This document shows positions 1-64,000 of a stretch of DNA of 64,000 nt, one piece after another (position 1 is the first letter of the stretch; each line of letters opens with the position of its first letter). The stretch is from a virus. The position numbers and the translations under genes are program-made. The stretch is from IMG/VR virus record IMGVR_UViG_3300017714_002439. The stretch is one strand, 5' to 3'. The notes under the pieces were generated by a model. That model was not told the origin of the DNA. It saw only the letters and a list, made by a program, of their open reading frames with translations, and made no database searches.

Positions 1-6
1 TGTAGT

Positions 7-363
7 ATGAAAGGTGTTTTAGAAAAGCAGAGTAGAGATATGCCTGGTATTGTAGAACATAGATTTAATCAATTACAAGAAGTAGAAGCGATACTAGAAC
101 ACTTAAACACAGAAATGCGTAAATTACGTAGTCAAACATTTAGAAAGTTTTTAGAAAACTACAACAAGGCATTAAGTAGCCGTGATGCAGAAAAATATGT
201 AGACGGAGAAGCACCAGTTGTGGATTTACAATATCTCATTAACGAATTTAGTTTAGTGAGAAACAAATATATTGGTATAATCAAAGCATTAGAGGCCAAG
301 CAGTTTCAAATCAATAACGTAGTTAAACTACGTGCCGCAGGATTAGAAGATATATCACTCTGA
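7..363 (+). CDS. uvsY: UvsY-like recombination mediator (possibly 5'-truncated by window edge)
   Basis: Helical protein with C-terminal ...KALEAKQFQINNVVKLRAAG resembling UvsY of T4-like phages; frame open to window edge. Confidence 0.6.
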   Translation: MKGVLEKQSRDMPGIVEHRFNQLQEVEAILEHLNTEMRKLRSQTFRKFLENYNKALSSRDAEKYVDGEAPVVDLQYLINEFSLVRNKYIGIIKALEAKQFQINNVVKLRAAGLEDISL

Positions 364-411
364 TAAATAATACTGAGCACAATGATGTGTTACTAAACTC
401 AAGAGTAATAA

Positions 412-1116
412 ATGCCCTCACCATTTAAAAAACCCTGGCACTTCGATAAATTCAAAGAAGATAAAGAAGGCGACTATGTTAAAATAGTAGGGATATTAGC
501 AGGTGACTGGAAAGCAGAAATAGAACACGCTCGTAGCAAAGGTGTAACAAATCAAAACTACAACGAACAAAGATACGAGCATGCGGCTAATGTTAAAAGC
601 AAAGATCATGTTGTAGAAGATGCAGACAATCCAGATGGAAAGCCAGAAGCAACTATGTTTCGTAAAGTTAATTACGATAAGTTTCCAGGAGAGTTTCCAC
701 AGTTTACAAAGATTACAGACATGTTTTGTTTCAACACAGATGAGAAACTAACATGTAAATTTAACGATCAGTATCCAAATGATCAGCTAATGTGGCACAT
801 TGATAACTTACCCGGAAACCCACGCAAGGATAGAGTTATTGATAACCCAGAGTTTAAGTATCAGCATCCTGATAAGATACGTTTTTTAATTACATTAGAA
901 GATTGGGAGCCAGGACAGATATTTCAATTTGGTAATCGTGTATATACACAATGGAAAGCAGGAACAATATTTGCATGGGAATGGAGCACACTGCCGCATG
1001 TTACATGGAATGGTAGTTGGACTAAAAGACCTTGTTTGCAGATAACAGGAACAGCAACAGAAACAACATGGAATTTGGTTGCAAAAGGTAATAAAGAAAC
1101 TATATATAAAATTTAA
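412..1116 (+). CDS. 2OG-Fe(II) oxygenase-like (double-stranded beta-helix) protein
   Basis: HxD (WHID), distal His (LPHVTW), terminal R-x-x-L-Q-I-T-G strand. Confidence 0.55.
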   Translation: MPSPFKKPWHFDKFKEDKEGDYVKIVGILAGDWKAEIEHARSKGVTNQNYNEQRYEHAANVKSKDHVVEDADNPDGKPEATMFRKVNYDKFPGEFPQFTKITDMFCFNTDEKLTCKFNDQYPNDQLMWHIDNLPGNPRKDRVIDNPEFKYQHPDKIRFLITLEDWEPGQIFQFGNRVYTQWKAGTIFAWEWSTLPHVTWNGSWTKRPCLQITGTATETTWNLVAKGNKETIYKI

Positions 1117-1135
1117 AAAAAGTTTAAAAAAAAGG

Positions 1136-1164
1136 TTGACCTTTTGTTAAAAGTATTGTATATT
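1136..1164 (+). promoter_or_regulatory. sigma70-type promoter of the ncRNA
   Basis: TTGACC-N17-TATATT with TG extension and upstream A-tracts. Confidence 0.75.
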
Positions 1165-1171
1165 AATAAAC

Positions 1172-1388
1172 ATAAGCAACAAAGAGTTTAGCGGCTCAAT
1201 GTTTATAGTGCAAGGAAGAGGCGTTACCTAGGCGTCGAACTTGACTGCTCAGGGGTTATACCCAGGCTTTACCCGGAAAACGGAGGGAGTCACATTGCGG
1301 ATACGCAGGAGTAGGTGGTAGTGTAGTTAGAAAAGGTATCTAGATGTGCTACTTGGAGGTGCACCCCAGTCCTCCCTATTTTGCTTAT
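1172..1388 (+). ncRNA. Structured non-coding RNA of unknown family
   Basis: Own promoter and terminator; 91/180 GC in 1201-1380 (hand count); ATAAGCAA/TTGCTTAT terminal helix; several nested hairpins; only a 10-codon ORF. Confidence 0.7.
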
Positions 1389-1390
1389 TT

Positions 1391-1419
1391 AAAAACCCAG
1401 TTTTAGGACTGGGTTTTTT
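1391..1419 (+). terminator. Intrinsic terminator
   Basis: AAAAACCCAGT/ACTGGGTTTTT stem followed by T tract. Confidence 0.85.
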
Positions 1420-1434
1420 CTTGACTAAAAAAGG

Positions 1435-1463
1435 TTGACAAGTAAGACTTCTTACCGTATACT
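1435..1463 (+). promoter_or_regulatory. sigma70 promoter with palindromic spacer element
   Basis: TTGACA-N17-TATACT; GTAAGA-CT-TCTTAC in spacer. Confidence 0.85.
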
Positions 1464-1496
1464 GTTATTATAAAGTTTAATTAGCAGGAGAATACT

Positions 1497-2231
1497 ATGC
1501 CAGCAACACAAGTAAAAAATGATATAAGCAATTATACACCAGCTGAAATACTAGCTATCTCATTTGAGGTGTTTGATGCACAAGGTTTTGTTAAAAGTGG
1601 ATTTGGGTATAAAGAACCTACTAATACAGTAGACGAAGAAGGAAATCAAATTTACACTGATATTAAAGATAACAAAACAGTTATTCTTGAAACAGTAAAA
1701 AACTTTAATGGAAAATACATTCCTAATCAAAAATACGTAGATCAAGCAACAGCAGAAATTGAACGCATTAATGGTAAATTAATGATGAAGAAACTAAGTG
1801 GTGATCTTAGTAATTTTGAAGGTGGATTAGTTAAAGCATTAGAAGAAGATGTTAACAACTTCCATGTAAGTATTATTGCAAGTGTTCCAAATTCAGTTAA
1901 GATTGATAAGAAGCGTGAAGCACTAAATGACAGATTAATTCAACTAAAACATACCAGTCAATTTATAGGTAAAAAAGGTGTTCGTTACGATATAGATGTT
2001 GATGTAATTGATGTTAAATTTATTCAATCTAGCGATGTTTATATGATTACGTGTGTATCAGATAACAGAGATATTGTTAAGTTTTGGTGGAGAGAACAGC
2101 CAGATTTAACTGATATTATTGAAGGTAAAACAATATCAATTCGTGGAACAGTAAATAAGCAAGAAATCAGCAAATACAGTAACGCAAAAGAGACTCTTTT
2201 CAATAGAGTTAAGCTATCTAATATAAAATAA
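1497..2231 (+). CDS. Hypothetical protein with probable C-terminal OB fold
   Basis: AGGAG SD; C-terminal FIGKKG...ISIRGTV beta pattern. Confidence 0.5.
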   Translation: MPATQVKNDISNYTPAEILAISFEVFDAQGFVKSGFGYKEPTNTVDEEGNQIYTDIKDNKTVILETVKNFNGKYIPNQKYVDQATAEIERINGKLMMKKLSGDLSNFEGGLVKALEEDVNNFHVSIIASVPNSVKIDKKREALNDRLIQLKHTSQFIGKKGVRYDIDVDVIDVKFIQSSDVYMITCVSDNRDIVKFWWREQPDLTDIIEGKTISIRGTVNKQEISKYSNAKETLFNRVKLSNIK

Positions 2232-2288
2232 TTTCAAAAAAAAATGCTAAATGCTTGAAAAATAAGGGTTTTTTTCTTGCTGATTTAG

Positions 2289-2317
2289 TTGACAACCAAG
2301 ACATCTTGCTGTATAAT
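2289..2317 (+). promoter_or_regulatory. sigma70 promoter with palindromic spacer element
   Basis: TTGACA-N17-TATAAT; CAAGA-CA-TCTTG in spacer. Confidence 0.85.
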
Positions 2318-2350
2318 ATAACTATATTAACAATAAAAAAGGACGTAAAA

Positions 2351-2701
2351 ATGGCACAATTTAAACTATACCAAATACACTTAACAGATGCTGAAATTGA
2401 CTTAATTAATGCAGAAGGACATGATGCAGTTCATAAACAGTCTTTAAAATTAGATATGAATTTGCGTAAAACTGATACAGGTGCAGTTGCCAGCGATGCG
2501 TTTACTCGTGGGTATTACACACACGTATCAAACATTACTGCTGATGATCTTAATGGTGTATTTCATATAGGTAACATGGGTCCAGAAGAAAATATTGAGA
2601 GATTAGCTCCAATGTATTCATGTTCAGTAGGCGACATTATTGAAGACGAAGTAGGTAACAAACAAGTTGTTGCTAACTTTGGTTTTGCGGAAGTGGCGTA
2701 A
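2351..2701 (+). CDS. YodL-like hypothetical protein (start reassigned to ATG 2351)
   Basis: AAGGA SD before 2351; the longer ORF overlaps the promoter; SCSVGDII motif. Confidence 0.55.
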   Translation: MAQFKLYQIHLTDAEIDLINAEGHDAVHKQSLKLDMNLRKTDTGAVASDAFTRGYYTHVSNITADDLNGVFHIGNMGPEENIERLAPMYSCSVGDIIEDEVGNKQVVANFGFAEVA

Positions 2702-2709
2702 ATAAAAGG

Positions 2710-2738
2710 TTGACAAGTAAGAAGTCTTACTGTAATAT
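2710..2738 (+). promoter_or_regulatory. sigma70 promoter with palindromic spacer element
   Basis: TTGACA-N17-TAATAT; GTAAGA-AG-TCTTAC in spacer. Confidence 0.85.
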
Positions 2739-2773
2739 ATTAATATAAACTAAAAAACAGGAGTTTTTAATAA

Positions 2774-3640
2774 ATGACACAGATGCAATTAAAAAAAGTT
2801 CGTAAAAGTAAAAAAGGCGAAACAATTGTTGAAGTTCTTCCTAATAATGTGAAGGATAATCCAAACGAAACAGATGCACAAATTATTGAGCGTATGAGAG
2901 AACGTTTTAATATTTTAGACGATATGACACAAGCATCAATTGATGGTGTTGTTAGAGGTATGGTAGTAACAGGACCTCCAGGAGTTGGTAAGTCATTTGG
3001 TGTTGAACAAGTATTAGAAAAGAATAACTTGTTTGATAAAATTGCTGGTAACAAATTAAAGTTTGAAGTCATTAAAGGTGCCAGTTCTGCAATAGGATTA
3101 TATAAAGTATTGTATGATAATGCAGATAAAAATAGTGTCCTAGTTTTAGATGACTGTGATACAGTGTTGTATGATGAGACAAGTCTTAACTTGCTTAAAG
3201 CGGCACTTGACTCTTGTAAGAAAAGAAAACTAAGTTGGAACACAGATAGTGCATTACTAAGACGTGAAGGTATTCCAGATACTTTTGAATTTAAAGGTAG
3301 TGTTATCTTTATTACTAACCTTAAGTTTGATAATGTTAGAGGTAAGATTAAAGATCACTTAGCGGCAATCATGTCAAGATGTCATTACTTAGATCTTACA
3401 ATGGATACAATGCGTGAGAAAGTTCTAAGATGTAAGCAGATTGTTGCAGATGGTATGCTTAATGAATATCAGTTTACACAAGAAGAACAAGACGACTTAA
3501 TGAACTTTATGTTTGAGAACAAAGAAAAGATGAGAGAGATTAGTTTGAGAATGGTAACTAAACTTGCAGATCTTAAGAAAAGTTTTGGAACTGACAAGTG
3601 GAAAAGAACTGCAGAAGTCACATGTATGCGTAGAGTATAA
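2774..3640 (+). CDS. AAA+ ATPase
   Basis: Walker A GPPGVGKS, Walker B VLVLDDCD, sensor FITN, arginine finger SRC. Confidence 0.85.
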   Translation: MTQMQLKKVRKSKKGETIVEVLPNNVKDNPNETDAQIIERMRERFNILDDMTQASIDGVVRGMVVTGPPGVGKSFGVEQVLEKNNLFDKIAGNKLKFEVIKGASSAIGLYKVLYDNADKNSVLVLDDCDTVLYDETSLNLLKAALDSCKKRKLSWNTDSALLRREGIPDTFEFKGSVIFITNLKFDNVRGKIKDHLAAIMSRCHYLDLTMDTMREKVLRCKQIVADGMLNEYQFTQEEQDDLMNFMFENKEKMREISLRMVTKLADLKKSFGTDKWKRTAEVTCMRRV

Positions 3641-3661
3641 TAACAAAATACGATACATGGT

Positions 3662-3686
3662 AAAAGGCCCTTAACGGGCCTTTTTT
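3662..3686. terminator. Bidirectional intrinsic terminator between convergent genes
   Basis: AAAAGGCCC-TTAAC-GGGCCTTTTTT. Confidence 0.8.
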
Positions 3687-4801
3687 AATTGCTCTGCTAA
3701 TTCAGGATTGTAATCTTCCAGCCGTGTTCCATACATACGATCTGATATTTTTATTAAATCAATAAATTCCTGCCATTTCTTTGGATTATACTTTCTTTCT
3801 TGGCGTCCTTGAAAGTAACTTCGAACTTCAGGACAATCGTTTGATTCTAATATCCACGCTTCATACCAATCTGGTGCATGACAAACACTAAGATCACCTT
3901 CTCCCCAATTACTAAATGTTTCAAGTTCGTTTTGTTTGAACCACTGTATAGTATCAGTATAATTATTTAAATTAAGCAACGTAAATGTATTTAAAAATGT
4001 AAACCAATTAATATTGTCAAACGTAGATTTTATTGTGTTTGCATTTTCAATAATAGTTTCAAAGTTACTGCCCCATCGTTGATAATCGTTGTATTTGTAA
4101 ATTCCATCACAGCTAATTATAAAATTTAATTCTTTTACACTGTGCATTATATCTAGGGTTTCTCCCTTGGGTAAAATAGTAGCATTAGTATTATATAGTA
4201 GACTTAAATTCTGCTTGTTTGGAAACTTCTTTAAGAATGGTAAATGATGTTTTGATAACAACGGTTCACCACCAACAAACTTAATTTGTTCTACATGACT
4301 TAGATCAAATTCATCAAGTAAATCTGGGTCAAACACCCAGGTTGGATGCACATTCTTACCTAACAATTGATCTCGACGCCGTAATTTAGTTGAATTAAAA
4401 CTGCTACACATCTTGCATTCTAGGTTGCATGTGTTGTCTAGACTTACTTCAATATACTTTGTATGGAAGAATTCTTGTGTTAAACTTTCTCTGGCTATAT
4501 CGTATGAATCATTTGCACTTGTTCGCATTGACTTTCCGTGTATTTTGTCATCTTCATAACAGTTTATACATCCTTTAACAGGTATTCCTGCCAGCATCTC
4601 ACTTCTAATTTGACGGAATGCACTTTGATTCATGCGTTCAAGCAACTGTTTGCCATCTTCAATTTCACTGTCATCTTGTCGCATGTTATCCCATTCTTCT
4701 TGATTGAATTTACAACACGGACTTACACCACCGGTTTGTCCATCATAACTTGGATCTAACCGTAAATGCACCCAAGGAAGACTACAAAAATAATTATTCA
4801 T
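3671..4801 (-). CDS. Radical SAM protein with N-terminal SPASM/Twitch-like Cys motif
   Basis: CNLECKMC (CxxxCxxC), FVGGEPLL, N-terminal C...PCC...CxxC. Confidence 0.85.
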   Translation of the reverse strand: MNNYFCSLPWVHLRLDPSYDGQTGGVSPCCKFNQEEWDNMRQDDSEIEDGKQLLERMNQSAFRQIRSEMLAGIPVKGCINCYEDDKIHGKSMRTSANDSYDIARESLTQEFFHTKYIEVSLDNTCNLECKMCSSFNSTKLRRRDQLLGKNVHPTWVFDPDLLDEFDLSHVEQIKFVGGEPLLSKHHLPFLKKFPNKQNLSLLYNTNATILPKGETLDIMHSVKELNFIISCDGIYKYNDYQRWGSNFETIIENANTIKSTFDNINWFTFLNTFTLLNLNNYTDTIQWFKQNELETFSNWGEGDLSVCHAPDWYEAWILESNDCPEVRSYFQGRQERKYNPKKWQEFIDLIKISDRMYGTRLEDYNPELAEQLKKAR

Positions 4802-4806
4802 ACTAA

Positions 4807-4814
4807 TATTTATA
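4807..4814 (-). promoter_or_regulatory. T4-type late promoter, leaderless spacing
   Basis: TATAAATA-N5-ATG on minus strand, no SD. Confidence 0.65.
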
Positions 4815-4815
4815 A

Positions 4816-4821
4816 TAAATA
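4816..4821 (+). promoter_or_regulatory. Late promoter, leaderless spacing
   Basis: TAAATA-N5-ATG(4827), no SD. Confidence 0.6.
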
Positions 4822-4826
4822 TTATT

Positions 4827-5546
4827 ATGTCAAAAATAGCATTTATAGGTGATAGTTTTTCTGCATATAAACAAGCAGGTCAATTTGAAAATCATTGGTC
4901 ATGGAAATTAGCACAAAAATATCCACAACATACATATATAAATTATGCCACGGGCGGAATAGGGCATAACTATTATCAGTATGCTTTACTTGATGCAAAA
5001 ATGAATGGAGTAGATATTGTATTTGTTAGCAGAACATACAACCATCGTGTAGGCTTTCTTATTAATGATTATGAATTCAAATTTAATAAAGAAGCTCTAA
5101 CAGATAATTACACACTAGCATGTCTACAAGGTGACAGGTATGTATATTATTGTGGTTCTTCTGTATCTGGTGCTAAACATTTTTTACAAAGGTCATCAAC
5201 ATTTTTAAATTTAAGTAAATCTTTAAATCAGAAAATAGTAGATATATTACAGAATAAGAGTGTTTCGTTAACTAGTCAACAATACAATGATAAATGGTTT
5301 GATAACATAAAGGATTTATATAATTTTAAACACATAATACCATTAGAACTAATGAATATCACAGACGATAATGCTTTTAAACAAATGGCATCAGCACATG
5401 GTGTTGATAATTGTGAAATTGATGCTGACATGTTTAACTCTGGATTAATAGTATCTTTAACTGATAATCATTTGTCTCCCAAAGGTAATGATTGGGTTCT
5501 AGAAAATTATATTTTGACACTTGACACTATTAAGATACTAGAATAA
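4827..5546 (+). CDS. SGNH/GDSL-hydrolase-like protein
   Basis: N-terminal FIGDSF and C-terminal DNH (DxH) motifs. Confidence 0.6.
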   Translation: MSKIAFIGDSFSAYKQAGQFENHWSWKLAQKYPQHTYINYATGGIGHNYYQYALLDAKMNGVDIVFVSRTYNHRVGFLINDYEFKFNKEALTDNYTLACLQGDRYVYYCGSSVSGAKHFLQRSSTFLNLSKSLNQKIVDILQNKSVSLTSQQYNDKWFDNIKDLYNFKHIIPLELMNITDDNAFKQMASAHGVDNCEIDADMFNSGLIVSLTDNHLSPKGNDWVLENYILTLDTIKILE

Positions 5547-5549
5547 ATA
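5544..5549 (+). promoter_or_regulatory. Late promoter, leaderless spacing
   Basis: TAAATA-N5-ATG(5555), no SD. Confidence 0.6.
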
Positions 5550-5554
5550 TTAAC

Positions 5555-5887
5555 ATGGAATTTATAATTAAAGCAATCATAGGTGGACTAATCGTTGCAG
5601 GAGTTGTTACAGCGGCTCAGCGTGGAAACCCTACACTAGGCGCTTTAATACTTGGCATACCACTAGGTAGTGTTATCAGTCTTATCTTTATGTATTACTC
5701 AGGAGTTGATGTTAAAACATTTCAACAACTAGCACAAGAAACAGTTTATTTTGTTTTAGTTAGTTTGGTATTCTTTCCATTATTTGTTATTACATTAAAT
5801 CACTGGAATTTTTGGATGGCAATGTTAAGCTCTATTTCAGTAACAATGGTTGCATTATTATTCCTAAAACATTTCTTAGAAGGTTAA
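5555..5887 (+). CDS. Small 4-TM membrane protein (DUF3147-like)
   Basis: Four hydrophobic segments; KAIIGGLIV...GALILGIPLGS pattern. Confidence 0.55.
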   Translation: MEFIIKAIIGGLIVAGVVTAAQRGNPTLGALILGIPLGSVISLIFMYYSGVDVKTFQQLAQETVYFVLVSLVFFPLFVITLNHWNFWMAMLSSISVTMVALLFLKHFLEG

Positions 5888-5895
5888 TAGATCAA

Positions 5896-5924
5896 TTGAC
5901 AACTAAACTAAACTGTAGTATACT
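5896..5924 (+). promoter_or_regulatory. sigma70 promoter, leaderless spacing to uvsW
   Basis: TTGACA-N17-TATACT-N6-ATG, no SD. Confidence 0.8.
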
Positions 5925-5930
5925 TGTAGT

Positions 5931-7385
5931 ATGAATTGTGCAATAGTAATAAAAGATGAAGTAAATTGTAAAATTGAAGGTCTCGACTTAAACACTAGAA
6001 AAAAATGCGAGAAAGAACTAAAGTTCTTTATGCCATATGCATTTCATGTGCCAGCATATAAGTTAGGTAGATGGGATGGGTGTGTAAGTTTTTTCAGTGT
6101 TGGTGGTGTTACTTATGTTAATCTACTTGATAGAGTCTTGCCCATTATTATGGATGCTGGATATCAAATCACAGTAGACGATAAGCGACAACAAAATGAA
6201 TCATTTGATTTTGCGGCTGTAGATGAATCTACATTTGCACATAAAGTTTGGCCAGATAATCATCAATTAGCAGGCGAGCCAGTTGTGCTTAGAGATTATC
6301 AGATTACTATTGTTAATAAATATTTAACCACACCACAATGTTTGCAAGAAATTGCCACAGGTGCAGGTAAGACACTTATCACAGCTGCTCTATCCGAACG
6401 TGTAGAAAAGTATGGAAGATCAATTGTTATTGTCCCAAACAAAGATTTGGTAAGGCAGACATTTGATGATTATGAAAACTTAGGACTTGACGTTGGAGTT
6501 TATTTTGGCGACAAAAAAGATATAGGACGCACCCATACAATATGCACATGGCAAAGTTTAAATAGTATCAAGAAAAGATTCAGAGATGGTCTAGACGATA
6601 TGAGTTTAAGAGAGTTTTCAGATGGAGTAGTTTGTGTTATTGTAGACGAAGTCCATCAAGCAAAAGCAGATGTTTTAAAAGACATGCTTACTAAGGAATT
6701 TGCACATATTCCTTTACGTTGGGGACTTACTGGAACTATACCAAAAGAAGATCATGCTAAAGCAAGTTTACAAGCATGTCTTGGAGAAGTTACAAATAAA
6801 TTAAGTGCAAGCGAATTACAAGACATGGGAGTTTTAAGTAACTGTCACGTTAATGTAGTTCAACTAAAAGAAACGGCGGTATACAATAATTATCAAAGTG
6901 AGTTAACTTACTTAACTACAGATAAAGAACGTATGAAGTATCTCAGTAGTTTTATTCAAACAGTTGCTGAAACAGGTAATACACTTGTATTAGTAGATAG
7001 AATTAAAGCAGGAGAAATAATTGCAGAAAATATACCAGATGTTACTTTTGTTAAAGGTGCTATGAAAGTCACCGACAGAAAGGACGCATATGATGAGATT
7101 AATGAAGCAACTAATAGCATCACTGTCGCAACCTACGGTGTGGCTGCCGTTGGTATTAATATTCCACGTATATTTAACCTTATACTTCTTGAACCTGGGA
7201 AGTCGTTTGTTAGAGTTATCCAGTCAATAGGACGTGGAGTTCGTAAAGCCGAAGATAAAGATTTTGTTCAAATTTGGGATGTGACAAGCACAGCCAAGTT
7301 CAGCAAAAAGCATCTTACAGAACGTAAGAAATTTTACAAAGAAGCTAATTATCCTTTTACTATTGAGAAGACTGATTGGCGTTAA
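5931..7385 (+). CDS. uvsW: UvsW-like SF2 DNA helicase
   Basis: LRDYQ Q-motif, ATGAGKT, DEVH, LTGT, QSIGRGVR. Confidence 0.9.
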   Translation: MNCAIVIKDEVNCKIEGLDLNTRKKCEKELKFFMPYAFHVPAYKLGRWDGCVSFFSVGGVTYVNLLDRVLPIIMDAGYQITVDDKRQQNESFDFAAVDESTFAHKVWPDNHQLAGEPVVLRDYQITIVNKYLTTPQCLQEIATGAGKTLITAALSERVEKYGRSIVIVPNKDLVRQTFDDYENLGLDVGVYFGDKKDIGRTHTICTWQSLNSIKKRFRDGLDDMSLREFSDGVVCVIVDEVHQAKADVLKDMLTKEFAHIPLRWGLTGTIPKEDHAKASLQACLGEVTNKLSASELQDMGVLSNCHVNVVQLKETAVYNNYQSELTYLTTDKERMKYLSSFIQTVAETGNTLVLVDRIKAGEIIAENIPDVTFVKGAMKVTDRKDAYDEINEATNSITVATYGVAAVGINIPRIFNLILLEPGKSFVRVIQSIGRGVRKAEDKDFVQIWDVTSTAKFSKKHLTERKKFYKEANYPFTIEKTDWR

Positions 7386-7398
7386 GAGAGAAATATAA

Positions 7399-7899
7399 AT
7401 GAAAATATTAACCGTAGAAAACAAGACCTACGATTTGGATGAGATACCCGAGACTATTGACGATTTAAGATATGGTATTCTTGATTATACAAATCCAAGC
7501 AACGTAGATTATTATTTTATTCCACTAGTGTTTTTAGAAAGCTTCTATGCACCAGCGGCAATATTACAAATTGGACAAGTAACTATTAGCATGCCACTTG
7601 ATTGGCATATTGTTATATGTGATTCAGAAGTAGGCGATCCAGAGGTGATGAGTCTTATGAGTCTAAACGATAGAGGATTTACAGCATTTGCATTTAATCC
7701 AATTACAGGATTTAAACCAGAATATGTAGATATTTCAATTGTAAACATATACAGTGATGTTAAATGGTATGCACCTAAACTAAAATATGGACACCTATTA
7801 TGTGTTCCATTAAGCGACAAACCAAATTCGCCTTGTGTATTATTTGTTAAAGATGCAAACAAGTTACCAGAAGTGCTTGACATTGCAGAGCTTTGGTAG
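7399..7899 (+). CDS. Hypothetical protein
   Basis: Intact ORF in operon, GAGAG SD-like. Confidence 0.7.
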   Translation: MKILTVENKTYDLDEIPETIDDLRYGILDYTNPSNVDYYFIPLVFLESFYAPAAILQIGQVTISMPLDWHIVICDSEVGDPEVMSLMSLNDRGFTAFAFNPITGFKPEYVDISIVNIYSDVKWYAPKLKYGHLLCVPLSDKPNSPCVLFVKDANKLPEVLDIAELW

Positions 7900-7905
7900 T
7901 ATAGT

Positions 7906-8019
7906 ATGTATTGGGCATGGTATAGCAAATTAAGAAAACAAGGATATCCTTGGTGGAATTGTTTGTTATGGGCTCGATATAATAATAAGCATTACGACAT
8001 AGATGGAAATTATAAATGA
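7906..8019 (+). CDS. Possible 37-aa Trp/Tyr-rich small protein (not in ORF track)
   Basis: MYWAWYSKLRKQGYPWWNCLLWARYNNKHYDIDGNYK fills the gap; stop overlaps the next ATG (ATGA). Confidence 0.35.
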   Translation: MYWAWYSKLRKQGYPWWNCLLWARYNNKHYDIDGNYK

Positions 8020-8474
8020 GTAAGTTAAACATCAAAGAAGAAATGAGATCTATTGATCAAAAAGATCGAGCTTGGTATGATAGTCTTACAGATGATGAGA
8101 AAAAGAAACTTGGCTTATGGTTATTAATGCGTTATACAAGTAATGCAAGCGGCAAGCATGCAGAACATTATTTAGAATGGACTAATGAAGCAGTTAATGT
8201 GCATTTTAATACAATAAGAAAACACCCACAGTTGCAATATCAATTGCTACAACTGGTTGGAATTGGTTCTACGGTATTCCATCCTTGGATAGCACCAGGT
8301 AAAGCGGGTAAGAAAAATAAACTACAGAGCTGGTTTGTAGAAAATTATTCACATCTAAATGATGATGAGATTGATATTATGTTAAGCAGTAGCAAAGATG
8401 AAATTAAAGCATTGCTACGTGAATACGGATTAAAGGACAAAGAAATAAAAGATCTCATTGGTAAACTTAAATGA
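8016..8474 (+). CDS. Probable clamp-loader small subunit (gp62-like)
   Basis: LWLLMRYTS...HPQLQYQLL pattern reminiscent of gp62; replication cluster context. Confidence 0.45.
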   Translation: MSKLNIKEEMRSIDQKDRAWYDSLTDDEKKKLGLWLLMRYTSNASGKHAEHYLEWTNEAVNVHFNTIRKHPQLQYQLLQLVGIGSTVFHPWIAPGKAGKKNKLQSWFVENYSHLNDDEIDIMLSSSKDEIKALLREYGLKDKEIKDLIGKLK

Positions 8475-9151
8475 CAGAAGTTTTTAAATGCGAATATTGT
8501 AATAAAGTATTTAAGCGTGAAAGCACTTTGTCTGTGCATATGTGCGAACGTAAACGCAGATACATGGCCAAAGAAGATAAAGACGTGCAACTTGCATTTA
8601 GATCATATCAATTGTTTTATCGTATAGGAACAAATTCAAAAAGTGCTAAATCATTTAATGACTTTGCATCAAGTCAGTATTATACTGCATTTGTAAAGTA
8701 TGCAAAATATTGTATAGAATTACGTGTAGATGATGTTCCTGAATATACACGTTGGTTATTAAAAAACCAAGTAAGAATTGATAGATGGACAAGCGATAGA
8801 AATTTTGCGTCTTGGATTAAAACAAGATTAAAAACAGAAAGTCCAGATAGAGCTATTGAAAGAACAGTTTTATTCTTAAAAGAATGGAGTAATGAATCTG
8901 GATATAATTGGAACGAATACTTCCGCACAGTGGCGCCAAATCTTGCTGTATTTCACATTTGTAGTGGTAAGATTAGTCCATGGATAGTATATGGAAGTTC
9001 GCAAGCACAAGGGCTATTAGACAAGCTCTCAAGTGAACAAATAAAGATGGTAACAGACTACATAGACCCATATCATTGGCAAAGAGTAATGAAAACAAAT
9101 GCTGAAGATTTTACATGGGTAGAAGGAATTTTAGAAGAGGCAAATTTATGA
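8471..9151 (+). CDS. Zn-finger-led replication-cluster protein (possible helicase loader)
   Basis: CEYC...HMC motif; helicase-loader role inferred from position only. Confidence 0.4.
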   Translation: MTEVFKCEYCNKVFKRESTLSVHMCERKRRYMAKEDKDVQLAFRSYQLFYRIGTNSKSAKSFNDFASSQYYTAFVKYAKYCIELRVDDVPEYTRWLLKNQVRIDRWTSDRNFASWIKTRLKTESPDRAIERTVLFLKEWSNESGYNWNEYFRTVAPNLAVFHICSGKISPWIVYGSSQAQGLLDKLSSEQIKMVTDYIDPYHWQRVMKTNAEDFTWVEGILEEANL

Positions 9152-9732
9152 TAGTAAACACAGACATTGACATTGATGTAGCAGATAGAAATAAGTTATT
9201 AGATTTAATTAAACATACACCTGCAATGATTAATGACAATGGTAGACGTAAGAAACACAACACTGGTGTATATTTCCATGAAATGCCAAGTGATCCATTT
9301 ACAGGGTTAAGCACAATAGATCATAAAGAAGCAGAAACCAAAGGTTATTTTAAATTAGATGTGTTAAATGTAAGTGTTTACAAAGATGTTGAAAGCTATG
9401 AACAATTAGATAAATTACTTGCAATGGAACCAATGTGGGATTTGCTTGAACACAAAGAAGTAGTTGAAAAACTATTTCATATACATGCACATTATGGTAT
9501 TGTAAGTAAAATGAAACCTACTAGTGTTGAAGAACTAGCGGCTGTGCTGGCAATTATTAGACCAGCTAAACGTGGGTTGTTAGGAAAAGATTGGAATACA
9601 GTATTTGCTACAGTATGGGATAAGCCTACAGATGGAACATATTATTTTAAAAAAGCACATGCAATAAGTTATGCAATGGCTATTGTATTACAGCTTAATA
9701 TGTTGGTTATGGGTTTTTCTTTAAAAGACTAA
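9148..9732 (+). CDS. Miniature DNA polymerase III alpha (DnaE)-like catalytic core, 194 aa
   Basis: DIDID, HNTGVY, FKLDVL, LAIIRP and FKKAHAISY motifs in DnaE order; start at ATG 9148. Confidence 0.75.
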   Translation: MIVNTDIDIDVADRNKLLDLIKHTPAMINDNGRRKKHNTGVYFHEMPSDPFTGLSTIDHKEAETKGYFKLDVLNVSVYKDVESYEQLDKLLAMEPMWDLLEHKEVVEKLFHIHAHYGIVSKMKPTSVEELAAVLAIIRPAKRGLLGKDWNTVFATVWDKPTDGTYYFKKAHAISYAMAIVLQLNMLVMGFSLKD

Positions 9733-10078
9733 TATTACGTCTTTTAATTCTTTTAGTAATACTATCACTTAATCTTACTTCAGGACCTGCAACCACTTCC
9801 ATTTGTTTTATATTAAAACTTTGGCTAGTATAACTAAACGGCCATCTATTTAAAAGTGCTATATTAATAGGTAACTTTCTATTTGTCTCCCACCACCATT
9901 CATCACCAAGTGCTAAAAACTTTTGTCTTTCAGGATTGGTTTGAATTCTATCGTAAACATACATAGTAGCAATTTGGTTATCAATATTTTGCATAATTCC
10001 CAGATACTCATTGCCTGCATATTCAATTACAGTCAAAAACGGAAATTCTTCTAATAATGTTTGATATTTTTTTATCAT
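9707..10078 (-). CDS. Hypothetical protein (start reassigned to MIKKY)
   Basis: TAAATA 8 nt upstream; the longer ORF runs through AT-rich intergenic DNA. Confidence 0.6.
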   Translation of the reverse strand: MIKKYQTLLEEFPFLTVIEYAGNEYLGIMQNIDNQIATMYVYDRIQTNPERQKFLALGDEWWWETNRKLPINIALLNRWPFSYTSQSFNIKQMEVVAGPEVRLSDSITKRIKRRNISLLKKNP

Positions 10079-10144
10079 TGTATATATATTTATTTTAAAT
10101 TTTTTCTGTGGTTTTTGCATAAATACATACACAGGAGAACATGA

Positions 10145-10978
10145 ATGTCAAATTACGCAACCACTTATAATATCAATCAAACAGGCGACCTTTACGCCGT
10201 TGATGCCACTAGTAGCAAAGCAGGACTAGGCAACTATGCTTCATCCACTGGCACTACTATAAACGCTCCTGTTAATTACAGGTTCTTAAAGCTATTTACC
10301 GGTTTAGATAATGAGTTCTTTTTTTACATTAAGAACATAGATCGTAAACCAATACAGTTGCAAGGACATACTATTACTGCTAATGTAGTTAATAGAGAAA
10401 CCCAGGCAAAATTATTATCAAAGAAATGTCAAATTGTTGACTATGATGAAGGCAAAGTTAAACTGGTTATTACATCCGGTGAAATGGCTGCAATTCAAAA
10501 CGGCTTCCTTGATCTAGTATTTACCTATGTAAATTCTCAAGGTTTAAATCTTCCATTATTTGTTGATCAAAATCTTAGACCAAATTATACAATAGAAGTA
10601 AGTAACCAAACACAAAGTATTCCACTACTATCAGCAGAAACAACTACATTTAATACTAGAGTAGAAGGAACAGACACATACTATTATAGTGGACACCTAC
10701 CAGGACCCGGTGCAAAAAACAAAGTTAATGGAATGGTTACTATAGCAGTATACACCACTAACTTTACAGGTAACTTTTTTATACAGGGTGCATTAGAAGA
10801 AAATCCAGCAGAATCCGATTGGTTTAACATTATATTAGGAACTTACACGGAAGAACATTACCCATATATCAATAGATCTGGAATTGATCCATGGACATTC
10901 AGAACTAATATTAAATATATTAGAGCAAGATTCACACAAACACAAGGAACACTTGACAAAGTCATCATAAGAGTGTAG
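10145..10978 (+). CDS. Probable virion structural protein
   Basis: TAAATA promoter and AGGAG SD; Thr/Asn/Gly-rich beta composition. Confidence 0.5.
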   Translation: MSNYATTYNINQTGDLYAVDATSSKAGLGNYASSTGTTINAPVNYRFLKLFTGLDNEFFFYIKNIDRKPIQLQGHTITANVVNRETQAKLLSKKCQIVDYDEGKVKLVITSGEMAAIQNGFLDLVFTYVNSQGLNLPLFVDQNLRPNYTIEVSNQTQSIPLLSAETTTFNTRVEGTDTYYYSGHLPGPGAKNKVNGMVTIAVYTTNFTGNFFIQGALEENPAESDWFNIILGTYTEEHYPYINRSGIDPWTFRTNIKYIRARFTQTQGTLDKVIIRV

Positions 10979-10981
10979 TAT
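10953..10981 (+). promoter_or_regulatory. sigma70 promoter embedded in upstream CDS, leaderless spacing to primase
   Basis: TTGACA-N17-TAGTAT-N6-ATG, no SD. Confidence 0.75.
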
Positions 10982-10987
10982 ATACAC

Positions 10988-11995
10988 ATGAGCTTAATGA
11001 TCGACTACGTTAGAAATCTGGTTCCGGTTAACTGGAAACAAAATCCAAGTGGCTGGACTTCTGGCAATTGTCCTATGTGTATAACAAATGGACAATCAAG
11101 ACCAGATACACGTGGACGAGGTGGTTTTCATTTTGAAGATGATAAGTTTCAATATCATTGTTTTAATTGTCATTATAAAACAGGGTTTTCGCCCGGTAAT
11201 AAAATTAATGATAGATTAAAAAAACTATTAGTGCAATTTGGTGCAGATCCTACACAAGTGCAACGTTTACAACTAGAGTTGTTGCGTGAACAAGATATTG
11301 CACAAACATTAATGGTGCAAGAGCGTAGAAAGAAACTAGTAATTGATTGGCCTACAGTAGCATTGCCAGACAATGCTAAACCTTTTATGGAACATACACC
11401 AACACCTGACTGGACAGAAGCAGTAACATATCTAACAGATAGAGGATTTGATATAACAGATCCTAGGCTGATGTATAGCCCTGCTAAATTGCCGGCTAGA
11501 ATGTTCAAACGTTTTGTAGTTCCATTTTATTATAAAGGTAATGTTGTAGGATATACAGCAAGATGGATAGGTAATCCACCAGATAAAATGCCAAAATATT
11601 TTAATCAACAACCACCTAAAAATTTTGTGTATGGGTTAGATAGACAGCATGCTGACAAAGAAATTGTTATATTGACAGAAGGCCCATTAGATGCTATAAT
11701 AACAGATGGAATCAGTGCAGGCACTAATACTATTAGCGATGAACAAGCAGACGTTATTTTAAGTTTAAACAAACAAATTGTTGTGTTACCTGATGCCGAT
11801 AAGGCAGGCATGCAAATGGTTAACGCAGCAGTTAAGTATGGTTGGAGTGTTGCATTTCCTGAATGGGATAATTGCAATGATGCCGGCGATGCCTTAACAA
11901 AATACGGTAGATTATTTACAGTGCGTAGTATATTAAATAGTGCAGTAAGTAACCCAACAAAAATACAAGTTTTAGGAAGGAATTATTGTAAATGA
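10988..11995 (+). CDS. DNA primase (gp61/DnaG-like)
   Basis: CPMC...CFNC Zn ribbon, TOPRIM TEGPLDA and PDADKAG. Confidence 0.9.
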   Translation: MSLMIDYVRNLVPVNWKQNPSGWTSGNCPMCITNGQSRPDTRGRGGFHFEDDKFQYHCFNCHYKTGFSPGNKINDRLKKLLVQFGADPTQVQRLQLELLREQDIAQTLMVQERRKKLVIDWPTVALPDNAKPFMEHTPTPDWTEAVTYLTDRGFDITDPRLMYSPAKLPARMFKRFVVPFYYKGNVVGYTARWIGNPPDKMPKYFNQQPPKNFVYGLDRQHADKEIVILTEGPLDAIITDGISAGTNTISDEQADVILSLNKQIVVLPDADKAGMQMVNAAVKYGWSVAFPEWDNCNDAGDALTKYGRLFTVRSILNSAVSNPTKIQVLGRNYCK

Positions 11996-13389
11996 GTGAA
12001 CAAAAAGAATACACACTAGAACTACAAAAATTATTTGTAGAGTTTTTGGCACATGATCAAGATTTATTTGTTCGTGTAAATGGTATATGTAATTCAGAAT
12101 ACTTTACAAGGGAATTACGTAAAACAGTAGAGTTCATTCAAGACCATGCAAACGAATATGGTGCATTACCAACACATGAGCAGATTGTAGCAACAACTGG
12201 GTTGGAATTACAAAGTTTAAAAGATATTGATCCTAGACATCACGATTGGTTTATAGACGAGTTTGAAACATTTTGTAAACATAAGGCATTAGAAAGTGCT
12301 ATATTAACTTCAACTGATTTACTTGAACAAGGTGAGTTTGGCGCAGTTGAGAAAATGATTAAAGATGCTGTAGGTATTGGACTTGCTAAACACATGGGAA
12401 CAGATTATTGGGAAAACCCAATGGAACGCATCGAACGTGTTCGTAACCAACGAGGTGGAACAAGCACAGGTTGGACTGAAATTGATAAAAAACTATATGG
12501 TGGATTTAATAGAGGCGAATTAAATATATTTGCTGCACCGTCAGGCGGTGGTAAGAGTTTATTTTTGCAGAACTTAGCATTAAACTGGGCATTAGAAGGA
12601 CATAATGTATTATATATTAGTTTAGAGCTTAGTGAAGAACTATGCAGTATGCGTCTTGATAGTATGTTAACAGGATACAACACAAAAGAAGTATTTAAAA
12701 ATGCAGAAGATGTTGGATTAAAAGTAGGAGCAATTAGTAAAAAAGCAGGCAACTTACAAATTGTGCAAATGCCTAATGGTGTAACAATAAATGATTTAAA
12801 TAGTTATATGAAAGAGTTTGAAGTAAAGAATAATGTTAAATTAGATGCAGTATTACTTGATTATTTAGACTTAATGATGCCAGCACAACGTAAAGTTCCG
12901 CCAAGTGACTTGTTTATTAAAGATAAATTTGTATCTGAAGAGTTACGTAACTTTGCAGTGGAAAAAGATTTGCTATTTGCAACCGCATCTCAGCTAAACA
13001 GAGCGGCAGTAGAAGAAGTAGAGTTTGATCACTCTCATATTGCAGGCGGTATTAGTAAAATTCAGACAGCTGATAACGTAATTGGTATTTTTACAAGCAC
13101 AGCAATGCGTGAACGTGGAAGATATCAAATTCAATTTATGAAAACACGTAGTAGTGCAGGTGTTGGACAAAAAGTTGATTTAGCATTTGATATTGCGGGC
13201 TTACGTATAACAGATCTGCCAGAAGATGAAGAACAAACACCTATGCATCAACCTAGTGCAATGATGGATAAAATAAAAAGAAATACAAATGTAACGCACC
13301 AAGAAAAAACTATTGCAGAAGAGAGCATTATTGAAGACACTGACGCTACCGACAGATTACGCAATATGTTGAAAAAAGTCAACAAATAA
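11992..13389 (+). CDS. Replicative DnaB/gp41-like helicase
   Basis: AAPSGGGKS, SLEL, LLDYLDL, TASQLNR, QFMKTR. Confidence 0.9.
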   Translation: MSEQKEYTLELQKLFVEFLAHDQDLFVRVNGICNSEYFTRELRKTVEFIQDHANEYGALPTHEQIVATTGLELQSLKDIDPRHHDWFIDEFETFCKHKALESAILTSTDLLEQGEFGAVEKMIKDAVGIGLAKHMGTDYWENPMERIERVRNQRGGTSTGWTEIDKKLYGGFNRGELNIFAAPSGGGKSLFLQNLALNWALEGHNVLYISLELSEELCSMRLDSMLTGYNTKEVFKNAEDVGLKVGAISKKAGNLQIVQMPNGVTINDLNSYMKEFEVKNNVKLDAVLLDYLDLMMPAQRKVPPSDLFIKDKFVSEELRNFAVEKDLLFATASQLNRAAVEEVEFDHSHIAGGISKIQTADNVIGIFTSTAMRERGRYQIQFMKTRSSAGVGQKVDLAFDIAGLRITDLPEDEEQTPMHQPSAMMDKIKRNTNVTHQEKTIAEESIIEDTDATDRLRNMLKKVNK

Positions 13390-13434
13390 CAGTAGAATAG
13401 ATAAATACAAGTAATAACAGTTGGAGTTGAGCTG

Positions 13435-13683
13435 ATGAAAAAAAGAACACGTAGTCTATTAGAAGAAATTAATAATCTATCACCTACAAAAGATAGAATT
13501 AATATACTAGAATCACGTGGCACTAATGCCATTAGTGCAATTATGAATGTATTAGAAATGGTAGATACAAATTATAGTTCAGAAGACGCTCAAGACATCC
13601 AAAAAAGAATAATGCTTAGTATTAAAAACAGAGATCCTGAACGTTTTAATAGAGGTATTAAGAATTTAAGGAATAAAAAATGA
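13435..13683 (+). CDS. Hypothetical protein
   Basis: TAAATA promoter, GGAG SD, coupled to next gene. Confidence 0.65.
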   Translation: MKKRTRSLLEEINNLSPTKDRINILESRGTNAISAIMNVLEMVDTNYSSEDAQDIQKRIMLSIKNRDPERFNRGIKNLRNKK

Positions 13684-14627
13684 ATATCCAAGATATTGTA
13701 GGCACAGTTAAGCGTAAAGATCGCAATAACAGAAAACATCGTAAGATTCAGCCTGACAATTTATATAAAGTAAACGTTAAAAACTTAAAAGAAGGCGGAG
13801 CAATGCCGGGCGTTGGGTTAATACATCATACTGAAATAGATGCTACATTAGATGCATTAGAAAAATCGTTGGGTATGCCATTAAAAGCAAATGTATTAGG
13901 TTCTGTAGGTAAAAAAGAATTTAGTGGAGATATTGATGTTGCAATTAATATACCAAAAGAAAAATTACAAGATTTTGCTTCAAAATTAGAAGCATCACCG
14001 CTTATACAAGACATAAAAAAATCAAGTGTGTTTATGACATCAGTTGATATTGTTGGATATAATGCAGAAAATACTAAACCAGGATTAAACAGAACAGGTA
14101 AAGTTCAAATTGACTTTATGCCAGGTGATCCAGATTGGATGAAAACATATTATCACAGCCCACATGAAAAAGGTTTTGATAAAGAAGGCGGACGCTCAAG
14201 CCAATATAAAGGCACATTCCGTAACATTATGTTAGCAACTATGGCCGCAATATATCAATCAAAAGAATCAGCTGAAAAAATTGAAGACGGACGTCCAGTA
14301 GAACAACAACGTTGGTTATGGAGTCCTGCAGATGGACTAAACTGGATATCACGTAAACCTAAACCTAAAGCAAATGGTGAAGGATATACTAAAGCAAGGA
14401 TTGACACTGTATTAAAAGGTCCGATTACAAACACACAAGAAATTGCAAAAGCACTTGGGTTAGATGGTCCAGAAGATTTATATAGTTTTGAAACGCTATT
14501 AGCAACGATCAAGAAAAACTATCCAAGTGATGTTTATACCAAAATAGTAGATGCATTTAAAGATAATGGACAAGTAAAAGACATGGGTATCCCATCAGAA
14601 TTAGAGGATACACCAAATGAAAATTAA
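13680..14627 (+). CDS. Pol-beta superfamily nucleotidyltransferase
   Basis: LGSVGKKEFSGDIDVAI (hGS-x-DhD) and VQIDFM third acid. Confidence 0.7.
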   Translation: MNIQDIVGTVKRKDRNNRKHRKIQPDNLYKVNVKNLKEGGAMPGVGLIHHTEIDATLDALEKSLGMPLKANVLGSVGKKEFSGDIDVAINIPKEKLQDFASKLEASPLIQDIKKSSVFMTSVDIVGYNAENTKPGLNRTGKVQIDFMPGDPDWMKTYYHSPHEKGFDKEGGRSSQYKGTFRNIMLATMAAIYQSKESAEKIEDGRPVEQQRWLWSPADGLNWISRKPKPKANGEGYTKARIDTVLKGPITNTQEIAKALGLDGPEDLYSFETLLATIKKNYPSDVYTKIVDAFKDNGQVKDMGIPSELEDTPNEN

Positions 14628-15732
14628 TGAAATTTTAATGGAAAAGGCCAGTGGTGCCAGAATCCAACATTTAGAAGATTTAATTATTTGGGACGGTAAA
14701 GCAGGTGCCCAAAAAGCAATCGCATCATTACATAGTTTAGAAAGTAATCCAGCAGATACAACTATCAAATGGGATGGATCGCCAGCAGTTATATTTGGAC
14801 GCAACGAAAATGGTGAGTTTATATTAACTGATAAAAGTGGATTTGGTGCAAAAGGATATGATGGTAGATCAAAATCACCAGATGAAATGGAATCCATGTT
14901 AAAGAATCGTCCAGGATATGCTAAAAATCCACAAGGGTATGGAGACTTCATTGGACAAATGAAAAAAGTTTGGCCTGCATTTGAACAAGCAACGCCAGAA
15001 GATTTTAGAGGCTATGTTCATGGTGATTTACTTTGGTTTGATAAACCAGGCACAGAAGAAGGTAGATTAATGTTCAAACCAAATACAACACAATACTCAG
15101 TTGATCCTGCAAGCGACATTGGAAAACAAATAGCAAACAGTCAAGTAGGTGTTGTGCTACATGCACATATCGACTTAGAAGGAAATAAAAGTAAAGTAGA
15201 TACTACTAGATTTCAAGAAGGTCCATTGTTAGCAATGCCTCCAGTATCAATTACAGATGTTCCAGATATTGAAAGTTCCAAATTAAGTGAACTTGAAAGT
15301 TTTATTACACAAGCAGGCAATGATATTGATGCAGTATTATCGCCACCAGCAGAACTTAAAATGAAAAACTTTGATGATATACTATACATGTATATGAACA
15401 ATTTAGCAAAAAATAGATCGGTAAATAGTATTGGTAGTAAGCACTTTGTTAAGTGGTTAACATCAGATGGGTCCAAAGTAAGTAGTGCTAAACAAGGTAG
15501 ACTTGTTGAATATTTAAAGCAACACCAAAAAGGACTTGATGCCATATTTGCATTTATACGCAGTATAGGACCTATTAAAGATAATATTATTGCACAACTT
15601 GATGCCAATCCAGCTGATATAGAAGCAACAACAGATGGACAAAAAGGCGGCGAAGGTTATGTAATTGGCAAAGATGTCAAACTAGTAAATAGATCAGGCT
15701 TTACAGCTGCAAACATGGCAAGGAATAATTAG
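14617..15732 (+). CDS. ATP-dependent ligase/capping-fold nucleotidyltransferase-like protein (DUF6267-like)
   Basis: TIKWDGSP (KxDG), HGDLLW, EGYVI, VKLVNR = ligase motifs I, III, IV, V. Confidence 0.6.
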   Translation: MKINEILMEKASGARIQHLEDLIIWDGKAGAQKAIASLHSLESNPADTTIKWDGSPAVIFGRNENGEFILTDKSGFGAKGYDGRSKSPDEMESMLKNRPGYAKNPQGYGDFIGQMKKVWPAFEQATPEDFRGYVHGDLLWFDKPGTEEGRLMFKPNTTQYSVDPASDIGKQIANSQVGVVLHAHIDLEGNKSKVDTTRFQEGPLLAMPPVSITDVPDIESSKLSELESFITQAGNDIDAVLSPPAELKMKNFDDILYMYMNNLAKNRSVNSIGSKHFVKWLTSDGSKVSSAKQGRLVEYLKQHQKGLDAIFAFIRSIGPIKDNIIAQLDANPADIEATTDGQKGGEGYVIGKDVKLVNRSGFTAANMARNN

Positions 15733-15927
15733 ATGTTAAGTAAACAATGCAAATTACACCTAGAAGAAGTAGGCGAAACACGTTGGGAACATTTTAAACA
15801 TGCAATGTGGGTTTCATGGCAACTAGAAAAGGCCGCATATGCGTGTTTTATACATGCGTTTGCACCACGCTGGTTCAAAACATATGCTAGTGGCAAATGC
15901 ACAGAAATATTAGAGAGTAGAAAATGA
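15733..15927 (+). CDS. Small hypothetical protein (DUF6356-like)
   Basis: HLEEVGETRWEHFKHA...ACFIHAFAP pattern. Confidence 0.5.
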   Translation: MLSKQCKLHLEEVGETRWEHFKHAMWVSWQLEKAAYACFIHAFAPRWFKTYASGKCTEILESRK

Positions 15928-16691
15928 GTGAAGAAAAATATACATTAAGGCAATATGCACAAATGCAAGGAGGACATGAAATGGATAATATGTATTCTAA
16001 TGATAATAGTTTAAGTTTTATGCAATCACTTGGTGAAGCTCGTATGTTTAAATCAAGAGCTCAAATTGCAGGCGAAGGTGCTCAGAGTATTACTAATCAT
16101 GCTTTTGTTAGTATGTTAACTTTATATGCAATGAGTCAAGACTATAACTCGGCTCCAATAGCATCTAACTATGCAAAAGCAACAATATCAAGAGGTAGTT
16201 TTGCAAGTGCTAGTCCGGGCGGAACAGATCTATATCAAACATTGTTTACATTAAGTAAACCAGACGGACTATTTAAAAATTCAAAAGATACCTTACTAAT
16301 GAATAAAGTCAGATTTGATCAAACTAAAACCAAAGCGTTTTTAAGAAGAATTCAAACAGGACAAATAACACAAGGTGAAGCTCAAACATTCTTCTTTAGA
16401 ATGGAAAGAGATTTAGCAATATCTGATCCTAAATTACGTGCGGCAAGACGATTAACACAGAATTGGGGCAAACTAACTACAGCACAGCGAACACTTGTAG
16501 CTACACAATTAGATAGACATTTTAGAGCAAATGCATTACGTAGCGACATATATCCGCATTTTAAAAGGTTTGCAAAAGGTGGTAATCTTATTGTTGGACA
16601 AGGAACAGTTAAGAAAATTGCTAAACGTGTTGCCAGAGGCGCAGCGGCATTTGCCGTTGGATACGCTGCCGGCAAAGCTACAGAATTATAA
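15924..16691 (+). CDS. Hypothetical protein, probable virion component
   Basis: Overlapping start in late operon. Confidence 0.6.
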   Translation: MSEEKYTLRQYAQMQGGHEMDNMYSNDNSLSFMQSLGEARMFKSRAQIAGEGAQSITNHAFVSMLTLYAMSQDYNSAPIASNYAKATISRGSFASASPGGTDLYQTLFTLSKPDGLFKNSKDTLLMNKVRFDQTKTKAFLRRIQTGQITQGEAQTFFFRMERDLAISDPKLRAARRLTQNWGKLTTAQRTLVATQLDRHFRANALRSDIYPHFKRFAKGGNLIVGQGTVKKIAKRVARGAAAFAVGYAAGKATEL

Positions 16692-16694
16692 GAC

Positions 16695-17162
16695 ATGTAT
16701 ACAAAAAGTAATCAGCGACCTACAGAAGTCATTGGTCGTAACACGGCATTCTATTCAATTTATACTCTAATAGATGTAACTGATTCTGATGTATCAAGTC
16801 CTAAAATAAATGCAAAAAAGCTCCATCAAAGTCAGAACTTAAATACATTTATGCAAGTTATAGGACTAAGAACACAACCTATAATAAGTAGTGTTACTAA
16901 ATTGCAGTCACAAACTATGGCAGACTACGATTTTGGTAATAATTTTACAGGTTCACATACTGTTTGGTTATTAAAATTTGTATCAGAAACAGAAGGTGCA
17001 TGGAAAAAAGAAGAAAATGAAACAACCCTTTTATTAGATGACTTTAATCTAGTTCCTATACATGATGGATTAGACGAAACAGCAACAATAGATGGAGATA
17101 TTATAAATACTGATAACGAAGATAGGTTAAATACTTACTTCAAATTTAGTGAAAACATATAA
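16695..17162 (+). CDS. Hypothetical protein
   Basis: Intact ORF in operon. Confidence 0.6.
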   Translation: MYTKSNQRPTEVIGRNTAFYSIYTLIDVTDSDVSSPKINAKKLHQSQNLNTFMQVIGLRTQPIISSVTKLQSQTMADYDFGNNFTGSHTVWLLKFVSETEGAWKKEENETTLLLDDFNLVPIHDGLDETATIDGDIINTDNEDRLNTYFKFSENI

Positions 17163-17237
17163 ATAGTAGTATATACTACGAAAGTATATTTAAAGCAAAT
17201 CAGCTCTTTATGAGACTGCAAAAAGGATAGACGGAAT

Positions 17238-17525
17238 ATGTCAATGCAACAGTCAAGACTAGAGCGTGAAAACCTAGAAGCACACGTAGATTTATGTGCA
17301 GAGAGGTACCGCGTTTTGGAAGAAAAATTTACAAGATTAGAAAACAAGGTTGATGACCTTGTGGACTCTGTTCAAAAGTTAGCCGACAAAGCTACAGCAG
17401 ATAAAGTATCAGGTAATAAATTAGTCCTTGGAGCAGCTGCAACAGTGATTGCAGGATTGCTATCAACAATAGTATTACTATTGTTAAACCTTCAAGGTAT
17501 GCAAGGGTTTATACCACCGGGATAA
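17238..17525 (+). CDS. Coiled-coil protein with C-terminal TM helix
   Basis: Heptad pattern then LVLGAAATVIAGLLSTIVLLLL. Confidence 0.65.
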   Translation: MSMQQSRLERENLEAHVDLCAERYRVLEEKFTRLENKVDDLVDSVQKLADKATADKVSGNKLVLGAAATVIAGLLSTIVLLLLNLQGMQGFIPPG

Positions 17526-17530
17526 TAGTA

Positions 17531-17818
17531 ATGATATTAAATGAGTCATATAGTAACGTTGTTACAGAAGCTAAAGTAGTATATGCCAGAAGAGGCAAGA
17601 GTGTTACTACTAAGTTTAGATGCACAGTAGGACCTAGAAAAGGTCGTGTTGTAGCCTCTCCAGCTCAATGCACTAAACCTATAGACTTAAAAAAGAGATT
17701 CGTGCTTAAAAAAACGAGAATGTCAAAAGGTTCACGTATGATGAAAAAAGCACAAAGAACAAAAAGAGTAAATCCACAGAGTAGAATTGTGAGACAATTA
17801 AACAAAGCGAGAAGATAA
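17531..17818 (+). CDS. Small highly basic protein
   Basis: Lys/Arg-rich; VTE motif near N-terminus. Confidence 0.65.
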   Translation: MILNESYSNVVTEAKVVYARRGKSVTTKFRCTVGPRKGRVVASPAQCTKPIDLKKRFVLKKTRMSKGSRMMKKAQRTKRVNPQSRIVRQLNKARR

Positions 17819-17819
17819 C

Positions 17820-18518
17820 ATGGCAGATTCATTAATAAACACATTACAAGATTTTTTATCAAAACAAGATATAAAAGTAGATCAAGATTTATTATCTTCT
17901 TCCCTTAGAGAATTAAACTTTAGTCAAACACTTGAGTTAATGAAAAAAATAAAAGAACTTGACGTTGAAGGTGTAACATCTATGGTAAATGTAGATTATG
18001 ATGCACCAGTTACAGAAGAAGGATCACCGTGGACAACAACAGGTAAACATCCTGAAGATATGGACGCAGATGAATTAAGAGATGAGCTCGCAGTATTTGA
18101 CGAATTAAGAAATAGAGGTGATTATTTGTCACCAAAAGAATTAGCACGTGAAGATTCATTATATGATTATTTAGAACAGATTGATGGACCACAAATGGAT
18201 GAAGCATATGGAACAGTTGGAACACAACAACCATCAGCTTCGGCAATTAAAGCACAAACAACAAAAGATAACAATAATCAAAGAGACTTTACAAACAATC
18301 AACAAAAGCAACAAAGAGGTGCTTCAGTAGTTCCTCGCACAGTAGCAGGTGGAAATAAACAAGCTACAGGACAAGGTGCAGCAAGATCAACTGGCGCAGA
18401 TCCAGATGATGTCGAACGTGGAAATAATGCAGCACAGTCAAATGCAAACGCAGAATTATCAAATCAAAATGCACAAGAAATTGAGCGATTAAAACAACTC
18501 GCATACGGGAGACGTTAA
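17820..18518 (+). CDS. Hypothetical protein with low-complexity Q/N/A tail
   Basis: Coupled ORF. Confidence 0.65.
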   Translation: MADSLINTLQDFLSKQDIKVDQDLLSSSLRELNFSQTLELMKKIKELDVEGVTSMVNVDYDAPVTEEGSPWTTTGKHPEDMDADELRDELAVFDELRNRGDYLSPKELAREDSLYDYLEQIDGPQMDEAYGTVGTQQPSASAIKAQTTKDNNNQRDFTNNQQKQQRGASVVPRTVAGGNKQATGQGAARSTGADPDDVERGNNAAQSNANAELSNQNAQEIERLKQLAYGRR

Positions 18519-18727
18519 TGAGATCTATATTAGGCCCAGGCGGAATCCCGACATTTGTAAACAAATTAGAAAACAAAGTATATGAATGCATGATGGAAGA
18601 AAGAGTATGCAAAGATGACCTTTCTGAACGTGATGCATATCTAATGCAAAGTCTAATAAACAAAAACTTAGTTAACAAACAAGTAGAAGGCAAGAAAGTC
18701 TACTATACAAAAGCGAGGAGTATATAA
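18518..18727 (+). CDS. Small hypothetical protein (winged-helix-like)
   Basis: TAATG overlaps at both ends; LQSLINKNLV...YY pattern. Confidence 0.55.
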   Translation: MRSILGPGGIPTFVNKLENKVYECMMEERVCKDDLSERDAYLMQSLINKNLVNKQVEGKKVYYTKARSI

Positions 18728-19335
18728 TGCCAACATCAGATGATGTCCGTGGAATGCAGGACATATTAAATAAATTAGCAAACGCATCAGAAAGAAAACC
18801 AACAACTGATACTAAACAATCAGTTCCAGGAAATGTTTCATCTGACGCCAAGGCTATGTATCAAATATTACAAAAATTAGATGAGGCAACTACTAAAGCT
18901 ACTAAGAAAATGGTAACAGAAGAAGACACAGAATCTTCTATGTTGACGGCAGTAGCACTCAAAGAAAATGATAATATTACTATCAATGGTAATTATAATG
19001 TTGAAATAGTTCAAAAATATGTTATTGATGGTGTTAAAAAGAAATACTATAATGTTAAAGACGCAGAAGGTAATGTATTATACGAGGACGTAGCATTATT
19101 TGAAAGTGCGATGGGTATTGTAAAACATTTAATGTTTGGCAAAACCGCACACAAAGTTGATGAGATTGCAAAGTTAGACGAGCGTTATGCTGGATATTTA
19201 ACAGAAGCAGCCATGTATAAACAAAAGTCACTTATGATTACCGAAGATTATAAAGTAGATGTGTTTGTTGCAAAGCAAGGAAATGCAATACAAAAGATGG
19301 CAAATTGTAAAAAACAGATCAAATCACTGCTCTAA
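18727..19335 (+). CDS. Hypothetical protein, probable head component
   Basis: Coupled ORF; several (L/V/I)xE motifs. Confidence 0.6.
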   Translation: MPTSDDVRGMQDILNKLANASERKPTTDTKQSVPGNVSSDAKAMYQILQKLDEATTKATKKMVTEEDTESSMLTAVALKENDNITINGNYNVEIVQKYVIDGVKKKYYNVKDAEGNVLYEDVALFESAMGIVKHLMFGKTAHKVDEIAKLDERYAGYLTEAAMYKQKSLMITEDYKVDVFVAKQGNAIQKMANCKKQIKSLL

Positions 19336-19382
19336 GCATAAATACAATATAAGTATATTAATCAGAAAAATGGGGTTCTAAA

Positions 19383-20141
19383 ATGGAATTACAACAATTA
19401 AAAGAAAACAAACTTTCAACACTCAAGCGTGTGCTTGATGATGTTTTTAGTTTGAAGTTAGATTTTAATGCTCCTAGTTCAAAACTAGAGGCTATTAAAG
19501 AGTCTACACAACGAAAAATTACAGATCTTCGTGAAAACGGTCAAGACGTTAGTAACAAAGATTTTCAAAAGCTACTACTAATTGCGGAAGGAATGGATAT
19601 GGCAATAGAAAAAAAGAAGCTAGAAGAATCAGCTGATTTAGATCAAGCTGAAGTCTTATTAGCCGCAAAGCAAATGGCAGATGATTTACAAAAAATGGCT
19701 GAAAACTTAGCAAGTATGCAAGTTGAGGACTTAATGAGTATTCATAATGCTATGAAAGAACAAGTTGGAACAGCAGAAGCAGACGCATTTAATTCAAGTG
19801 CCGAAGCGGCTATTGGCTCAGCTCTAGAGGCAGTTAAATCTGCTAATGAGCAAGTTGGTAATGCAGTGTTAACAGCTCAAGGAATGGCACCAGAAACATC
19901 AGACATGGATATGCCTGTAGAACCAGAAGGCGACCTAGGTTTAGATGCACCAATGGACGAACCAGCAATGGATGACGATTTTGGTGGTGCAGACGCAGCC
20001 GAAGTTGATACAGACATGGACGGACGTGAGATGAAAGAAGATGCATATTTGGCAGCAGTTCGCACAATTAAAGAAGCACAAGCTGAAGGCAAAGTTTCTC
20101 CAAGTATTCTTAAGCAAGCATTTGCACAGTTAAAGAAGTAA
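19383..20141 (+). CDS. Acidic helical protein, possible prohead core/scaffold
   Basis: TAAATA promoter; Ala/Glu/Asp/Met-rich; function inferred. Confidence 0.45.
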   Translation: MELQQLKENKLSTLKRVLDDVFSLKLDFNAPSSKLEAIKESTQRKITDLRENGQDVSNKDFQKLLLIAEGMDMAIEKKKLEESADLDQAEVLLAAKQMADDLQKMAENLASMQVEDLMSIHNAMKEQVGTAEADAFNSSAEAAIGSALEAVKSANEQVGNAVLTAQGMAPETSDMDMPVEPEGDLGLDAPMDEPAMDDDFGGADAAEVDTDMDGREMKEDAYLAAVRTIKEAQAEGKVSPSILKQAFAQLKK

Positions 20142-20144
20142 AAA

Positions 20145-20444
20145 ATGAGGTATAACGATTTGATAAGGCATACTCTAATAGATATGTTGTCAGTATTGAC
20201 AGCAGAAGAAGCCACATCAGTATCGTTAGAAACATTAGAAAAAACATTAGATGCACAAAACATGCATGTCGATGAGCAAGAACTACGTGAATTACTTGAC
20301 ACTATCCCCATTGTAAACACAGTCAAGGATAATGTAGTTTTCTTTAACAACGACGGAGATGTTGATGCACCAGATCCAGAAAAGCAAGATAAAACAGTTG
20401 CAAAACTGGCCAAGAAAAAAGTAGATAAAGAGATGAGCAAATGA
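20145..20444 (+). CDS. Hypothetical protein
   Basis: Coupled ORF. Confidence 0.6.
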   Translation: MRYNDLIRHTLIDMLSVLTAEEATSVSLETLEKTLDAQNMHVDEQELRELLDTIPIVNTVKDNVVFFNNDGDVDAPDPEKQDKTVAKLAKKKVDKEMSK

Positions 20445-21058
20445 ACATAGGATTAAATGCAGCACAGGCAAGAGCAAAAAGTTCACAAGATATGATTGTA
20501 TTCGACGAATGCACGTCGATTATGAAAGCCGTTATTACTCATAGTGCAGCAGGCAGTTACGATACATATGTATCAGACTCTACCACAATGACAGAGTCTA
20601 CACCATCTACAACTAAAATTGGCACAACAAATAATCCTACAGTATCAGTTGGCGATACTTTTATTATTAATGGAACTACAATCACATTAGGTTCTTCAGG
20701 AACAAATTTAAATTCTGTTATAGCAGATATAAATGATGCTTCAGTTACAGGTGTAACTGCAAGTAAAGATGCAGGATACTTAGTATTAACTATTGTATTA
20801 CCAGCATCAACAACATGGTCATATGAAATAGGATCAGGAACGGCCAATACTGCATTAGGTTTTACAGATGGCATATATGTCCCTCCCACACCTAGTAGCA
20901 CTACCTATTTTACATCATGGCAAGGCACTATCACAGATAGAGCTTTAGAAAATCAAATGAATTCAGTTATTAAATATTTTAATAACTTGGGTTATAAATT
21001 AGAAAGACTAACTAACTCAGCTACAGGAAAAACATTCAAGTGGCATATATATTGGTAA
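20441..21058 (+). CDS. Probable virion structural protein
   Basis: Thr/Ser/Gly-rich; TFIINGTTITL...VIADIN...GVTAS motif seen in tail/flagellin-hook-like repeats. Confidence 0.55.
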   Translation: MNIGLNAAQARAKSSQDMIVFDECTSIMKAVITHSAAGSYDTYVSDSTTMTESTPSTTKIGTTNNPTVSVGDTFIINGTTITLGSSGTNLNSVIADINDASVTGVTASKDAGYLVLTIVLPASTTWSYEIGSGTANTALGFTDGIYVPPTPSSTTYFTSWQGTITDRALENQMNSVIKYFNNLGYKLERLTNSATGKTFKWHIYW

Positions 21059-21074
21059 TTAAAGGAGCATAACA

Positions 21075-21377
21075 ATGGCACACAAATATACATTTAAAGT
21101 AACACCGACCGCACTAGTAAGAGATGAGACGGGCGTTGCAGACGAAGATCAAAACCTAACACCAGAAGCAATCGCAATTCACGATCAATTCGTTGCAGAA
21201 GGAAAAGTAACAGGTCAAGCTCAATCAGAAGAAAAAGAAGAAGATGGAAGCTATGTCCAAAGTATTACATTTTTAGATTCAGCAACATGTGATGAATACT
21301 TAGCAGCAATGGCAGGTATTGGCGAAGTTGAAAGAAGTGGTGCATCAAGATCAGATCATTCTAGAGAAGACGTTTAA
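21075..21377 (+). CDS. Acidic hypothetical protein
   Basis: AAGGAG SD. Confidence 0.6.
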   Translation: MAHKYTFKVTPTALVRDETGVADEDQNLTPEAIAIHDQFVAEGKVTGQAQSEEKEEDGSYVQSITFLDSATCDEYLAAMAGIGEVERSGASRSDHSREDV

Positions 21378-21399
21378 TTAACACCTGGAGCGGCAACTG

Positions 21400-22164
21400 A
21401 TGTCTTACGACCTTCAAAATAGTATAGACGCAGTAAATAGATCAAAGATTTGTGCGAGAAACTATGCTGATAAAGAAGTCCCAGAAGAACTCATTGAGCA
21501 TCTTCTAAAAGTCGCTACAGGCGGCCCATATAAACAAGGCAGACGATGGTTTGATTTATATGCTATAACAAACAAAGAAAAATGTCTAGAACTCTGGAAG
21601 CACACAGCTCGTCCAGATGAAGACACTCAATTATTAAGAACCTCCAGAAAAAATAGAGACGGAACTGAAGCAACTTTTATTGGTAATGCACAGGTATTAG
21701 CACCAGTATTGTTTGTGTTTACAGTGCCAGAAAAACCTACTCCAGACTATCCAATAGATGAGTGGTATGAGCCATCTAAAGAAATGCAACGAGCAGAAGA
21801 ATATCAAAATCAAAATTTAGCCATAGGTAGTTCAATGGGTATGTTGGTATTTGAGGCTAATAGGACAGGACTACAAACAGGCTGTTGTGTATGTTATGAT
21901 GCAGACGCTATTACAACACAATTTAAAAGATATGTCCTACACAAAAATAAAAATATACATGAGGTTATGCTTATGGTAGGAGTAGGATATCCAGAATTAC
22001 CATGGTCTGAAAAAGATAACTATACTAATACTGGAACTGAACAAGAACCTAAATATGCACATAATCCACAATGGCAAATGAGAGAACATCCTTTGTCAGA
22101 AAGTCGATACGATCCACCTGATTCTAATCTAAGAGATAATCCAAGAACACAAAGAATTTATTAA
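21400..22164 (+). CDS. Nitroreductase-family protein
   Basis: RSKICARNYADKEVP..., ATGGP.KQ, GLQTGCC, LMVGVGY. Confidence 0.7.
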   Translation: MSYDLQNSIDAVNRSKICARNYADKEVPEELIEHLLKVATGGPYKQGRRWFDLYAITNKEKCLELWKHTARPDEDTQLLRTSRKNRDGTEATFIGNAQVLAPVLFVFTVPEKPTPDYPIDEWYEPSKEMQRAEEYQNQNLAIGSSMGMLVFEANRTGLQTGCCVCYDADAITTQFKRYVLHKNKNIHEVMLMVGVGYPELPWSEKDNYTNTGTEQEPKYAHNPQWQMREHPLSESRYDPPDSNLRDNPRTQRIY

Positions 22165-23048
22165 TGCAAGAAAAAAAGATAGCCTTTATTGGCTGTAGTC
22201 ACTTAGCTACACATGATCAGCCAACACAGCAGAAAAATAATTGGACTTATCAATTATATCAAAAATATCCACATCATCAATATAGAAGCTACGCTTTAGG
22301 CGGACAAGGAATAGAACAATTTCAATGGCATTTATTAGATGCTAAAAAATGGGGTGCAGATATTGTATTCATGAATAGAACATATCTAGGTCGTTGGGCA
22401 ATGTTAACGCAAGCCGAAGGCAATCTATGTGGTGAATTTGAATATGTTTCTAACGAAAAATTTGAAGAAGATAATTGGTCAGAAATGTTAGCCAGGTATG
22501 AGTGTTATTGGGGAACAATTAAAGATGATATAAGATATAAGAGAGCTGCGCCGCCGGCTCCTCAACAAATATATTATGATGACTCAGATGCAAGAATTCT
22601 ATGCGATAAACTTAATACGCATCAGCCATATTGGAGATTACATTCAGGATCACAAACACGATTGAAATGGGAACTTGAATGGTATTCAAATATAGAGAGA
22701 TTATATAATTTTGATAATTTATTTTTATTAGATTGGGCAGCAGGTAGCCATCAAGTACCAAAAGAATATGCTGATAAGCACAACTATAAATTAGGTCCTG
22801 ATCCATATGAAGAAATTGAAGATGGTAAAACAATAGAGCATTATTCAATTTATACCTCAACTACATGGGATATGCCAGTAGAAGATTGGTTTTATAAAAA
22901 ATATAAACTTAATATACACAAGGGTGATAAGTTATGGAAAATTGGTATACAAACATCAATAACAGATAATCATTTTAGTCCAAGAGGAAATACAGAATTA
23001 CTTAACGAATATATTTTAACTAATAAAAAAGTTCTAGATGTGTTATAG
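22164..23048 (+). CDS. SGNH-like protein, paralog of 4827..5546
   Basis: KIAFIGCSH, QKYPHHQY, DAK...DIVF, TDNHFSPRGN shared with the paralog. Confidence 0.6.
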   Translation: MQEKKIAFIGCSHLATHDQPTQQKNNWTYQLYQKYPHHQYRSYALGGQGIEQFQWHLLDAKKWGADIVFMNRTYLGRWAMLTQAEGNLCGEFEYVSNEKFEEDNWSEMLARYECYWGTIKDDIRYKRAAPPAPQQIYYDDSDARILCDKLNTHQPYWRLHSGSQTRLKWELEWYSNIERLYNFDNLFLLDWAAGSHQVPKEYADKHNYKLGPDPYEEIEDGKTIEHYSIYTSTTWDMPVEDWFYKKYKLNIHKGDKLWKIGIQTSITDNHFSPRGNTELLNEYILTNKKVLDVL

Positions 23049-23050
23049 TA

Positions 23051-23695
23051 ATGAAGTTAATCTTACATCAAAGTAAATCTATTAAATCTAACAATTCTAC
23101 ATTTCCAAGATGGGTGTATGATTGTGATACACATATACTTAAAATTATTCCAAATGGAACTTCCGCTTTATTCACAGCAGAACAGCTAAACAAAAATGCT
23201 AATGTAATTAATGAAACATTAGGTTTTAAATATTTTTATGGTATTGAAACTGTTGATAATTTTATCCACATGAATATCCACAAATTGGATAATGCAAATT
23301 ACAATCATACTATTAAAGAAGATTTTTTAGAAATGTTAGATATATGGATAGATATAAATCTGAAAATATTTCCATTATGTAATGTTGATATTAATGAAAA
23401 TAATATTAGGCTATATAAAGATAAGCCTGTATTAATTGATTGGGATGATGCATTACAAGGTAATAAGCATACAGCATTTTATATTATAGCAGAATTATAT
23501 AGGCATTGTATGGTATTTTTAGATCAACAAGAAGTTGTTGATTGTATACAACACCGCATACAATCAACTTGTTTAGAAATTGATATAAAACAATGGGATT
23601 GGATAATCAATAACTACCAACTTCGCGGATATGACTTTGAAAAAGTTTTGCATTGGAGTGAACTTCCTGACAGTTGGTTACTTAAAAAAGATTGA
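23051..23695 (+). CDS. Protein-kinase-like/APH-fold phosphotransferase
   Basis: NVDINENNI (HxDxxxxN-like) and VLIDWD (DFG-like). Confidence 0.5.
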   Translation: MKLILHQSKSIKSNNSTFPRWVYDCDTHILKIIPNGTSALFTAEQLNKNANVINETLGFKYFYGIETVDNFIHMNIHKLDNANYNHTIKEDFLEMLDIWIDINLKIFPLCNVDINENNIRLYKDKPVLIDWDDALQGNKHTAFYIIAELYRHCMVFLDQQEVVDCIQHRIQSTCLEIDIKQWDWIINNYQLRGYDFEKVLHWSELPDSWLLKKD

Positions 23696-23720
23696 CAACA
23701 TAAAGGTTTTAGTGTAACAT
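23692..23720 (+). promoter_or_regulatory. sigma70 promoter, leaderless spacing to exonuclease
   Basis: TTGACA-N17-TAACAT-N6-ATG, no SD. Confidence 0.75.
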
Positions 23721-23726
23721 ATAAGC

Positions 23727-24419
23727 ATGGCTGAATTAATCAAAATCTACGACTATAAAGAACTAAAGCGTCAAAGTGTAGACGGAAAGCGTCTATATGA
23801 AAATCCATATGGCGACCCAGTTCCAAGTGTCACAACAATTTTAGGTGCTACACAACCAGCAGAAAAGCGACAAGCATTAGCTAACTGGCGTAAACGTGTT
23901 GGAACAGAAGAAGCACAACGCATTACTACAACTGCCGCAAATCGTGGAACAGTTATGCACAATATATTAGAACATTGGGCATTGGGAGAATACGAAACAT
24001 ATAATCCTGGAAACAATATTGTTCATAGACAAGCCAAAGATATGGCACAAGTTGTTATTGAAAATATAGAAAATGATATTGATGAAATTTGGGGCACAGA
24101 AGTAAACTTATGTGCGGCAAATCTATATGCAGGAACAACAGATTTAGTTGGCATGTATAAAGGCAAGCCAACTATTATGGACTTTAAACAAACCAACAAA
24201 CCTAAAAAGCGTGAATGGATTGATGATTATTTCCTACAGGGTGCTGCATATGGATTAGCACACAACGAAATGTTTGGAACAGATATTAAGAATATTGCTA
24301 TTTTTATGTGCAGTGGAGATTGCGAATGGCAGTTGTTTGAGTCAGAAGAAGATGAATTTTCTTATTGGGCAACGCAATGGGCTAAAAGATTAGAGAAGTT
24401 TTATGGCATGTCTTCATAA
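23727..24419 (+). CDS. PD-(D/E)xK exonuclease (RecB/Cas4-like fold)
   Basis: PSVTTIL, GTVMH, YAGTTDL, IMDFKQ, QGAAY. Confidence 0.85.
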   Translation: MAELIKIYDYKELKRQSVDGKRLYENPYGDPVPSVTTILGATQPAEKRQALANWRKRVGTEEAQRITTTAANRGTVMHNILEHWALGEYETYNPGNNIVHRQAKDMAQVVIENIENDIDEIWGTEVNLCAANLYAGTTDLVGMYKGKPTIMDFKQTNKPKKREWIDDYFLQGAAYGLAHNEMFGTDIKNIAIFMCSGDCEWQLFESEEDEFSYWATQWAKRLEKFYGMSS

Positions 24420-24447
24420 ATACAGTATATAGAAACGAGGAACAATT

Positions 24448-25218
24448 ATGGCAATAACAACAAAAGTATCGCAGATTATTATTAGAAAAGATAACGCCTC
24501 TGCAATTCCTACTTTAGGAGCAGGCGAATTTATGCTTGCGGAAGATGAACAAAGACTTTTTCTAGGACAAGCACCAGTAACAGGTGTTGTAGAAAGTTCA
24601 ACCACTACTAATGCAAGTGTATCATTTGCAGTTCCAATTGGTGGAATCTCTACTCCGTTATATCTAAGTAATTTAGCAGACTATTCAATTGTTGTAACCA
24701 AAGCCGCAGATTCCTCAACAACTACAATTGCATCAAATAACGTAACAGTAAGTGATGCAGATGGAGAAGGTAGCAACCCACCAATTTATACATTTGCTCA
24801 TGGACTAGGCGGAGCAGTTGCAGGTGGTGACACATTTGTATTGCATTACAATAAAGAAATAACAAGTTCACCAACAGACGACAGAGTTAAAAGAAATACT
24901 ATAAAATTTACTAACACTGGCAATCAAACTGAAACAACAGGTATTAATTTTTCTAGTGCTGTTGTAAATGATATTAGTATTGATTATGCATTGTTTAATG
25001 CAACACATATGCGTAAAGGAACATTAAGTGTTCTAGTTAATGGAAATACAGCCAGTAATATTGAAGACAAGTTTTTTGGCGACAATGAACTAACTGATGT
25101 TGAATTTTCACTAACAAATAATGGATCAGGAACATTTACATTAAAATTTAAGACAGCATTAACTACTGAATTACAATTTAACTATACACAGACTGCATCA
25201 AAGTTCGTTACAACGTAA
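24448..25218 (+). CDS. Tail fibre/baseplate-associated structural protein
   Basis: QIIIRK...PTLGAGEF...RLFLG N-terminal motif of tail-fibre proteins; TAAATA promoter and GAGG SD. Confidence 0.6.
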   Translation: MAITTKVSQIIIRKDNASAIPTLGAGEFMLAEDEQRLFLGQAPVTGVVESSTTTNASVSFAVPIGGISTPLYLSNLADYSIVVTKAADSSTTTIASNNVTVSDADGEGSNPPIYTFAHGLGGAVAGGDTFVLHYNKEITSSPTDDRVKRNTIKFTNTGNQTETTGINFSSAVVNDISIDYALFNATHMRKGTLSVLVNGNTASNIEDKFFGDNELTDVEFSLTNNGSGTFTLKFKTALTTELQFNYTQTASKFVTT

Positions 25219-25227
25219 GATAATAAT

Positions 25228-25662
25228 ATGAACGAATTTTGGCAGTGTTCGCCAAAGCAACGTCTTAGTTTGTGGAGGCAATTCCGAAAAACTTTAGCGA
25301 GTATGGAATATCTAGAAAGACTACAAGAAGTCGTAGACTTTTGGAGAATGGCACCTATGTCTAGTATGCATACAGACATATATGATTCCTCTACTTGGTT
25401 AGGTCCTTGGGATTTTATATGGAATGGCGAATACGATGAAAATAGTGTAGCGTTAGGAATAGCGTATACATTACAGTTAGAAAGTTATTCACAATGTGAA
25501 ATTTGGTTAGTGCAAAACACTAAAAAAAGTTATATTAACTTAATAGTTTCTGTTGACAACAAGCATATTCTAAACTATAATTATGGTATAGTAAATAGTA
25601 TAAATGATCTAAATGAAGACACAACTATTTTACAAAAAACACAGGTTAGCACGTTAACATAA
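25228..25662 (+). CDS. Hypothetical protein
   Basis: Intact ORF. Confidence 0.65.
   Translation: MNEFWQCSPKQRLSLWRQFRKTLASMEYLERLQEVVDFWRMAPMSSMHTDIYDSSTWLGPWDFIWNGEYDENSVALGIAYTLQLESYSQCEIWLVQNTKKSYINLIVSVDNKHILNYNYGIVNSINDLNEDTTILQKTQVSTLT
25553..25581 (+). promoter_or_regulatory. Consensus sigma70 promoter inside CDS, upstream of nrdA
   Basis: TTGACA-N17-TATAAT. Confidence 0.65.
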
Positions 25663-25720
25663 CACTTTATACTTTTAGTGTTTATGTAAATAACTAATAC
25701 GCTAACTAAAGAATGGAAAG

Positions 25721-28045
25721 ATGATGACAAATAATATTACAGTTATTAAACGTGATCAAACTAGCGAACAGCTTGATCTAGAAAAAATGCACAAGGTAGT
25801 ATTTTACGCATGTGAAGGAATCACAGGAGTAAGTGCAAGTGAAGTAGAATTAAAAAGTCATTTGCAATTTTATAATGGAATTGAAAGTGCAAATATTCAA
25901 GAAACATTAATTAAAGCAGCCGCAGATCTCATTGAAGAAGAAACACCAAATTACCAATGGGTTGCAGGCAGACTTATCAATTATCATTTACGTAAAGAAG
26001 TATATGGCAAGTTTGAACCATGTAGTCTTAATGAAATTGCTAAACGTAATGTAGAATTAGGTTATTACGATAAAAGTTTTTTTGCCGTTTATAACCCCGA
26101 AGAAATTTTTCAGCTTGATAGTTATATTAGACACGAACGTGATGAGAATATTGCATTCGCAGGAATGGAACAATTTAGAGGAAAGTATCTAGTTCAAAAC
26201 AGAGTAACAGGTGAAATATACGAAACACCACAAATAGCATACATGATGATTTCAGCAACATTGTTTGCTAACTACCCTCAAAAAGTAAGAATGAAATATG
26301 TAAAGGATTTTTATGACGCTATTAGTAATTTCGATATTAGTTTACCTACTCCTATTATGGCCGGACTACGCACACCACAACGTCAATTCAGTAGTTGCGT
26401 TCTTATTGAAACCGACGACAGTCTTGATAGTATTAATGCTACTTCTAGTAGTATTGTAAAGTATGTCAGTCAAAAGGCTGGTATAGGTATTGGCGCAGGG
26501 TCTATTCGTGCCATTAACTCACCAATTAGAAATGGTGATGCAAGTCACACAGGTGTAATTCCTTTTTATAAAATGTTTCAAAGTGCGGTTAAATCATGTA
26601 GCCAAGGTGGTGTCCGTGGTGGAGCGGCAACTTTGTATTATCCAATATGGCATTTAGAAGTTGAAGATCTTTTAGTATTAAAAAATAATAAAGGAACAGA
26701 AGATAACCGTGTTAGACACATGGACTATGGAGTTCAGTTTAATAAACTTATGTATGAACGTGTATTATCTGGTGGTGACATTACTTTATTCTCACCCAGT
26801 GATGTTCCAGGACTATATGAATCTTTTTTTAGTGATCAAAACAAGTTTAAAGAACTATACGAAACAGCAGAACGCAATACTAGATTGCGTAAAAAAACAG
26901 TTCCAGCAATTGAATTGTTTAGTCAATTTATTGAAGAACGTAAAAACACAGGTCGTGTATACCTAATGAATGTAGATCATGCAAACACACATGGTGCATT
27001 TGTAGAAGACGTAGCACCTGTTAAACAAAGTAATTTATGTTGTGAAATTAATCTACCTACAAAACCACTTAAATCAGTTGAAGACGAAGAAGGCGAAATT
27101 AGTTTATGCACTTTGGCAGCTATCAATTGGGGTAACATTAAAACACCTAAGGACTTTGAACGTGTTTGTAGACTTTCAGTAAGAGCATTAGATGAACTAT
27201 TAACATATCAAAATTATCCAGTAAATGCTGCAGAAATTAGCACAATGAAAAGACGGCCATTAGGTATTGGTATTATTAACTTTGCATACTGGTTAGCTAA
27301 GAATGATTTAAACTATCAAGACATAGATGAGAATGGTCTAGCATTAGTAGACGAGTGGGCAGAAGCATGGAGTTATTATTTAATTAAAGCAAGTGCTGAT
27401 CTGGCCGCTGAACAAGGTGCAATACCCGGAACAAATGAAACAAAGTATGGGCAAGGTATTACACCAAATATGACATACAAAACAGAAGTAGATGAATTAG
27501 TTCCACACAAAGAACGTATGCCGTGGAAGAGTTTGCGTAAGCAACTACAAAAAACAGGTATAAGAAATAGCACATTAATGGCATTAATGCCAGCTGAAAC
27601 TTCAGCACAAATTAGTAATAGCACAAATGGAGTAGAACCTCCACGTAGCTTAGTAAGTGTTAAACAAAGCAAACATGGTGTTTTAAAGCAAGTAGTTCCA
27701 GGTTTTGCTAGGTTAAAGAATAAATATGACTTACTATGGAATCAAAAATCTCCAGAAGGTTATTTAAAGATTATGGCTGTATTACAAAAATATATCGATC
27801 AAGGTATTAGTGTTAATACAAGTTATAATCCACAGTTTTACGAAGATGACAAGATACCAATGTCAGTAATGATTCAACACTTGTTGATGTTTTACAAATA
27901 TGGTGGAAAACAATTGTATTATTTTAATACATATGATGGGCAAGGCGAACTCAATATAGATGAACTTAATAATTCAGATAGCTTGCCAGAATACGAAGGA
28001 ACATCAGACCTCGATGACGAGGACTGTGATAGTTGTAAGATATAA
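25721..28045 (+). CDS. nrdA: Ribonucleotide reductase class Ia alpha subunit with ATP cone
   Basis: VIKRD ATP cone, FSSC, SNLCCEI, SLCTL, KQLYY, C-terminal CDSC. Confidence 0.97.
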   Translation: MMTNNITVIKRDQTSEQLDLEKMHKVVFYACEGITGVSASEVELKSHLQFYNGIESANIQETLIKAAADLIEEETPNYQWVAGRLINYHLRKEVYGKFEPCSLNEIAKRNVELGYYDKSFFAVYNPEEIFQLDSYIRHERDENIAFAGMEQFRGKYLVQNRVTGEIYETPQIAYMMISATLFANYPQKVRMKYVKDFYDAISNFDISLPTPIMAGLRTPQRQFSSCVLIETDDSLDSINATSSSIVKYVSQKAGIGIGAGSIRAINSPIRNGDASHTGVIPFYKMFQSAVKSCSQGGVRGGAATLYYPIWHLEVEDLLVLKNNKGTEDNRVRHMDYGVQFNKLMYERVLSGGDITLFSPSDVPGLYESFFSDQNKFKELYETAERNTRLRKKTVPAIELFSQFIEERKNTGRVYLMNVDHANTHGAFVEDVAPVKQSNLCCEINLPTKPLKSVEDEEGEISLCTLAAINWGNIKTPKDFERVCRLSVRALDELLTYQNYPVNAAEISTMKRRPLGIGIINFAYWLAKNDLNYQDIDENGLALVDEWAEAWSYYLIKASADLAAEQGAIPGTNETKYGQGITPNMTYKTEVDELVPHKERMPWKSLRKQLQKTGIRNSTLMALMPAETSAQISNSTNGVEPPRSLVSVKQSKHGVLKQVVPGFARLKNKYDLLWNQKSPEGYLKIMAVLQKYIDQGISVNTSYNPQFYEDDKIPMSVMIQHLLMFYKYGGKQLYYFNTYDGQGELNIDELNNSDSLPEYEGTSDLDDEDCDSCKI

Positions 28046-28061
28046 TAGAGAGTAATATAAA

Positions 28062-29195
28062 ATGACATCAGTCTTTAACGCAGACAATAAAACAGACCAT
28101 ACTAAAGCAATGGCTTTTATGGACCCAGCAGGTGCAGTTGCTATTCAGCGATATGACACTATGAAGTATAAACAATTTGACAAGCTAACCGATAAACAGT
28201 TGGGATTCTTTTGGCGTCCTGAGGAAGTTGATGTAACCAAAGATGCAAACGACTTTAAAAACATAACAGAACACGAACGTCATATTTTTACAAGTAATCT
28301 AAAAAGACAAATTTTATTAGATAGTGTTCAAGGTAGAGCACCAGTAGAAGCGTTTGGTCCATTAGTATGTTTACCAGAACTAGAAGCATGGATTCAAACA
28401 TGGACATTTAGTGAAACAATTCATTCACGTTCATATACACATATCATTCGTAATGTATATTCCAATCCAAGTATTGTATTTGATGAAATGATGGATATTC
28501 CAGAAATAATGGATTGTGCAGGAGATATATCAGAGTGCTATGATCAACTTATAGAATTAACTTCTTATTATAACCTACTAGGCGAAGGAACACATACTAT
28601 TAATGGTAAAAAAATTAAAATAAGTAAATATGAAATTAAAAAGTTGTTATATAAAACATTAATGAGTGTAAACATTCTAGAAGGTGTTCGTTTCTATGTA
28701 AGTTTTGCGTGTTCATGGGCATTTGCAGAACTTAAAAAGATGGAAGGTAATGCTAAGATTATTAAACTAATTGCACGTGATGAAAACTTGCACTTAGCAA
28801 GCACACAGTCACTTTTAAAGATTTTACCAAAAGACGATAAAGATTATATTAAGATTGCAAAAGAAACAGAAGATGATTGTATCAAAATGTTTGTTGATGC
28901 AGTAAACCAAGAAAAAGCATGGGCTGAATACTTATTTAAAGACGGCTCAATGATTGGACTTAACACACAATTGCTTAACGATTATATTGAATGGATTGCA
29001 GCAAAACGTATGACGGCTGTAGGATTAAAATGTCCATATAGTATATCACAAGCAAACCCACTACCATGGACACAAAAATGGATCAGCGGTGCAGAAGTGC
29101 AAGTTGCTCCACAAGAAACTGAAATAAGTTCTTATGTTGTTGGTGGTGTTAAACAGGACGTATCGGAAGATACATTTAAAGGATTTAGTTTATGA
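28062..29195 (+). CDS. nrdB: Ribonucleotide reductase class Ia beta subunit
   Basis: FFWRPEEV, ETIHSRSY, LEGVRFY, RDENLH, QETEISSY. Confidence 0.97.
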   Translation: MTSVFNADNKTDHTKAMAFMDPAGAVAIQRYDTMKYKQFDKLTDKQLGFFWRPEEVDVTKDANDFKNITEHERHIFTSNLKRQILLDSVQGRAPVEAFGPLVCLPELEAWIQTWTFSETIHSRSYTHIIRNVYSNPSIVFDEMMDIPEIMDCAGDISECYDQLIELTSYYNLLGEGTHTINGKKIKISKYEIKKLLYKTLMSVNILEGVRFYVSFACSWAFAELKKMEGNAKIIKLIARDENLHLASTQSLLKILPKDDKDYIKIAKETEDDCIKMFVDAVNQEKAWAEYLFKDGSMIGLNTQLLNDYIEWIAAKRMTAVGLKCPYSISQANPLPWTQKWISGAEVQVAPQETEISSYVVGGVKQDVSEDTFKGFSL

Positions 29196-29446
29196 CAATA
29201 CAAATATACGGAAAACCAGTATGCCCTTATTGTGTAAAAGCAAAGGCGTTATGTGAAAGCAGAGGTTTTGAGTATGAATACAAAGAACTAGGAAAAGACT
29301 TTGACCGTGAATTAATTATGGAAGAATTCCCTACAGCAAGAACATTTCCACAGATTGTAATTAACGGTCAAAAGATCGGCGGTTACGATCAGATGGTAAA
29401 ATATATAGAAGACACAAATTTTAACGGAACAGGATATACATTATGA
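29192..29446 (+). CDS. Glutaredoxin
   Basis: CPYC, TFPQI, IGGY. Confidence 0.93.
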   Translation: MTIQIYGKPVCPYCVKAKALCESRGFEYEYKELGKDFDRELIMEEFPTARTFPQIVINGQKIGGYDQMVKYIEDTNFNGTGYTL

Positions 29447-29736
29447 TAATTGAAACATCTTACAAAGTCGGAGACATAGTAAGTATTAAGCTCAACAGCG
29501 GCGAAGAAATGATTGCAAAATTTGAAGAACAAACAGCAACACACATTGTATTAAAGAAACCACTTATTTTAGTGGCGGCAGAAAAAGGCGTCGGCCTATC
29601 ACCATTTATGTTTACAGTTAGCCCAGAAGCTAAAGTGCGTTTGAATATAAATAGTATTATATGTGTAGTTGAATCAGCGAAGGACGCCAGTAATACATAT
29701 ATCTCACAAACAACAGGTATTCATATAGCAAAATAA
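29443..29736 (+). CDS. Small Sm-like/beta-barrel hypothetical protein
   Basis: SIKLNSGEEMIAK pattern. Confidence 0.5.
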   Translation: MIIETSYKVGDIVSIKLNSGEEMIAKFEEQTATHIVLKKPLILVAAEKGVGLSPFMFTVSPEAKVRLNINSIICVVESAKDASNTYISQTTGIHIAK

Positions 29737-29737
29737 T

Positions 29738-30028
29738 ATGGCAGGAGTTCACAGAAATACAGATAGTCGTTCATGCGGCGCCGCAAATAACGTTGTAGGC
29801 CAAAGCACTGTTTATGTCAATAATAAATTATGTAGTGTAGACAGAGATCCTAATAGTCATGGCGGTGGTGAACTAAAAGCAGCAAATCCACAAGTTTATG
29901 TTAACAACAAACTTGTTGTTATTAAAGGTAATAGTGCAAACGGTGATAACTATTGTCCTTTGCCTGGAGGAGACCACTGTAATCCAAAGGCTACAGGAGC
30001 AAGTGGCGACACATACGTAGGCGGTTAA
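29738..30028 (+). CDS. PAAR-like spike-tip protein (gp5.4-like)
   Basis: D.R.CGA...G..TVYVN...H...VYVN...GD.C...H..P...G..TYVG. Confidence 0.8.
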   Translation: MAGVHRNTDSRSCGAANNVVGQSTVYVNNKLCSVDRDPNSHGGGELKAANPQVYVNNKLVVIKGNSANGDNYCPLPGGDHCNPKATGASGDTYVGG

Positions 30029-30029
30029 T

Positions 30030-31313
30030 ATGGCAGATTTTGAAACAGCGGCTAATTACTTAAAGAACACTGATGTTGATATAGTCACAGGTGTTACTGT
30101 TGATGCAGGCACAGGTGAAGTAGAAACTACAACAACCAGCATGAGTTTAAGAGAAATTATCTGTAGTTTACTTGCAGGTAATGGAATTAAACTTCCTAAC
30201 TTACAGTTATGTTTAAAAATTAACTTAGGTAGATTGTTAGGTATATCAGGAGTTCCACCAGAATTATATAAAGCACTTGCAGAAGCTGAAGCGGCCCTAG
30301 ACGAATTTATAGCACATACAAATATTGATAATGTATTAGCAAGACTTAATGCAGCAATCGCCGAGTTTGCCGCAATTGCTAATATGATTAATTTCTGTGG
30401 AACACCAGTTAATCCAAAACCTATTCCAAACGTATTGAAAGAAGTATTTGGTTCATATTTAGGTGCAGGTAAAGACATACTTGATAAACTAGGAACTATG
30501 TTAGACAGTGACGTAGGTGGTTGCACATCAGGTAGTGGATTTAATGCAGGTATTTTTCAAGGTGGCATTCTTAAAGATTTAGGCGATATTATAGATGATT
30601 TTGGTAGTTTAGCAAACGCACCACAGGCTACTATTGATAGTATGGTTAGCCAACTTAACACATTCTCTTCAGATATGAAGGATTTAGTTACACTTGAAAA
30701 TAACTTTAGTGGAACAAACTCAAATGGTGGTAGTGCATTTACAGATCCAACCACACAAGCAACACATACAGGTGTTGGAACTGCAATTGATACAAGCACA
30801 TTAACATTGGCAAAAGCACAAGGACTTGCAGCGGCATTAAAAGCCGCATATGATAGTTTAAGTGGATATCCAGTTGATGATCTAGGAAACAGTATATTTG
30901 ACTATTTGTTAGATCAGCAAATGTTGGCTAAATTAAAGCAAAATGATTTACCTTCAGTTGACTCAATAGAAAGAACACCAGTTTATGATTATTGTGGAGT
31001 AATTGTAGGATATACAACATCTCCAGATTATTCAGTTCCTAAAAGTTCTGGATCAGCCCCTACAACATCTACAGATCCAGGAATAACCGGACTAGCAGAA
31101 GGCGGAATAGTAAGTAATAGTTCGCCAACTACAACAACAAACCTAACTAATCCTAATCCAATGATACGAAATGGCGTTCCAGCTACTAGTATTGGCAGTC
31201 CAGGCGACAAAAAGGGTGATCTAGCTTCAGATAGCACATATATCTACATTGCAAGTGCAGATTATGACGGATCTACTAGTATTTGGGCAAGAGCTTCACT
31301 AAGTTCTTGGTAA
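30030..31313 (+). CDS. Probable baseplate/tail structural protein
   Basis: Follows PAAR; C-terminal GSPGDKKGDLASDSTYIY...W.R..LSSW motif seen in tail proteins. Confidence 0.55.
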   Translation: MADFETAANYLKNTDVDIVTGVTVDAGTGEVETTTTSMSLREIICSLLAGNGIKLPNLQLCLKINLGRLLGISGVPPELYKALAEAEAALDEFIAHTNIDNVLARLNAAIAEFAAIANMINFCGTPVNPKPIPNVLKEVFGSYLGAGKDILDKLGTMLDSDVGGCTSGSGFNAGIFQGGILKDLGDIIDDFGSLANAPQATIDSMVSQLNTFSSDMKDLVTLENNFSGTNSNGGSAFTDPTTQATHTGVGTAIDTSTLTLAKAQGLAAALKAAYDSLSGYPVDDLGNSIFDYLLDQQMLAKLKQNDLPSVDSIERTPVYDYCGVIVGYTTSPDYSVPKSSGSAPTTSTDPGITGLAEGGIVSNSSPTTTTNLTNPNPMIRNGVPATSIGSPGDKKGDLASDSTYIYIASADYDGSTSIWARASLSSW

Positions 31314-31357
31314 AATCCTAAAAAACCCAAAAAACCCTAAAAAACAAGACATTTCGG

Positions 31358-31386
31358 TTGACAAAAGAGTGTCTTACTGTTATATT
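31358..31386 (+). promoter_or_regulatory. sigma70 promoter with degenerate spacer palindrome and upstream A-tracts
   Basis: TTGACA-N17-TATATT; AAGA-GTG-TCTT. Confidence 0.75.
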
Positions 31387-31422
31387 ATATATAATTGTAT
31401 TAAATAAAGAAATGACAAGGAT

Positions 31423-31710
31423 ATGAGAGCACAAATATATAATGATGGAATTAAGCGGATTAATGCTAAAATTGAGGTACCGCTTAGTGATGAAGATGTA
31501 GGGGATTATATCTTAAGCGCCTTAACTGGTGAGTCTATAGATTTACATACTTTACAAAGAATGAATAAACGACAACTTTTGCATCTTGCCAAAGAAGAAA
31601 TTAAAACGTTTGGAACAGAAACTCCAAGAGAACGTATTGATGAAATTGACAATGATACAAAGGCTATTGTTAAAAACTATGTGAAACAAATGTTTCCAGA
31701 ACTGCAATGA
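31423..31710 (+). CDS. Hypothetical protein
   Basis: AAGGA SD. Confidence 0.65.
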   Translation: MRAQIYNDGIKRINAKIEVPLSDEDVGDYILSALTGESIDLHTLQRMNKRQLLHLAKEEIKTFGTETPRERIDEIDNDTKAIVKNYVKQMFPELQ

Positions 31711-31724
31711 TTAGGAGATCAATT

Positions 31725-32273
31725 ATGAATAAACTTAAATACGGTATTATATTAACAGCGGTATTATTTGCACAATCAGTGTTAGCAAATACTACACAGA
31801 CTACTATACAGGTTGAATCATATGTGACTAACGTTCAACCGTTACAACAAGAAACTAGAAAAATTGTTAAACCAGTTAAATCTTGTTCAATTGTTGAAGT
31901 TCCAATATACGGCACAACTGGTGGTGCACAAACTGGTGAAGTATTAGGTGGTGCAATTATTGGTGGAATATTGGGTAATCAAGTTGGCGGCGGATCAGGT
32001 AAAGATGCGGCAACAATTTTGGGTGCTATTTTGGGAGCAGATATTGCCAACAAAAAAGGCGGCAAAAAAGTTATCATAGGCTACAAACAAGTTGAACAGT
32101 GTGATATAATCAATCAAGTTGAATATCAAAATTTACCAGCTAAATATCGGGTAACTGTTAAAGTCCCAACCATGCAAAATGTTGAGCATGTGTTTATAAC
32201 TACAGATCCATTATCTATTAACTCTAGAGTAGATGTGTATGTAGCCATAAGTATAAGAGTAAAAGACTTTTAA
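31725..32273 (+). CDS. Secreted glycine-zipper 2TM protein
   Basis: Signal peptide; GGAIIGGILGNQVGGGSGKDAATILGAILG; AGGAG SD supports start 31725. Confidence 0.8.
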   Translation: MNKLKYGIILTAVLFAQSVLANTTQTTIQVESYVTNVQPLQQETRKIVKPVKSCSIVEVPIYGTTGGAQTGEVLGGAIIGGILGNQVGGGSGKDAATILGAILGADIANKKGGKKVIIGYKQVEQCDIINQVEYQNLPAKYRVTVKVPTMQNVEHVFITTDPLSINSRVDVYVAISIRVKDF

Positions 32274-32279
32274 AACAAC

Positions 32280-32355
32280 GCCGGTTTAGCTCAGTTGGTA
32301 GAGCAACTGATTTGTAATCAGTAGGTCCGCAGTTCGAATCTGTGAATCGGCACCA
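32280..32355 (+). tRNA. tRNA-Thr(UGU)
   Basis: Full cloverleaf, GCCGGTT/AATCGGC acceptor, TGT anticodon, encoded CCA. Confidence 0.95.
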
Positions 32356-32467
32356 CTAACTACATAGAATATAAAAACATAGAAAAAGGCGACAGGACTG
32401 CCGGGCTTAAATGCCTTACTAGGAAATACAAATAGACAAGACATTAACAAAAAATTATAAACAGTTT

Positions 32468-32543
32468 GGGGGATTAGCTCAGATGGGAGAGCGCCTGATT
32501 TGCATTCAGGAGGTCGTCAGTTCGATCCTGATATCCTCCACCA
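32468..32543 (+). tRNA. tRNA-Ala(UGC)
   Basis: Full cloverleaf, GGGGGAT/ATCCTCC acceptor with G3:U70, TGC anticodon, encoded CCA. Confidence 0.95.
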
Positions 32544-32550
32544 AAACTCA

Positions 32551-32576
32551 AACCCTGCCATAGTGCAGGGTTTTTT
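32551..32576 (+). terminator. Intrinsic terminator after tRNAs
   Basis: AACCCTGC/GCAGGGTT stem plus T tract. Confidence 0.85.
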
Positions 32577-32584
32577 ATTATAGG

Positions 32585-32590
32585 TAAATA
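32585..32590 (+). promoter_or_regulatory. Late promoter, leaderless spacing
   Basis: TAAATA-N5-ATG(32596). Confidence 0.6.
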
Positions 32591-32595
32591 TTAAT

Positions 32596-33528
32596 ATGAA
32601 CATAGCAATATATCAAACAGTAAACGCACATGCACCAGCAATTCACTGGTGGCTTGCAAATGATTCAAGATTTGGACCTCAAATATATTTGGGAAAAGAT
32701 CCACTCAGAGACACTCCTACTACAAAAGATGTTATAGGAACTATTGTTCAAGAAATGAGAAATCCAAGCAGCGAATCCATTACAGAAGAACTTTATGAAA
32801 TCCATCAAGAGTCATTGAGAAAAATGGAAAACCTACAAACTGACACTGGAGTATCATATTGCACAAAGGAATATTTTGAATATGGTAAAACTTTTGAATA
32901 TCCGGTTTGGAGTAATTATTTTGGAAATACTAAAAATAAAACTGCCTCGCCATATTGTGATAAACTTATTTTTGCTAAGTCTAAAAAAGGCGAAGATCCT
33001 ATGTTCTATATAACGCAATATGCATACCAAGGATTTTTTGGAGTGAAGGATGTTAAATCACATAGTGAATTATGGTGGAAAGATCATATGTTCATGGATG
33101 GAAATACTGTAGGTTATGGTATGACTGAAAAATGGAAAGAAATATGGTATGCAAAATACGAAGATCAATGCATACAAGATTTCCATGATGGCAAACTAAA
33201 ATATATGTGGCAACTAAACCAATCTCATTGGGATTTGTTTCATTGTTTACTAGAAGGCAAAGAAAGTATTATACTTGACTATAGTGAAGAAAAATTGTTG
33301 GCACGTTGTGATGATACACAAGTATTAGTAAATCAAGCTAATAGATTAAACGCATTACCAGAAAATTCATTAGTTGTTGAAATAGACTGGTATGAAAATC
33401 CTAATATTATCCTTGATTATTTAGAGGTAAGCAATAGCCCTGAATTAACATCAGCAGTTGCTTTATACAAAGAACGATTTCTCAAAGTTCGAGAAGCATA
33501 CAACAAAAAATTTAACGCCAGCGTTTAA
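32596..33528 (+). CDS. Hypothetical protein (Trp/Tyr-rich, possible sulfotransferase-like fold)
   Basis: Intact 310-aa ORF; fold guess weak. Confidence 0.6.
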   Translation: MNIAIYQTVNAHAPAIHWWLANDSRFGPQIYLGKDPLRDTPTTKDVIGTIVQEMRNPSSESITEELYEIHQESLRKMENLQTDTGVSYCTKEYFEYGKTFEYPVWSNYFGNTKNKTASPYCDKLIFAKSKKGEDPMFYITQYAYQGFFGVKDVKSHSELWWKDHMFMDGNTVGYGMTEKWKEIWYAKYEDQCIQDFHDGKLKYMWQLNQSHWDLFHCLLEGKESIILDYSEEKLLARCDDTQVLVNQANRLNALPENSLVVEIDWYENPNIILDYLEVSNSPELTSAVALYKERFLKVREAYNKKFNASV

Positions 33529-33719
33529 TTCTTTTTTAGTTTTATATAAGACTCGTCTAATTTTATATAGATACAATCTACAGCAGAGTTCTTAGACTTT
33601 ACAATTACATGTGCCTTACTTAATTCAGCAACACAATCTTCTTTTGTAGGAAATGTGCCTAAGTGATAATTTTCCATGTTACCTCCGGCTGTTACACCTA
33701 ACCATAATAGTATCCACAT
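33525..33719 (-). CDS. Small hypothetical protein
   Basis: Hydrophobic N-terminus then HLGTFPTKEDC...C pattern; follows 33721 gene. Confidence 0.55.
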   Translation of the reverse strand: MWILLWLGVTAGGNMENYHLGTFPTKEDCVAELSKAHVIVKSKNSAVDCIYIKLDESYIKLKKN

Positions 33720-33720
33720 C

Positions 33721-34203
33721 TTACCACCTACCCTGGCCTACACCTATAAGCCAAATAATAAAGCCAACAATTAATGCCACTCCTGCTGCGAGAGATAAAC
33801 CTATAATCCATTCAATGATTAATTGTTTACGTTCTTCTGCTTTATAAATTGCTTCTTTACGTTCGTTACGCATTTGTGCTTCTATTCCAACAATTTCTTT
33901 CCATGCAGAAGGTCCGTAAAATAAACTAATATGAGAACGTAATTCTTCACGCATTTCTTTTGCTTTTTGTTTATGCCCCCAAACTTCTAGAGCATTTTGC
34001 TCAACTTGGCTTGCACCAAATAGTTTTTTAAACATCGGAGGATTTTCTGCTTGTCGGTGTGCAAAATCTAAATCACTCATTGCTCCTGCCCACTTTTGTA
34101 ATGAGCCTGCCATATCATGTAAGTTTTTGCCTGTGTCTATAGCTGATTTAATGCCACGATATGCAGCGGTTGCCATCCCTATGGCGGATACTGGATCAAT
34201 CAT
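33721..34203 (-). CDS. Hypothetical protein with C-terminal TM helix (start reassigned to MIDPVSA)
   Basis: MIDPVSAIGMATAAY N-terminus typical of a marine phage family; coiled coil plus TM. Confidence 0.65.
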   Translation of the reverse strand: MIDPVSAIGMATAAYRGIKSAIDTGKNLHDMAGSLQKWAGAMSDLDFAHRQAENPPMFKKLFGASQVEQNALEVWGHKQKAKEMREELRSHISLFYGPSAWKEIVGIEAQMRNERKEAIYKAEERKQLIIEWIIGLSLAAGVALIVGFIIWLIGVGQGRW

Positions 34204-34288
34204 TTTGGTGGTCACTTTCGTTGGTGGTATCAGATCGGATACATAAATATTTAAGTAGTATTTTATCGGCATAAACCAAGTATTTAAC

Positions 34289-34317
34289 TTGACATATGCA
34301 TAAAAACGTTATATACT
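34289..34317 (+). promoter_or_regulatory. sigma70 promoter of yhhQ-proX-proW
   Basis: TTGACA-N17-TATACT. Confidence 0.75.
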
Positions 34318-34369
34318 TAACACACTTATTCATAATTTAAAGAGTAAGTCAACAAGGAGAAAAACTAAT

Positions 34370-34984
34370 ATGTTTACAAAACTTTTAGAAGGTGTAGACA
34401 AGACTCTAATTAGGAATCTTGTAATTCTACACACATTAGTAATTGCGGTAAGCAACTACTTAGTAACAATCAGATTTGATGTATTTCCAGGAGCAGAATT
34501 GCCCTTGTTTGGATCATTTCCACTAGCGGCTGCGGCGTTTACGTTTCCGATCGTTGTGGTAGCAACTGACCTAACAGTTAGGCTAGTTGGTAAAGAAGCA
34601 GGAAGAGCCGTTGTTGCAATGGCAATTATTCCGGCTATCGTTGCATCGGTACTTGTGCTATTAGCACTAGGCGATGAACATGCTTATAGAGTAGGTTTAG
34701 CAAGCGGAACAGCCTATGCAGTTGGAACAATGCTTGACGTATATGTATTCCAATATATCAGAGAAAAGTATACAGACATGTGGTGGGCGGCTCCGGCTTT
34801 GTCTACTGTTGTAGCAAACATTATTGATACGTATGCTTTCTTTTATACGGCATTTTATCCGGCGCCATGGGTAGGACCAGTAGCATTTAACAATACACTT
34901 ACTAAAATTGTAATTGGTTTGGTTGTATTTTTACCTGCTTATGGCTTACTACTAAGCTATCTTAAAAATAAAGTAAAACAATAA
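34370..34984 (+). CDS. yhhQ: YhhQ/VUT-family queuosine-precursor transporter
   Basis: SNYLV, AFTFP...ATDLTVRLVG...GR, R..LAS..AY..G..LDV.VF, ST...N.IDT..FF. Confidence 0.85.
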   Translation: MFTKLLEGVDKTLIRNLVILHTLVIAVSNYLVTIRFDVFPGAELPLFGSFPLAAAAFTFPIVVVATDLTVRLVGKEAGRAVVAMAIIPAIVASVLVLLALGDEHAYRVGLASGTAYAVGTMLDVYVFQYIREKYTDMWWAAPALSTVVANIIDTYAFFYTAFYPAPWVGPVAFNNTLTKIVIGLVVFLPAYGLLLSYLKNKVKQ

Positions 34985-34994
34985 CGGAGAAAAA

Positions 34995-35975
34995 ATGAAA
35001 AGACTACTCGCCATTATGGCAATAGCTTTAGCAATGACACCCATTGCTAAAGCAGATGAAATTAAAATTGCTGAATTAAATTGGCAATCAGGATCAATGA
35101 TAGCCAATATTGATGCTTATATTCTAAAACATGGATATGAACATGATACAGAACTTGTTCCTGGTGGTATAGATGCCACTATTGCTTCTATGATGGCAAC
35201 AGGTTCACCAAACATATTTGGTGAGGCTTGGACTTCGTTACTAGGTGATGATGCTACACTTAATATTAAATCAAGTGATGAAGATTCACTTACGCAACTC
35301 AGAGATGAGGTTGTAGTAGGAGCAGGCGAAGGCTGGTATGTTCCAGATTATATTGTAGAACAATATGGATTAAATACCATCGCTGATGTATTAGCAAGAC
35401 CAGATTTATTCCCACATCCAGAAGATTCAAGCAAAGGCGGAATTGTAATTTGTCCAGAAGGTTGGAGTTGTAAAAAGCACAACGAAAACTTATTCCGTGC
35501 ATTTGATATGGAAGCAAAAGGCTGGAAGATTATTGATCCTGGCTCAGGCACAGGCCTAAATGCATATTGGGAAGGACAAGTTCTAAAACAAGCTGGCGTG
35601 TTTGGATATTATTGGGCACCTACAGTATTAGTAGGTCGCTTAGGAATGGTTAAACTAGATTCAGACCTTGAATTTGATTCAGCACATTGGAGTGATTGTA
35701 TTGCACAATTAGAATGTGCAGATCCAAAACCAATGAACTGGCCAAGTGCAGAAACAGGAACTATTGTAACGCCAGGTATTGACATCGAAGTAGCTAATTA
35801 TCTAACAGCTCGTGGATTAGATGGAAGTGTAATTACTTCTATGCTAGTTTGGGCAGATGATAATCAAGCCACAGCAGAAGACATGGCAATTGAGTTCTTA
35901 AAACGCTATCCGGAGATTTGGAATAATTGGGTAACCACTGAAGCGGCCAACAAAATTACTAAAGCATTACAATGA
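34995..35975 (+). CDS. proX: Glycine betaine/proline-type ABC substrate-binding protein (ProX-like)
   Basis: Signal peptide, LNWQS, GEAW, EGWYVP, CPEGWSC, GYYWAPT. Confidence 0.85.
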   Translation: MKRLLAIMAIALAMTPIAKADEIKIAELNWQSGSMIANIDAYILKHGYEHDTELVPGGIDATIASMMATGSPNIFGEAWTSLLGDDATLNIKSSDEDSLTQLRDEVVVGAGEGWYVPDYIVEQYGLNTIADVLARPDLFPHPEDSSKGGIVICPEGWSCKKHNENLFRAFDMEAKGWKIIDPGSGTGLNAYWEGQVLKQAGVFGYYWAPTVLVGRLGMVKLDSDLEFDSAHWSDCIAQLECADPKPMNWPSAETGTIVTPGIDIEVANYLTARGLDGSVITSMLVWADDNQATAEDMAIEFLKRYPEIWNNWVTTEAANKITKALQ

Positions 35976-35976
35976 C

Positions 35977-36846
35977 ATGAATTTTCCATCGTTAGATAAA
36001 GGAACTATAACTAGTTTTAAAAAATCAATCGATGCAACGTTTAGAGAATTTGCGGCAAATTGGGGAGAGTGGTTTACAGACTTGCTCTCCCCATTACAAT
36101 GGCTACTAATACATTTTGAAAAACTACTATTGTCTACACCTTGGTGGGTGTTTTTAATTATAGTAAGTCTGTTAATATGGAAAGCAACAACAAATTGGAA
36201 ACTTATTATAGGTTTCCTTACTAGTTTTATAGCAATTGGATTAGTTGGCATGTGGAACGACACAATGCAAACACTAGCAATTGTTATTGTATCTACTCTT
36301 GTTTGTATTATAATTGGTATACCTACTGGTATATTAATGGCAAAAAACAAAACAGTAGAAAGAATTATAACACCAATCTTAGACTTAATGCAAACTATTC
36401 CAAGTTTTGTATATCTAATTCCAGTAGTAATGTTATTTGGATTAGGCAAGGTTCCAGGATTAATAGCAATAGTTGTATTTGCTATTCCACCTGTGATTAG
36501 ATTTACAAACATTGGATTAAAACAAGTAGATAAACATTTAGTAGAAACAGCACATGCATTAGGATTAAAACCAAAGCATGTATTAGCTCTTATTGAATTA
36601 CCACTAGCACGTAATGTTATATTAGGTGGAGTAAATCAAACAGTTATGATGGCACTAGCAATGGTAGTAATTGCAAGTATGATTGGAGTGCGTGGATTAG
36701 GATCACAAGTAATGAACTCAATAGGCAATGGATACTTAGGCCTAGGAGTTATAAGTGGATTAAGTATTGTTGCACTAGCAATTATTATAGATAGAGTTAT
36801 ACAATCACACAATAAAAAATATGACAAATGGCGTGATTATAAATAA
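35977..36846 (+). CDS. proW: Glycine betaine/proline-type ABC permease (ProW-like)
   Basis: PILDLMQTIPSFVYLIP, PPVIRFT..G..QV, EAA-loop, NQTVMMALAMVVIASMIG. Confidence 0.9.
   Translation: MNFPSLDKGTITSFKKSIDATFREFAANWGEWFTDLLSPLQWLLIHFEKLLLSTPWWVFLIIVSLLIWKATTNWKLIIGFLTSFIAIGLVGMWNDTMQTLAIVIVSTLVCIIIGIPTGILMAKNKTVERIITPILDLMQTIPSFVYLIPVVMLFGLGKVPGLIAIVVFAIPPVIRFTNIGLKQVDKHLVETAHALGLKPKHVLALIELPLARNVILGGVNQTVMMALAMVVIASMIGVRGLGSQVMNSIGNGYLGLGVISGLSIVALAIIIDRVIQSHNKKYDKWRDYK
36840..36845 (+). promoter_or_regulatory. Late promoter for TauD operon
   Basis: TATAAATA overlapping the proW stop, followed by AAGGAG SD. Confidence 0.6.
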
Positions 36847-36867
36847 CTATATAAAGGAGAATTGAGC

Positions 36868-37713
36868 ATGGAAAAACAGATAAAAGATTTTACAGATGAA
36901 GAAATGCTTAACGAAGCAACACGTATATTAACAGAAGGATTTACGTTGTATTACGATCAACAATTTACTATGGGTGAGTTAGTTGAATATTGTGGCAGAA
37001 TAGGAAGCACAGATGATGACATGCTAGGTTATATGCAGTTTAACCCAGAAGAACATCCTGATATTTCTATTGTATCTCCAAAGCCAGATATGTTACTTGG
37101 TCATTGTGATTTAGAATGGCATTCAAATGGAACAGTGCATCATGTGGTTGATGGTGTTTGGGAACACAAAGAATGGTTAATTTGTTTGTATTGTGTAGAC
37201 TATTGTCCTGATACAGTATTGTCAGTGAGTAACAACAGAGACGCATTTTTGGAACTACCCGAAGAAGAAAAACAATGGTGGCGCGGTGTTGAAGTGCAAT
37301 TAAACAACAACGGTGGAAGTATAATGGGTCAATATTGGAACCCACCAAACAAATCAGATGCGGCAAAAACAGCACGAATGGAAAAGTATGTTCAAGCACC
37401 AAAACATGAAGGTGACAGTAGAATGCCAGTAGTTAATACTCATCCTATTGGTGGACAAGAATTTTTATATTGGCAACCGCCTTTGATTAGTAAAGCATGG
37501 CACAATGGAGAACGAATAGATATTAAGCCATTGCAGAAAAAGTTTGATGCAGTTATTAATAGAACAAAATATATTAAAGACATTGTGTTTAGACCCGGAG
37601 ACATATTAATTATGGATCAATTTTACACACTACATAGACGTTCTCCAATATTAGATAAAAATAGAGAACTATGGAGAGTAGCAATAGACTACAAACATAC
37701 TATTGATAAGTAG
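36868..37713 (+). CDS. TauD/TfdA-family dioxygenase with HxN variant motif
   Basis: LEWHSNG, LYCV..C..T, HPIGG, FRPGDILIMDQFYTLHRR..R.LWR. Confidence 0.8.
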   Translation: MEKQIKDFTDEEMLNEATRILTEGFTLYYDQQFTMGELVEYCGRIGSTDDDMLGYMQFNPEEHPDISIVSPKPDMLLGHCDLEWHSNGTVHHVVDGVWEHKEWLICLYCVDYCPDTVLSVSNNRDAFLELPEEEKQWWRGVEVQLNNNGGSIMGQYWNPPNKSDAAKTARMEKYVQAPKHEGDSRMPVVNTHPIGGQEFLYWQPPLISKAWHNGERIDIKPLQKKFDAVINRTKYIKDIVFRPGDILIMDQFYTLHRRSPILDKNRELWRVAIDYKHTIDK

Positions 37714-37725
37714 AAAGGTATTTAC

Positions 37726-38604
37726 ATGAGTATTAAAAAATTACAAGACTACACTGATACAGAATTAAAAGAAGCAATGTATCAATGTGCTTCTGATGGA
37801 TATATATTACTTCATGATCAAGAATTTACTAGACAAGAATTAGTTGAAGTAAGTAGACGCATTGGTGATACAAATGATTCAAACCCATCAATGGGGCATA
37901 TGCAGTTTAATCCAGAAGATACACCAGATCTTTCTTTAATTACATCACAGCCAACTGGAACTGATCCACATGGCATGTTTGGTCCATCAGATTTATTATA
38001 TCATCATGATTTTGGAGTATGTCATTTTGGTGAATTCAAAGAACTACTAACAGGACTATATTGTGTAGGTTCGTGTCCAGATACAGTATTAAGTTTAATG
38101 AACACACAAGTTGCATTTAACTATTTGTCTGAGGAAGAAAAAGAATGGTGGCGTGGTGTTGAGACACAATTGAATCAAGGTTCACATGGAATATATGGAA
38201 CACCTGAAGAACACAATAGAGACCCTAGTTTAAAAGGTTACAAAGTTTTTAAACATACAGATGAAAGACAAAAAGTAATTAACATTCACCCGTATACTGA
38301 TAAAGAAATTATGCTATGGCAACCTGCATTTCTTGACAAGGCATGGCACAATGACGTGCCGCTTGACATAGAAGAATTAAAAGAGAAGTTCTTAAAGGAC
38401 CTATACAAAGGTAAGAACATAACTGACTTTGTTCTTAGAGAAGGCGACTTTTTAATATGTGACCAATTACTTACATTACATAGACGCAGTTGGGTTAAAA
38501 GTCTTGATAGAATGATATGGCGAACAGCATTTGATTATACTAATATACTTGGCCCTAATAAATCATATGATCCAGAAATAGAAAAACTAAAAGTAGTAAA
38601 ATAA
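37726..38604 (+). CDS. TauD/TfdA-family dioxygenase
   Basis: LLYHHD (HxD), LYCV, HPYT, LREGDFLICDQLLTLHRR..R.IWR. Confidence 0.85.
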   Translation: MSIKKLQDYTDTELKEAMYQCASDGYILLHDQEFTRQELVEVSRRIGDTNDSNPSMGHMQFNPEDTPDLSLITSQPTGTDPHGMFGPSDLLYHHDFGVCHFGEFKELLTGLYCVGSCPDTVLSLMNTQVAFNYLSEEEKEWWRGVETQLNQGSHGIYGTPEEHNRDPSLKGYKVFKHTDERQKVINIHPYTDKEIMLWQPAFLDKAWHNDVPLDIEELKEKFLKDLYKGKNITDFVLREGDFLICDQLLTLHRRSWVKSLDRMIWRTAFDYTNILGPNKSYDPEIEKLKVVK

Positions 38605-40031
38605 TGTTAAAACAAAAACAACCACCATTAAGTGATGATCAAATATTTTTGAGTTCATCAACAGAGCAAATTACATGGGGAGAGCTACACGCTAACCTTG
38701 ACGCTAAGATTGAGCGTTTAAAAGAATGTGGGATTGGTCCACATGTTGTATTTGTAGTTGCAGAAAATCAAGTTACAATAGATGATTATTTGTGGATACT
38801 TGCTAGTATAAAAAATGGTGGAAGTGCAACACAGGCAGATGGTAGACAAAGTAAGATGGAATTAGATGGGTTAATAGCAGGATCTAAAGCAGTATGTATT
38901 ATACGAAGCAACGAGATCACCATGCTAACAGACGATTTGACACCCACAATACTACATCCACTAGAGATTTACAGAGGTATGACAAGTGGAACTACAGTTA
39001 AAGAGTTTTTTGAAATGTATCCTTTCTTTTGGGATTATGAAGATCACGAACTAGCAATTGTAGACGGAGAAACACTATTAGGTTGCACAGCACATGCATC
39101 AACTCAACATTTATTTGCTATTGCTCCAGAGTTTGAAAAAGACGAACGCCCAAAGATACTTTGCACACATGGATTTACAGCAACATACAATCCATACAAC
39201 TTGTTAAGAATGTATTATGTTGGAGGAGGGTTACACTTCCTAAACTACGGAGATGATGTCCCAGAACAAATACGCAAAGCAAATCCTAATTGTTGTATTT
39301 CATATCCTATTGCAGTTAAAAATATCGTAGATGCATGTCCAGATGATTTTAATTGGAGTGGCATTAAATATTGGGAATGTTCAGGCGGACATACACCCGA
39401 ATCAGTTGTGCGTAGTATTGAAAAGAAGTTTAACTTTGTATGTATGCATAATATGATGGCGTCAACAGAAGCAGACTGTCATTCACGTGCAGAATACAGA
39501 CCAGGTGATCCAATAGAAAACTTTTATGGATTCAAACATAGAATATACAATGGCGATCTTAAACTAGACGAAGAAGGTGTTTTGTGGTATAAGTATGGAA
39601 CACGTGATTGGCAAACAGACGGTGATAAGTTTGATGACAAAGATGGAGTATGGTTTTACAAAGGTAGAGCATTTGATGATGTTATCTTTATGAAAGGTGG
39701 CGTTAAGATTTACACAGGAATGATTGAAGCAAAAGCATTAGAAACTTTAGGTGTAGAAAATGTTGCTAGTTGCAGTAAAGATGAATTACATTACTTAATA
39801 TATACGGGCAGTGCTAATGCATATGATGTAGCAACTAGTTTTAAAGCAATGCAACCATCAAAAAGACCACATGAAATATATCATGTTACTGATAAATTAT
39901 TCTTTGGACAAACAGACGATACTAGAACTCCGCAAAAGCTACAAAAAAGTAAATTAGCAGGAATTGTTTTAAACGGACCACAAGATCAAATACTAAGTCA
40001 TATGCATGTAAAGGATCATTCACTAGTATGA
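38604..40031 (+). CDS. Adenylate-forming (ANL, acyl-CoA synthetase-like) enzyme
   Basis: MTSGTT, MASTE, TDGD, KGRAFDDVIFMKGG.KIY, C-terminal KL.K. Confidence 0.75.
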   Translation: MLKQKQPPLSDDQIFLSSSTEQITWGELHANLDAKIERLKECGIGPHVVFVVAENQVTIDDYLWILASIKNGGSATQADGRQSKMELDGLIAGSKAVCIIRSNEITMLTDDLTPTILHPLEIYRGMTSGTTVKEFFEMYPFFWDYEDHELAIVDGETLLGCTAHASTQHLFAIAPEFEKDERPKILCTHGFTATYNPYNLLRMYYVGGGLHFLNYGDDVPEQIRKANPNCCISYPIAVKNIVDACPDDFNWSGIKYWECSGGHTPESVVRSIEKKFNFVCMHNMMASTEADCHSRAEYRPGDPIENFYGFKHRIYNGDLKLDEEGVLWYKYGTRDWQTDGDKFDDKDGVWFYKGRAFDDVIFMKGGVKIYTGMIEAKALETLGVENVASCSKDELHYLIYTGSANAYDVATSFKAMQPSKRPHEIYHVTDKLFFGQTDDTRTPQKLQKSKLAGIVLNGPQDQILSHMHVKDHSLV

Positions 40032-40717
40032 ATGTTACCAATTCATTAACAACACGCAAATCTACACGTGCTTACACTAATAAAAAAGTAGAAGTATCAT
40101 TAGTTAACGCTATTTTAAAACAAGCGATGCTATCACCTAGTGGAGATAATCATCAACCTTGGCAAGTAGCAGTATTAACAGGTAAAGCAAAAGCTAACCT
40201 ATGTAGTAAATTAGAACAAGCATTTCGATCTGGTGTAAAACCTATTATGGATTATGAATATTATCCACAAAATAAAAAGTCTGAAAAAGAAACAAAATGG
40301 TTTGGCGAGTATAAAGATAATAGAAAAGAATGTGGACTAGCATTATATTCTCAACTAGGCATCACTAGAAAAATGAAAAAAGAAAAAGACGACTTATATG
40401 CTAAAAACTATAGAGCCTTTGATGCACCGGTTATGTTATTATTCTTTATTGATAGAGAACTAGGCTACGGATCCTATGTTGACTATGGAATGTTCTTGCA
40501 AAGTATTATGTTACTAGCAACAGAACATGGATTAGCAACTTGCCCACAAGGCTCACTTAGTGAATATGGAAATATTGTAAGACAGGAATTGCCAGAACAC
40601 AAAGATAAAATAGTATTATGTGGAATGAGCATGGGATATGAAGATAAAGATAGCCTTATAAATAAATATAGAACAACAAGGCAACCAATATCAAAGAAAG
40701 TAAAATATTATGACTAA
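40028..40717 (+). CDS. Nitroreductase-family protein
   Basis: TRKSTRAY, SPSGDNHQPWQV, FDAPV, GLATCPQG, GMSMGYED. Confidence 0.9.
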   Translation: MNVTNSLTTRKSTRAYTNKKVEVSLVNAILKQAMLSPSGDNHQPWQVAVLTGKAKANLCSKLEQAFRSGVKPIMDYEYYPQNKKSEKETKWFGEYKDNRKECGLALYSQLGITRKMKKEKDDLYAKNYRAFDAPVMLLFFIDRELGYGSYVDYGMFLQSIMLLATEHGLATCPQGSLSEYGNIVRQELPEHKDKIVLCGMSMGYEDKDSLINKYRTTRQPISKKVKYYD

Positions 40718-41303
40718 GAAATGGTTAGACGAAGTATATGGTAAAACTAACAGTGAGTTATATGATAACTGGAACAATTATCATGAACAAGTTATAGATG
40801 GACTAGGCTGGAAGTGTCATATATTAGCAGCACAATGGATTGCTGATAACTTTGCAGAAGGAACAGAAGTTGCAGACATTGGATGTGGTAATGGACAAGT
40901 TGGAATAGGACTGCAAGCACATGATTACAAAATAGATGGATACGATATAAATCAACCTATGCTTGATAGATTTATAGCAAAGAATTACAGGTCAATACAA
41001 ATACATGATATAACTAAAGCACCACTACCTAAAAAATATAAATGTATAACAGCAATAGGTGTATTAACAATAGGACATGTTGATGCTAGTGCTTCAAAGA
41101 ATCTAGCTGATAGTTTAACTGATGATGGACTATTGTATTGTAGTATGGGCAAACATAATGTGGATTGGTATTTTGAAGGCGGGTGGAGTTCTCAAAAAGA
41201 TTTAGAAGTTATTAAAATTGAACCTATACATAGTTTAACTACACCAGAAGGTAATAAGCAATATCATAATATGATTACCTTTAAGAAGTCAAAAAAGACT
41301 TAA
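40710..41303 (+). CDS. Class I SAM-dependent methyltransferase
   Basis: VADIGCGNG, DGYDIN..ML, HDIT. Confidence 0.85.
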   Translation: MTKKWLDEVYGKTNSELYDNWNNYHEQVIDGLGWKCHILAAQWIADNFAEGTEVADIGCGNGQVGIGLQAHDYKIDGYDINQPMLDRFIAKNYRSIQIHDITKAPLPKKYKCITAIGVLTIGHVDASASKNLADSLTDDGLLYCSMGKHNVDWYFEGGWSSQKDLEVIKIEPIHSLTTPEGNKQYHNMITFKKSKKT

Positions 41304-42003
41304 TCTCTTTCCAATTTTTATCTTTAACATTTAGCACTAATTTATTATTAGTGTTTATTCTATCTTGCATGTTATGATAAAGCGTGTTCTTAACACTAAT
41401 TAAATATTCGGTCCAATATTCATCTTTCATTAATGTTCCGTGTGTTTTTTGAGCCCATATATCTGCTACAGTAAAGTCTTTCTTTATCTCACTCATACAT
41501 TTTAAAAATACTAAATGCGGATTATTTTCTGGCACAATGTCTGCCATTCTTAGCCACCCTGGAAATTTTGCAGTAGTTTTCATATAACGTTCTGCAAGTG
41601 GATCTATATCATGGATTAAATTAATTACTTTACAGTTAGGAAACCAATGTAATAGCTCTTTAGGCTTACTATGTGTGCAATACACGAACGATTTATCAGT
41701 ATCTGGTGCTAATTGCTTAAACTTTTCAGCAAACATACTATAATAATACTCTGGAAATGGAAAAAAGTCTTTAACATAATCCCATGTAGGTGGAAGTTTC
41801 CCATTTGGCACAATTCTATCAAAATGTGCTGGTGCAACCTTGCGTTGTCTTATTGTAGTATGTTTTGTATTAATGTTCCATGGATTAATTCCATTATCTA
41901 TATGGCTATACCAATATATATTTGGAAGAGTTGCAATTGTTCTTGCAAGTCTATGACCACCGCCACCTTGTTCAAAACTAACAAATATAATATTATTCAT
42001 CAA
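41281..42003 (-). CDS. Hypothetical protein, possible sulfotransferase-like P-loop fold
   Basis: IFVSFEQGGGGHRLAR and CTH...FPNCKVINL patterns. Confidence 0.4.
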   Translation of the reverse strand: MMNNIIFVSFEQGGGGHRLARTIATLPNIYWYSHIDNGINPWNINTKHTTIRQRKVAPAHFDRIVPNGKLPPTWDYVKDFFPFPEYYYSMFAEKFKQLAPDTDKSFVYCTHSKPKELLHWFPNCKVINLIHDIDPLAERYMKTTAKFPGWLRMADIVPENNPHLVFLKCMSEIKKDFTVADIWAQKTHGTLMKDEYWTEYLISVKNTLYHNMQDRINTNNKLVLNVKDKNWKEIKSFLTS

Positions 42004-42271
42004 TAGTCTCTACATGTATTCCACGTATCCATTCATACCATTCTTTGGATCGTCTTTTTGCTTCCATATGTTCTGGGTTATGAGCCCAATCTGTAACATC
42101 TTCTTTACTACGCCAAGTGCTAACAGTAATTTCAATATCACCTATCTCTTCGTTTGTAATAGAAACAAACCCTGAATGACTTTCAGCAAGTTCACGCATT
42201 CTTTTACTCATTGTTACATACTCACTTGGCATAGGTGATTTCATTTTTGCTATAAAAAATACTTTAATCAT
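41993..42271 (-). CDS. Antibiotic biosynthesis monooxygenase (ABM)-domain protein
   Basis: Y..MSKRM.ELA....GF.S, ITVSTW.S.E....W...PEH.EA. Confidence 0.8.
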   Translation of the reverse strand: MIKVFFIAKMKSPMPSEYVTMSKRMRELAESHSGFVSITNEEIGDIEITVSTWRSKEDVTDWAHNPEHMEAKRRSKEWYEWIRGIHVETIDE

Positions 42272-42425
42272 TTTCTTTTTTTAACTCTTCAATAACTTTT
42301 TTCTTAATTGGCATTGTAACAATAGATCCTGTTGTAACTTTATAACCACCTATTTGAAATAATGTAGGACCAATACACCCTGTTAACATAATGCACAGGC
42401 AAAAAATAGCTAAGGTGTTTATCAC
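42264..42425 (-). CDS. 53-aa putative lipoprotein (GTG start, not in ORF track)
   Basis: Hydrophobic N-terminus with LTGC lipobox; start and stop overlap neighbours. Confidence 0.55.
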   Translation of the reverse strand: MINTLAIFCLCIMLTGCIGPTLFQIGGYKVTTGSIVTMPIKKKVIEELKKEND

Positions 42426-43123
42426 TTTCTTCCTTTGTAATACAAGGTTCCTTGAGAATTTACTACAACATCATCTTGTGTATTAAACCAGCCACTGTAA
42501 ACACATATGTCACCATTCACAAAAAACTTACCATCTACAATATTCCATTTACAATAAAAATTATCTCCTAAAATAGTTGCATCTGGTATTGCATGTTCTT
42601 GGTAATATGCAACATCATTCATATTACGAAATACAGTATTAATAGCAGTAGGACCTACTTCACTCATACCCCAATTTGCCATAAATGTAGCTCCTTGTTT
42701 TACAAATGCTTCAATAATATCCCAATCAACTGGATCACTTCCTACTGTAACCCAAATACCAGTTAAGTCTAGATCGTAAAAGTTTTTAGTTTTCATTAAT
42801 GCACGACAATGTGCAGGAACTAAATGTGTATGTGTATAGTTATTAATTTTACTATTAAACGTATAAGCATTAAATGGCTCTACATCAATATGAGCACCTA
42901 CTGTAAAACCGGGTAATGTTTGTGCTAATAATCCACCTGCATGTTCCATTTTACAAACAGTGTATATTCTACTATCACTGTTTATGTTTTGACATTCAAC
43001 AGCAACTTTATTTGCCGCTGTTATTTTATTAATACTTTGACGTATTTCTTTAGGCTCACCAGTAGTTCCACTACTACGTATCACACCGCCTTTAAAAATC
43101 CAATCAGTTAGTTTAAGATCCAT
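42422..43123 (-). CDS. Truncated/minimal adenylate-forming enzyme
   Basis: SSGTTGEPK, H.GGL, NWGMSE, GWFNTQD, YYKGR at the very C-terminus. Confidence 0.75.
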   Translation of the reverse strand: MDLKLTDWIFKGGVIRSSGTTGEPKEIRQSINKITAANKVAVECQNINSDSRIYTVCKMEHAGGLLAQTLPGFTVGAHIDVEPFNAYTFNSKINNYTHTHLVPAHCRALMKTKNFYDLDLTGIWVTVGSDPVDWDIIEAFVKQGATFMANWGMSEVGPTAINTVFRNMNDVAYYQEHAIPDATILGDNFYCKWNIVDGKFFVNGDICVYSGWFNTQDDVVVNSQGTLYYKGRK

Positions 43124-43649
43124 TTCTTACTCTTTCATAATTCTCTATATCTAATAGCCATACATTTTGATTTACATTAAATATCTCTTCTTTGCCTAAA
43201 CAACATACAATATCATATTTTTCTAGTGTTAAAAAAGTTTTATTAACTTTTTGCATTCTACCACTTTGATCAGTATCTGTGTTTGTTGTTATATATAAAA
43301 ATGGATGTTCAGACATTGAGTGACCTTTAGCCCATTCAATTTGGTATGGTAACTGACTATAAAAGCAATAACTTTGCATATGATATCTGTTTAATCCGCA
43401 TGGTCTACTTTCAAGTTGAGCACCACGGAATAATAGACGCCACCCATCTTTAAATGGATGTATTCCACTAAGACTAATAATTTCATCTTTACTGTCATGT
43501 GTTGCAAACCACATGCCACCTTCTTCTAAACACCATTCAAACTTCATGGCTTTAAGAGAGTTATTATTTTTATATCCTAACTCATCACATTTTGTTAAAA
43601 AATTCATTAACTGTGGAGTCGGACTGGTTAACTTGGTCGTGTATATCAT
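43113..43649 (-). CDS. Hypothetical protein, possible GNAT fold
   Basis: Start at 43649 fits promoter spacing; GNAT-like strand pattern only weakly. Confidence 0.45.
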   Translation of the reverse strand: MIYTTKLTSPTPQLMNFLTKCDELGYKNNNSLKAMKFEWCLEEGGMWFATHDSKDEIISLSGIHPFKDGWRLLFRGAQLESRPCGLNRYHMQSYCFYSQLPYQIEWAKGHSMSEHPFLYITTNTDTDQSGRMQKVNKTFLTLEKYDIVCCLGKEEIFNVNQNVWLLDIENYERVRNGS

Positions 43650-43655
43650 GTTTAT

Positions 43656-43698
43656 ATTATATAATAAGGTTGACAATTTGTCAAGATCTACTTATAAT
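43656..43698. promoter_or_regulatory. Interlocked divergent consensus sigma70 promoters
   Basis: TTGACA-N17-TATAAT on both strands around the TTGACAATTTGTCAA palindrome. Confidence 0.85.
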
Positions 43699-43735
43699 AA
43701 ATAAAGTAGTAATCATATTTATACACGGAGAAACA

Positions 43736-44521
43736 ATGGCAATTTTAGAACTTGAAGTTTTAAAGGTTCAGCACTATACTGACGACCTCTTTCATTTTAC
43801 AGTAGCACGTGATCCTGGATTAAGATTCAGAGATGGCGAATTTGTAATGATTGGATTAAATAACTGGTCAGAAAAACTACAAAAGAATAAACCAATAATG
43901 AGGGCATATAGTGTAGCAAGCCCTAACCATCAAGAAACAATAGAATTTTATAGTATTAAAGTTCAAGAAGGACCTTTAACTAGTAAACTACAACACGTAG
44001 TTCCAGGAGATAAAATATTAGTAAATGACAAAGCAGTAGGCACATTAGTTAATACAAATATTAAACCAGGACGTAATTTATACTTACTAGCAACAGGAAC
44101 AGGTGTAGCACCATTTTTATCAATAGCACGTGGAGTAGACACATACGAATACTATGAAAATGTAATATTAGTATGGGGAGCAAGAACAGTTGCAGAACTT
44201 CCATTTGATGCAATGTTTAGGAATTTAAACGAAGATGAAATATACCAACATGTTACAGAAGGCAAATTTAAATTTTATCCAACAGTAACAAGACAACTTT
44301 ATGAAAACGAAGGCCGTGTAACTGATGCAATGTATGAAGGTAAAGTGCAAGAAAAACTAGACTTACCAGAACTAGATTCAGAACAAGATAGAGTTATGAT
44401 ATGTGGAAGTATTCCAATGAACAATGAACTAGTAAAATGGCTAGAAGGCAAAGGGTTTGAAGAAGGCAATAATAAAACACCTGGAACTTATGTAGTGGAG
44501 AGAGCATTTGTAGAACAATGA
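43736..44521 (+). CDS. fpr: Ferredoxin-NADP+ reductase
   Basis: RAYSVAS, GPLTSKL, LATGTGVAPF, VMICGS, terminal ERAF; GGAG SD. Confidence 0.92.
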   Translation: MAILELEVLKVQHYTDDLFHFTVARDPGLRFRDGEFVMIGLNNWSEKLQKNKPIMRAYSVASPNHQETIEFYSIKVQEGPLTSKLQHVVPGDKILVNDKAVGTLVNTNIKPGRNLYLLATGTGVAPFLSIARGVDTYEYYENVILVWGARTVAELPFDAMFRNLNEDEIYQHVTEGKFKFYPTVTRQLYENEGRVTDAMYEGKVQEKLDLPELDSEQDRVMICGSIPMNNELVKWLEGKGFEEGNNKTPGTYVVERAFVEQ

Positions 44522-45285
44522 GTTACCAAGAGCTAATTAAAACACACAGAGATACTATTATAAAAAACTTTGAACCTGCACGGTGCGAAGAAAATGTGTT
44601 TAGCGAAAAAGAACTACATGATTTAACTTTGTATCAGTTTCAAAATGCAGATGACTTTCGGTGGACAAATACTAGCAGTAATATACAACCTATATTAAAT
44701 GTTACACGACTATTTGAAGACTTTACATGGTTACAAGATAAATTTGAATCAATACTAAAACACGACTTTAGTCAATATCATACAGGTAACTATTATATTA
44801 CTACCCAACTACATGATGCACATGTAGACTTAATGACAGAAACAGAAACAAAATTTGACTGGGCAGAGAATTTAATTCCCTATAAAAGTTGTGTAATACC
44901 GTTAGGCATTACAGCAGGCGCTGAAGCCCATACAGCATTTTTTAAACAAAGACATATTGGCACAAGTGTAACATTTGATCGTGTTGGGCAAAGTTCACAA
45001 GATAAAAGTATGTATGAGATTTCACGTGAATATCCAAAGTTAGAAAGACTAGATACTCCAACATTAGAAAACACAGATTATATATTTCCACACATAAACG
45101 AGGATAATATATGTGACTTTGATTTAGAAGCAGTGTTTCCATTTCAACCAGGTAATGCATTAGTATTTGATGCATGCCAGTTACATGCAAGTTGTGTAAC
45201 ACGTAAACGGCCAAACTTTAATTCATTGAAAACAGGAATTAATATACAATTTTATATAAATACAACTGGAAAAATAAACTCATAA
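44518..45285 (+). CDS. 2OG-Fe(II) oxygenase-like protein
   Basis: HVD (HxD), GNALVFD..QLH. Confidence 0.5.
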   Translation: MSYQELIKTHRDTIIKNFEPARCEENVFSEKELHDLTLYQFQNADDFRWTNTSSNIQPILNVTRLFEDFTWLQDKFESILKHDFSQYHTGNYYITTQLHDAHVDLMTETETKFDWAENLIPYKSCVIPLGITAGAEAHTAFFKQRHIGTSVTFDRVGQSSQDKSMYEISREYPKLERLDTPTLENTDYIFPHINEDNICDFDLEAVFPFQPGNALVFDACQLHASCVTRKRPNFNSLKTGINIQFYINTTGKINS

Positions 45286-45331
45286 TTTTTTTTGAGCAAA
45301 TTTTTTTTTGAATAACAAAAAGGAAAAGAAA

Positions 45332-46162
45332 ATGACGCAACTCATAAACCCACAAAAATTTACAGATACAGTTGGCCTTTTAAGGTCATTTTTTTTGGCT
45401 AAAGGATTTTTAGAAGTCCACACCCAAAATAGATTAAGCATATTAGCGGCTTGCGAAGATCCGTTTAATGTAGCAACATACAATTACGCAGGCCAAGTAT
45501 GGCCGTTGCCCCAAACAGGCCAAATGTGGTTAGAACACGAATTATTAAGTAGCCCCGATAGTAAGGGGTTTTTTTGTGTCTCCACGTCCTACAGACAAGA
45601 ACCAAACGCAATACCAGGCAGACATGATATAATATTTCCAATGTTTGAATTTGAAATGCCAGGTAGTGTAGATGATCTAAAAGCAATGGAGTATGAACTA
45701 TGTGAATACTTAGGCTTTGGTAACATTACAGAAAAGACTTATGCTGAATGGCAACAACACTTTGGACTAAGTGCTGATACAGAAATGGAAGCAGAACACG
45801 AACTTGCAATGGAAAAAGAGTTTGGACAAACACTTATTACAAACTTCCCTGAACTAACATCACCTTTCTGGAACATGGCAAGAAACGATGACGGCAACAC
45901 AGCAAAGAAGATGGATGTTATACTAGGTGGTATGGAAACTATTGGATCAGCAGAACGCAGTTGTAATGTTGATACGATGAGAGATACATTTCATAGTATT
46001 ACAGACGGTGCTTACTCAAAACTACTATTTGAATTATTTGGCAAAGATAGAGTAGAGGCAGAACTTGAAAAGTTTTTAGAGTTTGATTTCTTTCAAAGAG
46101 TTGGCGGAGGCATAGGTGTAACACGTATGATTCCTGCACTAGAAAAAATTAACAAAATCTAG
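45332..46162 (+). CDS. Class II aaRS catalytic-domain paralog (AsnA/AS-AR-like amino acid-ammonia ligase)
   Basis: Motif 2 SYRQE...RH, motif 3 GGGIGVTR, ETIGSAER; no anticodon-binding domain. Confidence 0.75.
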   Translation: MTQLINPQKFTDTVGLLRSFFLAKGFLEVHTQNRLSILAACEDPFNVATYNYAGQVWPLPQTGQMWLEHELLSSPDSKGFFCVSTSYRQEPNAIPGRHDIIFPMFEFEMPGSVDDLKAMEYELCEYLGFGNITEKTYAEWQQHFGLSADTEMEAEHELAMEKEFGQTLITNFPELTSPFWNMARNDDGNTAKKMDVILGGMETIGSAERSCNVDTMRDTFHSITDGAYSKLLFELFGKDRVEAELEKFLEFDFFQRVGGGIGVTRMIPALEKINKI

Positions 46163-46168
46163 AAAGCA

Positions 46169-46274
46169 TAAATATTAATATAGGGTAACTAACCTAACTG
46201 GCCCGGGCAGAGATTCATTGTTTACATGTCAACCCCCTTAGGAATATAGCCAAACGGACAGGTTAACCCCTAAT
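46169..46274 (+). promoter_or_regulatory. Late promoter plus structured 5' leader
   Basis: TAAATA then TAGGG...AACCT / AGGTT...CCCTA closing stem from the predicted +1. Confidence 0.45.
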
Positions 46275-46295
46275 TAATTACAAGGAAATAAAAAT

Positions 46296-47048
46296 ATGCA
46301 CACATTATATTTGGTAGTTAGCCAAAGTTGTATCAACCAAATGGAAATTCCATATCTATTAAACAACAGCCCTGAATTACATGGAACAAGTGGACCAGGA
46401 CAACATTGGGCAGGTTATGAACTAAACGGTGAAGCAGTAGATCACGAAGCAGGACCTTTAGGTAAAATACGAGTGCATGATGATTACTGGAATTTAGATG
46501 ACGAAGATAAACAATGGTATAACTTTGATATTCGTAACGAAATGAATATTTCAGAGGAACAATTAAATGGATTACTTAATATAAGCAACAAATATTCAAT
46601 TGCATTATTATTACATGCTCAAAATTTTGATGATGTTTGGAAATGGAGTAGAACACAGAATGTTATTATAGTAAATCCAATTATTAGTCAATGGAGTGAA
46701 GCAGTGCAAACATGGGCGGCTAGAGAGTATAACTATCTAATGGAAGATGACAAAAATGCTAATTACAGCGGATATGATCATGTTTGGCCAGGAACACAAG
46801 AAGTTGCAGAAAAGTTTGTAGAACGCATGAAATATGATAATGTAATAGCAGAACGTAACTCAGACAGATTAATAAAACAACCACAGTGGATGCAAGCACC
46901 AGAAATATACACACTATGGGATAGTGTTGGAATACAGCCACCACAAAGTGAATGGATTGATGCATACGTTGACGATTACAATAAGCATCAAGAATATGAT
47001 ATAGATAAAGTAAATGAATTGAAGGATGCATATGACAAAATCAGATAA
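46296..47048 (+). CDS. Hypothetical protein
   Basis: AAGGA SD. Confidence 0.7.
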   Translation: MHTLYLVVSQSCINQMEIPYLLNNSPELHGTSGPGQHWAGYELNGEAVDHEAGPLGKIRVHDDYWNLDDEDKQWYNFDIRNEMNISEEQLNGLLNISNKYSIALLLHAQNFDDVWKWSRTQNVIIVNPIISQWSEAVQTWAAREYNYLMEDDKNANYSGYDHVWPGTQEVAEKFVERMKYDNVIAERNSDRLIKQPQWMQAPEIYTLWDSVGIQPPQSEWIDAYVDDYNKHQEYDIDKVNELKDAYDKIR

Positions 47049-47439
47049 TATAGATACTAAGTCAGAATTAACTCAAGTAGAAAAAACAAGCTTCTTGCCA
47101 TTTAAAGAAACAATCAAAATTTACGTTTTTAAAAAAGAAAATTCAGTTCAACTTAGTTTTCGTTTTTCAGATAATGCAGTGTTTACTGATAAATTAAGTA
47201 TTCCAGACATGCATATTATTTGCAATGAATGGGATAATGGAGGTGTGAATGGAATTGAAACATGGATGGGAAAAGTGTTCTGGGAGAAGCGTAATTGTGG
47301 ACCAAGACCAGATTGTAAGCCTGCAGAGTTTGTAGCAATACAATTTAATAAATGGAATTTTAGATTAACAATAGAAGAAATGAATAACCTAATAAAGGAG
47401 TTTAATAAGCAGTTAAATAGTGCTAATTATTGGGATTAA
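47026..47439 (+). CDS. Hypothetical protein
   Basis: Overlapping ORF; exact start uncertain. Confidence 0.55.
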   Translation: MHMTKSDNIDTKSELTQVEKTSFLPFKETIKIYVFKKENSVQLSFRFSDNAVFTDKLSIPDMHIICNEWDNGGVNGIETWMGKVFWEKRNCGPRPDCKPAEFVAIQFNKWNFRLTIEEMNNLIKEFNKQLNSANYWD

Positions 47440-47441
47440 GA

Positions 47442-47447
47442 TAAATA
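47442..47447 (+). promoter_or_regulatory. Late promoter, leaderless spacing
   Basis: TAAATA-N5-ATG(47453). Confidence 0.6.
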
Positions 47448-47452
47448 GCATT

Positions 47453-47950
47453 ATGGACATATATAAAAAAGACAAAGCAGTAAGCGTAGCACTTTCGATA
47501 GCCTTAATATTGCTAGTAGCCTGCCTGTCTTGTATGGTTTATTCATATGTTAAATTACAACAATCACATCCATTAGAAAACTTACGTGGCGCAATACTAC
47601 AACCAGTTTATGATGGAGATCCAGTTTTAGAGTTTCAAGGCACTTACGATAGATATGTAAAATGTAATATGACTGGATTTGATGTTCATTTATACAATAA
47701 AGAAACCGCTGATATCATTACATTAACACCAGTTCATTTAGCAAAACCAGTTCCAGTAATACCTGAACCAGCAGAAGGTATAAAAACAGAATTTGCATTA
47801 TTCATGCCAAAAACAATATACCCAGGAACATGGAAACCTTCATTTACAGGTTTTTATATATGTCAATTAGGTATATTTGTAGATCAAAAAGTTCAAAAAG
47901 TTGAACCAGAAGCTTTTATAATCAAAAGCAACACTACCACAAAACAATAG
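47453..47950 (+). CDS. Membrane-anchored hypothetical protein
   Basis: N-terminal TM; two Cys in a beta-rich domain. Confidence 0.65.
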   Translation: MDIYKKDKAVSVALSIALILLVACLSCMVYSYVKLQQSHPLENLRGAILQPVYDGDPVLEFQGTYDRYVKCNMTGFDVHLYNKETADIITLTPVHLAKPVPVIPEPAEGIKTEFALFMPKTIYPGTWKPSFTGFYICQLGIFVDQKVQKVEPEAFIIKSNTTTKQ

Positions 47951-47951
47951 G

Positions 47952-47980
47952 TTGACAAAACCAAGACTTCTTGTTATAAT
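47952..47980 (+). promoter_or_regulatory. sigma70 promoter with spacer palindrome (shifted 2 nt)
   Basis: TTGACA-N17-TATAAT; CAAGA-CT-TCTTG. Confidence 0.85.
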
Positions 47981-48011
47981 ACATACTAGTTTATTATAAT
48001 AAAGGAGAATT

Positions 48012-48200
48012 ATGTATCTAGGTAAAAGACAAAAAACAAGATTACATGAAAAATTATTTGCTGATTGGCAAATAAAAATCAAAAAACAATCACCTCATTT
48101 AACTAAACAATCGGTAAATTTATTAGCCGAATGGGCTGCAGAAGCTCAGATAACAAATTTGGAGAGCTATGACAAACTTACAGACTCAACTTCAACCTAA
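48012..48200 (+). CDS. Small hypothetical protein
   Basis: AAGGAG SD. Confidence 0.6.
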   Translation: MYLGKRQKTRLHEKLFADWQIKIKKQSPHLTKQSVNLLAEWAAEAQITNLESYDKLTDSTST

Positions 48201-48390
48201 AGACACATGTAGTATATGCGATAGTCCTTATGACGAGGATGCAGGTGGGATACAAGGATACTTTGGTATAATGCCAGTTACATTTTGTGAATGGTGTTAT
48301 AGTAGTATCTATGACATGCTTTATAAAGAAGTAGAAGAACATTACAAGGATAATCAAGAACCAGAACCTTGTGGAATGAGTAGAAAATAA
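48169..48390 (+). CDS. Small Zn-ribbon-like protein
   Basis: CSIC...FCEWC; GGAG SD. Confidence 0.55.
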   Translation: MTNLQTQLQPKDTCSICDSPYDEDAGGIQGYFGIMPVTFCEWCYSSIYDMLYKEVEEHYKDNQEPEPCGMSRK

Positions 48391-48398
48391 ATACTTAT

Positions 48399-48578
48399 AT
48401 GTTATACTTAATACTATTTTTCTGTGGAATACTTTTTACAATGGCTGTTGTATCAATTTGGATGCATGAAAAATCATATGATATACCAAAAATTCCTACT
48501 ACTTTATCAGAAGAAAAAGTAGATCAACTAAAATACAGAATATACAAGGCACAGCAAAGATTACAACAAAATAAATAG
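48399..48578 (+). CDS. 59-aa membrane protein (not in ORF track), leaderless
   Basis: TAAATA(48388-48393)-N5-ATG; N-terminal TM. Confidence 0.55.
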   Translation: MLYLILFFCGILFTMAVVSIWMHEKSYDIPKIPTTLSEEKVDQLKYRIYKAQQRLQQNK

Positions 48579-48582
48579 TTGT

Positions 48583-49548
48583 ATGTTATATAAACGCATA
48601 CACACAATCCAATTTGATTTAAATGTTATATGTAATGCATTCTGCCCAGGATGCCATAGATACGCAGTAGTAGATGATGAAATGTATCTCAATCCATATC
48701 TACCATTTAATACTAGTGTAGATTTAAGCATTGTAGAACGTGTAATGGAAAATACTAGGTTAATTGATAACGTAGTAATTGATATGGTTGGGTTAGTAGG
48801 TGAGCCAATTGCACACAATGAGTTTTTAGATATAGTTGATATCATATATGGGCATAAACCTAATGCACGTATACACATTCACACAAATGGTGGATTACGC
48901 TCAGTAGAATTTTTCAAAGAACTTGCACATAAGTTAAATCATCAATCGTGGATTATATTCTCAATTGATGGATTAGCGGATACAAATCACAAATATAGAA
49001 TTGGAGTTATATGGGAAAAGGTAATGGAAAATGCAAAAGCATACATAGATGCAGGAGGAAAAGCAATATGGAAGTCTTTAGATTTTCCGTGGAATAGTCA
49101 CCAAAAAGAAGATATGCAATCATTATCAATTGATATGGGATTTAAAGGTTTTAGGTGGGAGAAAAATAGAGATGCTAATACTAAATGGATGGAAAAGTGG
49201 GTAAAAGCTGCAGAAAAGTTTAATCAAAAAACAAAAGCAAAACTAGGATACAAACAAGTATTATATCAACAACACTTTAATAGTATAAAAAATAGATGCT
49301 TTGATGATGAAGCAATTTACATAAATTATCAAGGTAAAGTTTTGCCATGTTGTATGTTTAATGCATCATTAACAGATGAGTCATATATGGACGAAATGAA
49401 ACCCTATATTAATGAAAATAATGAGAATTGGAACAGTTTAGAGCACAATACACTAGAAAATGTGATGAATAATAAATGGTGGCACAAGCTGTATGGCCAT
49501 TTAGATACTAAACCATGCAGTGTTTGTATCCATGCCTGTGATACATAA
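48583..49548 (+). CDS. Radical SAM protein with C-terminal SPASM/Twitch
   Basis: CNAFCPGC, GEPIAH, HTNGG, C..IYIN..G...PCC..CSVC; TAAATA(48572-48577)-N5-ATG. Confidence 0.88.
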   Translation: MLYKRIHTIQFDLNVICNAFCPGCHRYAVVDDEMYLNPYLPFNTSVDLSIVERVMENTRLIDNVVIDMVGLVGEPIAHNEFLDIVDIIYGHKPNARIHIHTNGGLRSVEFFKELAHKLNHQSWIIFSIDGLADTNHKYRIGVIWEKVMENAKAYIDAGGKAIWKSLDFPWNSHQKEDMQSLSIDMGFKGFRWEKNRDANTKWMEKWVKAAEKFNQKTKAKLGYKQVLYQQHFNSIKNRCFDDEAIYINYQGKVLPCCMFNASLTDESYMDEMKPYINENNENWNSLEHNTLENVMNNKWWHKLYGHLDTKPCSVCIHACDT

Positions 49549-49567
49549 AATAAATGCATTTTTCTGG

Positions 49568-49596
49568 TTGACAACCAAGACATCTTAGTGTATATT
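49568..49596 (+). promoter_or_regulatory. sigma70 promoter with spacer palindrome
   Basis: TTGACA-N17-TATATT; AAGA-CA-TCTT. Confidence 0.85.
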
Positions 49597-49628
49597 GTAT
49601 ATATAAGCTAATAAAACAGGAGTTGAAA

Positions 49629-49979
49629 ATGCAAAACGAAATAAACACACTATTACAAGCAATCAAAACTGACTACATTAGGTGGACTACTAAAGGTGGT
49701 AAAGAAGAACTTACAGGTTACTTCAAAGAAACAGTTGATAAGTTTGATGATAGTTTTACAGTTAAAGTTGGTAAAAAATATACAAAGATTATCAGAGATG
49801 GTGGTGTTTGGGGTTTTATTGCTAATGATGATTTTGTAACATCAAATGGTAAATCATTTACAAAAGGTGATATACTTAAAGCCGCTGGATGGCAGGCACC
49901 TGCACTAAACAGTGCAAGAGGTAATATATTTGATGATAATTATTCAGTTGCGTGGACTGGTCCACATTATTTAAAATAG
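49629..49979 (+). CDS. Hypothetical protein
   Basis: CAGGAG SD; KYTKI...GDILKAAGWQAPA...RGNI pattern common in phages. Confidence 0.7.
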   Translation: MQNEINTLLQAIKTDYIRWTTKGGKEELTGYFKETVDKFDDSFTVKVGKKYTKIIRDGGVWGFIANDDFVTSNGKSFTKGDILKAAGWQAPALNSARGNIFDDNYSVAWTGPHYLK

Positions 49980-49990
49980 AAAGGAAATAT

Positions 49991-50185
49991 ATGTCAAAAA
50001 CAATGCAATGGGCGTGGGATAAAGCAGAAGAAAAATTAGAAGATACTGTTGATAAATTGAGATGTGGTTTTATTACTCAAAGTCAAGCAGTAAAAGAAAT
50101 CCAAGATGCCAATGAGGCATGGGAATTAATGGGATTTGATACAATTGATGATGTCATTGATTATATGGTAGACGAAGCAAAATAA
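49991..50185 (+). CDS. Small hypothetical protein
   Basis: AAGGA SD. Confidence 0.6.
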   Translation: MSKTMQWAWDKAEEKLEDTVDKLRCGFITQSQAVKEIQDANEAWELMGFDTIDDVIDYMVDEAK

Positions 50186-50196
50186 GGAGAATACTA

Positions 50197-50457
50197 TTGG
50201 CTAAATTTACACAACGATATCTTAAACCAACGTTGTTTAAACCAAAAGGTTCTGTGTTTGAAGGCTTGATATGGAAACAGCCTAATTCAAAAGGCACAGA
50301 CACATATGATGTTACTTGCACAGACAAAGGGTTTACTTGTGAGTGTCCAGGCTTTACATTCCGTGGCAAGTGTAAGCATAGTTTAGAAGTGCTAACAAGA
50401 GTAGAAATCGCACTAGACGACAAGCATCCACAATATAGAATGGAGTTAGCACAATGA
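50197..50457 (+). CDS. SWIM zinc-finger protein (TTG start)
   Basis: FTCECPGFTFRGKCKH; AAGGAG SD 7 nt before TTG. Confidence 0.8.
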   Translation: MAKFTQRYLKPTLFKPKGSVFEGLIWKQPNSKGTDTYDVTCTDKGFTCECPGFTFRGKCKHSLEVLTRVEIALDDKHPQYRMELAQ

Positions 50458-51182
50458 AGACTGCATATCTATTTGATGTAGATGGAACATTAACACCAAG
50501 CCGGCAAAGAATGGACGAAAAGTTTAACAGATTTTTCTATGACTTTTGTCTTAATAATAATGTGTATATTGTTACAGGAAGTGATCAAAGCAAAACAGTA
50601 GAACAAATAGGTAATATTATCTATAGCGGTTCTAAACGAGTATACAATTGCAGTGGCAATGATGTATATGAAAACTTTGAAAATATATACACTAACAAAT
50701 GGACATTACCAGACGAGCCTTGGAAGTATTTAGAAAATAGATTAAATCACAGCGATTTTGGACAACGAGCAGGACTACATTTTGAAGAACGTCCTGGTAT
50801 GTTAAATTTTAGTATTGTTGGCAGAAAGGCTAATGCTCAGCAACGCAAAGACTATATTTTATATGATACATATCACAAAGAACGTGAAGATATTTCAAAC
50901 GAGTTTAATAAGCACTTTGGAGATAAACACAATATCATGTCAACTGTAGCTGGAGAAACTGGCTTAGATATAACACAAAAAAATTGTGGCAAAGCACAAA
51001 TACTTAAAGATTTTACAGAATACGAAGAAATAATTTTCTTTGGTGATAAAACTATGAAAGGCGGCAATGATCATGACATTGCAGAAGCATTAATAGGTAT
51101 GGGACATACTGTATTTGCCGTAAAAGAATGGCAAGATACGTATCGTATTTTAACACAAATGTATGAACCCCATTCGATCTGA
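50454..51182 (+). CDS. HAD-IIB hydrolase, phosphomannomutase-like
   Basis: LFDVDGTLTP, VTGSD, NFSIVGR, FFGDK...GGND. Confidence 0.8.
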   Translation: MKTAYLFDVDGTLTPSRQRMDEKFNRFFYDFCLNNNVYIVTGSDQSKTVEQIGNIIYSGSKRVYNCSGNDVYENFENIYTNKWTLPDEPWKYLENRLNHSDFGQRAGLHFEERPGMLNFSIVGRKANAQQRKDYILYDTYHKEREDISNEFNKHFGDKHNIMSTVAGETGLDITQKNCGKAQILKDFTEYEEIIFFGDKTMKGGNDHDIAEALIGMGHTVFAVKEWQDTYRILTQMYEPHSI

Positions 51183-51351
51183 TAAAAAATGGACATGGCT
51201 TCCTAAACGTATGAGCAGTGGAAAAATAGTTTTCTGCTCATATTATTACTATGAAGAATTCCTAAGAACAGCAGACCCAAGACACAATTGGGTTCACAGA
51301 TATGAGTATTCCAAACGAGAATATTTCTTAAAAAAACTTTCAGAAAAATAA
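51163..51351 (+). CDS. Small hypothetical protein
   Basis: W.WLPKRMSSGK..F...YY pattern; overlaps upstream gene. Confidence 0.45.
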   Translation: MNPIRSDKKWTWLPKRMSSGKIVFCSYYYYEEFLRTADPRHNWVHRYEYSKREYFLKKLSEK

Positions 51352-51354
51352 CAA

Positions 51355-51378
51355 GCCCTTGTTTTACAAGGGTTTTTT
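51355..51378 (+). terminator. Intrinsic terminator
   Basis: GCCCTTGT/ACAAGGGT stem plus T tract. Confidence 0.75.
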
Positions 51379-51392
51379 ATTGGCGATTCCGG

Positions 51393-51421
51393 TTGACAAC
51401 CAAGACATCTTAGTGTATATT
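51393..51421 (+). promoter_or_regulatory. sigma70 promoter with spacer palindrome
   Basis: TTGACA-N17-TATATT; spacer identical to that at 49574. Confidence 0.85.
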
Positions 51422-51452
51422 AGTAGTATAAGTTAAACAAAAGGAGCAATAA

Positions 51453-51743
51453 ATGATTTACTCAATGTTAGAAGCAGAAGTTCGTGAAGCAGTAAGCAAA
51501 GATGAAAATATTAATGCAGACGGTAGCATTAATTGGAACTATGTAGATAGTGATTGCTATATGAGTGGTGCTCCTAAGTGGTTTAAAGATGATACTGTAT
51601 ATTATGAAGCATGGAATGATATTGCAGATATGGTCGAAAAGGAACAACCAGTTGATACGTCAGAGCAGTTAGAATTGCTCGAAAAGTATCCAAATGCAGA
51701 AGAGCAAATTGAAGTTTTGAAAAAAGATTTTCTAGGACAATAA
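51453..51743 (+). CDS. Acidic hypothetical protein
   Basis: AAGGAG SD. Confidence 0.65.
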   Translation: MIYSMLEAEVREAVSKDENINADGSINWNYVDSDCYMSGAPKWFKDDTVYYEAWNDIADMVEKEQPVDTSEQLELLEKYPNAEEQIEVLKKDFLGQ

Positions 51744-51745
51744 TT

Positions 51746-52255
51746 ATGATGATAACAAGTGCAAAGATGTTTGCAACGGCGGCTCATGCCGCAGTAGGGC
51801 AAAAACGTAAATACTCAGGTGATGATTACATTGTTCATCCAGAGCGAGTTGCGGCTATTGTAGAAAAGCACGGCGGAACAGATGAAATGATTGCCGCGGC
51901 TTGGTTACATGACACTGTAGAAGATACAGATGTTACACCTATTCTTATTACTAAAATGTTTGGTGTTGATGTTGCAGATATCGTTGAAGGTCTTACTGAT
52001 ATTAGTTTACCTAGTGATGGTAATAGAGCAAAGCGTAAGTCAATTGATCGTATGCACAGTGCAAGGGCTTCAACTGAATCACAGTTTGTAAAATGTGCAG
52101 ACATTATTGATAACAGTTGGGATATCGCTGATAACGATCCTAGTTTTGCAAAAGTATACAAATCAGAAGTATTTCTTTTGTTACACGCAATGACAAAAGT
52201 AAAGCATACAGAAATTTGGGAACAAGCAATGAAAAGCGTAGAGTTAATGCCTTAA
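51746..52255 (+). CDS. RelA/SpoT-type HD hydrolase (small alarmone hydrolase/Mesh1-like)
   Basis: AH..GQKRK.SG..YIVHP..VA, AAWLHDTVED, VKCAD..DN. Confidence 0.8.
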   Translation: MMITSAKMFATAAHAAVGQKRKYSGDDYIVHPERVAAIVEKHGGTDEMIAAAWLHDTVEDTDVTPILITKMFGVDVADIVEGLTDISLPSDGNRAKRKSIDRMHSARASTESQFVKCADIIDNSWDIADNDPSFAKVYKSEVFLLLHAMTKVKHTEIWEQAMKSVELMP

Positions 52256-52277
52256 TTGGCATTAACTAAATACTGTT

Positions 52278-53282
52278 ATGCTTTATAAAGAAATTGATAC
52301 TGTTGAATTTGATCTCAATACAGTATGTAACAGTTATTGTCCCCCTTGCCATAGATATACAATTCAAGACGGTGAGCTATTTCATAACCCATATGTAAAA
52401 CTAGGCGTTAATTTAGAATTAGATGTAATTGAGAAAGTATTCTGTAATGAACGTTTAGCAGATGATTGTTTTGTTGATCTAGTAGGACTTGTAGGTGAAC
52501 CAATTGCACATCCAAAGTTTATGGAAATAGTAGATATTATTTACAAACATAGACCAAACGCAGCAATTAACTTACATACAAATGGTGGATTACGAACTGA
52601 AAAAATGTTCTATGACTTAGGTAAAAAGTTTAACAAACACAGTTGGATTAAATTTTCATTAGATGGACTAGAAGATACAAACGGTATATATCGTATTGGA
52701 GTAGATTACCATAAAGTAATAAGAAATATGCGAGCATTTATAGATGGTGGTGGACGAGCAATATGGAAGTTTGTTACATTTGAATGGAATAAACATCAAG
52801 TAGAAGAAGCAAAAGCGTTATCAGAAGAATATGGCTGTTCTAAATTCCAACAAGATTGGGATGTCAATGATATGAGTATAAAGCAATATATGAAAGCAGC
52901 TAACACAAAAATTAATTATAAGGTTCAGGCTACCAAAGGTGATAATAGATTTCCTAATTTACCTGATAGAACATCTTATAAGATTGTAGATAGATGTTTT
53001 ACATATAAAAAGATATATGTAAATGCACATGGTTATGTTATTCCATGTTGTATGTTTAATGGTGCAATGACATATGATTCTATGCGTAATCAAACACTAA
53101 ATTTTATTAAAGAAGATAGAGCTGAATATTGGAATAGTTTATATCATAACGATTTAGAAACTATAATGAGTGATACATGGTGGCAAAAATTAAACGATAG
53201 TTTTAATGGTAATGCATGTGATATATGTATTGAACAATGTGGCAAGAATAACATTCCAAAAAACGAACGCTATTTTGATTGA
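52278..53282 (+). CDS. Radical SAM protein, paralog of 48583..49548
   Basis: CNSYCPPC, GEPIAH, HTNGG; TAAATA(52267-52272)-N5-ATG. Confidence 0.88.
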   Translation: MLYKEIDTVEFDLNTVCNSYCPPCHRYTIQDGELFHNPYVKLGVNLELDVIEKVFCNERLADDCFVDLVGLVGEPIAHPKFMEIVDIIYKHRPNAAINLHTNGGLRTEKMFYDLGKKFNKHSWIKFSLDGLEDTNGIYRIGVDYHKVIRNMRAFIDGGGRAIWKFVTFEWNKHQVEEAKALSEEYGCSKFQQDWDVNDMSIKQYMKAANTKINYKVQATKGDNRFPNLPDRTSYKIVDRCFTYKKIYVNAHGYVIPCCMFNGAMTYDSMRNQTLNFIKEDRAEYWNSLYHNDLETIMSDTWWQKLNDSFNGNACDICIEQCGKNNIPKNERYFD

Positions 53283-53307
53283 CTTTAGGCGTTAAATAGT
53301 GTATTAT
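53279..53307 (+). promoter_or_regulatory. sigma70-type promoter
   Basis: TTGACT-N17-TATTAT with TG extension. Confidence 0.6.
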
Positions 53308-53335
53308 ATAACTAATAAACAATAAGGAAATAACT

Positions 53336-53578
53336 ATGATATTAGAACTAATTAAAGATCCAATAGTATGGGGTATGACAATATTTGTTTTATTGTGTGC
53401 ATGGCATAATTTTAAAGCAGGACACAAGCAAGGTCTGTTAGAAGGTGTCGATGTAACTTTAGCAATGCTTAGTCAACAAAATCTTATTGAACTAGAGCAT
53501 GGCAAAGATGGAGAAATAATTATAAATGCAAAAGATGGAACCAGTAAAATGTTGCTAGAAAATCCAGACAATGTATAG
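53336..53578 (+). CDS. Small membrane protein
   Basis: N-terminal TM; AAGGA SD. Confidence 0.6.
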   Translation: MILELIKDPIVWGMTIFVLLCAWHNFKAGHKQGLLEGVDVTLAMLSQQNLIELEHGKDGEIIINAKDGTSKMLLENPDNV

Positions 53579-54410
53579 TAAGCAAGAATTATTAGATAAG
53601 CAAGATAAGGCCGAACTTGCATTAGAAAAATCACAGGCACTAGAAACAAAGTTTGCTGACAGATTTGATATGGCAAAGTCTTTGTTTGCAGTATTAGATA
53701 AACAAAAGTTTATTGAATGCAACGATATTGATCCAACTGATCCATATAAAATTGAACCATGGAAAGACGAAGATGTTCCAGAAAAAAGTTTTGCATTTAA
53801 GCATGCAGGACCTGTATTTGGATTTGACATTGATACTATGGTTGGACCAGAAAGCTGGTATAACGAACAAAGTGGAGTAGATGATTATGTGTTGCGTAGA
53901 AAATGTTACATATATGATTGGACAGCAGAAAAACTGAAAGAAGATTTTCCAGAACTAACATACTTCACAGACCTACATAAAGAATTTGTTCCTGTATTGC
54001 AACATTATTATAATGAATGTTTTGAAGATCAACATGCAGATGTTTCTAAAAGATTACATAAACTCATGGTTATTGAATATTCACATCCTACTGCAAATGC
54101 GGGTAATATTATAGATCATAAAAAACATAATACAGAACGTTTTGGTGATATACATTGTGACGAAACATTAGGTGGATTACATTTAGGAGAAAATGTAGTA
54201 GAGTTTTATATTGAAAATCATTTAACAAATGAACGTAAAAGTGTAGATGGATTATCCAATAATAACACACTTTGGTTTTTTGGTGAATTTAGTGAACGTA
54301 GCGGGTGGCAACCAAGTATGCACGGTATGGCTCATAATAAAAACGATAATACTTGGAAAAGATACAGTATAATTTTTGATCTACAAGCTCGATACAAAGG
54401 AGAAGAGTAA
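53571..54410 (+). CDS. 2OG-Fe(II) oxygenase-like protein (IPNS-like motif spacing)
   Basis: IHCD (HxD), MHG, KRYSIIF (RxS). Confidence 0.55.
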   Translation: MYSKQELLDKQDKAELALEKSQALETKFADRFDMAKSLFAVLDKQKFIECNDIDPTDPYKIEPWKDEDVPEKSFAFKHAGPVFGFDIDTMVGPESWYNEQSGVDDYVLRRKCYIYDWTAEKLKEDFPELTYFTDLHKEFVPVLQHYYNECFEDQHADVSKRLHKLMVIEYSHPTANAGNIIDHKKHNTERFGDIHCDETLGGLHLGENVVEFYIENHLTNERKSVDGLSNNNTLWFFGEFSERSGWQPSMHGMAHNKNDNTWKRYSIIFDLQARYKGEE

Positions 54411-54559
54411 TGTTTGAAGTAATCTATATCCCACGAATTCATGATGAAGTTGCGGTAGCACGATTCTCATCGGAAGAAGAAGCTGAAGCCTATATGGAAA
54501 AAATTAAAGTGGAACGCCCAAAAGCATACCCACATCATTATATAAAAGAAGGAGAGTAG
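54410..54559 (+). CDS. 49-aa hypothetical protein (not in ORF track)
   Basis: TAATG overlap, AAGGAG SD upstream; its 3' end carries the clpP SD. Confidence 0.55.
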
Positions 54560-54560
54560 T

Positions 54561-55151
54561 ATGGCATTGGTACCAATGGTGGTCGAACAGACCGGACGAG
54601 GAGAACGCAGTTACGATATTTACAGTAGACTATTAAAAGATCGTATTGTGATGTTAACTGGAGAAGTAAACGACATGACAGCAAATTTAGTTGTTGCACA
54701 AATGTTGTTTTTAGAATCACAAAATAGCAGTGAAGATATTAACTTTTACATTAATAGCCCAGGTGGCGGAGTTACAGCCGGACTTGGAATTTATGATACA
54801 ATGCAGTTTATTAAATCTCCTGTAAGCACAATTGTAATGGGTCAAGCATGTAGCATGGGCAGTTTCCTTGCTATGGCAGGTGAGCCTGGTAAACGTTTTG
54901 TATTGCCAAATAGTAGAACAATGATTCACCAACCAAGTGGTGGTGCAGGTGGACAAGCAACTGACATGGAAATACAAGTTCAAGAAATTCTTAAAATTAA
55001 AAAGAATCTTACAGACATTTATGTTAAACATAACAGTGCTGGAAAAACATTTGATGAACTAGCACAAGCAATGGAACGTGATAACTTTATGAGCGCCAAT
55101 GAAGCAGTAGAATTTGGTTTAGCTGATAAAGTAGTTATTAGAAAAACATAA
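54561..55151 (+). CDS. clpP: ATP-dependent Clp protease proteolytic subunit
   Basis: [24 protein letters not shown] (Ser), MIHQP (His), MERD (Asp). Confidence 0.97.
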
Positions 55152-55174
55152 AATATATCATATTAGCAATTAAG

Positions 55175-55182
55175 TATAAATA
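55175..55182 (+). promoter_or_regulatory. T4-type late promoter, leaderless spacing
   Basis: TATAAATA-N5-ATG(55188). Confidence 0.65.
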
Positions 55183-55187
55183 CTAAT

Positions 55188-55883
55188 ATGAAAATACATG
55201 ATATCTTAGAACAGATGATGGACGAAGGTCCAAATGATCCAGCTATATTTAAAGCAGTATTTCTTGCTGGTGGTCCTGGATCTGGTAAAAGTTATGTGGC
55301 AAGTAAAATTCTTTCAGGTTTAGGTCTCAAGCCAGTAAACAGTGATGACATCTACGAATACCTAGCTGACAAACAAGGTATTGATTTAGGAGATCCAGAT
55401 GCAGTTGCTAGTGATAGAGGACAAGAACTCAGAAACAAAGCCAAAGAATTAACTAATAAAAGACAAAATGTATACATAGACGGTCGTATTGGATTAATTA
55501 TTGATGGCACAGGTAAAGATGTGCAAAAGGTAAAAGAACAAAGTTTAATACTAAAAAATCTAGGATATGAATGTATAATGTTATTTGTAAACACAAATCT
55601 AGATGTTGCACAAAAACGTAATTTAGAAAGACCACGCAAACTGAAACCAGAAATGGTTGATAATATGTGGCGTAAAGTTCAAGAAAATATTATGAAGTTC
55701 CAACAGGTATTTGGCGCCAGTAACTTTCACGTTGTTGATAATAGCGGAGGGTTAGAGGACCCTGAACGTAAAGAAAACTTTGACAATGTATACAAGAAAG
55801 TTAGAGCGTTTATTTCATCTCCACCAGCTAGTCATACCGCTAAAAAGTGGTTAGATGACGCTAAAAGTAAAAATACCACTTAA
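55188..55883 (+). CDS. P-loop kinase (AAA_33/zeta-toxin/PNK-like)
   Basis: FLAGGPGSGKS, VNSDD, IIDGTG, RN..R.R. Confidence 0.8.
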   Translation: MKIHDILEQMMDEGPNDPAIFKAVFLAGGPGSGKSYVASKILSGLGLKPVNSDDIYEYLADKQGIDLGDPDAVASDRGQELRNKAKELTNKRQNVYIDGRIGLIIDGTGKDVQKVKEQSLILKNLGYECIMLFVNTNLDVAQKRNLERPRKLKPEMVDNMWRKVQENIMKFQQVFGASNFHVVDNSGGLEDPERKENFDNVYKKVRAFISSPPASHTAKKWLDDAKSKNTT

Positions 55884-55959
55884 ATCACCACAAAATATAG
55901 GTAAATATATAATAACGGCACAACTTTGTGTCATAAAGATTGGTTAATAAAGATAACAG

Positions 55960-56304
55960 ATGTATACATATAAAGCAAAACTTATTCGTATAGTTGACGG
56001 CGATACTATCGATGCAGAAATAGATTTAGGATTTGATACAATAGTTCGTAAGAGAATTAGACTGTATGGAATTAATACTCCTGAAATCAGAACAAAGGAT
56101 GCCGTTGAAAAAGAAAAAGGATTTGCTGCAAAGCAACGCCTTACTGAACTTCTTAATGGCGAGTTTGTAGTAGAAACTATTTTGAATAAACGTGGCAAAT
56201 ACGGTAGAGTTTTAGGTGTATTATATACTAAAGATAATGATACAAAAGTAAACATAAATGAAACTTTAGTAGCAGAAGGCCACGCTGTTAAGTATCTTGG
56301 TTAA
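55960..56304 (+). CDS. Thermonuclease (SNase-like)
   Basis: IVDGDTID, RIRLYGINTPE, KYGRVLG. Confidence 0.9.
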   Translation: MYTYKAKLIRIVDGDTIDAEIDLGFDTIVRKRIRLYGINTPEIRTKDAVEKEKGFAAKQRLTELLNGEFVVETILNKRGKYGRVLGVLYTKDNDTKVNINETLVAEGHAVKYLG

Positions 56305-56320
56305 TAGTTAGGATTTTATT

Positions 56321-57913
56321 ATGATGAGAATTTTTGGTTATTGGACAATCTTTATCGCACTAGTCATTAGTGCAATTGCAGCCTATTATTCAATCATAGG
56401 ACTAATTGCAATTTTTGCCGCAGCGGCAATTCCTGTTATTGTAATGGGAACAGCATTAGAGATTGGTAAAATTACATCAGCTATATGGTTACATTTAAAG
56501 TGGAAAACCGGAAAATGGCTTATCAAAGGATATCTAGTATTTGCAGTTGCATTGCTTATGTTTATTACAAGCATGGGTATATTTGGATTCCTATCAAAAG
56601 CACACGTAGAGCAAAATGCGTCAATGCTAGAAGGCGAAGCACAACTAGAGCGTATTGTAATTGAAATTACACGTGCAGAAGGTGAAATTGATCGTTATGA
56701 AACTAAAATTGAAAAACTTTCTACAGCAGACACTAGCACAGATGATGGAATACAAGAAAAGATTAGAATAGCAGAAGAAAGCATTACGACTGTATACGAT
56801 AGATTAAAAGACGACATTAAATTTACACAAGAATCATTAGCAACAGCAGCCGCTCCATATGAGAAGCAAGCCGAACAGGCAGATGCTACACTAGAAAAAA
56901 TGAATACTTATGTTGAAGAAAATAACATAAGAGCATTACAAGGATTAGTAGGTGCTGCACAAGATGGAAGAATGGGATCTAAAACAGCCGATAAAGTTAC
57001 AGAATTCCGTGACAAGACTGAAAAGAGCAGAATGATGGCTTTGTTCCAACTTGGAAAAATTAGAGAAGCATCACAAGAAGACATTGTTAAATTAAGAGAA
57101 GCAGCAGATAAGACAATAGCACAAACAAATGAACTTATTACTCGTTTGCGTGAGCAATTAGGAACAGCAACAGATACAGATGTTGAACCACAAATACAAG
57201 AATTACAAGCTAAAATTAAAGAGTTTGAAATAAATTTAGATACACTGTTTGAACAAAAGTATGCAATTGAAGCCACTAGTAGAGAACTAGAGGCAGACGT
57301 AGGTCCTGTAAAATATATTGCAGAACTAGTATATGGCAATGAAGCAGACAGAGATTCACTTGAAGATGCAGTTAGATGGGTAATACTATTACTTGTTATA
57401 GTATTTGATCCACTTGCAATTGTATTAGTTATTTCAGGAATATCTCTTGTTGAAGAATACCCTAGAAAAAAGAGGATTCGCAATGAAAAAGATACGCATA
57501 CTGAAAATGAACCAACGCCCACGTTGGTGGAAAAAAATATCAATAAGTCGTCTAAAGATACTAAGGAACCAAAACGCCCAAAAGTAACCCCTAAAACAAA
57601 ACAGCCGAGTTCTGACTCAATAGAATACAAAGGTAAAGTATACGAGCCTACACATTATAACTATCATCGCATCAAAGAACAAATTGAAGAAAACAATCGG
57701 CACCGTGAAATTACCGAAAGACAATCATTGGTAAATAATATTGTAGAAGAACTATATGATGATGAATCAACAGATGACATTGATATTGTTAAAAAGAAAT
57801 TAGAACAAATGTTTGAAGAAGATAAATCAAAACAAGAACTATTACAAAATGCAGACAAAAATTCAATACGAGAAGTATTTGACAATATTATTAGGGACAC
57901 TAAGAAATTTTAA
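56321..57913 (+). CDS. Multi-TM membrane protein with long coiled coil
   Basis: N-terminal TMs, coiled coil, TM near residue 350, charged tail. Confidence 0.75.
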   Translation: MMRIFGYWTIFIALVISAIAAYYSIIGLIAIFAAAAIPVIVMGTALEIGKITSAIWLHLKWKTGKWLIKGYLVFAVALLMFITSMGIFGFLSKAHVEQNASMLEGEAQLERIVIEITRAEGEIDRYETKIEKLSTADTSTDDGIQEKIRIAEESITTVYDRLKDDIKFTQESLATAAAPYEKQAEQADATLEKMNTYVEENNIRALQGLVGAAQDGRMGSKTADKVTEFRDKTEKSRMMALFQLGKIREASQEDIVKLREAADKTIAQTNELITRLREQLGTATDTDVEPQIQELQAKIKEFEINLDTLFEQKYAIEATSRELEADVGPVKYIAELVYGNEADRDSLEDAVRWVILLLVIVFDPLAIVLVISGISLVEEYPRKKRIRNEKDTHTENEPTPTLVEKNINKSSKDTKEPKRPKVTPKTKQPSSDSIEYKGKVYEPTHYNYHRIKEQIEENNRHREITERQSLVNNIVEELYDDESTDDIDIVKKKLEQMFEEDKSKQELLQNADKNSIREVFDNIIRDTKKF

Positions 57914-58365
57914 TGAATTTAAACGACAATAGCAGTTACACGGTAACTGCACCTGATTTATTTCTATCTGAAAATGGAGTAAATGTTTTAATCACAAGCA
58001 CTAACGAAAAACTAATCAATGACATGAAATTGTTATTTGAAAAGTTTATTAGATCAAGCGTAGTTTTTAATGTGCAACAAAAAGAAACTAAACCAGATAG
58101 TATGCCATGGATGTGGCATGTTAGTAGGACCTGTGAATACATGTTAGTTGATTTAGATACTTGTGCATGGGAAGATATTATGGCTGCAATATTAAAAACA
58201 ACAGATGAAAATCATACTGTAATTTTTTATAGCGAAAAAAACGTCAGAAGAGAAGCACTTAAACTTATTAATGCAACCAGCAAATATATTATAATTCATA
58301 ACTTAGAAGAATTAAATAGGTTCCTAGATATAGATACCCGTTACCCAGGCATGACAGATGAATAA
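57913..58365 (+). CDS. Hypothetical protein
   Basis: TAATG coupling. Confidence 0.6.
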   Translation: MNLNDNSSYTVTAPDLFLSENGVNVLITSTNEKLINDMKLLFEKFIRSSVVFNVQQKETKPDSMPWMWHVSRTCEYMLVDLDTCAWEDIMAAILKTTDENHTVIFYSEKNVRREALKLINATSKYIIIHNLEELNRFLDIDTRYPGMTDE

Positions 58366-59557
58366 TCCATACTGTAATTTTTGCGGTAAAAACAAGCATC
58401 AAACTAAAAAACTTTTAGCAGGCAATGATGGAACACACATATGCGATGGATGTGTTGATCTTTGTCACGACATTCTAATTAAAGAAAAAAGTAAAGAAAA
58501 CAAAAAGCCTACAGTAGTTAATAGGCTTAAACAAACTACACCCAATGAATTGCATACACACTTAAATAGATATGTCATTGGGCAAGATCGTGCTAAAAAG
58601 ACGCTTAGTGTAGCTGTATACAACCATTACAAGCGTATTATGAATACAACGCAAGTTAACCTACAAAAGAATAATGTGTTAATTGCAGGACCTACAGGAA
58701 CAGGAAAAACGCTAATAGCACAAACACTTGCTAAGTTTTTAGATGTTCCTTTTGTAGTTACAGATGCTACAACAATTACTGAAAGTGGATATGCTGGTGA
58801 TGACACAGAAGTGTTACTTGATAAGTTATTACAATCAGCAGATTATGATGTTGAAAAAGCACAGTTAGGTATTATATACGTTGACGAAATTGACAAGAAA
58901 GCAAAGCGTAATGACGTTGTAACATTAAGCCGTGATGTAAGTGGTGAAGGTGTGCAACAAAGTCTATTAAAATTAATGGAAGGTGTTACTGTAAAAATTC
59001 CAAATAAACCAGGTGATCATCCAGAAAAAGTAGATATAGATACCACCAATATATTGTTTATAGTTGGTGGTGCATTTATAGGATTAGAAGAACTCGTAAA
59101 ACAACGTATAGGACAAAGTAAAATAGGCTTTAATGATGATAAGCAAGAACAACTAGATAATTGGGAATTACACCTACAAACACGTGATTTAGTGCAATAT
59201 GGACTTATACCAGAATTTGTAGGAAGATTACCTAGTGTTAACGTTTTACACCAATTAACCAAGGAAGAATTGGTAAAAATCCTTACAGAACCCCAAGATT
59301 CCATAATAGATCAAATAAAAGTGCTTTTTTCACTTGACAAAATAGAAATAGAGTTTAATATAAAAGCATTAGAAGAGATTGCCAATATTGCAATCGAACA
59401 GGACCTCGGTGCTAGAGGTTTAAGAAAAATACTGGATTCAGCACTTGTAGATACACAATACCAGTTACCACAGTTAAGAGAAAGCGGAGTGAATAAAATT
59501 ATTATAACAGAAAAAACTATCACTAATGGACACCCGCCATTAATGGTAAAAGGATAA
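58358..59557 (+). CDS. clpX: Clp protease ATPase subunit ClpX
   Basis: C4 Zn domain, GPTGTGKT, YVDEIDK, SGEGVQQ, IGF loop, GARGLR. Confidence 0.96.
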   Translation: MNNPYCNFCGKNKHQTKKLLAGNDGTHICDGCVDLCHDILIKEKSKENKKPTVVNRLKQTTPNELHTHLNRYVIGQDRAKKTLSVAVYNHYKRIMNTTQVNLQKNNVLIAGPTGTGKTLIAQTLAKFLDVPFVVTDATTITESGYAGDDTEVLLDKLLQSADYDVEKAQLGIIYVDEIDKKAKRNDVVTLSRDVSGEGVQQSLLKLMEGVTVKIPNKPGDHPEKVDIDTTNILFIVGGAFIGLEELVKQRIGQSKIGFNDDKQEQLDNWELHLQTRDLVQYGLIPEFVGRLPSVNVLHQLTKEELVKILTEPQDSIIDQIKVLFSLDKIEIEFNIKALEEIANIAIEQDLGARGLRKILDSALVDTQYQLPQLRESGVNKIIITEKTITNGHPPLMVKG

Positions 59558-59558
59558 T

Positions 59559-60077
59559 ATGAGGCAACAACATCATAAAAATCCAAGGCATCGAGTTATT
59601 GCTAATGAAAGAATTAAAGCAACTGATGTTAGGGTAATTGCTAGAGATAGCGAATCACAAGTAATGCCTTTAAGTAGTGCATTACAAAGAGCAAAGGACG
59701 AGGAGTTAGATTTAATACTTATAAATCACAAAATCGATCCTCCATTATGTAGAATAATGGAAATGAATAAGTTTTTGTATGAACAAAAACAAAAAGAAAA
59801 AGAAGCTAAAAAACGCCAACGTGAAAACGTAGTAGATCAAAAAGAGATACGAATGGGGCTTAACATTGATTTGCATGACTTACAAACTAAGGCAAATCGT
59901 GCTAAAAAGTTTTTAGAACAAAAAGCAAAGGTCACGGTGACCGTTGTATTAAAAGGTCGCGAAAGGGGCCGACAAGACATGGCTAGAGATCTGTTAAAAA
60001 ACTTCGCAGAAATGCTTGAAGCTGAGTATGAGACGATAAATACTCAAAACAACAGAGTTATAGGGCGTGTTAAATAG
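59559..60077 (+). CDS. infC: Translation initiation factor IF3
   Basis: NERI...VRVI, LDL..I, PP.CRIM, KEIR....I..HD.QTK, KGRE. Confidence 0.93.
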   Translation: MRQQHHKNPRHRVIANERIKATDVRVIARDSESQVMPLSSALQRAKDEELDLILINHKIDPPLCRIMEMNKFLYEQKQKEKEAKKRQRENVVDQKEIRMGLNIDLHDLQTKANRAKKFLEQKAKVTVTVVLKGRERGRQDMARDLLKNFAEMLEAEYETINTQNNRVIGRVK

Positions 60078-60084
60078 GTAAAAA

Positions 60085-60348
60085 ATGGGTAAATATAATA
60101 ATAATCGTAACGACAAAGATTCAAGACATGGCGGCATGTATGTTGAAGTAAGAAACAACAATGTAGAGCAAGCTATGAGAAAGCTGAAGAAAAAGCTAAT
60201 GAATGACGGAATCATGCAGGAGTTACGTGAACGACAGTATTTCGTAAGTAATACAGAAAAGCGATTAAAGGCCGAGGCTCAGGCTCGTGCTAGACATCGC
60301 AAACGTATAGCTAAAGATAATCCAGAAAATAAGAAAAGGCTATACTAA
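60085..60348 (+). CDS. rpsU: 30S ribosomal protein bS21
   Basis: VEVRNNNVEQAMRKLKKK...G...ELRERQYF. Confidence 0.88.
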   Translation: MGKYNNNRNDKDSRHGGMYVEVRNNNVEQAMRKLKKKLMNDGIMQELRERQYFVSNTEKRLKAEAQARARHRKRIAKDNPENKKRLY

Positions 60349-60382
60349 ACAGAATTTGTATACATGTAGTATACAAATAGGC

Positions 60383-60437
60383 GGGATGCCGAAAGGGTCC
60401 CATAATTAACATCTTGCTTAAAAGGAGATAAAAGATG
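60383..60437 (+). promoter_or_regulatory. ROSE-like RNA thermometer leader of hsp20
   Basis: GNRA-capped hairpin plus ATCTTGCT-TAAA-AGGAGAT hairpin with bulged G opposite the SD. Confidence 0.55.
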
Positions 60438-60875
60438 AAAACACTAACAACACTTGATCTAAATAAGATCACACCATATGCAGTTGGCTTTGACAGAATC
60501 ATTTCTGACATGTTCCAATATGCAGAAAATAACGTAGCAAGCACAGGCTACCCACCATATAACATTCGCAAAGAAGGTGACAAATTTCAAATTGAAATTG
60601 CACTTGCTGGAGTTACTAAAGAAGATTTAGATATTACAGCAGAAGGTGGAAAGCTAACAATCGCATACAATCCAGAAGAAATAGAACCAACAGTTGAAGA
60701 AGCAATGACTGAATGGTTACATAAAGGTATTGCACAGCGTAAGTTCAAACGTGTTTGGACATTATCTGATGATGTAGTTGTAAACGGTGCTAAAATGGAA
60801 AACGGAATGCTTTATATTGAATTAGAGCGTATCGTTCCAGAAGAAAAGAAAGCCCGTTCAATTAAAATCAAATAA
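60435..60875 (+). CDS. Small heat-shock protein Hsp20 (IbpA-like)
   Basis: GFD, GYPPYNI, IEIALAG, HKGIAQRKF.R, A.MENGML.I. Confidence 0.93.
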   Translation: MKTLTTLDLNKITPYAVGFDRIISDMFQYAENNVASTGYPPYNIRKEGDKFQIEIALAGVTKEDLDITAEGGKLTIAYNPEEIEPTVEEAMTEWLHKGIAQRKFKRVWTLSDDVVVNGAKMENGMLYIELERIVPEEKKARSIKIK

Positions 60876-60890
60876 ATACTAACGTTAAAG

Positions 60891-60914
60891 GTGTAGGGGG
60901 TGTATCCCCTACAC
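60891..60914. terminator. Strong GC hairpin between hsp20 and clpS (terminator or stabiliser)
   Basis: GTGTAGGGG/CCCCTACAC; no T tract. Confidence 0.45.
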
Positions 60915-60940
60915 TGTAATTAAATACTATAAAGGTAAAC

Positions 60941-61240
60941 ATGGCACAGGAACAAGAACAAGTTGCAGAACGAACAAAACTTAAATCACCAAATAAATAT
61001 TTTGTGATATTTTTAAATGATAATGTAACACCTGTAGAATATGTAATACAGGTATTAACAACATTCTTTGGCAAAACATCTGAAGAAGCACATGATATTA
61101 CATTAGAAGTCCATGAAAACGGCAGATCAGTTGCTGGTGCATATAGCTATGAAGTAGCTGAACAAAAATGCATAGAAACAGTTACAGATGCAAGAAAACA
61201 TAGCTATCCACTCGATGTAGTTATGGAAGAATCAGTATAA
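60941..61240 (+). CDS. clpS: N-degron adaptor ClpS
   Basis: VIFLNDNVTPVEYVI, TLEVHENGRS...Y..EVAE. Confidence 0.92.
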   Translation: MAQEQEQVAERTKLKSPNKYFVIFLNDNVTPVEYVIQVLTTFFGKTSEEAHDITLEVHENGRSVAGAYSYEVAEQKCIETVTDARKHSYPLDVVMEESV

Positions 61241-61249
61241 CAAAACCAC

Positions 61250-61278
61250 TTGACAATTTAGAATTTTGATGTTATAAT
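61250..61278 (+). promoter_or_regulatory. Consensus sigma70 promoter
   Basis: TTGACA-N17-TATAAT. Confidence 0.8.
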
Positions 61279-61304
61279 AGATATAACAAATGAGGTATTC
61301 TGAC

Positions 61305-61640
61305 ATGAAAGTAAACATTAATGATATACAAGGTGAAATAGCCAAACAAGATGAACGTTATACAGTAACGGATAATAAAACTCTTAACAATTTAGTTCTT
61401 AGTTCCACAAGATTAAATCCAACATGTTCAACAAATGGGCATAGCCATAGTGGACAAGAAGAAATTTACTTCTTTGTAGAAGGTTCAGGTAAAATGGAGT
61501 TAGGCGAAGAAACTATTATTTTTGTTGAAGGTGACGTAATTTTAATACCAGATGGAATATTTCATAAAGTTATAGCAGGACCACTAGGAGCATATTTTGT
61601 ATGTGTATTTGATGGAAAGAGATATGATCATGGAAAATAA
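61305..61640 (+). CDS. Cupin-domain protein
   Basis: HSH..QEEIYFFVEGSG, GDVILIPDGIFH; GAGGT SD favours start 61305. Confidence 0.85.
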   Translation: MKVNINDIQGEIAKQDERYTVTDNKTLNNLVLSSTRLNPTCSTNGHSHSGQEEIYFFVEGSGKMELGEETIIFVEGDVILIPDGIFHKVIAGPLGAYFVCVFDGKRYDHGK

Positions 61641-62061
61641 TAAAACAGTTGGGTTCACATGTAGCACCTTTGATTTATTACATGCAGGACATATCGGCAT
61701 GCTGAGAGAAGCAAAAGCAAACTGTGATTATTTAATTGTGGGATTGCAAAGTGATCCTACTATTGATAGACCTGACACAAAAAATAAACCAATACAAACA
61801 ATGGTAGAACGTTATGCACAACTTAATGCATTACATTTAGTTGATGAAATTGTTCCATATCAAACAGAAAAAGACCTAATTGATATACTAGAGTTATTTG
61901 CAATTGATGTAAGATTTTTAGGCGAAGAATATAGAGAAAAAGAATTTACTGGAAAAGATGTATGTCGCAAACGTGGAATAGAATTACATTTTAATAAACG
62001 TGATCATAGATTTAGCACAAGTGATTTAAGAAAACGTGTTTGCGAAAAGGAAACTAAATGA
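61630..62061 (+). CDS. Cytidylyltransferase (TagD-like)
   Basis: TFDLLHAGH, LIVGL, VDEI, FSTS. Confidence 0.88.
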   Translation: MENNKTVGFTCSTFDLLHAGHIGMLREAKANCDYLIVGLQSDPTIDRPDTKNKPIQTMVERYAQLNALHLVDEIVPYQTEKDLIDILELFAIDVRFLGEEYREKEFTGKDVCRKRGIELHFNKRDHRFSTSDLRKRVCEKETK

Positions 62062-62597
62062 CAATACATGCAATGATTGATTTGGAAACATTAGGCACTT
62101 CGCCCGATTGTGCCGTGTTAACTATTGGCGGTGTTAAGTTTAATCCCAATGCTGTATCAGAACCATATCAGCCTTTTTATTATAGGTTTAATGTAGACGA
62201 ACAATTAGAAAAAGGTCGCACAGTATTAGATAGCACATTAGAATGGTGGGGCAAACAAGAAGAAAGTGTGCGTAACGAAGCACTTGGTGATGAGAATAGA
62301 ACACCTGTTCTAGAAGTATTACAAGCACTAAACAAATGGTGTGTGGGTGTTGATACTATTTGGTGTCAAGGACCTGCATTTGATATTGTAATATTAGAGA
62401 GCATGTTTAAAGAATACAAACATCATATACCTTGGCCGTTTTGGAAGATACGTGATAGCAGAACGCTGTTTGGTATTATGCCAGTAGACCCACGTAAAGC
62501 AATTAATTTTGCGGCCCACAATGCATTAGAAGATTGTAAAGTCCAAGCATTGTGTGTTCAGCAAACACTACAAAAGTTACAACTGGAGGTTAGGTAG
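62058..62597 (+). CDS. DEDDh 3'-5' exonuclease (Rv2179c-like)
   Basis: MIDLETL, QG..FD, RDSRT, HNALED. Confidence 0.85.
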   Translation: MTIHAMIDLETLGTSPDCAVLTIGGVKFNPNAVSEPYQPFYYRFNVDEQLEKGRTVLDSTLEWWGKQEESVRNEALGDENRTPVLEVLQALNKWCVGVDTIWCQGPAFDIVILESMFKEYKHHIPWPFWKIRDSRTLFGIMPVDPRKAINFAAHNALEDCKVQALCVQQTLQKLQLEVR

Positions 62598-62846
62598 ATG
62601 TTACATACTGTAGAAGCACTAATAGATAAAATTAAAGTAATGCACGATAAAGCAATTATACTACACAGGCTTCGAAACCAGTATTCAGAATCTGCAGATA
62701 AAACATACGATAAAAAACAGTGCCAATTAATAATTGATGATATACAGGCACTAGCACTTCTTATTGCTAACGATAAGCAAGGAACTGAAATTAAAACAGA
62801 GATGGAATATAAGAAGTTTATAAAGGATCAAATAGATGAGAATTGA
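62598..62846 (+). CDS. Hypothetical protein
   Basis: GAGGT SD, coupled. Confidence 0.6.
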
Positions 62847-63972
62847 AGAAGATCAAAAATTAGATTACAGTGACGTGCTTATTCGTCCTAAACGTAGCAC
62901 ATTAGGTTCACGCAAAGAAGTAGACTTGGAACGTGGATTTACATTTCGTAATACCGCATCACCAAAACATGAAAATAATCGACACTATCGTGGCGTTCCA
63001 CTTATGGCAAGTAACATGGACGGTGTTGGAACATTTGAAATGGCAGATGAATTAGCAAGTCAAAAGATTATGACTTGTTTGGTTAAAACTTATAGTGTAG
63101 AACATTTAGCGGCATACTTTGGAACAGATAGTAAAGAACGCAGAGATTATGTAGCAATGAGTATTGGCATTACAGACAAAGATGCTGATAAATTTTCTCA
63201 AGTATATGAACAAGCAAGTAAAGGTTTAAAGTATGTATGCATTGATGTAGCTAACGGATACAGTGAAAGATTTGGTAATTTTGTGAGAAAGTTTAGAAAA
63301 CAATATCCAAATACAGTAATTATAGCAGGTAATGTAGTTACCGGAGAAATGACAGAGGAGTTAATTTTAAATGGAGCAGATATTGTTAAAGTGGGTATTG
63401 GTCCCGGGTCTGTTTGCACTACTAGGATACAAACTGGTGTGGGATATCCGCAGTTATCGGCGGTCATCGAATGTGCCGACGCAGCACACGGACTTGGTGG
63501 TCACGTCATTGCTGATGGTGGGTGCAGTTGCCCTGGAGATATCGCTAAAGCCTTTGCCGGAGGGGCAGATTTTGTTATGCTTGGTGGCATGCTTGCTGGC
63601 CATGATGAAGGCGGCGGGGAAATTGTAACAAAACATATTGCCACAGGCGGAGCATATAAAACACCCGAAGGAACATTTATTCCTTATTTTGAAGAACAAA
63701 ATTTTATAGCATTTTATGGCATGAGTTCAGATGCGGCTAACACAAAACACTTTGGTGGATTAAAAGATTATCGTGCAAGTGAAGGTCGTGAAGTATTAGT
63801 GCCCTATCGTGGAGTAGTTGCAAATACAATACAAACTATATTAGGTGGAGTTAGAAGTTCTTGCACCTATGCTGGTGCTAAACGATTAAAACATCTTATG
63901 CGTTGTGCAACTTTTGTAAAAGTTAATAATCAGTTTAATCGCACCTATGAGAATACCACAACTAAATCGTAA
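62836..63972 (+). CDS. guaC: GMP reductase
   Basis: [51 protein letters not shown]. Confidence 0.95.
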
Positions 63973-64000
63973 AGAGCTATGCATTTTAAACATAGCGTCT

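Follow-up and report, generated by a model that had tools for sequence, protein, structure and literature searches.

A DMSP/betaine-type importer and iron oxygenase genes in a putative accessory operon of a marine jumbo phage

In E. coli, operons of the tauABCD type combine an ABC importer with a TauD dioxygenase whose substrate is the sulfonate taken up. Roseobacter and SAR11 bacteria possess a DMSP-specific ABC importer, DmpXWV (RnDmpX, PDB 7yle), and the cellular dmpXWV genes were reported as not linked to catabolic genes (PMC10030565). Here, we analyzed a 64,000-nucleotide stretch of viral DNA (the window), in which eight plus-strand genes follow each other in the order YhhQ, DmpX-like binding protein, ABC permease, TauD1, TauD2, adenylate-forming enzyme (ANL1), nitroreductase and methyltransferase. 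The source of the window is a marine jumbo myophage of ~360 kb with a PA5oct/Atu_ph07-like helicase. Phages of this lineage carry the block in the replication and nucleotide-metabolism region, not near structural genes.

The last five genes, encoding TauD1, TauD2, a divergent adenylating enzyme, an NfnB-type nitroreductase and a SAM methyltransferase, are real and closely packed. TauD1 and TauD2 are separated by a 12-nt gap, and the following genes overlap by 1, 4 and 8 nt. These overlapping start and stop codons suggest that translation may be coupled. The original prediction had described this five-gene content and spacing, and both were borne out, with Pfam matches for all five genes; it also identified the enzyme families and a phage origin correctly. 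Its view that these genes form a unit of their own is not supported, given the upstream genes for YhhQ, the binding protein and the permease, the mosaic nature of the block, and a related contig (L004) that has no TauD.

Between 34995 and 41303, neighboring genes overlap or are separated by gaps of ≤21 nt. A predicted sigma70-type promoter at 34289–34317 (plus strand; TTGACA-17-TATACT, 11/12) is located 53 nt before yhhQ and is the likely start of an eight-gene operon, of which the five genes seem to form the end. Strong sigma70-type promoters occur 15 times in the window (4.6 expected from shuffles), almost all of them intergenic, and L004, L006, L007 and L011 each have a promoter equivalent to the 34289 site in front of the gene for the binding protein. 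No terminators above chance were detected inside the eight-gene operon (9 weak predicted sites vs 6.6 expected). A TATAAATA promoter with late timing had been proposed instead. This motif is indeed present at 36838–36845 (plus strand), 22 nt before the TauD1 ATG, which is a plausible promoter geometry. It overlaps the permease stop codon, being made up of the Asp-Tyr-Lys-stop codons that end the permease gene; the whole window contains 9 copies where 13.2 are expected, and neither the nearest relative (TauD1 97% identical) nor L012 has the motif ahead of TauD1. It is probably not a promoter, and with a motif neither enriched nor conserved and a sigma70-type promoter heading the operon, the claim of late expression is not supported.

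The first gene (34370–34984) encodes a YhhQ/Vut_1-family membrane transporter of the queuosine-precursor type (PF02592, E 1.7e-20). It is not co-conserved with the cluster; among related contigs, only the nearest relative has it (52%). The second gene (34995–35975) encodes a secreted substrate-binding protein of the OpuAC family (PF04069, E 4e-37) with a signal-peptide-like N-terminus ending AKA/DE. Its sole PDB match at E ≤ 1e-3 was 7yle (E 1.6e-39), and the profile scores (236 bits for 7yle vs 43 for TmoX and 28 for ProX) make DmpX by far the closest solved relative. When the pocket residues were read from an alignment against the DmpX site described in PMC10030565, six of eight were identical, among them those of the four-Trp cage and the sulfonium-contacting Tyr. 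Ile59 stands where DmpX has a carboxylate-binding Thr, a change suggesting that the ligand may not be exactly DMSP. The third gene (35977–36846) encodes a BPD_transp_1 permease (PF00528, E 1.8e-27) and ends only 21 nt before TauD1. The binding protein and permease, directly upstream of the five genes on the same strand, had been overlooked in the original prediction. A cognate ABC ATPase was not found: no window ORF of at least 200 aa matched ABC_tran, and such a match was also missing in 4/5 related contigs checked.

TauD1 (36868–37713; PF02668, 52.8 bits, cut-off 27) and TauD2 (37726–38604; PF02668, 56.6 bits) are paralogues with 41% identity. The true start of TauD1 is the ATG at 36868 behind AGGAG; the TTG at 36862 was discarded. 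TauD2 has the canonical H93-x-D95...H252 triad plus R262/R266. In TauD1, a WHSNG motif (HxN) replaces the HxD iron ligands, while the distal His and both Arg residues are retained. This motif defines a small TauD subfamily, in which ~54% of the members are HxN and the 2OG-binding Arg, the substrate-binding Arg and the distal His are invariant. The conserved second Arg would fit an anionic group on the substrate. Frequent neighbors of the subfamily are flavin reductases, methyltransferases, Asp/Asn hydroxylases and radical SAM enzymes; its contexts include one pelagiphage island and one cellular island, and a unit of TauD and flavin reductase (with or without a methyltransferase) recurs in unrelated genomes. 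Against the PDB, the TauD profile showed only remote similarity to ScoE, CarC and TauD (best E 3e-6).

ANL1 (38604–40031, 475 aa; PF00501, 32.6 bits, cut-off 29.9) is a stand-alone adenylate-forming enzyme that is highly divergent, with both domains present and with invariant motifs (TSGTTxK, the A7 Asp, A8 GRxxD...K and the C-terminal Lys). Its family comprises only 41 clusters, every one metagenomic. The NfnB-type NAD(P)H:FMN nitroreductase (40028–40717; PF00881, 81.7 bits, E 9e-23) has full-length PDB matches to 3gr3 (E 1e-45), 7dp0 and NfnB (2wzv). The methyltransferase (40710–41303) matches several class I SAM-dependent methyltransferase families in Pfam, carries motif I as DIGCGNG, and finds METTL27 as its best PDB match (E 2e-6). 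None of the cluster enzymes could be recognized as homologous to an enzyme known from a DMSP or betaine pathway.

A convergent operon on the minus strand with a second ANL and an ABM protein had also been predicted. It is present; its ANL turned out to be core-only, the ABM protein to be a DUF3291 protein, and the upstream ORF to have a GNAT fold. The last gene of this operon encodes u239 (41281–42000), a virus-restricted protein (Sulfotransfer_4, E 0.0096), and overlaps the end of the methyltransferase gene by 23 nt. The predicted fold of u239 (AF2 pLDDT 74.7) is P-loop kinase/sulfotransferase-like; the top Foldseek matches are the Cpz8 and NDST1 sulfotransferases (TM 0.40–0.45), and the VIA Z of 9–10 is tied with kinases and MiaA. 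The DUF3291 protein (41993–42271, 92 aa; PF11695, E 1e-8) is restricted, among related contigs, to the window and its nearest relative. ANL2c (42422–43123, 233 aa) is a minimal adenylating core, with its start ~15 residues ahead of the P-loop SSGTTGEPK and its end at the hinge YYKGRK; the N-terminal subdomain and the C-terminal domain are absent. Six loci encode homologues of this same length (226–248 aa), and a search for longer relatives found none. The GNAT-fold acyltransferase u178 (43113–43649; AF2 pLDDT 89.2) travels with ANL2c, and its 41 Foldseek matches at E ≤ 1e-3 are GNATs without exception. A single ANL split into u178 and ANL2c was considered and rejected because of this fold and because the order of the two genes is inverted in L012/L013. 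Two interlocked perfect sigma70-type promoters are predicted at 43656–43698 (12/12 each), the minus one for the GNAT operon and the plus one for a second operon. Its first gene encodes the ferredoxin-NADP reductase (FNR)-like flavoprotein that had been expected here (43736–44521, plus strand; NAD_binding_1, E 2.8e-10, plus FAD_binding_6), with a start that agrees with the promoter and with a 261-aa orthologue in L004. Further along on the plus strand are u255 (44518–45285), which shows only an HxD...H-like pattern and for which no family match was found, and the gene predicted as an AsnA-like ligase (45332–46162). The latter was confirmed as a class II (Asp/Asn-type) aaRS catalytic-core paralogue (tRNA-synt_2, E 2e-15) without an anticodon-binding domain; NCBIfam asnS/aspS matched at E 4e-8 vs only 0.0018 for AsnA, and AspRS in the PDB at E 1e-4.

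Co-conservation was counted over 23 related contigs that carry ANL. TauD was present in 19/23, the nitroreductase in 16/23 and the methyltransferase in 21/23, so the idea that the genes are not co-conserved in relatives found no support. The block is largely co-conserved yet mosaic, and in about five different arrangements the importer has remained next to it: the permease precedes TauD in the window, L006, L007, L012 and L017, and ANL1 in L018, while the methyltransferase precedes the binding protein in L004, L011 and L041. In the distant phages L049, L050 and L052 (binding proteins 36–38% identical), the binding protein and permease are flanked by u239, GNAT, ANL2c and methyltransferase genes, together with a radical SAM enzyme, another ANL and an aldo/keto reductase. 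The importer cassette is preceded by a promoter of its own in L004 and L011, and occurs alone or elsewhere, e.g. between primase and helicase, in L037, L039, L042, L046, L047 and L048; in L015/16 and L019–25, no importer lies within 10 kb of the enzymes. Since the close relative L004 (ANL 95% identical, same flanks, different gene content and order) lacks both TauDs, no fixed pathway is conserved. The same slot holds two methyltransferase types (76–94% and 43–47% identical), and neighboring genes differ strongly in dS for the same genome pair (e.g. TauD1 1.9 vs TauD2 0.75, against L011). The dN/dS of all tested genes was 0.06–0.26 (TauD1 0.06–0.11), indicating purifying selection.

We tentatively propose, at somewhat less than even probability, that the five genes close a jumbo-phage accessory operon which is transcribed from the host-type (sigma70-like) promoter at 34289 and serves an import-coupled small-molecule pathway. 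The small-molecule reading of the original prediction is still the best one, for an importer-coupled operon rather than a five-gene unit. Early in infection, the binding protein and permease would pair with a host ABC ATPase and bring in a small onium carboxylate, presumably DMSP-like or betaine-like. The TauD-type enzymes might oxidize it, either by hydroxylation beside a leaving group or by oxidative demethylation, with the flavin oxidoreductase acting as electron donor for the unusual HxN iron site or performing a separate reduction. The adenylating enzymes would activate the carboxylate, the GNAT would hand the acyl group to an acceptor, and the methyltransferase, perhaps also the sulfotransferase-like protein, would complete the product. 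The net outcome could be a new metabolite or degradation of the compound as a source of sulfur, carbon or nitrogen. Operon structure, closeness to DmpX, importer-enzyme adjacency, co-conservation, purifying selection, the invariant ANL motifs and TauD Arg and His residues, the confident GNAT fold and the recurring TauD-flavin reductase unit argue for such a pathway. Against it speak the mobility of the importer by itself, enzymes elsewhere without importer, L004 without TauDs, the lack of a known DMSP/betaine enzyme homologue, the one differing carboxylate-binding residue, and the other TauDs of the subfamily, which adjoin Asp/Asn hydroxylases, radical SAM enzymes, desaturases, surface-polysaccharide genes and tail fibers, not transporters.

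These TauD contexts would suit enzymes that tailor a macromolecule or the envelope (a host surface glycan, a membrane lipid, or virion proteins such as fibers), with an independent importer sharing only hotspot and transcript. In Pelagibacter phage Mosig, the WHSNG TauD adjoins tail-fiber genes and is surrounded by genes for radical SAM enzymes, nitroreductase, Asp/Asn hydroxylases, fatty-acid desaturase, aminotransferase, FMN reductase, methylase and GNAT, in a region described as the host recognition cluster of pelagimyophages (PMC7029224). A gene-by-gene homologous cluster on a cellular contig (L054, 1.2 Mb, 33% GC) sits between an Acyl_transf_3/SGNH O-acyltransferase and a MurJ-like flippase; elsewhere, TauD is paired with SPASM or B12 radical SAM enzymes, FA_hydroxylase or Asp_Arg_Hydrox, and the importer cassette moves independently. 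We consider such tailoring somewhat less probable than the import-coupled pathway: the block does not lie near structural genes, the operon has no glycosyltransferase, Asp/Asn hydroxylase or desaturase, ANL, GNAT and a carboxylate-ligand importer suit small-molecule chemistry, and importer adjacency is kept through the different arrangements.

Co-transcription in phage accessory regions is no proof of a shared pathway, and the genes could be unrelated morons collected in a recombination hotspot, each enzyme acting on its own host metabolite. The extreme mosaic, with L004 differing in content and order between the same flanks, the two methyltransferase types in one slot and the unequal dS would fit this. 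Such a collection seems improbable, as GNAT, ANL2c, u239 and methyltransferase regroup around the importer in distant phages, the start/stop overlaps suggest translational coupling, and TauD, flavin reductase and methyltransferase recur together in unrelated genomes. Least probable, and by our estimate very much so, is a late, self-contained natural-product cluster of the ScoE/ScoC, PvcB or CAS type behind a T4-type late promoter. A TauD-family gene does adjoin an adenylating gene, ScoE and CarC are among the remote PDB matches, and TATAAATA is suitably placed, but that motif consists of permease codons and is neither enriched nor kept in the nearest relative, strong sigma70-type promoters organize the region, and the block is not self-contained. 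Moreover, the similarity to ScoE and CarC (E 2e-5 to 1e-4) is no better than that to TauD itself. The intergenic spaces within 34.3–46.2 kb are all too small to hold a carrier protein, and PP-binding, condensation and thioesterase domains gave no matches; the analogy to ScoE/ScoC or CAS that had been drawn is not supported, given this lack of room and TauDs that are only remotely similar.

Compared with the isonitrile (ScoA-E/Rv0096-0101) and CAS/CarC clusters, the phage operon likewise has a TauD-superfamily oxygenase next to an adenylate-forming enzyme, but no carrier protein, ScoD-type lyase or condensation domain, and those systems have neither transporter coupling nor a phage context. The Mosig EXVC030M island and L054 share with the window the WHSNG TauD subfamily (30% identical, and 60% when Mosig is compared with the cell); a methyltransferase, a flavin reductase or nitroreductase, a GNAT and radical SAM-SPASM relatives are present there as well. 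In contrast to the window, the Mosig island lies amid tail-fiber genes, has Asp/Asn hydroxylases, a desaturase and an aminotransferase, and lacks importer and ANL; its methyltransferases are not detectably homologous to that of the window. As in tauABCD, a binding protein and permease are followed by a TauD-family oxygenase with a conserved Arg for an anionic group, but the binding-protein family is another one, there is no ATPase, one TauD is HxN, both are remote from TauD (profile E 3e-6), and ANL, nitroreductase, methyltransferase and GNAT are extra. The importer, whose predicted ligand is DMSP-like or betaine-like, most resembles DmpXWV: the phage OpuAC-family protein has DmpX as a much nearer relative than TmoX, ProX or OpuAC, conserves the four-Trp cage, Glu113 and the sulfonium-contacting Tyr200, and is directly followed by a BPD_transp_1 permease. 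It differs in being only about one third identical to DmpX, in having Ile for the carboxylate-binding Thr64 and Ser for Ala153 in window-type phage proteins, in the missing ATPase gene (DmpV), and in being phage-encoded and fused into an enzyme operon. A conserved, much-shuffled phage gene set joins a DMSP/betaine-type importer to a pair of unusual iron oxygenases, an activating ligase, a flavin reductase and a methyltransferase.

The five genes are co-directional and tightly packed on the + strand, as the original prediction held and as the ORF listing and Pfam matches bear out. They are TauD1 (36868-37713; ATG start behind AGGAG, with an in-frame TTG at 36862), TauD2 (37726-38604), the adenylating enzyme ANL1 (38604-40031), the nitroreductase NTR (40028-40717) and the class I methyltransferase MT (40710-41303). 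The spacing from TauD1 to MT is a gap of 12 nt and then overlaps of 1, 4 and 8 nt. Immediately upstream on the same strand, Pfam identifies three transport genes: a YhhQ/Vut_1 transporter (34370-34984), then an OpuAC-family binding protein (34995-35975) and finally an ABC permease (35977-36846), with 21 nt between the permease and TauD1. No known RNA, riboswitches included, was found within 33-47.5 kb, and the DNA of 36001-44000 matched none of 50,697 GenBank phages.

The five genes had been placed behind a T4-type late promoter, TATAAATA, and this assignment is not supported. The motif is not enriched in the window (9 copies versus 13.2 expected), and the copy at 36838-36845 makes up the Asp-Tyr-Lys-stop codons of the permease. 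This copy before TauD1 is kept in the homologous loci L006 and L007 of other contigs, but it is absent from the nearest relative (TauD1 97% identical) and from L012. Sigma70-type sites (TTGACA-17-TATAAT, at least 11 of 12 positions) number 15 in the window versus 4.6 in shuffles. Almost all of them are intergenic, 7-50 nt before a start codon, and the one at 34289-34317 precedes yhhQ. Based on this survey, the five genes are most likely part of an eight-gene transcript produced by a sigma70-type RNA polymerase. In L004, L006, L007 and L011, an equivalent promoter stands before the binding-protein gene. Near-perfect TTGACA-17-TATAnT sites are almost all on the + strand (for example 2289-2317, 25553-25581, 47952-47980 and 61250-61278), and the three intragenic sigma70-type sites (11672, 14034 and 25553) each lie upstream of the next gene.

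The convergent operon on the minus strand does carry a second ANL gene and an ABM gene (DUF3291; 41993-42271), as predicted. However, the 233-aa second ANL, ANL2c (42422-43123, identified by Pfam), is a core only: it holds A3 to A8 and has neither an N-terminal subdomain nor a C-terminal domain. The neighbouring u178 (43113-43649) has a GNAT fold and is not part of an ANL. Its AF2 model has a pLDDT of 89.2, and the top Foldseek matches are all GNATs (TM 0.5-0.65, 41 at E ≤ 1e-3), so that u178 is modelled as a GNAT-fold acyltransferase; it has no Pfam sequence match and no NCBIfam family. We also considered u178 and ANL2c as a frameshifted full-length ANL, which is ruled out by the GNAT fold and by the inverted gene order in L012 and L013. 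No longer relatives of ANL2c were found, which is weak evidence. The fourth gene, u239 (41281-42000), has a P-loop kinase/sulfotransferase-like fold according to its AF2 model and Foldseek. Its match to Pfam Sulfotransfer_4 (16.2 bits) is under the cut-off of 22.8, it has no family in NCBIfam, and its N-terminal loop GGGGHRLAR is neither a canonical PSB nor a Walker A motif. Sulfotransferases are its best Foldseek matches (TM 0.40-0.45), but at VIA Z scores of 9-10 they are tied with nucleoside kinases and MiaA, so that u239 may be a sulfotransferase or have a kinase or MiaA fold. A perfect divergent promoter pair is predicted at 43656-43698 for this operon and for the FNR operon beyond it. 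An FNR-like gene, a 255-aa protein (u255) and a class II aaRS-core paralogue follow there; u255 shows no similarity to the 2OG-FeII_Oxy_3 protein of the cellular contig L054.

The window also encodes a primase, a DnaB-type helicase, RNR subunits and a GMP reductase/IMPDH-like protein. The helicase shares 51% identity with its counterpart in the Pseudomonas jumbo phage PA5oct and 45% with the one in Atu_ph07. For a related IMG/VR contig of 184 kb, completeness is put at 51%, pointing to a genome of about 360 kb. On the + strand, 54561-55883 holds a ClpP homologue (E 3e-79) and, after it, a Zeta-toxin-like P-loop kinase (E 3e-14). Approximately 2.5 kb downstream, a ClpX homologue (58358-59557) directly precedes an IF3 homologue (59559-60077; IF3_N E 3e-22, IF3_C E 3e-19), and the phage may have its own Clp system. 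Other genes on this strand are a pair of radical SAM-SPASM paralogues (48583-49548 and 52278-53282), whose relatives in an island of Pelagibacter phage Mosig are 23% identical, a eukaryotic-type phosphomannomutase (50454-51182; PF03332, E 3e-24), an HD_4 domain protein (51746-52255) and, in the replication region, a second, more divergent nitroreductase-family gene (21400-22164; E 6e-6).

Searched against the PDB as a single sequence, the binding protein has one match at E ≤ 1e-3, namely 7yle (E 1.6e-39), the structure of RnDmpX, which binds DMSP specifically in the DmpXWV system (PMC10030565). In a profile search, 7yle was found at E 6.4e-69 and TmoX, the next match, at 4e-10 (DmpX 236, TmoX 43 and ProX 28 bits). 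The DmpX pocket consists of Trp35, Thr64, Trp84, Glu113, Trp152, Ala153, Tyr200 and Trp202 (PMC10030565). Six of these eight residues are identical in the window protein (W30, W79, E112, W157, Y205 and W207), namely the four cage tryptophans, Glu113 and the sulfonium-contacting Tyr200 in DmpX numbering. Ala153 is replaced by Ser158, and the carboxylate-binding Thr64 by Ile59 in phage proteins of the window type; threonine is found at this position in phage proteins of the L017 type and in cellular homologues at 42-45% identity. The likeness to DmpX, the six shared pocket residues and the Thr64-to-Ile59 exchange suggest an onium compound akin to DMSP as the likely ligand, perhaps one other than DMSP. 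The N-terminus of the protein resembles a Sec signal peptide. No window ORF of at least 200 aa matched the ABC ATPase family (PF00005), and binding protein, permease and ATPase do not occur there together as a complete importer. Four of five related contigs likewise gave no PF00005 match above the cut-off.

A search anchored on ANL1 recovered 23 viral contigs (56-99% identity). Not more than 10 kb from ANL1, these contain a methyltransferase (21 of 23), a TauD (19), the nitroreductase (16), the binding protein (at least 13), ANL2c (13), the GNAT gene (12) and u239 (12). Several loci share the window's order of binding protein, permease, TauD1, TauD2, ANL1, NTR and MT, with a radical SAM gene inserted in L007; a relative of the SPASM paralogues sits between ANL1 and NTR in L007-L010. 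In L017, the same order holds with a single TauD. The importer cassette (binding protein and permease) follows MT in L011 (TauD1-TauD2-ANL1-NTR-MT-cassette), and L018 reads cassette-ANL1-x-TauD. L004, with the same flanks as the window, has no TauD and reads ANL1-NTR-MT-cassette-u239-like-ANL2c-FNR. In L020, the order is GNAT-ANL2c-u239-x-ANL1-TauD-MT, with three radical SAM genes, an Asp/Asn hydroxylase, a QueC-like protein and a TctA transporter as neighbours. In the most distant ANL1 loci, this TctA-family tripartite tricarboxylate transporter (L020, 14397-15842) takes the place of the DmpX-like cassette, about 1.5 kb downstream of the enzyme genes.

When the search was anchored on the binding protein, 27 loci were found, and the cassette also occurs alone or between primase and helicase. 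The latter is the case in L041, L042 and L046, where it separates primase and DnaB-helicase genes that adjoin in the window, indicating that the cassette moves within these phage genomes. In distant phages (binding protein 36-38% identical), it is flanked by u239, GNAT, ANL2c and methyltransferase genes, and also by a radical SAM gene, another ANL and an aldo/keto reductase. Every gene tested has a dN/dS of 0.06-0.26. When one pair of genomes is compared, synonymous divergence is unequal between neighbouring genes, a sign of recombination inside the block. Two further families accompany GNAT, ANL2c and u239 in relatives and are absent from the window: a hydrophobic protein of 70-92 aa (L015 18356-18583, L049 12965-13177, L004 15254-15532) and a protein of 140-149 aa (L020 9549-9998, L013 12687-13109, L049 11871-12296).

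TauD1 and TauD2 are paralogues (41% identical) that match PF02668 with 52.8 and 56.6 bits, respectively (cut-off 27), over profile positions 20-266 of 267; NCBIfam has no family for either. When TauD1, TauD2 and ANL1 were searched against the PDB as single sequences, the only matches were spurious ones to designed repeat proteins, and profiles were needed. A profile of 15 phage TauD sequences found only remote relatives (TauD E 3e-6; 7tcl, ScoE, CarC, RdpA/SdpA and AtsK), and among 1.84 billion representative proteins only 639 matched it at E ≤ 1e-3. TauD2 has the facial triad H93-x-D95...H252. TauD1 lacks the 2-His-1-carboxylate triad: it reads WHSNG, with the Asn aligned to the metal-binding Asp of the TauD motif WHSD. 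In the TauD/TfdA family, an Arg located 10-14 residues past the distal His binds the C5 carboxylate of 2OG. R262 and R266 are invariant in the 15 phage sequences and nearly so in 119 subfamily representatives. Across these near-full-length hits the distal His and the Arg hardly vary, and the triad position reads HxN in 64-65, HxD in 37-39, HxA in 7 and HxG in 1. The HxA and HxG members (P0176, P0194, P0198, P0225, P0244, P0259, P0264 and P0301) carry the pattern of Fe/2OG halogenases; P0176 (in L055) adjoins a B12-binding radical SAM gene.

WHSNG is found in Mosig, in a cellular homologue and in the single-copy loci L015, L017 and L018, and other tandem pairs have it in both copies. HxN is therefore neither the mark of a decayed copy nor tied to an HxD partner. 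The single-copy loci and the HxN+HxN pairs rule out that an HxN TauD1 needs such a partner, and a dN/dS of 0.06-0.11 rules out a degenerate pseudo-enzyme.

ANL1 is a highly divergent member of its superfamily and matches PF00501 with 32.6 bits (cut-off 29.9) over residues 173-294 only. Across 17 homologues, T127-S-G-T-T-x-K133, D341, G354-R355...D358...K364 and K445 are invariant; the core-motif set is thus present, with the A3 P-loop, the A7 Asp, the A8 hinge and the A10 Lys in the C-terminal domain. The 17-sequence profile gave one PDB match, a weak N-terminal one to the GrsA A-domain, and NCBIfam matches were far below threshold. The family comprises only 41 clusters among 5.8 billion proteins, all metagenomic. 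NTR matches solved nitroreductases over its full length (3gr3 E 1e-45 over residues 3-226, 7dp0 E 2e-36, NfnB 2wzv E 3e-23) and is by homology a conventional NfnB-type NAD(P)H:FMN nitroreductase. The nearest structure to MT is METTL27.

Outside the ANL1 loci, the TauD subfamily is found in several other settings. In Mosig, the TauD is flanked by an FMN reductase, a peroxiredoxin and a methylase; close by are a nitroreductase, radical SAM genes, Asp/Asn hydroxylases, a desaturase and tail fibres. L054, a 1.2-Mb cellular contig of 33% GC, contains a cluster homologous to Mosig's gene by gene (TauD 60%, FMN reductase 47%, MT 47% and desaturase 59% identical), flanked by an O-acyltransferase and a MurJ-like gene. 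Other loci read TauD-TauD-FMN_red, Ferritin-TauD-SPASM radical SAM and Asp_Arg_Hydrox-x-TauD-B12 radical SAM. L061 (GCA_030424715.1, a 505-kb contig) has two WHSNG TauDs, a SPASM radical SAM, FA_hydroxylase, FA_desaturase and Asp_Arg_Hydrox. It also encodes a lectin-like protein, RNR and a class I aaRS, and it may belong to a cell, a giant virus or a megaphage. Counting the window nitroreductase, a flavin reductase stands beside TauD in four independent settings.

We tentatively favour a pathway, either catabolic or biosynthetic, acting on an imported onium carboxylate, and give this reading somewhat less than an even chance. It draws on the operon structure and on the adjacency to the importer, kept through rearrangements, and it fits the conserved TauD substrate Arg, the two carboxylate-activating enzymes and the GNAT. 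In its full form, the DmpX-like binding protein and the permease would work with a host ATPase as a hybrid importer, which would supply a phage-encoded pathway with a DMSP-like sulfonium or betaine. This pathway would be built around a previously unrecognised WHSNG (2-His-1-Asn) TauD branch working with a flavin reductase. That every part of this scheme is correct is rather improbable. In the surface ocean, the fluxes of reduced sulfur and labile carbon through DMSP and its onium relatives rank with the largest. If the scheme is true, infection would redirect a major marine organosulfur or osmolyte pool into a new product or a new cleavage or demethylation route. A phage-borne high-affinity binding protein and permease ahead of oxygenases, ligases and a methyltransferase would mean that infected cells process these solutes unlike healthy ones. 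A literature search for phage-encoded DMSP or betaine importers returned nothing specific, and phage control of uptake is undescribed there.

The wider contexts of the TauD subfamily point instead to a tailoring toolkit for envelope or virion targets, an explanation we regard as possible though doubtful. A mere accumulation of unrelated accessory genes is unlikely. The late, self-contained Sco/CAS-like cluster first proposed for these genes is very improbable. Among ORFs of at least 60 aa in the 28-50 kb region, there is no Pfam hit to a PP-binding, condensation, thioesterase or lyase domain, and the intergenic gaps between 34.3 and 46.2 kb are at most 150 nt, which speaks against the carrier-protein-dependent form of this proposal.

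The same enzyme toolkit is common to jumbo phages, to the pelagimyophage tail-fibre island and to a cellular surface-polysaccharide island; once one member is solved, many marine genes that now lack a function would thus be annotated. With the 2OG-binding Arg and distal His kept, the iron-binding Asp mostly replaced by Asn (in some members by Ala or Gly), strong purifying selection and frequent flavin reductase neighbours, the TauD subfamily is a testable lead to unusual non-haem iron chemistry. Nothing specific on natural HxN TauD enzymes came out of a literature search; the closest precedents are AspH, which has two His ligands only, and the 2-His-1-Asn site proposed for the HD-domain oxygenase SmaX.

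Follow-up and report, generated by a model that had tools for sequence, protein, structure and literature searches.

A conserved clpX-infC-rpsU operon of an uncultured marine giant phage and its relation to leaderless-type gene starts

In the viral sequence IMGVR_UViG_3300017714_002439 (IMG/VR), the genes for translation initiation factor IF3 (infC) and ribosomal protein bS21 (rpsU) lie side by side downstream of clpX, which raises the question of what a phage would gain from carrying this pair. Do the two proteins time or bias initiation between leaderless and Shine-Dalgarno (SD)-led mRNAs, as a preliminary description of this DNA proposed? The stretch analyzed here, 64,000 nucleotides long and referred to as the window, has a G+C content of 33-36%, carries nearly all of its genes on one strand and encodes two tRNAs, a ribonucleotide reductase, DnaB-like and other helicases, a primase and an exonuclease. 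Its nearest IMG/VR contig is 67.9 kb long and rated 19% complete, implying a genome of roughly 350 kb, and metagenomic contigs with relatives of the window IF3 reach 330 kb. The stretch itself is present nearly whole in marine metagenomes from many studies. Taken together, the marine metagenome presence, the long contigs of relatives and the implied size identify the source as an uncultured marine giant phage. The nearest cellular IF3 was considered as a pointer to the host; the top cellular hits, at 35-47% identity, mirror the search patterns (Firmicutes) and indicate no donor.

The unit that ends with clpX-infC-rpsU lies on the plus strand, as do all features for which single coordinates are given below. 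At its head stands a TAAATA element of the T4-late promoter type (55902..55907), followed by a leader of ~52 nt and the first gene of the co-directional unit, which encodes an SNase-like nuclease (55960..56304) and is retained ahead of the block in relatives. Two genes with no family assigned come next, one for a 530-aa membrane/coiled-coil protein (56321..57913; syntenic in relatives) and one for a 150-aa protein, the start of which overlaps the upstream stop (57913..58365). The product of clpX (58358..59557) is 399 aa long and has a zinc finger and an AAA+ domain [Pfam zf-C4_ClpX and AAA_2; NF003745, 507 bits; TIGR00382, 474 bits]. Then follow infC (59559..60077), encoding an IF3 of 172 aa, and rpsU (60085..60348), encoding a bS21 of 87 aa. 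Two further genes with syntenic counterparts in relatives lie downstream: hsp20 (60435..60875), for a small heat-shock protein (PF00011, 57.8 bits), which is preceded by a strong SD, AAAGGAG, and clpS (60941..61240), for the Clp adaptor (PF02617, 93.3 bits).

The spacing of the last three genes of the unit points to translational coupling. The infC ATG lies 1 nt past the clpX stop codon (TAA, 59555-59557), while its SD, AAGGA at 59550..59554, is placed within the last clpX codons with a 4-nt spacer to the ATG. The gap between infC and rpsU is 7 nt. Throughout the clade, the clpX stop either overlaps the infC ATG or directly precedes it, and the SD is located inside clpX; in relatives with an overlap between the infC ATG and the clpX end (ATGCAGAATAG), the SD reads AAAGGTGA. 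The rpsU gene of relatives begins 7-12 nt past infC or overlaps it. Pairwise dN/dS values of 0.11-0.21 for infC and 0.09-0.17 for rpsU indicate that both genes are under purifying selection. Marine RNA-library contigs cover the operon, and one of 1130 nt runs from clpX through infC into rpsU; this is weak evidence, as such assembled contigs cannot show 5′ ends, strand or level, may contain DNA and cannot prove a transcript. Downstream of rpsU, the RNA is predicted to form two hairpins (60354..60401; fold of 60340-60440, -23.2 kcal/mol, z = -3.5), which do not constitute a canonical terminator because they lack a U-tract, and an RNA-library contig spans 60258-60443 across them. Between 54 and 64 kb, a generic search for sigma-70 promoters and terminators returned fewer promoter-like sites than shuffled sequences and no terminator after rpsU.

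The identity of the two translation proteins is well supported. The window IF3 scores 130.1 bits with TIGR00168 (cut-off 60), and both of its domains are recognized [IF3_N (PF05198), 78.9 bits relative to a threshold of 26.9; IF3_C (PF00707), 69.2 relative to 34.8]. An AlphaFold model built on 20 relatives (pLDDT 84) has the full IF3 architecture, with the N-domain, the long helical linker and the beta-alpha-beta-alpha-beta-beta C-domain predicted in the expected order. With Foldseek, the model aligns to solved full-length IF3 chains with a TM score of 0.74, and its C-domain superimposes on 1tig with an rmsd of 1.3 Å. Moreover, the linker tyrosine Y74 (Y75 in E. coli) and residues G133, R134 and E135 are invariant in the 20 clade IF3s and align with their E. 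coli counterparts. As for bS21, residues 20-87 of the window protein align to residues 4-71 of E. coli bS21, the terminal RLY included, and the profile scores are 51.9 bits with PF01165 (cut-off 27) and 50.4 bits with TIGR00030 (cut-off 28.95). A basic N-terminal extension of 17 aa, rich in Asn, Lys and Arg, precedes this core and is present across the clade with variable length. Huge-phage bS21 with a basic N-terminal extension has been described [Al-Shayeb et al. 2020 (PMC7162821)], and that of the window matches it. With the identities, the fold and the coordinates in agreement, the adjacency of infC and rpsU directly after clpX, as first noticed, is confirmed. Collectively, the genes and their arrangement are real and conserved, and they are probably functional.

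How is this infC controlled? In the E. coli paradigm, cellular infC forms part of an infC-rpmI-rplT operon and has an AUU-type start. The phage gene shares with this system the two-domain IF3, the linker tyrosine and the G-R-E core, but it begins with ATG, has rpsU rather than rpmI downstream and no rplT, and so falls outside the autoregulated cellular type. Its reading frame is closed at 59547-59549 and opens at 59550, so that no upstream ATT or other non-canonical start is possible. All clade copies with a readable start have ATG, except for one lineage with GTG/TTG; the infC genes of the Agrobacterium phage Atu_ph07 and the Sinorhizobium phage Phosso start with GTG behind AAGGAG. By comparison, in 18 of the 80 sampled cellular infC genes there is no ATG, GTG or TTG in the open frame before the conserved N-terminus, and hence a non-canonical start must be used there. 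With its ATG start and a position outside the infC-rpmI-rplT context, the phage infC escapes the start-codon autoregulation of cellular infC. Two points of the preliminary description, namely that the gene starts with ATG behind an AAGGA SD and that it is free of host-type autoregulation, are thus borne out.

The promoter at the head of the unit suggests when the operon is used. A sequence (A/T)TAAATA is kept ~45-55 nt upstream of the SNase-like orthologue in all relatives, the most distant at 55% protein identity, with diverged flanks. It is the TAAATA core alone, set at a constant distance from the ATG, that is informative; the 8-mer TATAAATA is not enriched in the window (nine found vs 13 expected). 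A clade member with 221 kb of sequence, G002, encodes a gp55-like late sigma factor (phrog_12791, 3e-89); the clade contigs yielded no homologue of gp33. The conserved TAAATA and the gp55-like sigma gene in the relative G002, on which this assignment rests, point to late transcription of the T4 type. In agreement with this reading, phage bS21 is expressed late in another system (PMC9723584). A second TAAATA at 60071-60076, 8 nt before rpsU, was considered as a separate late promoter for this gene. It is not conserved: relatives have GAAATA or AAAATA at the equivalent position, and the window TAAATA is part of the codons GTT AAA TAG.

The operon is embedded in a larger neighborhood. The block ClpX-IF3-bS21-Hsp20-ClpS occurs with the same genes, order and strand in ~30 marine IMG/VR loci, within a kept order that runs from the SNase-like gene through those for the 530-aa membrane protein, the 150-aa protein, ClpX and IF3 to bS21, Hsp20, ClpS, a cytidylyltransferase and a GMP-reductase-like protein. 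The order persists down to 36-50% IF3 identity. Two lineages depart from it: in L007/G004, ClpX is directly followed by bS21 with no IF3, and L034 has IF3-bS21 without ClpX. Parts of the block recur in other phages. PA5oct (EST35_0255 to 0259 and the next, ClpS-like ORF) has ClpX, bS21, Hsp20 and ClpS in the same order as the window, with bS21 overlapping the clpX end; unlike the window, it has no IF3 between ClpX and bS21 and has two small ORFs between bS21 and Hsp20. A literature search on PA5oct together with S21 and ClpX found nothing useful. In the Cronobacter phage GAP32, IF3 adjoins ClpS, without ClpX or bS21. Atu_ph07 and Phosso resemble the window in that ClpX is directly followed by IF3, and differ from it in their GTG start and in that bS21 is not adjacent; a 65-aa ORF after the Phosso IF3, considered as a divergent bS21, has no Pfam match. 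In the Sinorhizobium jumbo phage AP-J-162, clpX likewise adjoins the IF3 gene, and the genome is reported to encode bS21 at another place and also L7/L12 (PMC11242549). In the SAR11 myophages HTVC008M and Mosig, as in the window, bS21 is encoded near Hsp20 (in Mosig, the 6 kb surrounding the bS21 gene were covered); the HTVC008M genome yielded no IF3 and no ClpX. These comparisons are read most simply as differential loss from an ancestral ClpX-IF3-bS21-Hsp20-ClpS block, of which the window clade would keep the complete set. Since parts of the block recur across phage lineages, the infC-rpsU adjacency is better explained by this older five-gene block. The shared gene order of these phage families may stem from common descent, not joint function.

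Phage IF3 and phage bS21 were each regarded as known in the preliminary description, rightly so, and for the same reason its suggestion of an undescribed system does not stand: both have been published (PMC7162821, PMC6375957, PMC9723584, PMC11242549). The pair belongs with the translation initiation genes already published from phages, and the block is common to several giant-phage families. What sets the locus apart from the published huge-phage translation genes, which also include IF3 and bS21, is that here they belong to a translationally coupled operon with clpX and to a fixed five-gene block, and that the IF3 carries substitutions at positions fixed in cellular IF3. It has been proposed that phage IF3 and bS21 redirect host translation [PMC7162821; for huge-phage translation genes, see also Mizuno et al. 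2019 (PMC6375957)].

The explanation that we favor, and hold to be somewhat likelier right than wrong, is that of a coupled late operon within an old block, with phage IF3 and bS21 loading onto the host 30S subunit and retuning initiation. Beyond gene identity, fold, selection, coupling, synteny and promoter conservation, which the data show, we infer ribosome binding, timing and a benefit to phage translation as follows. The translationally coupled clpX-infC-rpsU operon, at the heart of the ClpX-IF3-bS21-Hsp20-ClpS block, would be transcribed from the TAAATA promoter ~3.6 kb upstream, presumably by host RNA polymerase with the phage gp55-like sigma. The phage would in this way make its own IF3, outside start-codon autoregulation, together with an N-terminally extended bS21. 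Both proteins would dock on the 30S platform beside the anti-SD tail and the E/P-site region, and would load onto host 30S subunits in the late, high-output phase. As a result, the capacity of the host for 30S-pathway initiation on phage mRNAs would be raised or retuned, while the products of the neighboring Clp and Hsp20 genes would handle protein quality.

Thus far, the discussion has concerned the operon itself. The proposal of a switch also requires two classes of mRNA, and the window has two classes of gene start. TAAATA-N5-ATG occurs 13 times in the window, and other spacings from 0 to 15 occur 0-6 times. About 9-11 of these occurrences open ORFs (10 of the 13 with ORFs of at least 60 codons), compared with 0-3 for other spacings. 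In a motif-agnostic scan of all hexamers and offsets before ORF-opening ATGs, TAAATA at offset 5 is the top-ranked signal of the window and likewise of G001 and G004. By T4 late promoter geometry, transcription from a unit with this spacing would presumably begin at the A of the ATG. The genes concerned encode three radical-SAM paralogues, an ATPase/PNK-like protein and proteins of unknown function. Examples are the radical-SAM genes 48583-49548 (element and start at 48572..48585) and 52278-53282 (52267..52280) and the ATPase/PNK-like gene 55188-55883 (55177..55190), of which the last keeps the spacing in its G001 and G004 orthologues. A second geometry, TTGACA-N29-ATG (that is, TTGACA-N17, a -10 hexamer, N6 and ATG), is found in four units. 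They precede the genes for a helicase (5931-7385; sigma-70-type TTGACA-N17-TATACT-N6-ATG at 5896..5933), the primase (10988-11995; 10953..10990) and the exonuclease (23727-24419; 23692..23729) and one minus-strand gene. The helicase, primase and exonuclease orthologues of G002 (61-75% protein identity; 75% for the helicase) keep this geometry with diverged spacers. The start of gene 57913 also matched as a sigma-70-type leaderless start; it is treated as a false positive because it lies inside an operon and its TTGACA is in upstream coding sequence. An SD core precedes 43 of the 95 ORFs, another 13-14 have a leaderless-type start and 38 show neither signal. Judged by these sequence patterns, the leaderless class is real, and the earlier count of 13 leaderless genes besides many SD-led ones is reproduced in substance by the 9-11 TAAATA-N5 starts and the four TTGACA-N29 starts, for which other spacings give 0-2, and by the 43 SD-led ORFs.

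Is the IF3/bS21 pair wired to this class? The question can be approached by comparing gene carriage with the leaderless signal, here in a phage sample that is small and limits the scale of the test. The signal occurs together with IF3 and bS21 in the window, G001 and G002. It is also present in G004, with seven leaderless-spaced units in 55 kb and with bS21, where infC is found neither at the site nor anywhere in the 55-kb contig. The same holds for HTVC008M, which has bS21 and no IF3 and in which 12 of 14 TAAATA-N5-ATG units open ORFs. In Mosig, which has bS21, 11 TAAATA-N5-ATG are found vs three in the control. Like the window, these two SAR11 phages are thus enriched for this late-promoter geometry. 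The signal is absent from T4, which has neither infC nor rpsU, and from the cyanophages P-SSM4 and Syn9 (of these three, T4 was the one looked at for gene carriage). Unlike in the window, it is absent as well from PA5oct (bS21), GAP32 (IF3) and Atu_ph07 (IF3), where only SD hexamers stand out and the helicase orthologues are SD-led. For Atu_ph07, bS21 is reported only for the close relative AP-J-162. Carriers without the signal (PA5oct, GAP32, Atu_ph07) and the signal without IF3 (G004, HTVC008M) argue that infC/rpsU carriage does not predict the leaderless class. The class instead tracks marine lineages that share the TAAATA motif, and the bS21-Hsp20 neighborhood in them may have one origin.

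These data bear on the proposal that phage IF3 and bS21 jointly redirect ribosomes from one class of phage mRNA, leaderless or SD-led, to the other. Expression of the operon would, for example, shut off the early leaderless replication genes of the sigma-70 type and favor the SD-led late genes. Both mRNA classes are well supported by sequence, the infC start codon is canonical, and bS21 is found in every leaderless-rich phage of the small sample. Moreover, E. coli IF3 on the 30S subunit discriminates against leaderless mRNA and ribosomes lacking uS2/bS21 favor it (PMC8138138, PMC10491246); an opposing role has also been reported for IF3 on the 50S subunit. However, if the E. coli behavior of IF3 on 30S and of bS21 applied, the pair would repress the phage's own leaderless genes. 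Since the operon shares its TAAATA promoter class with most of them, namely 9-11, these would be repressed too, the factors would not appear before their targets and no clean temporal switch would result. In addition, PA5oct, GAP32 and Atu_ph07 carry IF3 and/or bS21 with no leaderless signal, G004 without infC at the site retains the signal and HTVC008M shows it without IF3, while the signal-bearing carriers are all marine and possibly share one origin of the bS21-Hsp20 block, so that any correlation is confounded by lineage and host. The premises of the preliminary interpretation therefore stand, that is, real and adjacent IF3 and bS21 genes, an ATG start and two start classes, but the coupling between them does not, as its predicted correspondence between infC/rpsU carriage and leaderless-spaced promoters across genomes did not appear in the small sample. 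No wiring of the pair specifically to leaderless genes is seen; the switch is possible but unsupported by the comparative evidence, and we consider it improbable.

A different connection could run through the IF3 protein itself. Residues were compared between the 20 clade IF3s and 80 cellular IF3s together with those of Atu_ph07 and Phosso; the alignments also include the E. coli, Thermus and Geobacillus proteins. In window numbering, the clade differs by K to T at 126, R to V/T/I at 130, F to L at 131, M/L to R at 136, H to R/K at 138, G to A at 142 and G to N at 165. Positions 126, 130, 131, 138 and 165 are K, R, F, H and G in 77-80 of the 80 cellular IF3s, a sample biased towards Firmicutes, and these otherwise invariant C-domain residues are absent from the clade IF3s. 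Atu_ph07 and Phosso, unlike the window, keep the cellular residues at these five sites (126 being R in Atu_ph07). In the model, the altered sites map to C-domain strand beta2 and the loop that follows. According to the E. coli mutagenesis literature, arginines in this region are involved in positioning mRNA and in rejecting non-canonical complexes. The loss of residues invariant in cellular IF3 suggests that the clade IF3 may not act as a plain extra copy.

Two further readings build on these changes. In the broader one, the remodeled IF3 and the N-extended bS21 let host ribosomes accept both kinds of mRNA or be steered between them, in a widespread marine giant-phage clade with ~15% leaderless genes; we would not expect this to be correct. 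It brings together conserved sigma-70-type leaderless replication genes, gp55-type leaderless late genes and a clade IF3 that has lost the K, R, F and H invariant in cellular C-domains. In the narrower one, the clade C-domain has lost part of its discrimination surface, and a phage IF3 that replaces host IF3 on 30S or 70S particles would allow both kinds of mRNA to be translated side by side. The 20 clade IF3s, altered at seven sites that are fixed or nearly so in the 80 cellular ones, are consistent with such a tolerance, as are the cellular residues kept in the SD-led-looking genomes of Atu_ph07 and Phosso. However, the cellular sample is biased towards Firmicutes, the role assigned to the altered residues comes from E. 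coli mutagenesis, the fidelity tyrosine Y74 (E. coli Y75) and the G-R-E core are retained, and leaderless-type genes also occur in G004 and the SAR11 phages, which do without a clade IF3. We therefore regard this tolerance as distinctly unlikely. Equally unlikely is that the five genes act together to remodel ribosomes, with ClpX (using host ClpP) and ClpS stripping host factors that phage IF3 and bS21 then replace: the recurrence of IF3 and bS21 beside Clp/Hsp20 genes in at least five phage lineages, the translational coupling of infC to clpX and the spread of the phage in marine metagenomes, where hosts grow slowly, would fit, but the linkage may be inherited rather than functional, no physical or substrate link is in evidence, no ClpP was found within the 64-kb window, and IF3-bS21 persists without ClpX in L034, as does IF3-ClpS without either ClpX or bS21 in GAP32. 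The factors removed in such a model might be hibernation factors or host IF3/bS21, and ribosomes of slow-growing marine hosts would be reactivated.

The coupled late operon retuning host initiation is thus the reading that we retain. To our knowledge, the function of phage-encoded IF3 and bS21 has never been tested, and the clade offers a clean system for doing so, with a compact, conserved and co-translated clpX-infC-rpsU unit, a defined set of IF3 substitutions at otherwise invariant sites and, in the same genome, dozens of genes with a start geometry that predicts leaderless mRNAs beside SD-led ones. A link between the pair and the leaderless genes would make this the first virus seen to adjust start-site selection through replacement of an initiation factor. 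Without such a link, the block would still mark a "translation plus proteostasis" module, old and common to T4-related giant phages, and the leaderless late genes would be a trait of marine (probably SAR11-type) phages. The SAR11 myophages HTVC008M and Mosig have genomes of 141-147 kb, and HTVC008M has homologues of both gp55 and gp33.

The arrangement in which a T4-late-type TAAATA element lies five nucleotides upstream of the ATG (TAAATA-N5-ATG), which predicts a leaderless mRNA, is enriched in the cultured SAR11 myophages HTVC008M and Mosig, as it is in the window. HTVC008M carries 14 such units, 12 of which open ORFs, and in Mosig 11 units were found compared with 3 for the control; in these SAR11 phages the units frequently read TAAATAGTnnTATG. 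The same comparison revealed no enrichment in T4 or in the cyanophages P-SSM4 and Syn9. We found no mention in the literature of leaderless late genes in SAR11 phages.

In the window, three radical-SAM paralogues (3671-4801 on the minus strand, 48583-49548 and 52278-53282) each have a leaderless-type TAAATA-N5-ATG unit at their head. The first of these genes is divergent from an ORF of 239 amino acids (4827-5546), and only 25 nt separate the two. Within this gap two opposed units overlap (4799-4829), and hence use of one leaderless-type promoter should preclude use of the other. Units are also present in frame within the DnaB-like helicase gene (11992-13389; unit at 12797-12810) and within the ORF at 16695-17162 (unit at 16840-16853). 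These may be internal leaderless starts that generate shorter products, or they may have arisen by chance. Another leaderless-type gene, at 32596, is located downstream of tRNA-Thr (TGT; 32280-32355) and tRNA-Ala (TGC; 32468-32543).

With respect to the late-type block encoding ClpX, IF3, bS21, Hsp20 and ClpS, a clade relative of the window phage (L007; G004:C1:38083-39500) has clpX followed directly by rpsU and clpS. No infC is present between clpX and rpsU or in the rest of the 55-kb contig. This relative is a natural variant without IF3 that can be used for comparison. In the window, RNA folding predicts two stable hairpins without a U-tract between rpsU and hsp20 (60354-60401; z = -3.5). 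Further downstream comes a cytidylyltransferase gene (61597-62061), then an exonuclease-like gene of the 3'-5' type (62058-62597), and after these a GMP-reductase/IMPDH-like gene (62836-63972), with which the conserved block ends in nearly all relatives. Located within the late-type block is also a perfect sigma-70 consensus, TTGACA-N17-TATAAT with a TG extension (61250-61278), positioned 11 nt upstream of a cupin gene (61290); it is the sole 12/12 match within the last 10 kb of the window.
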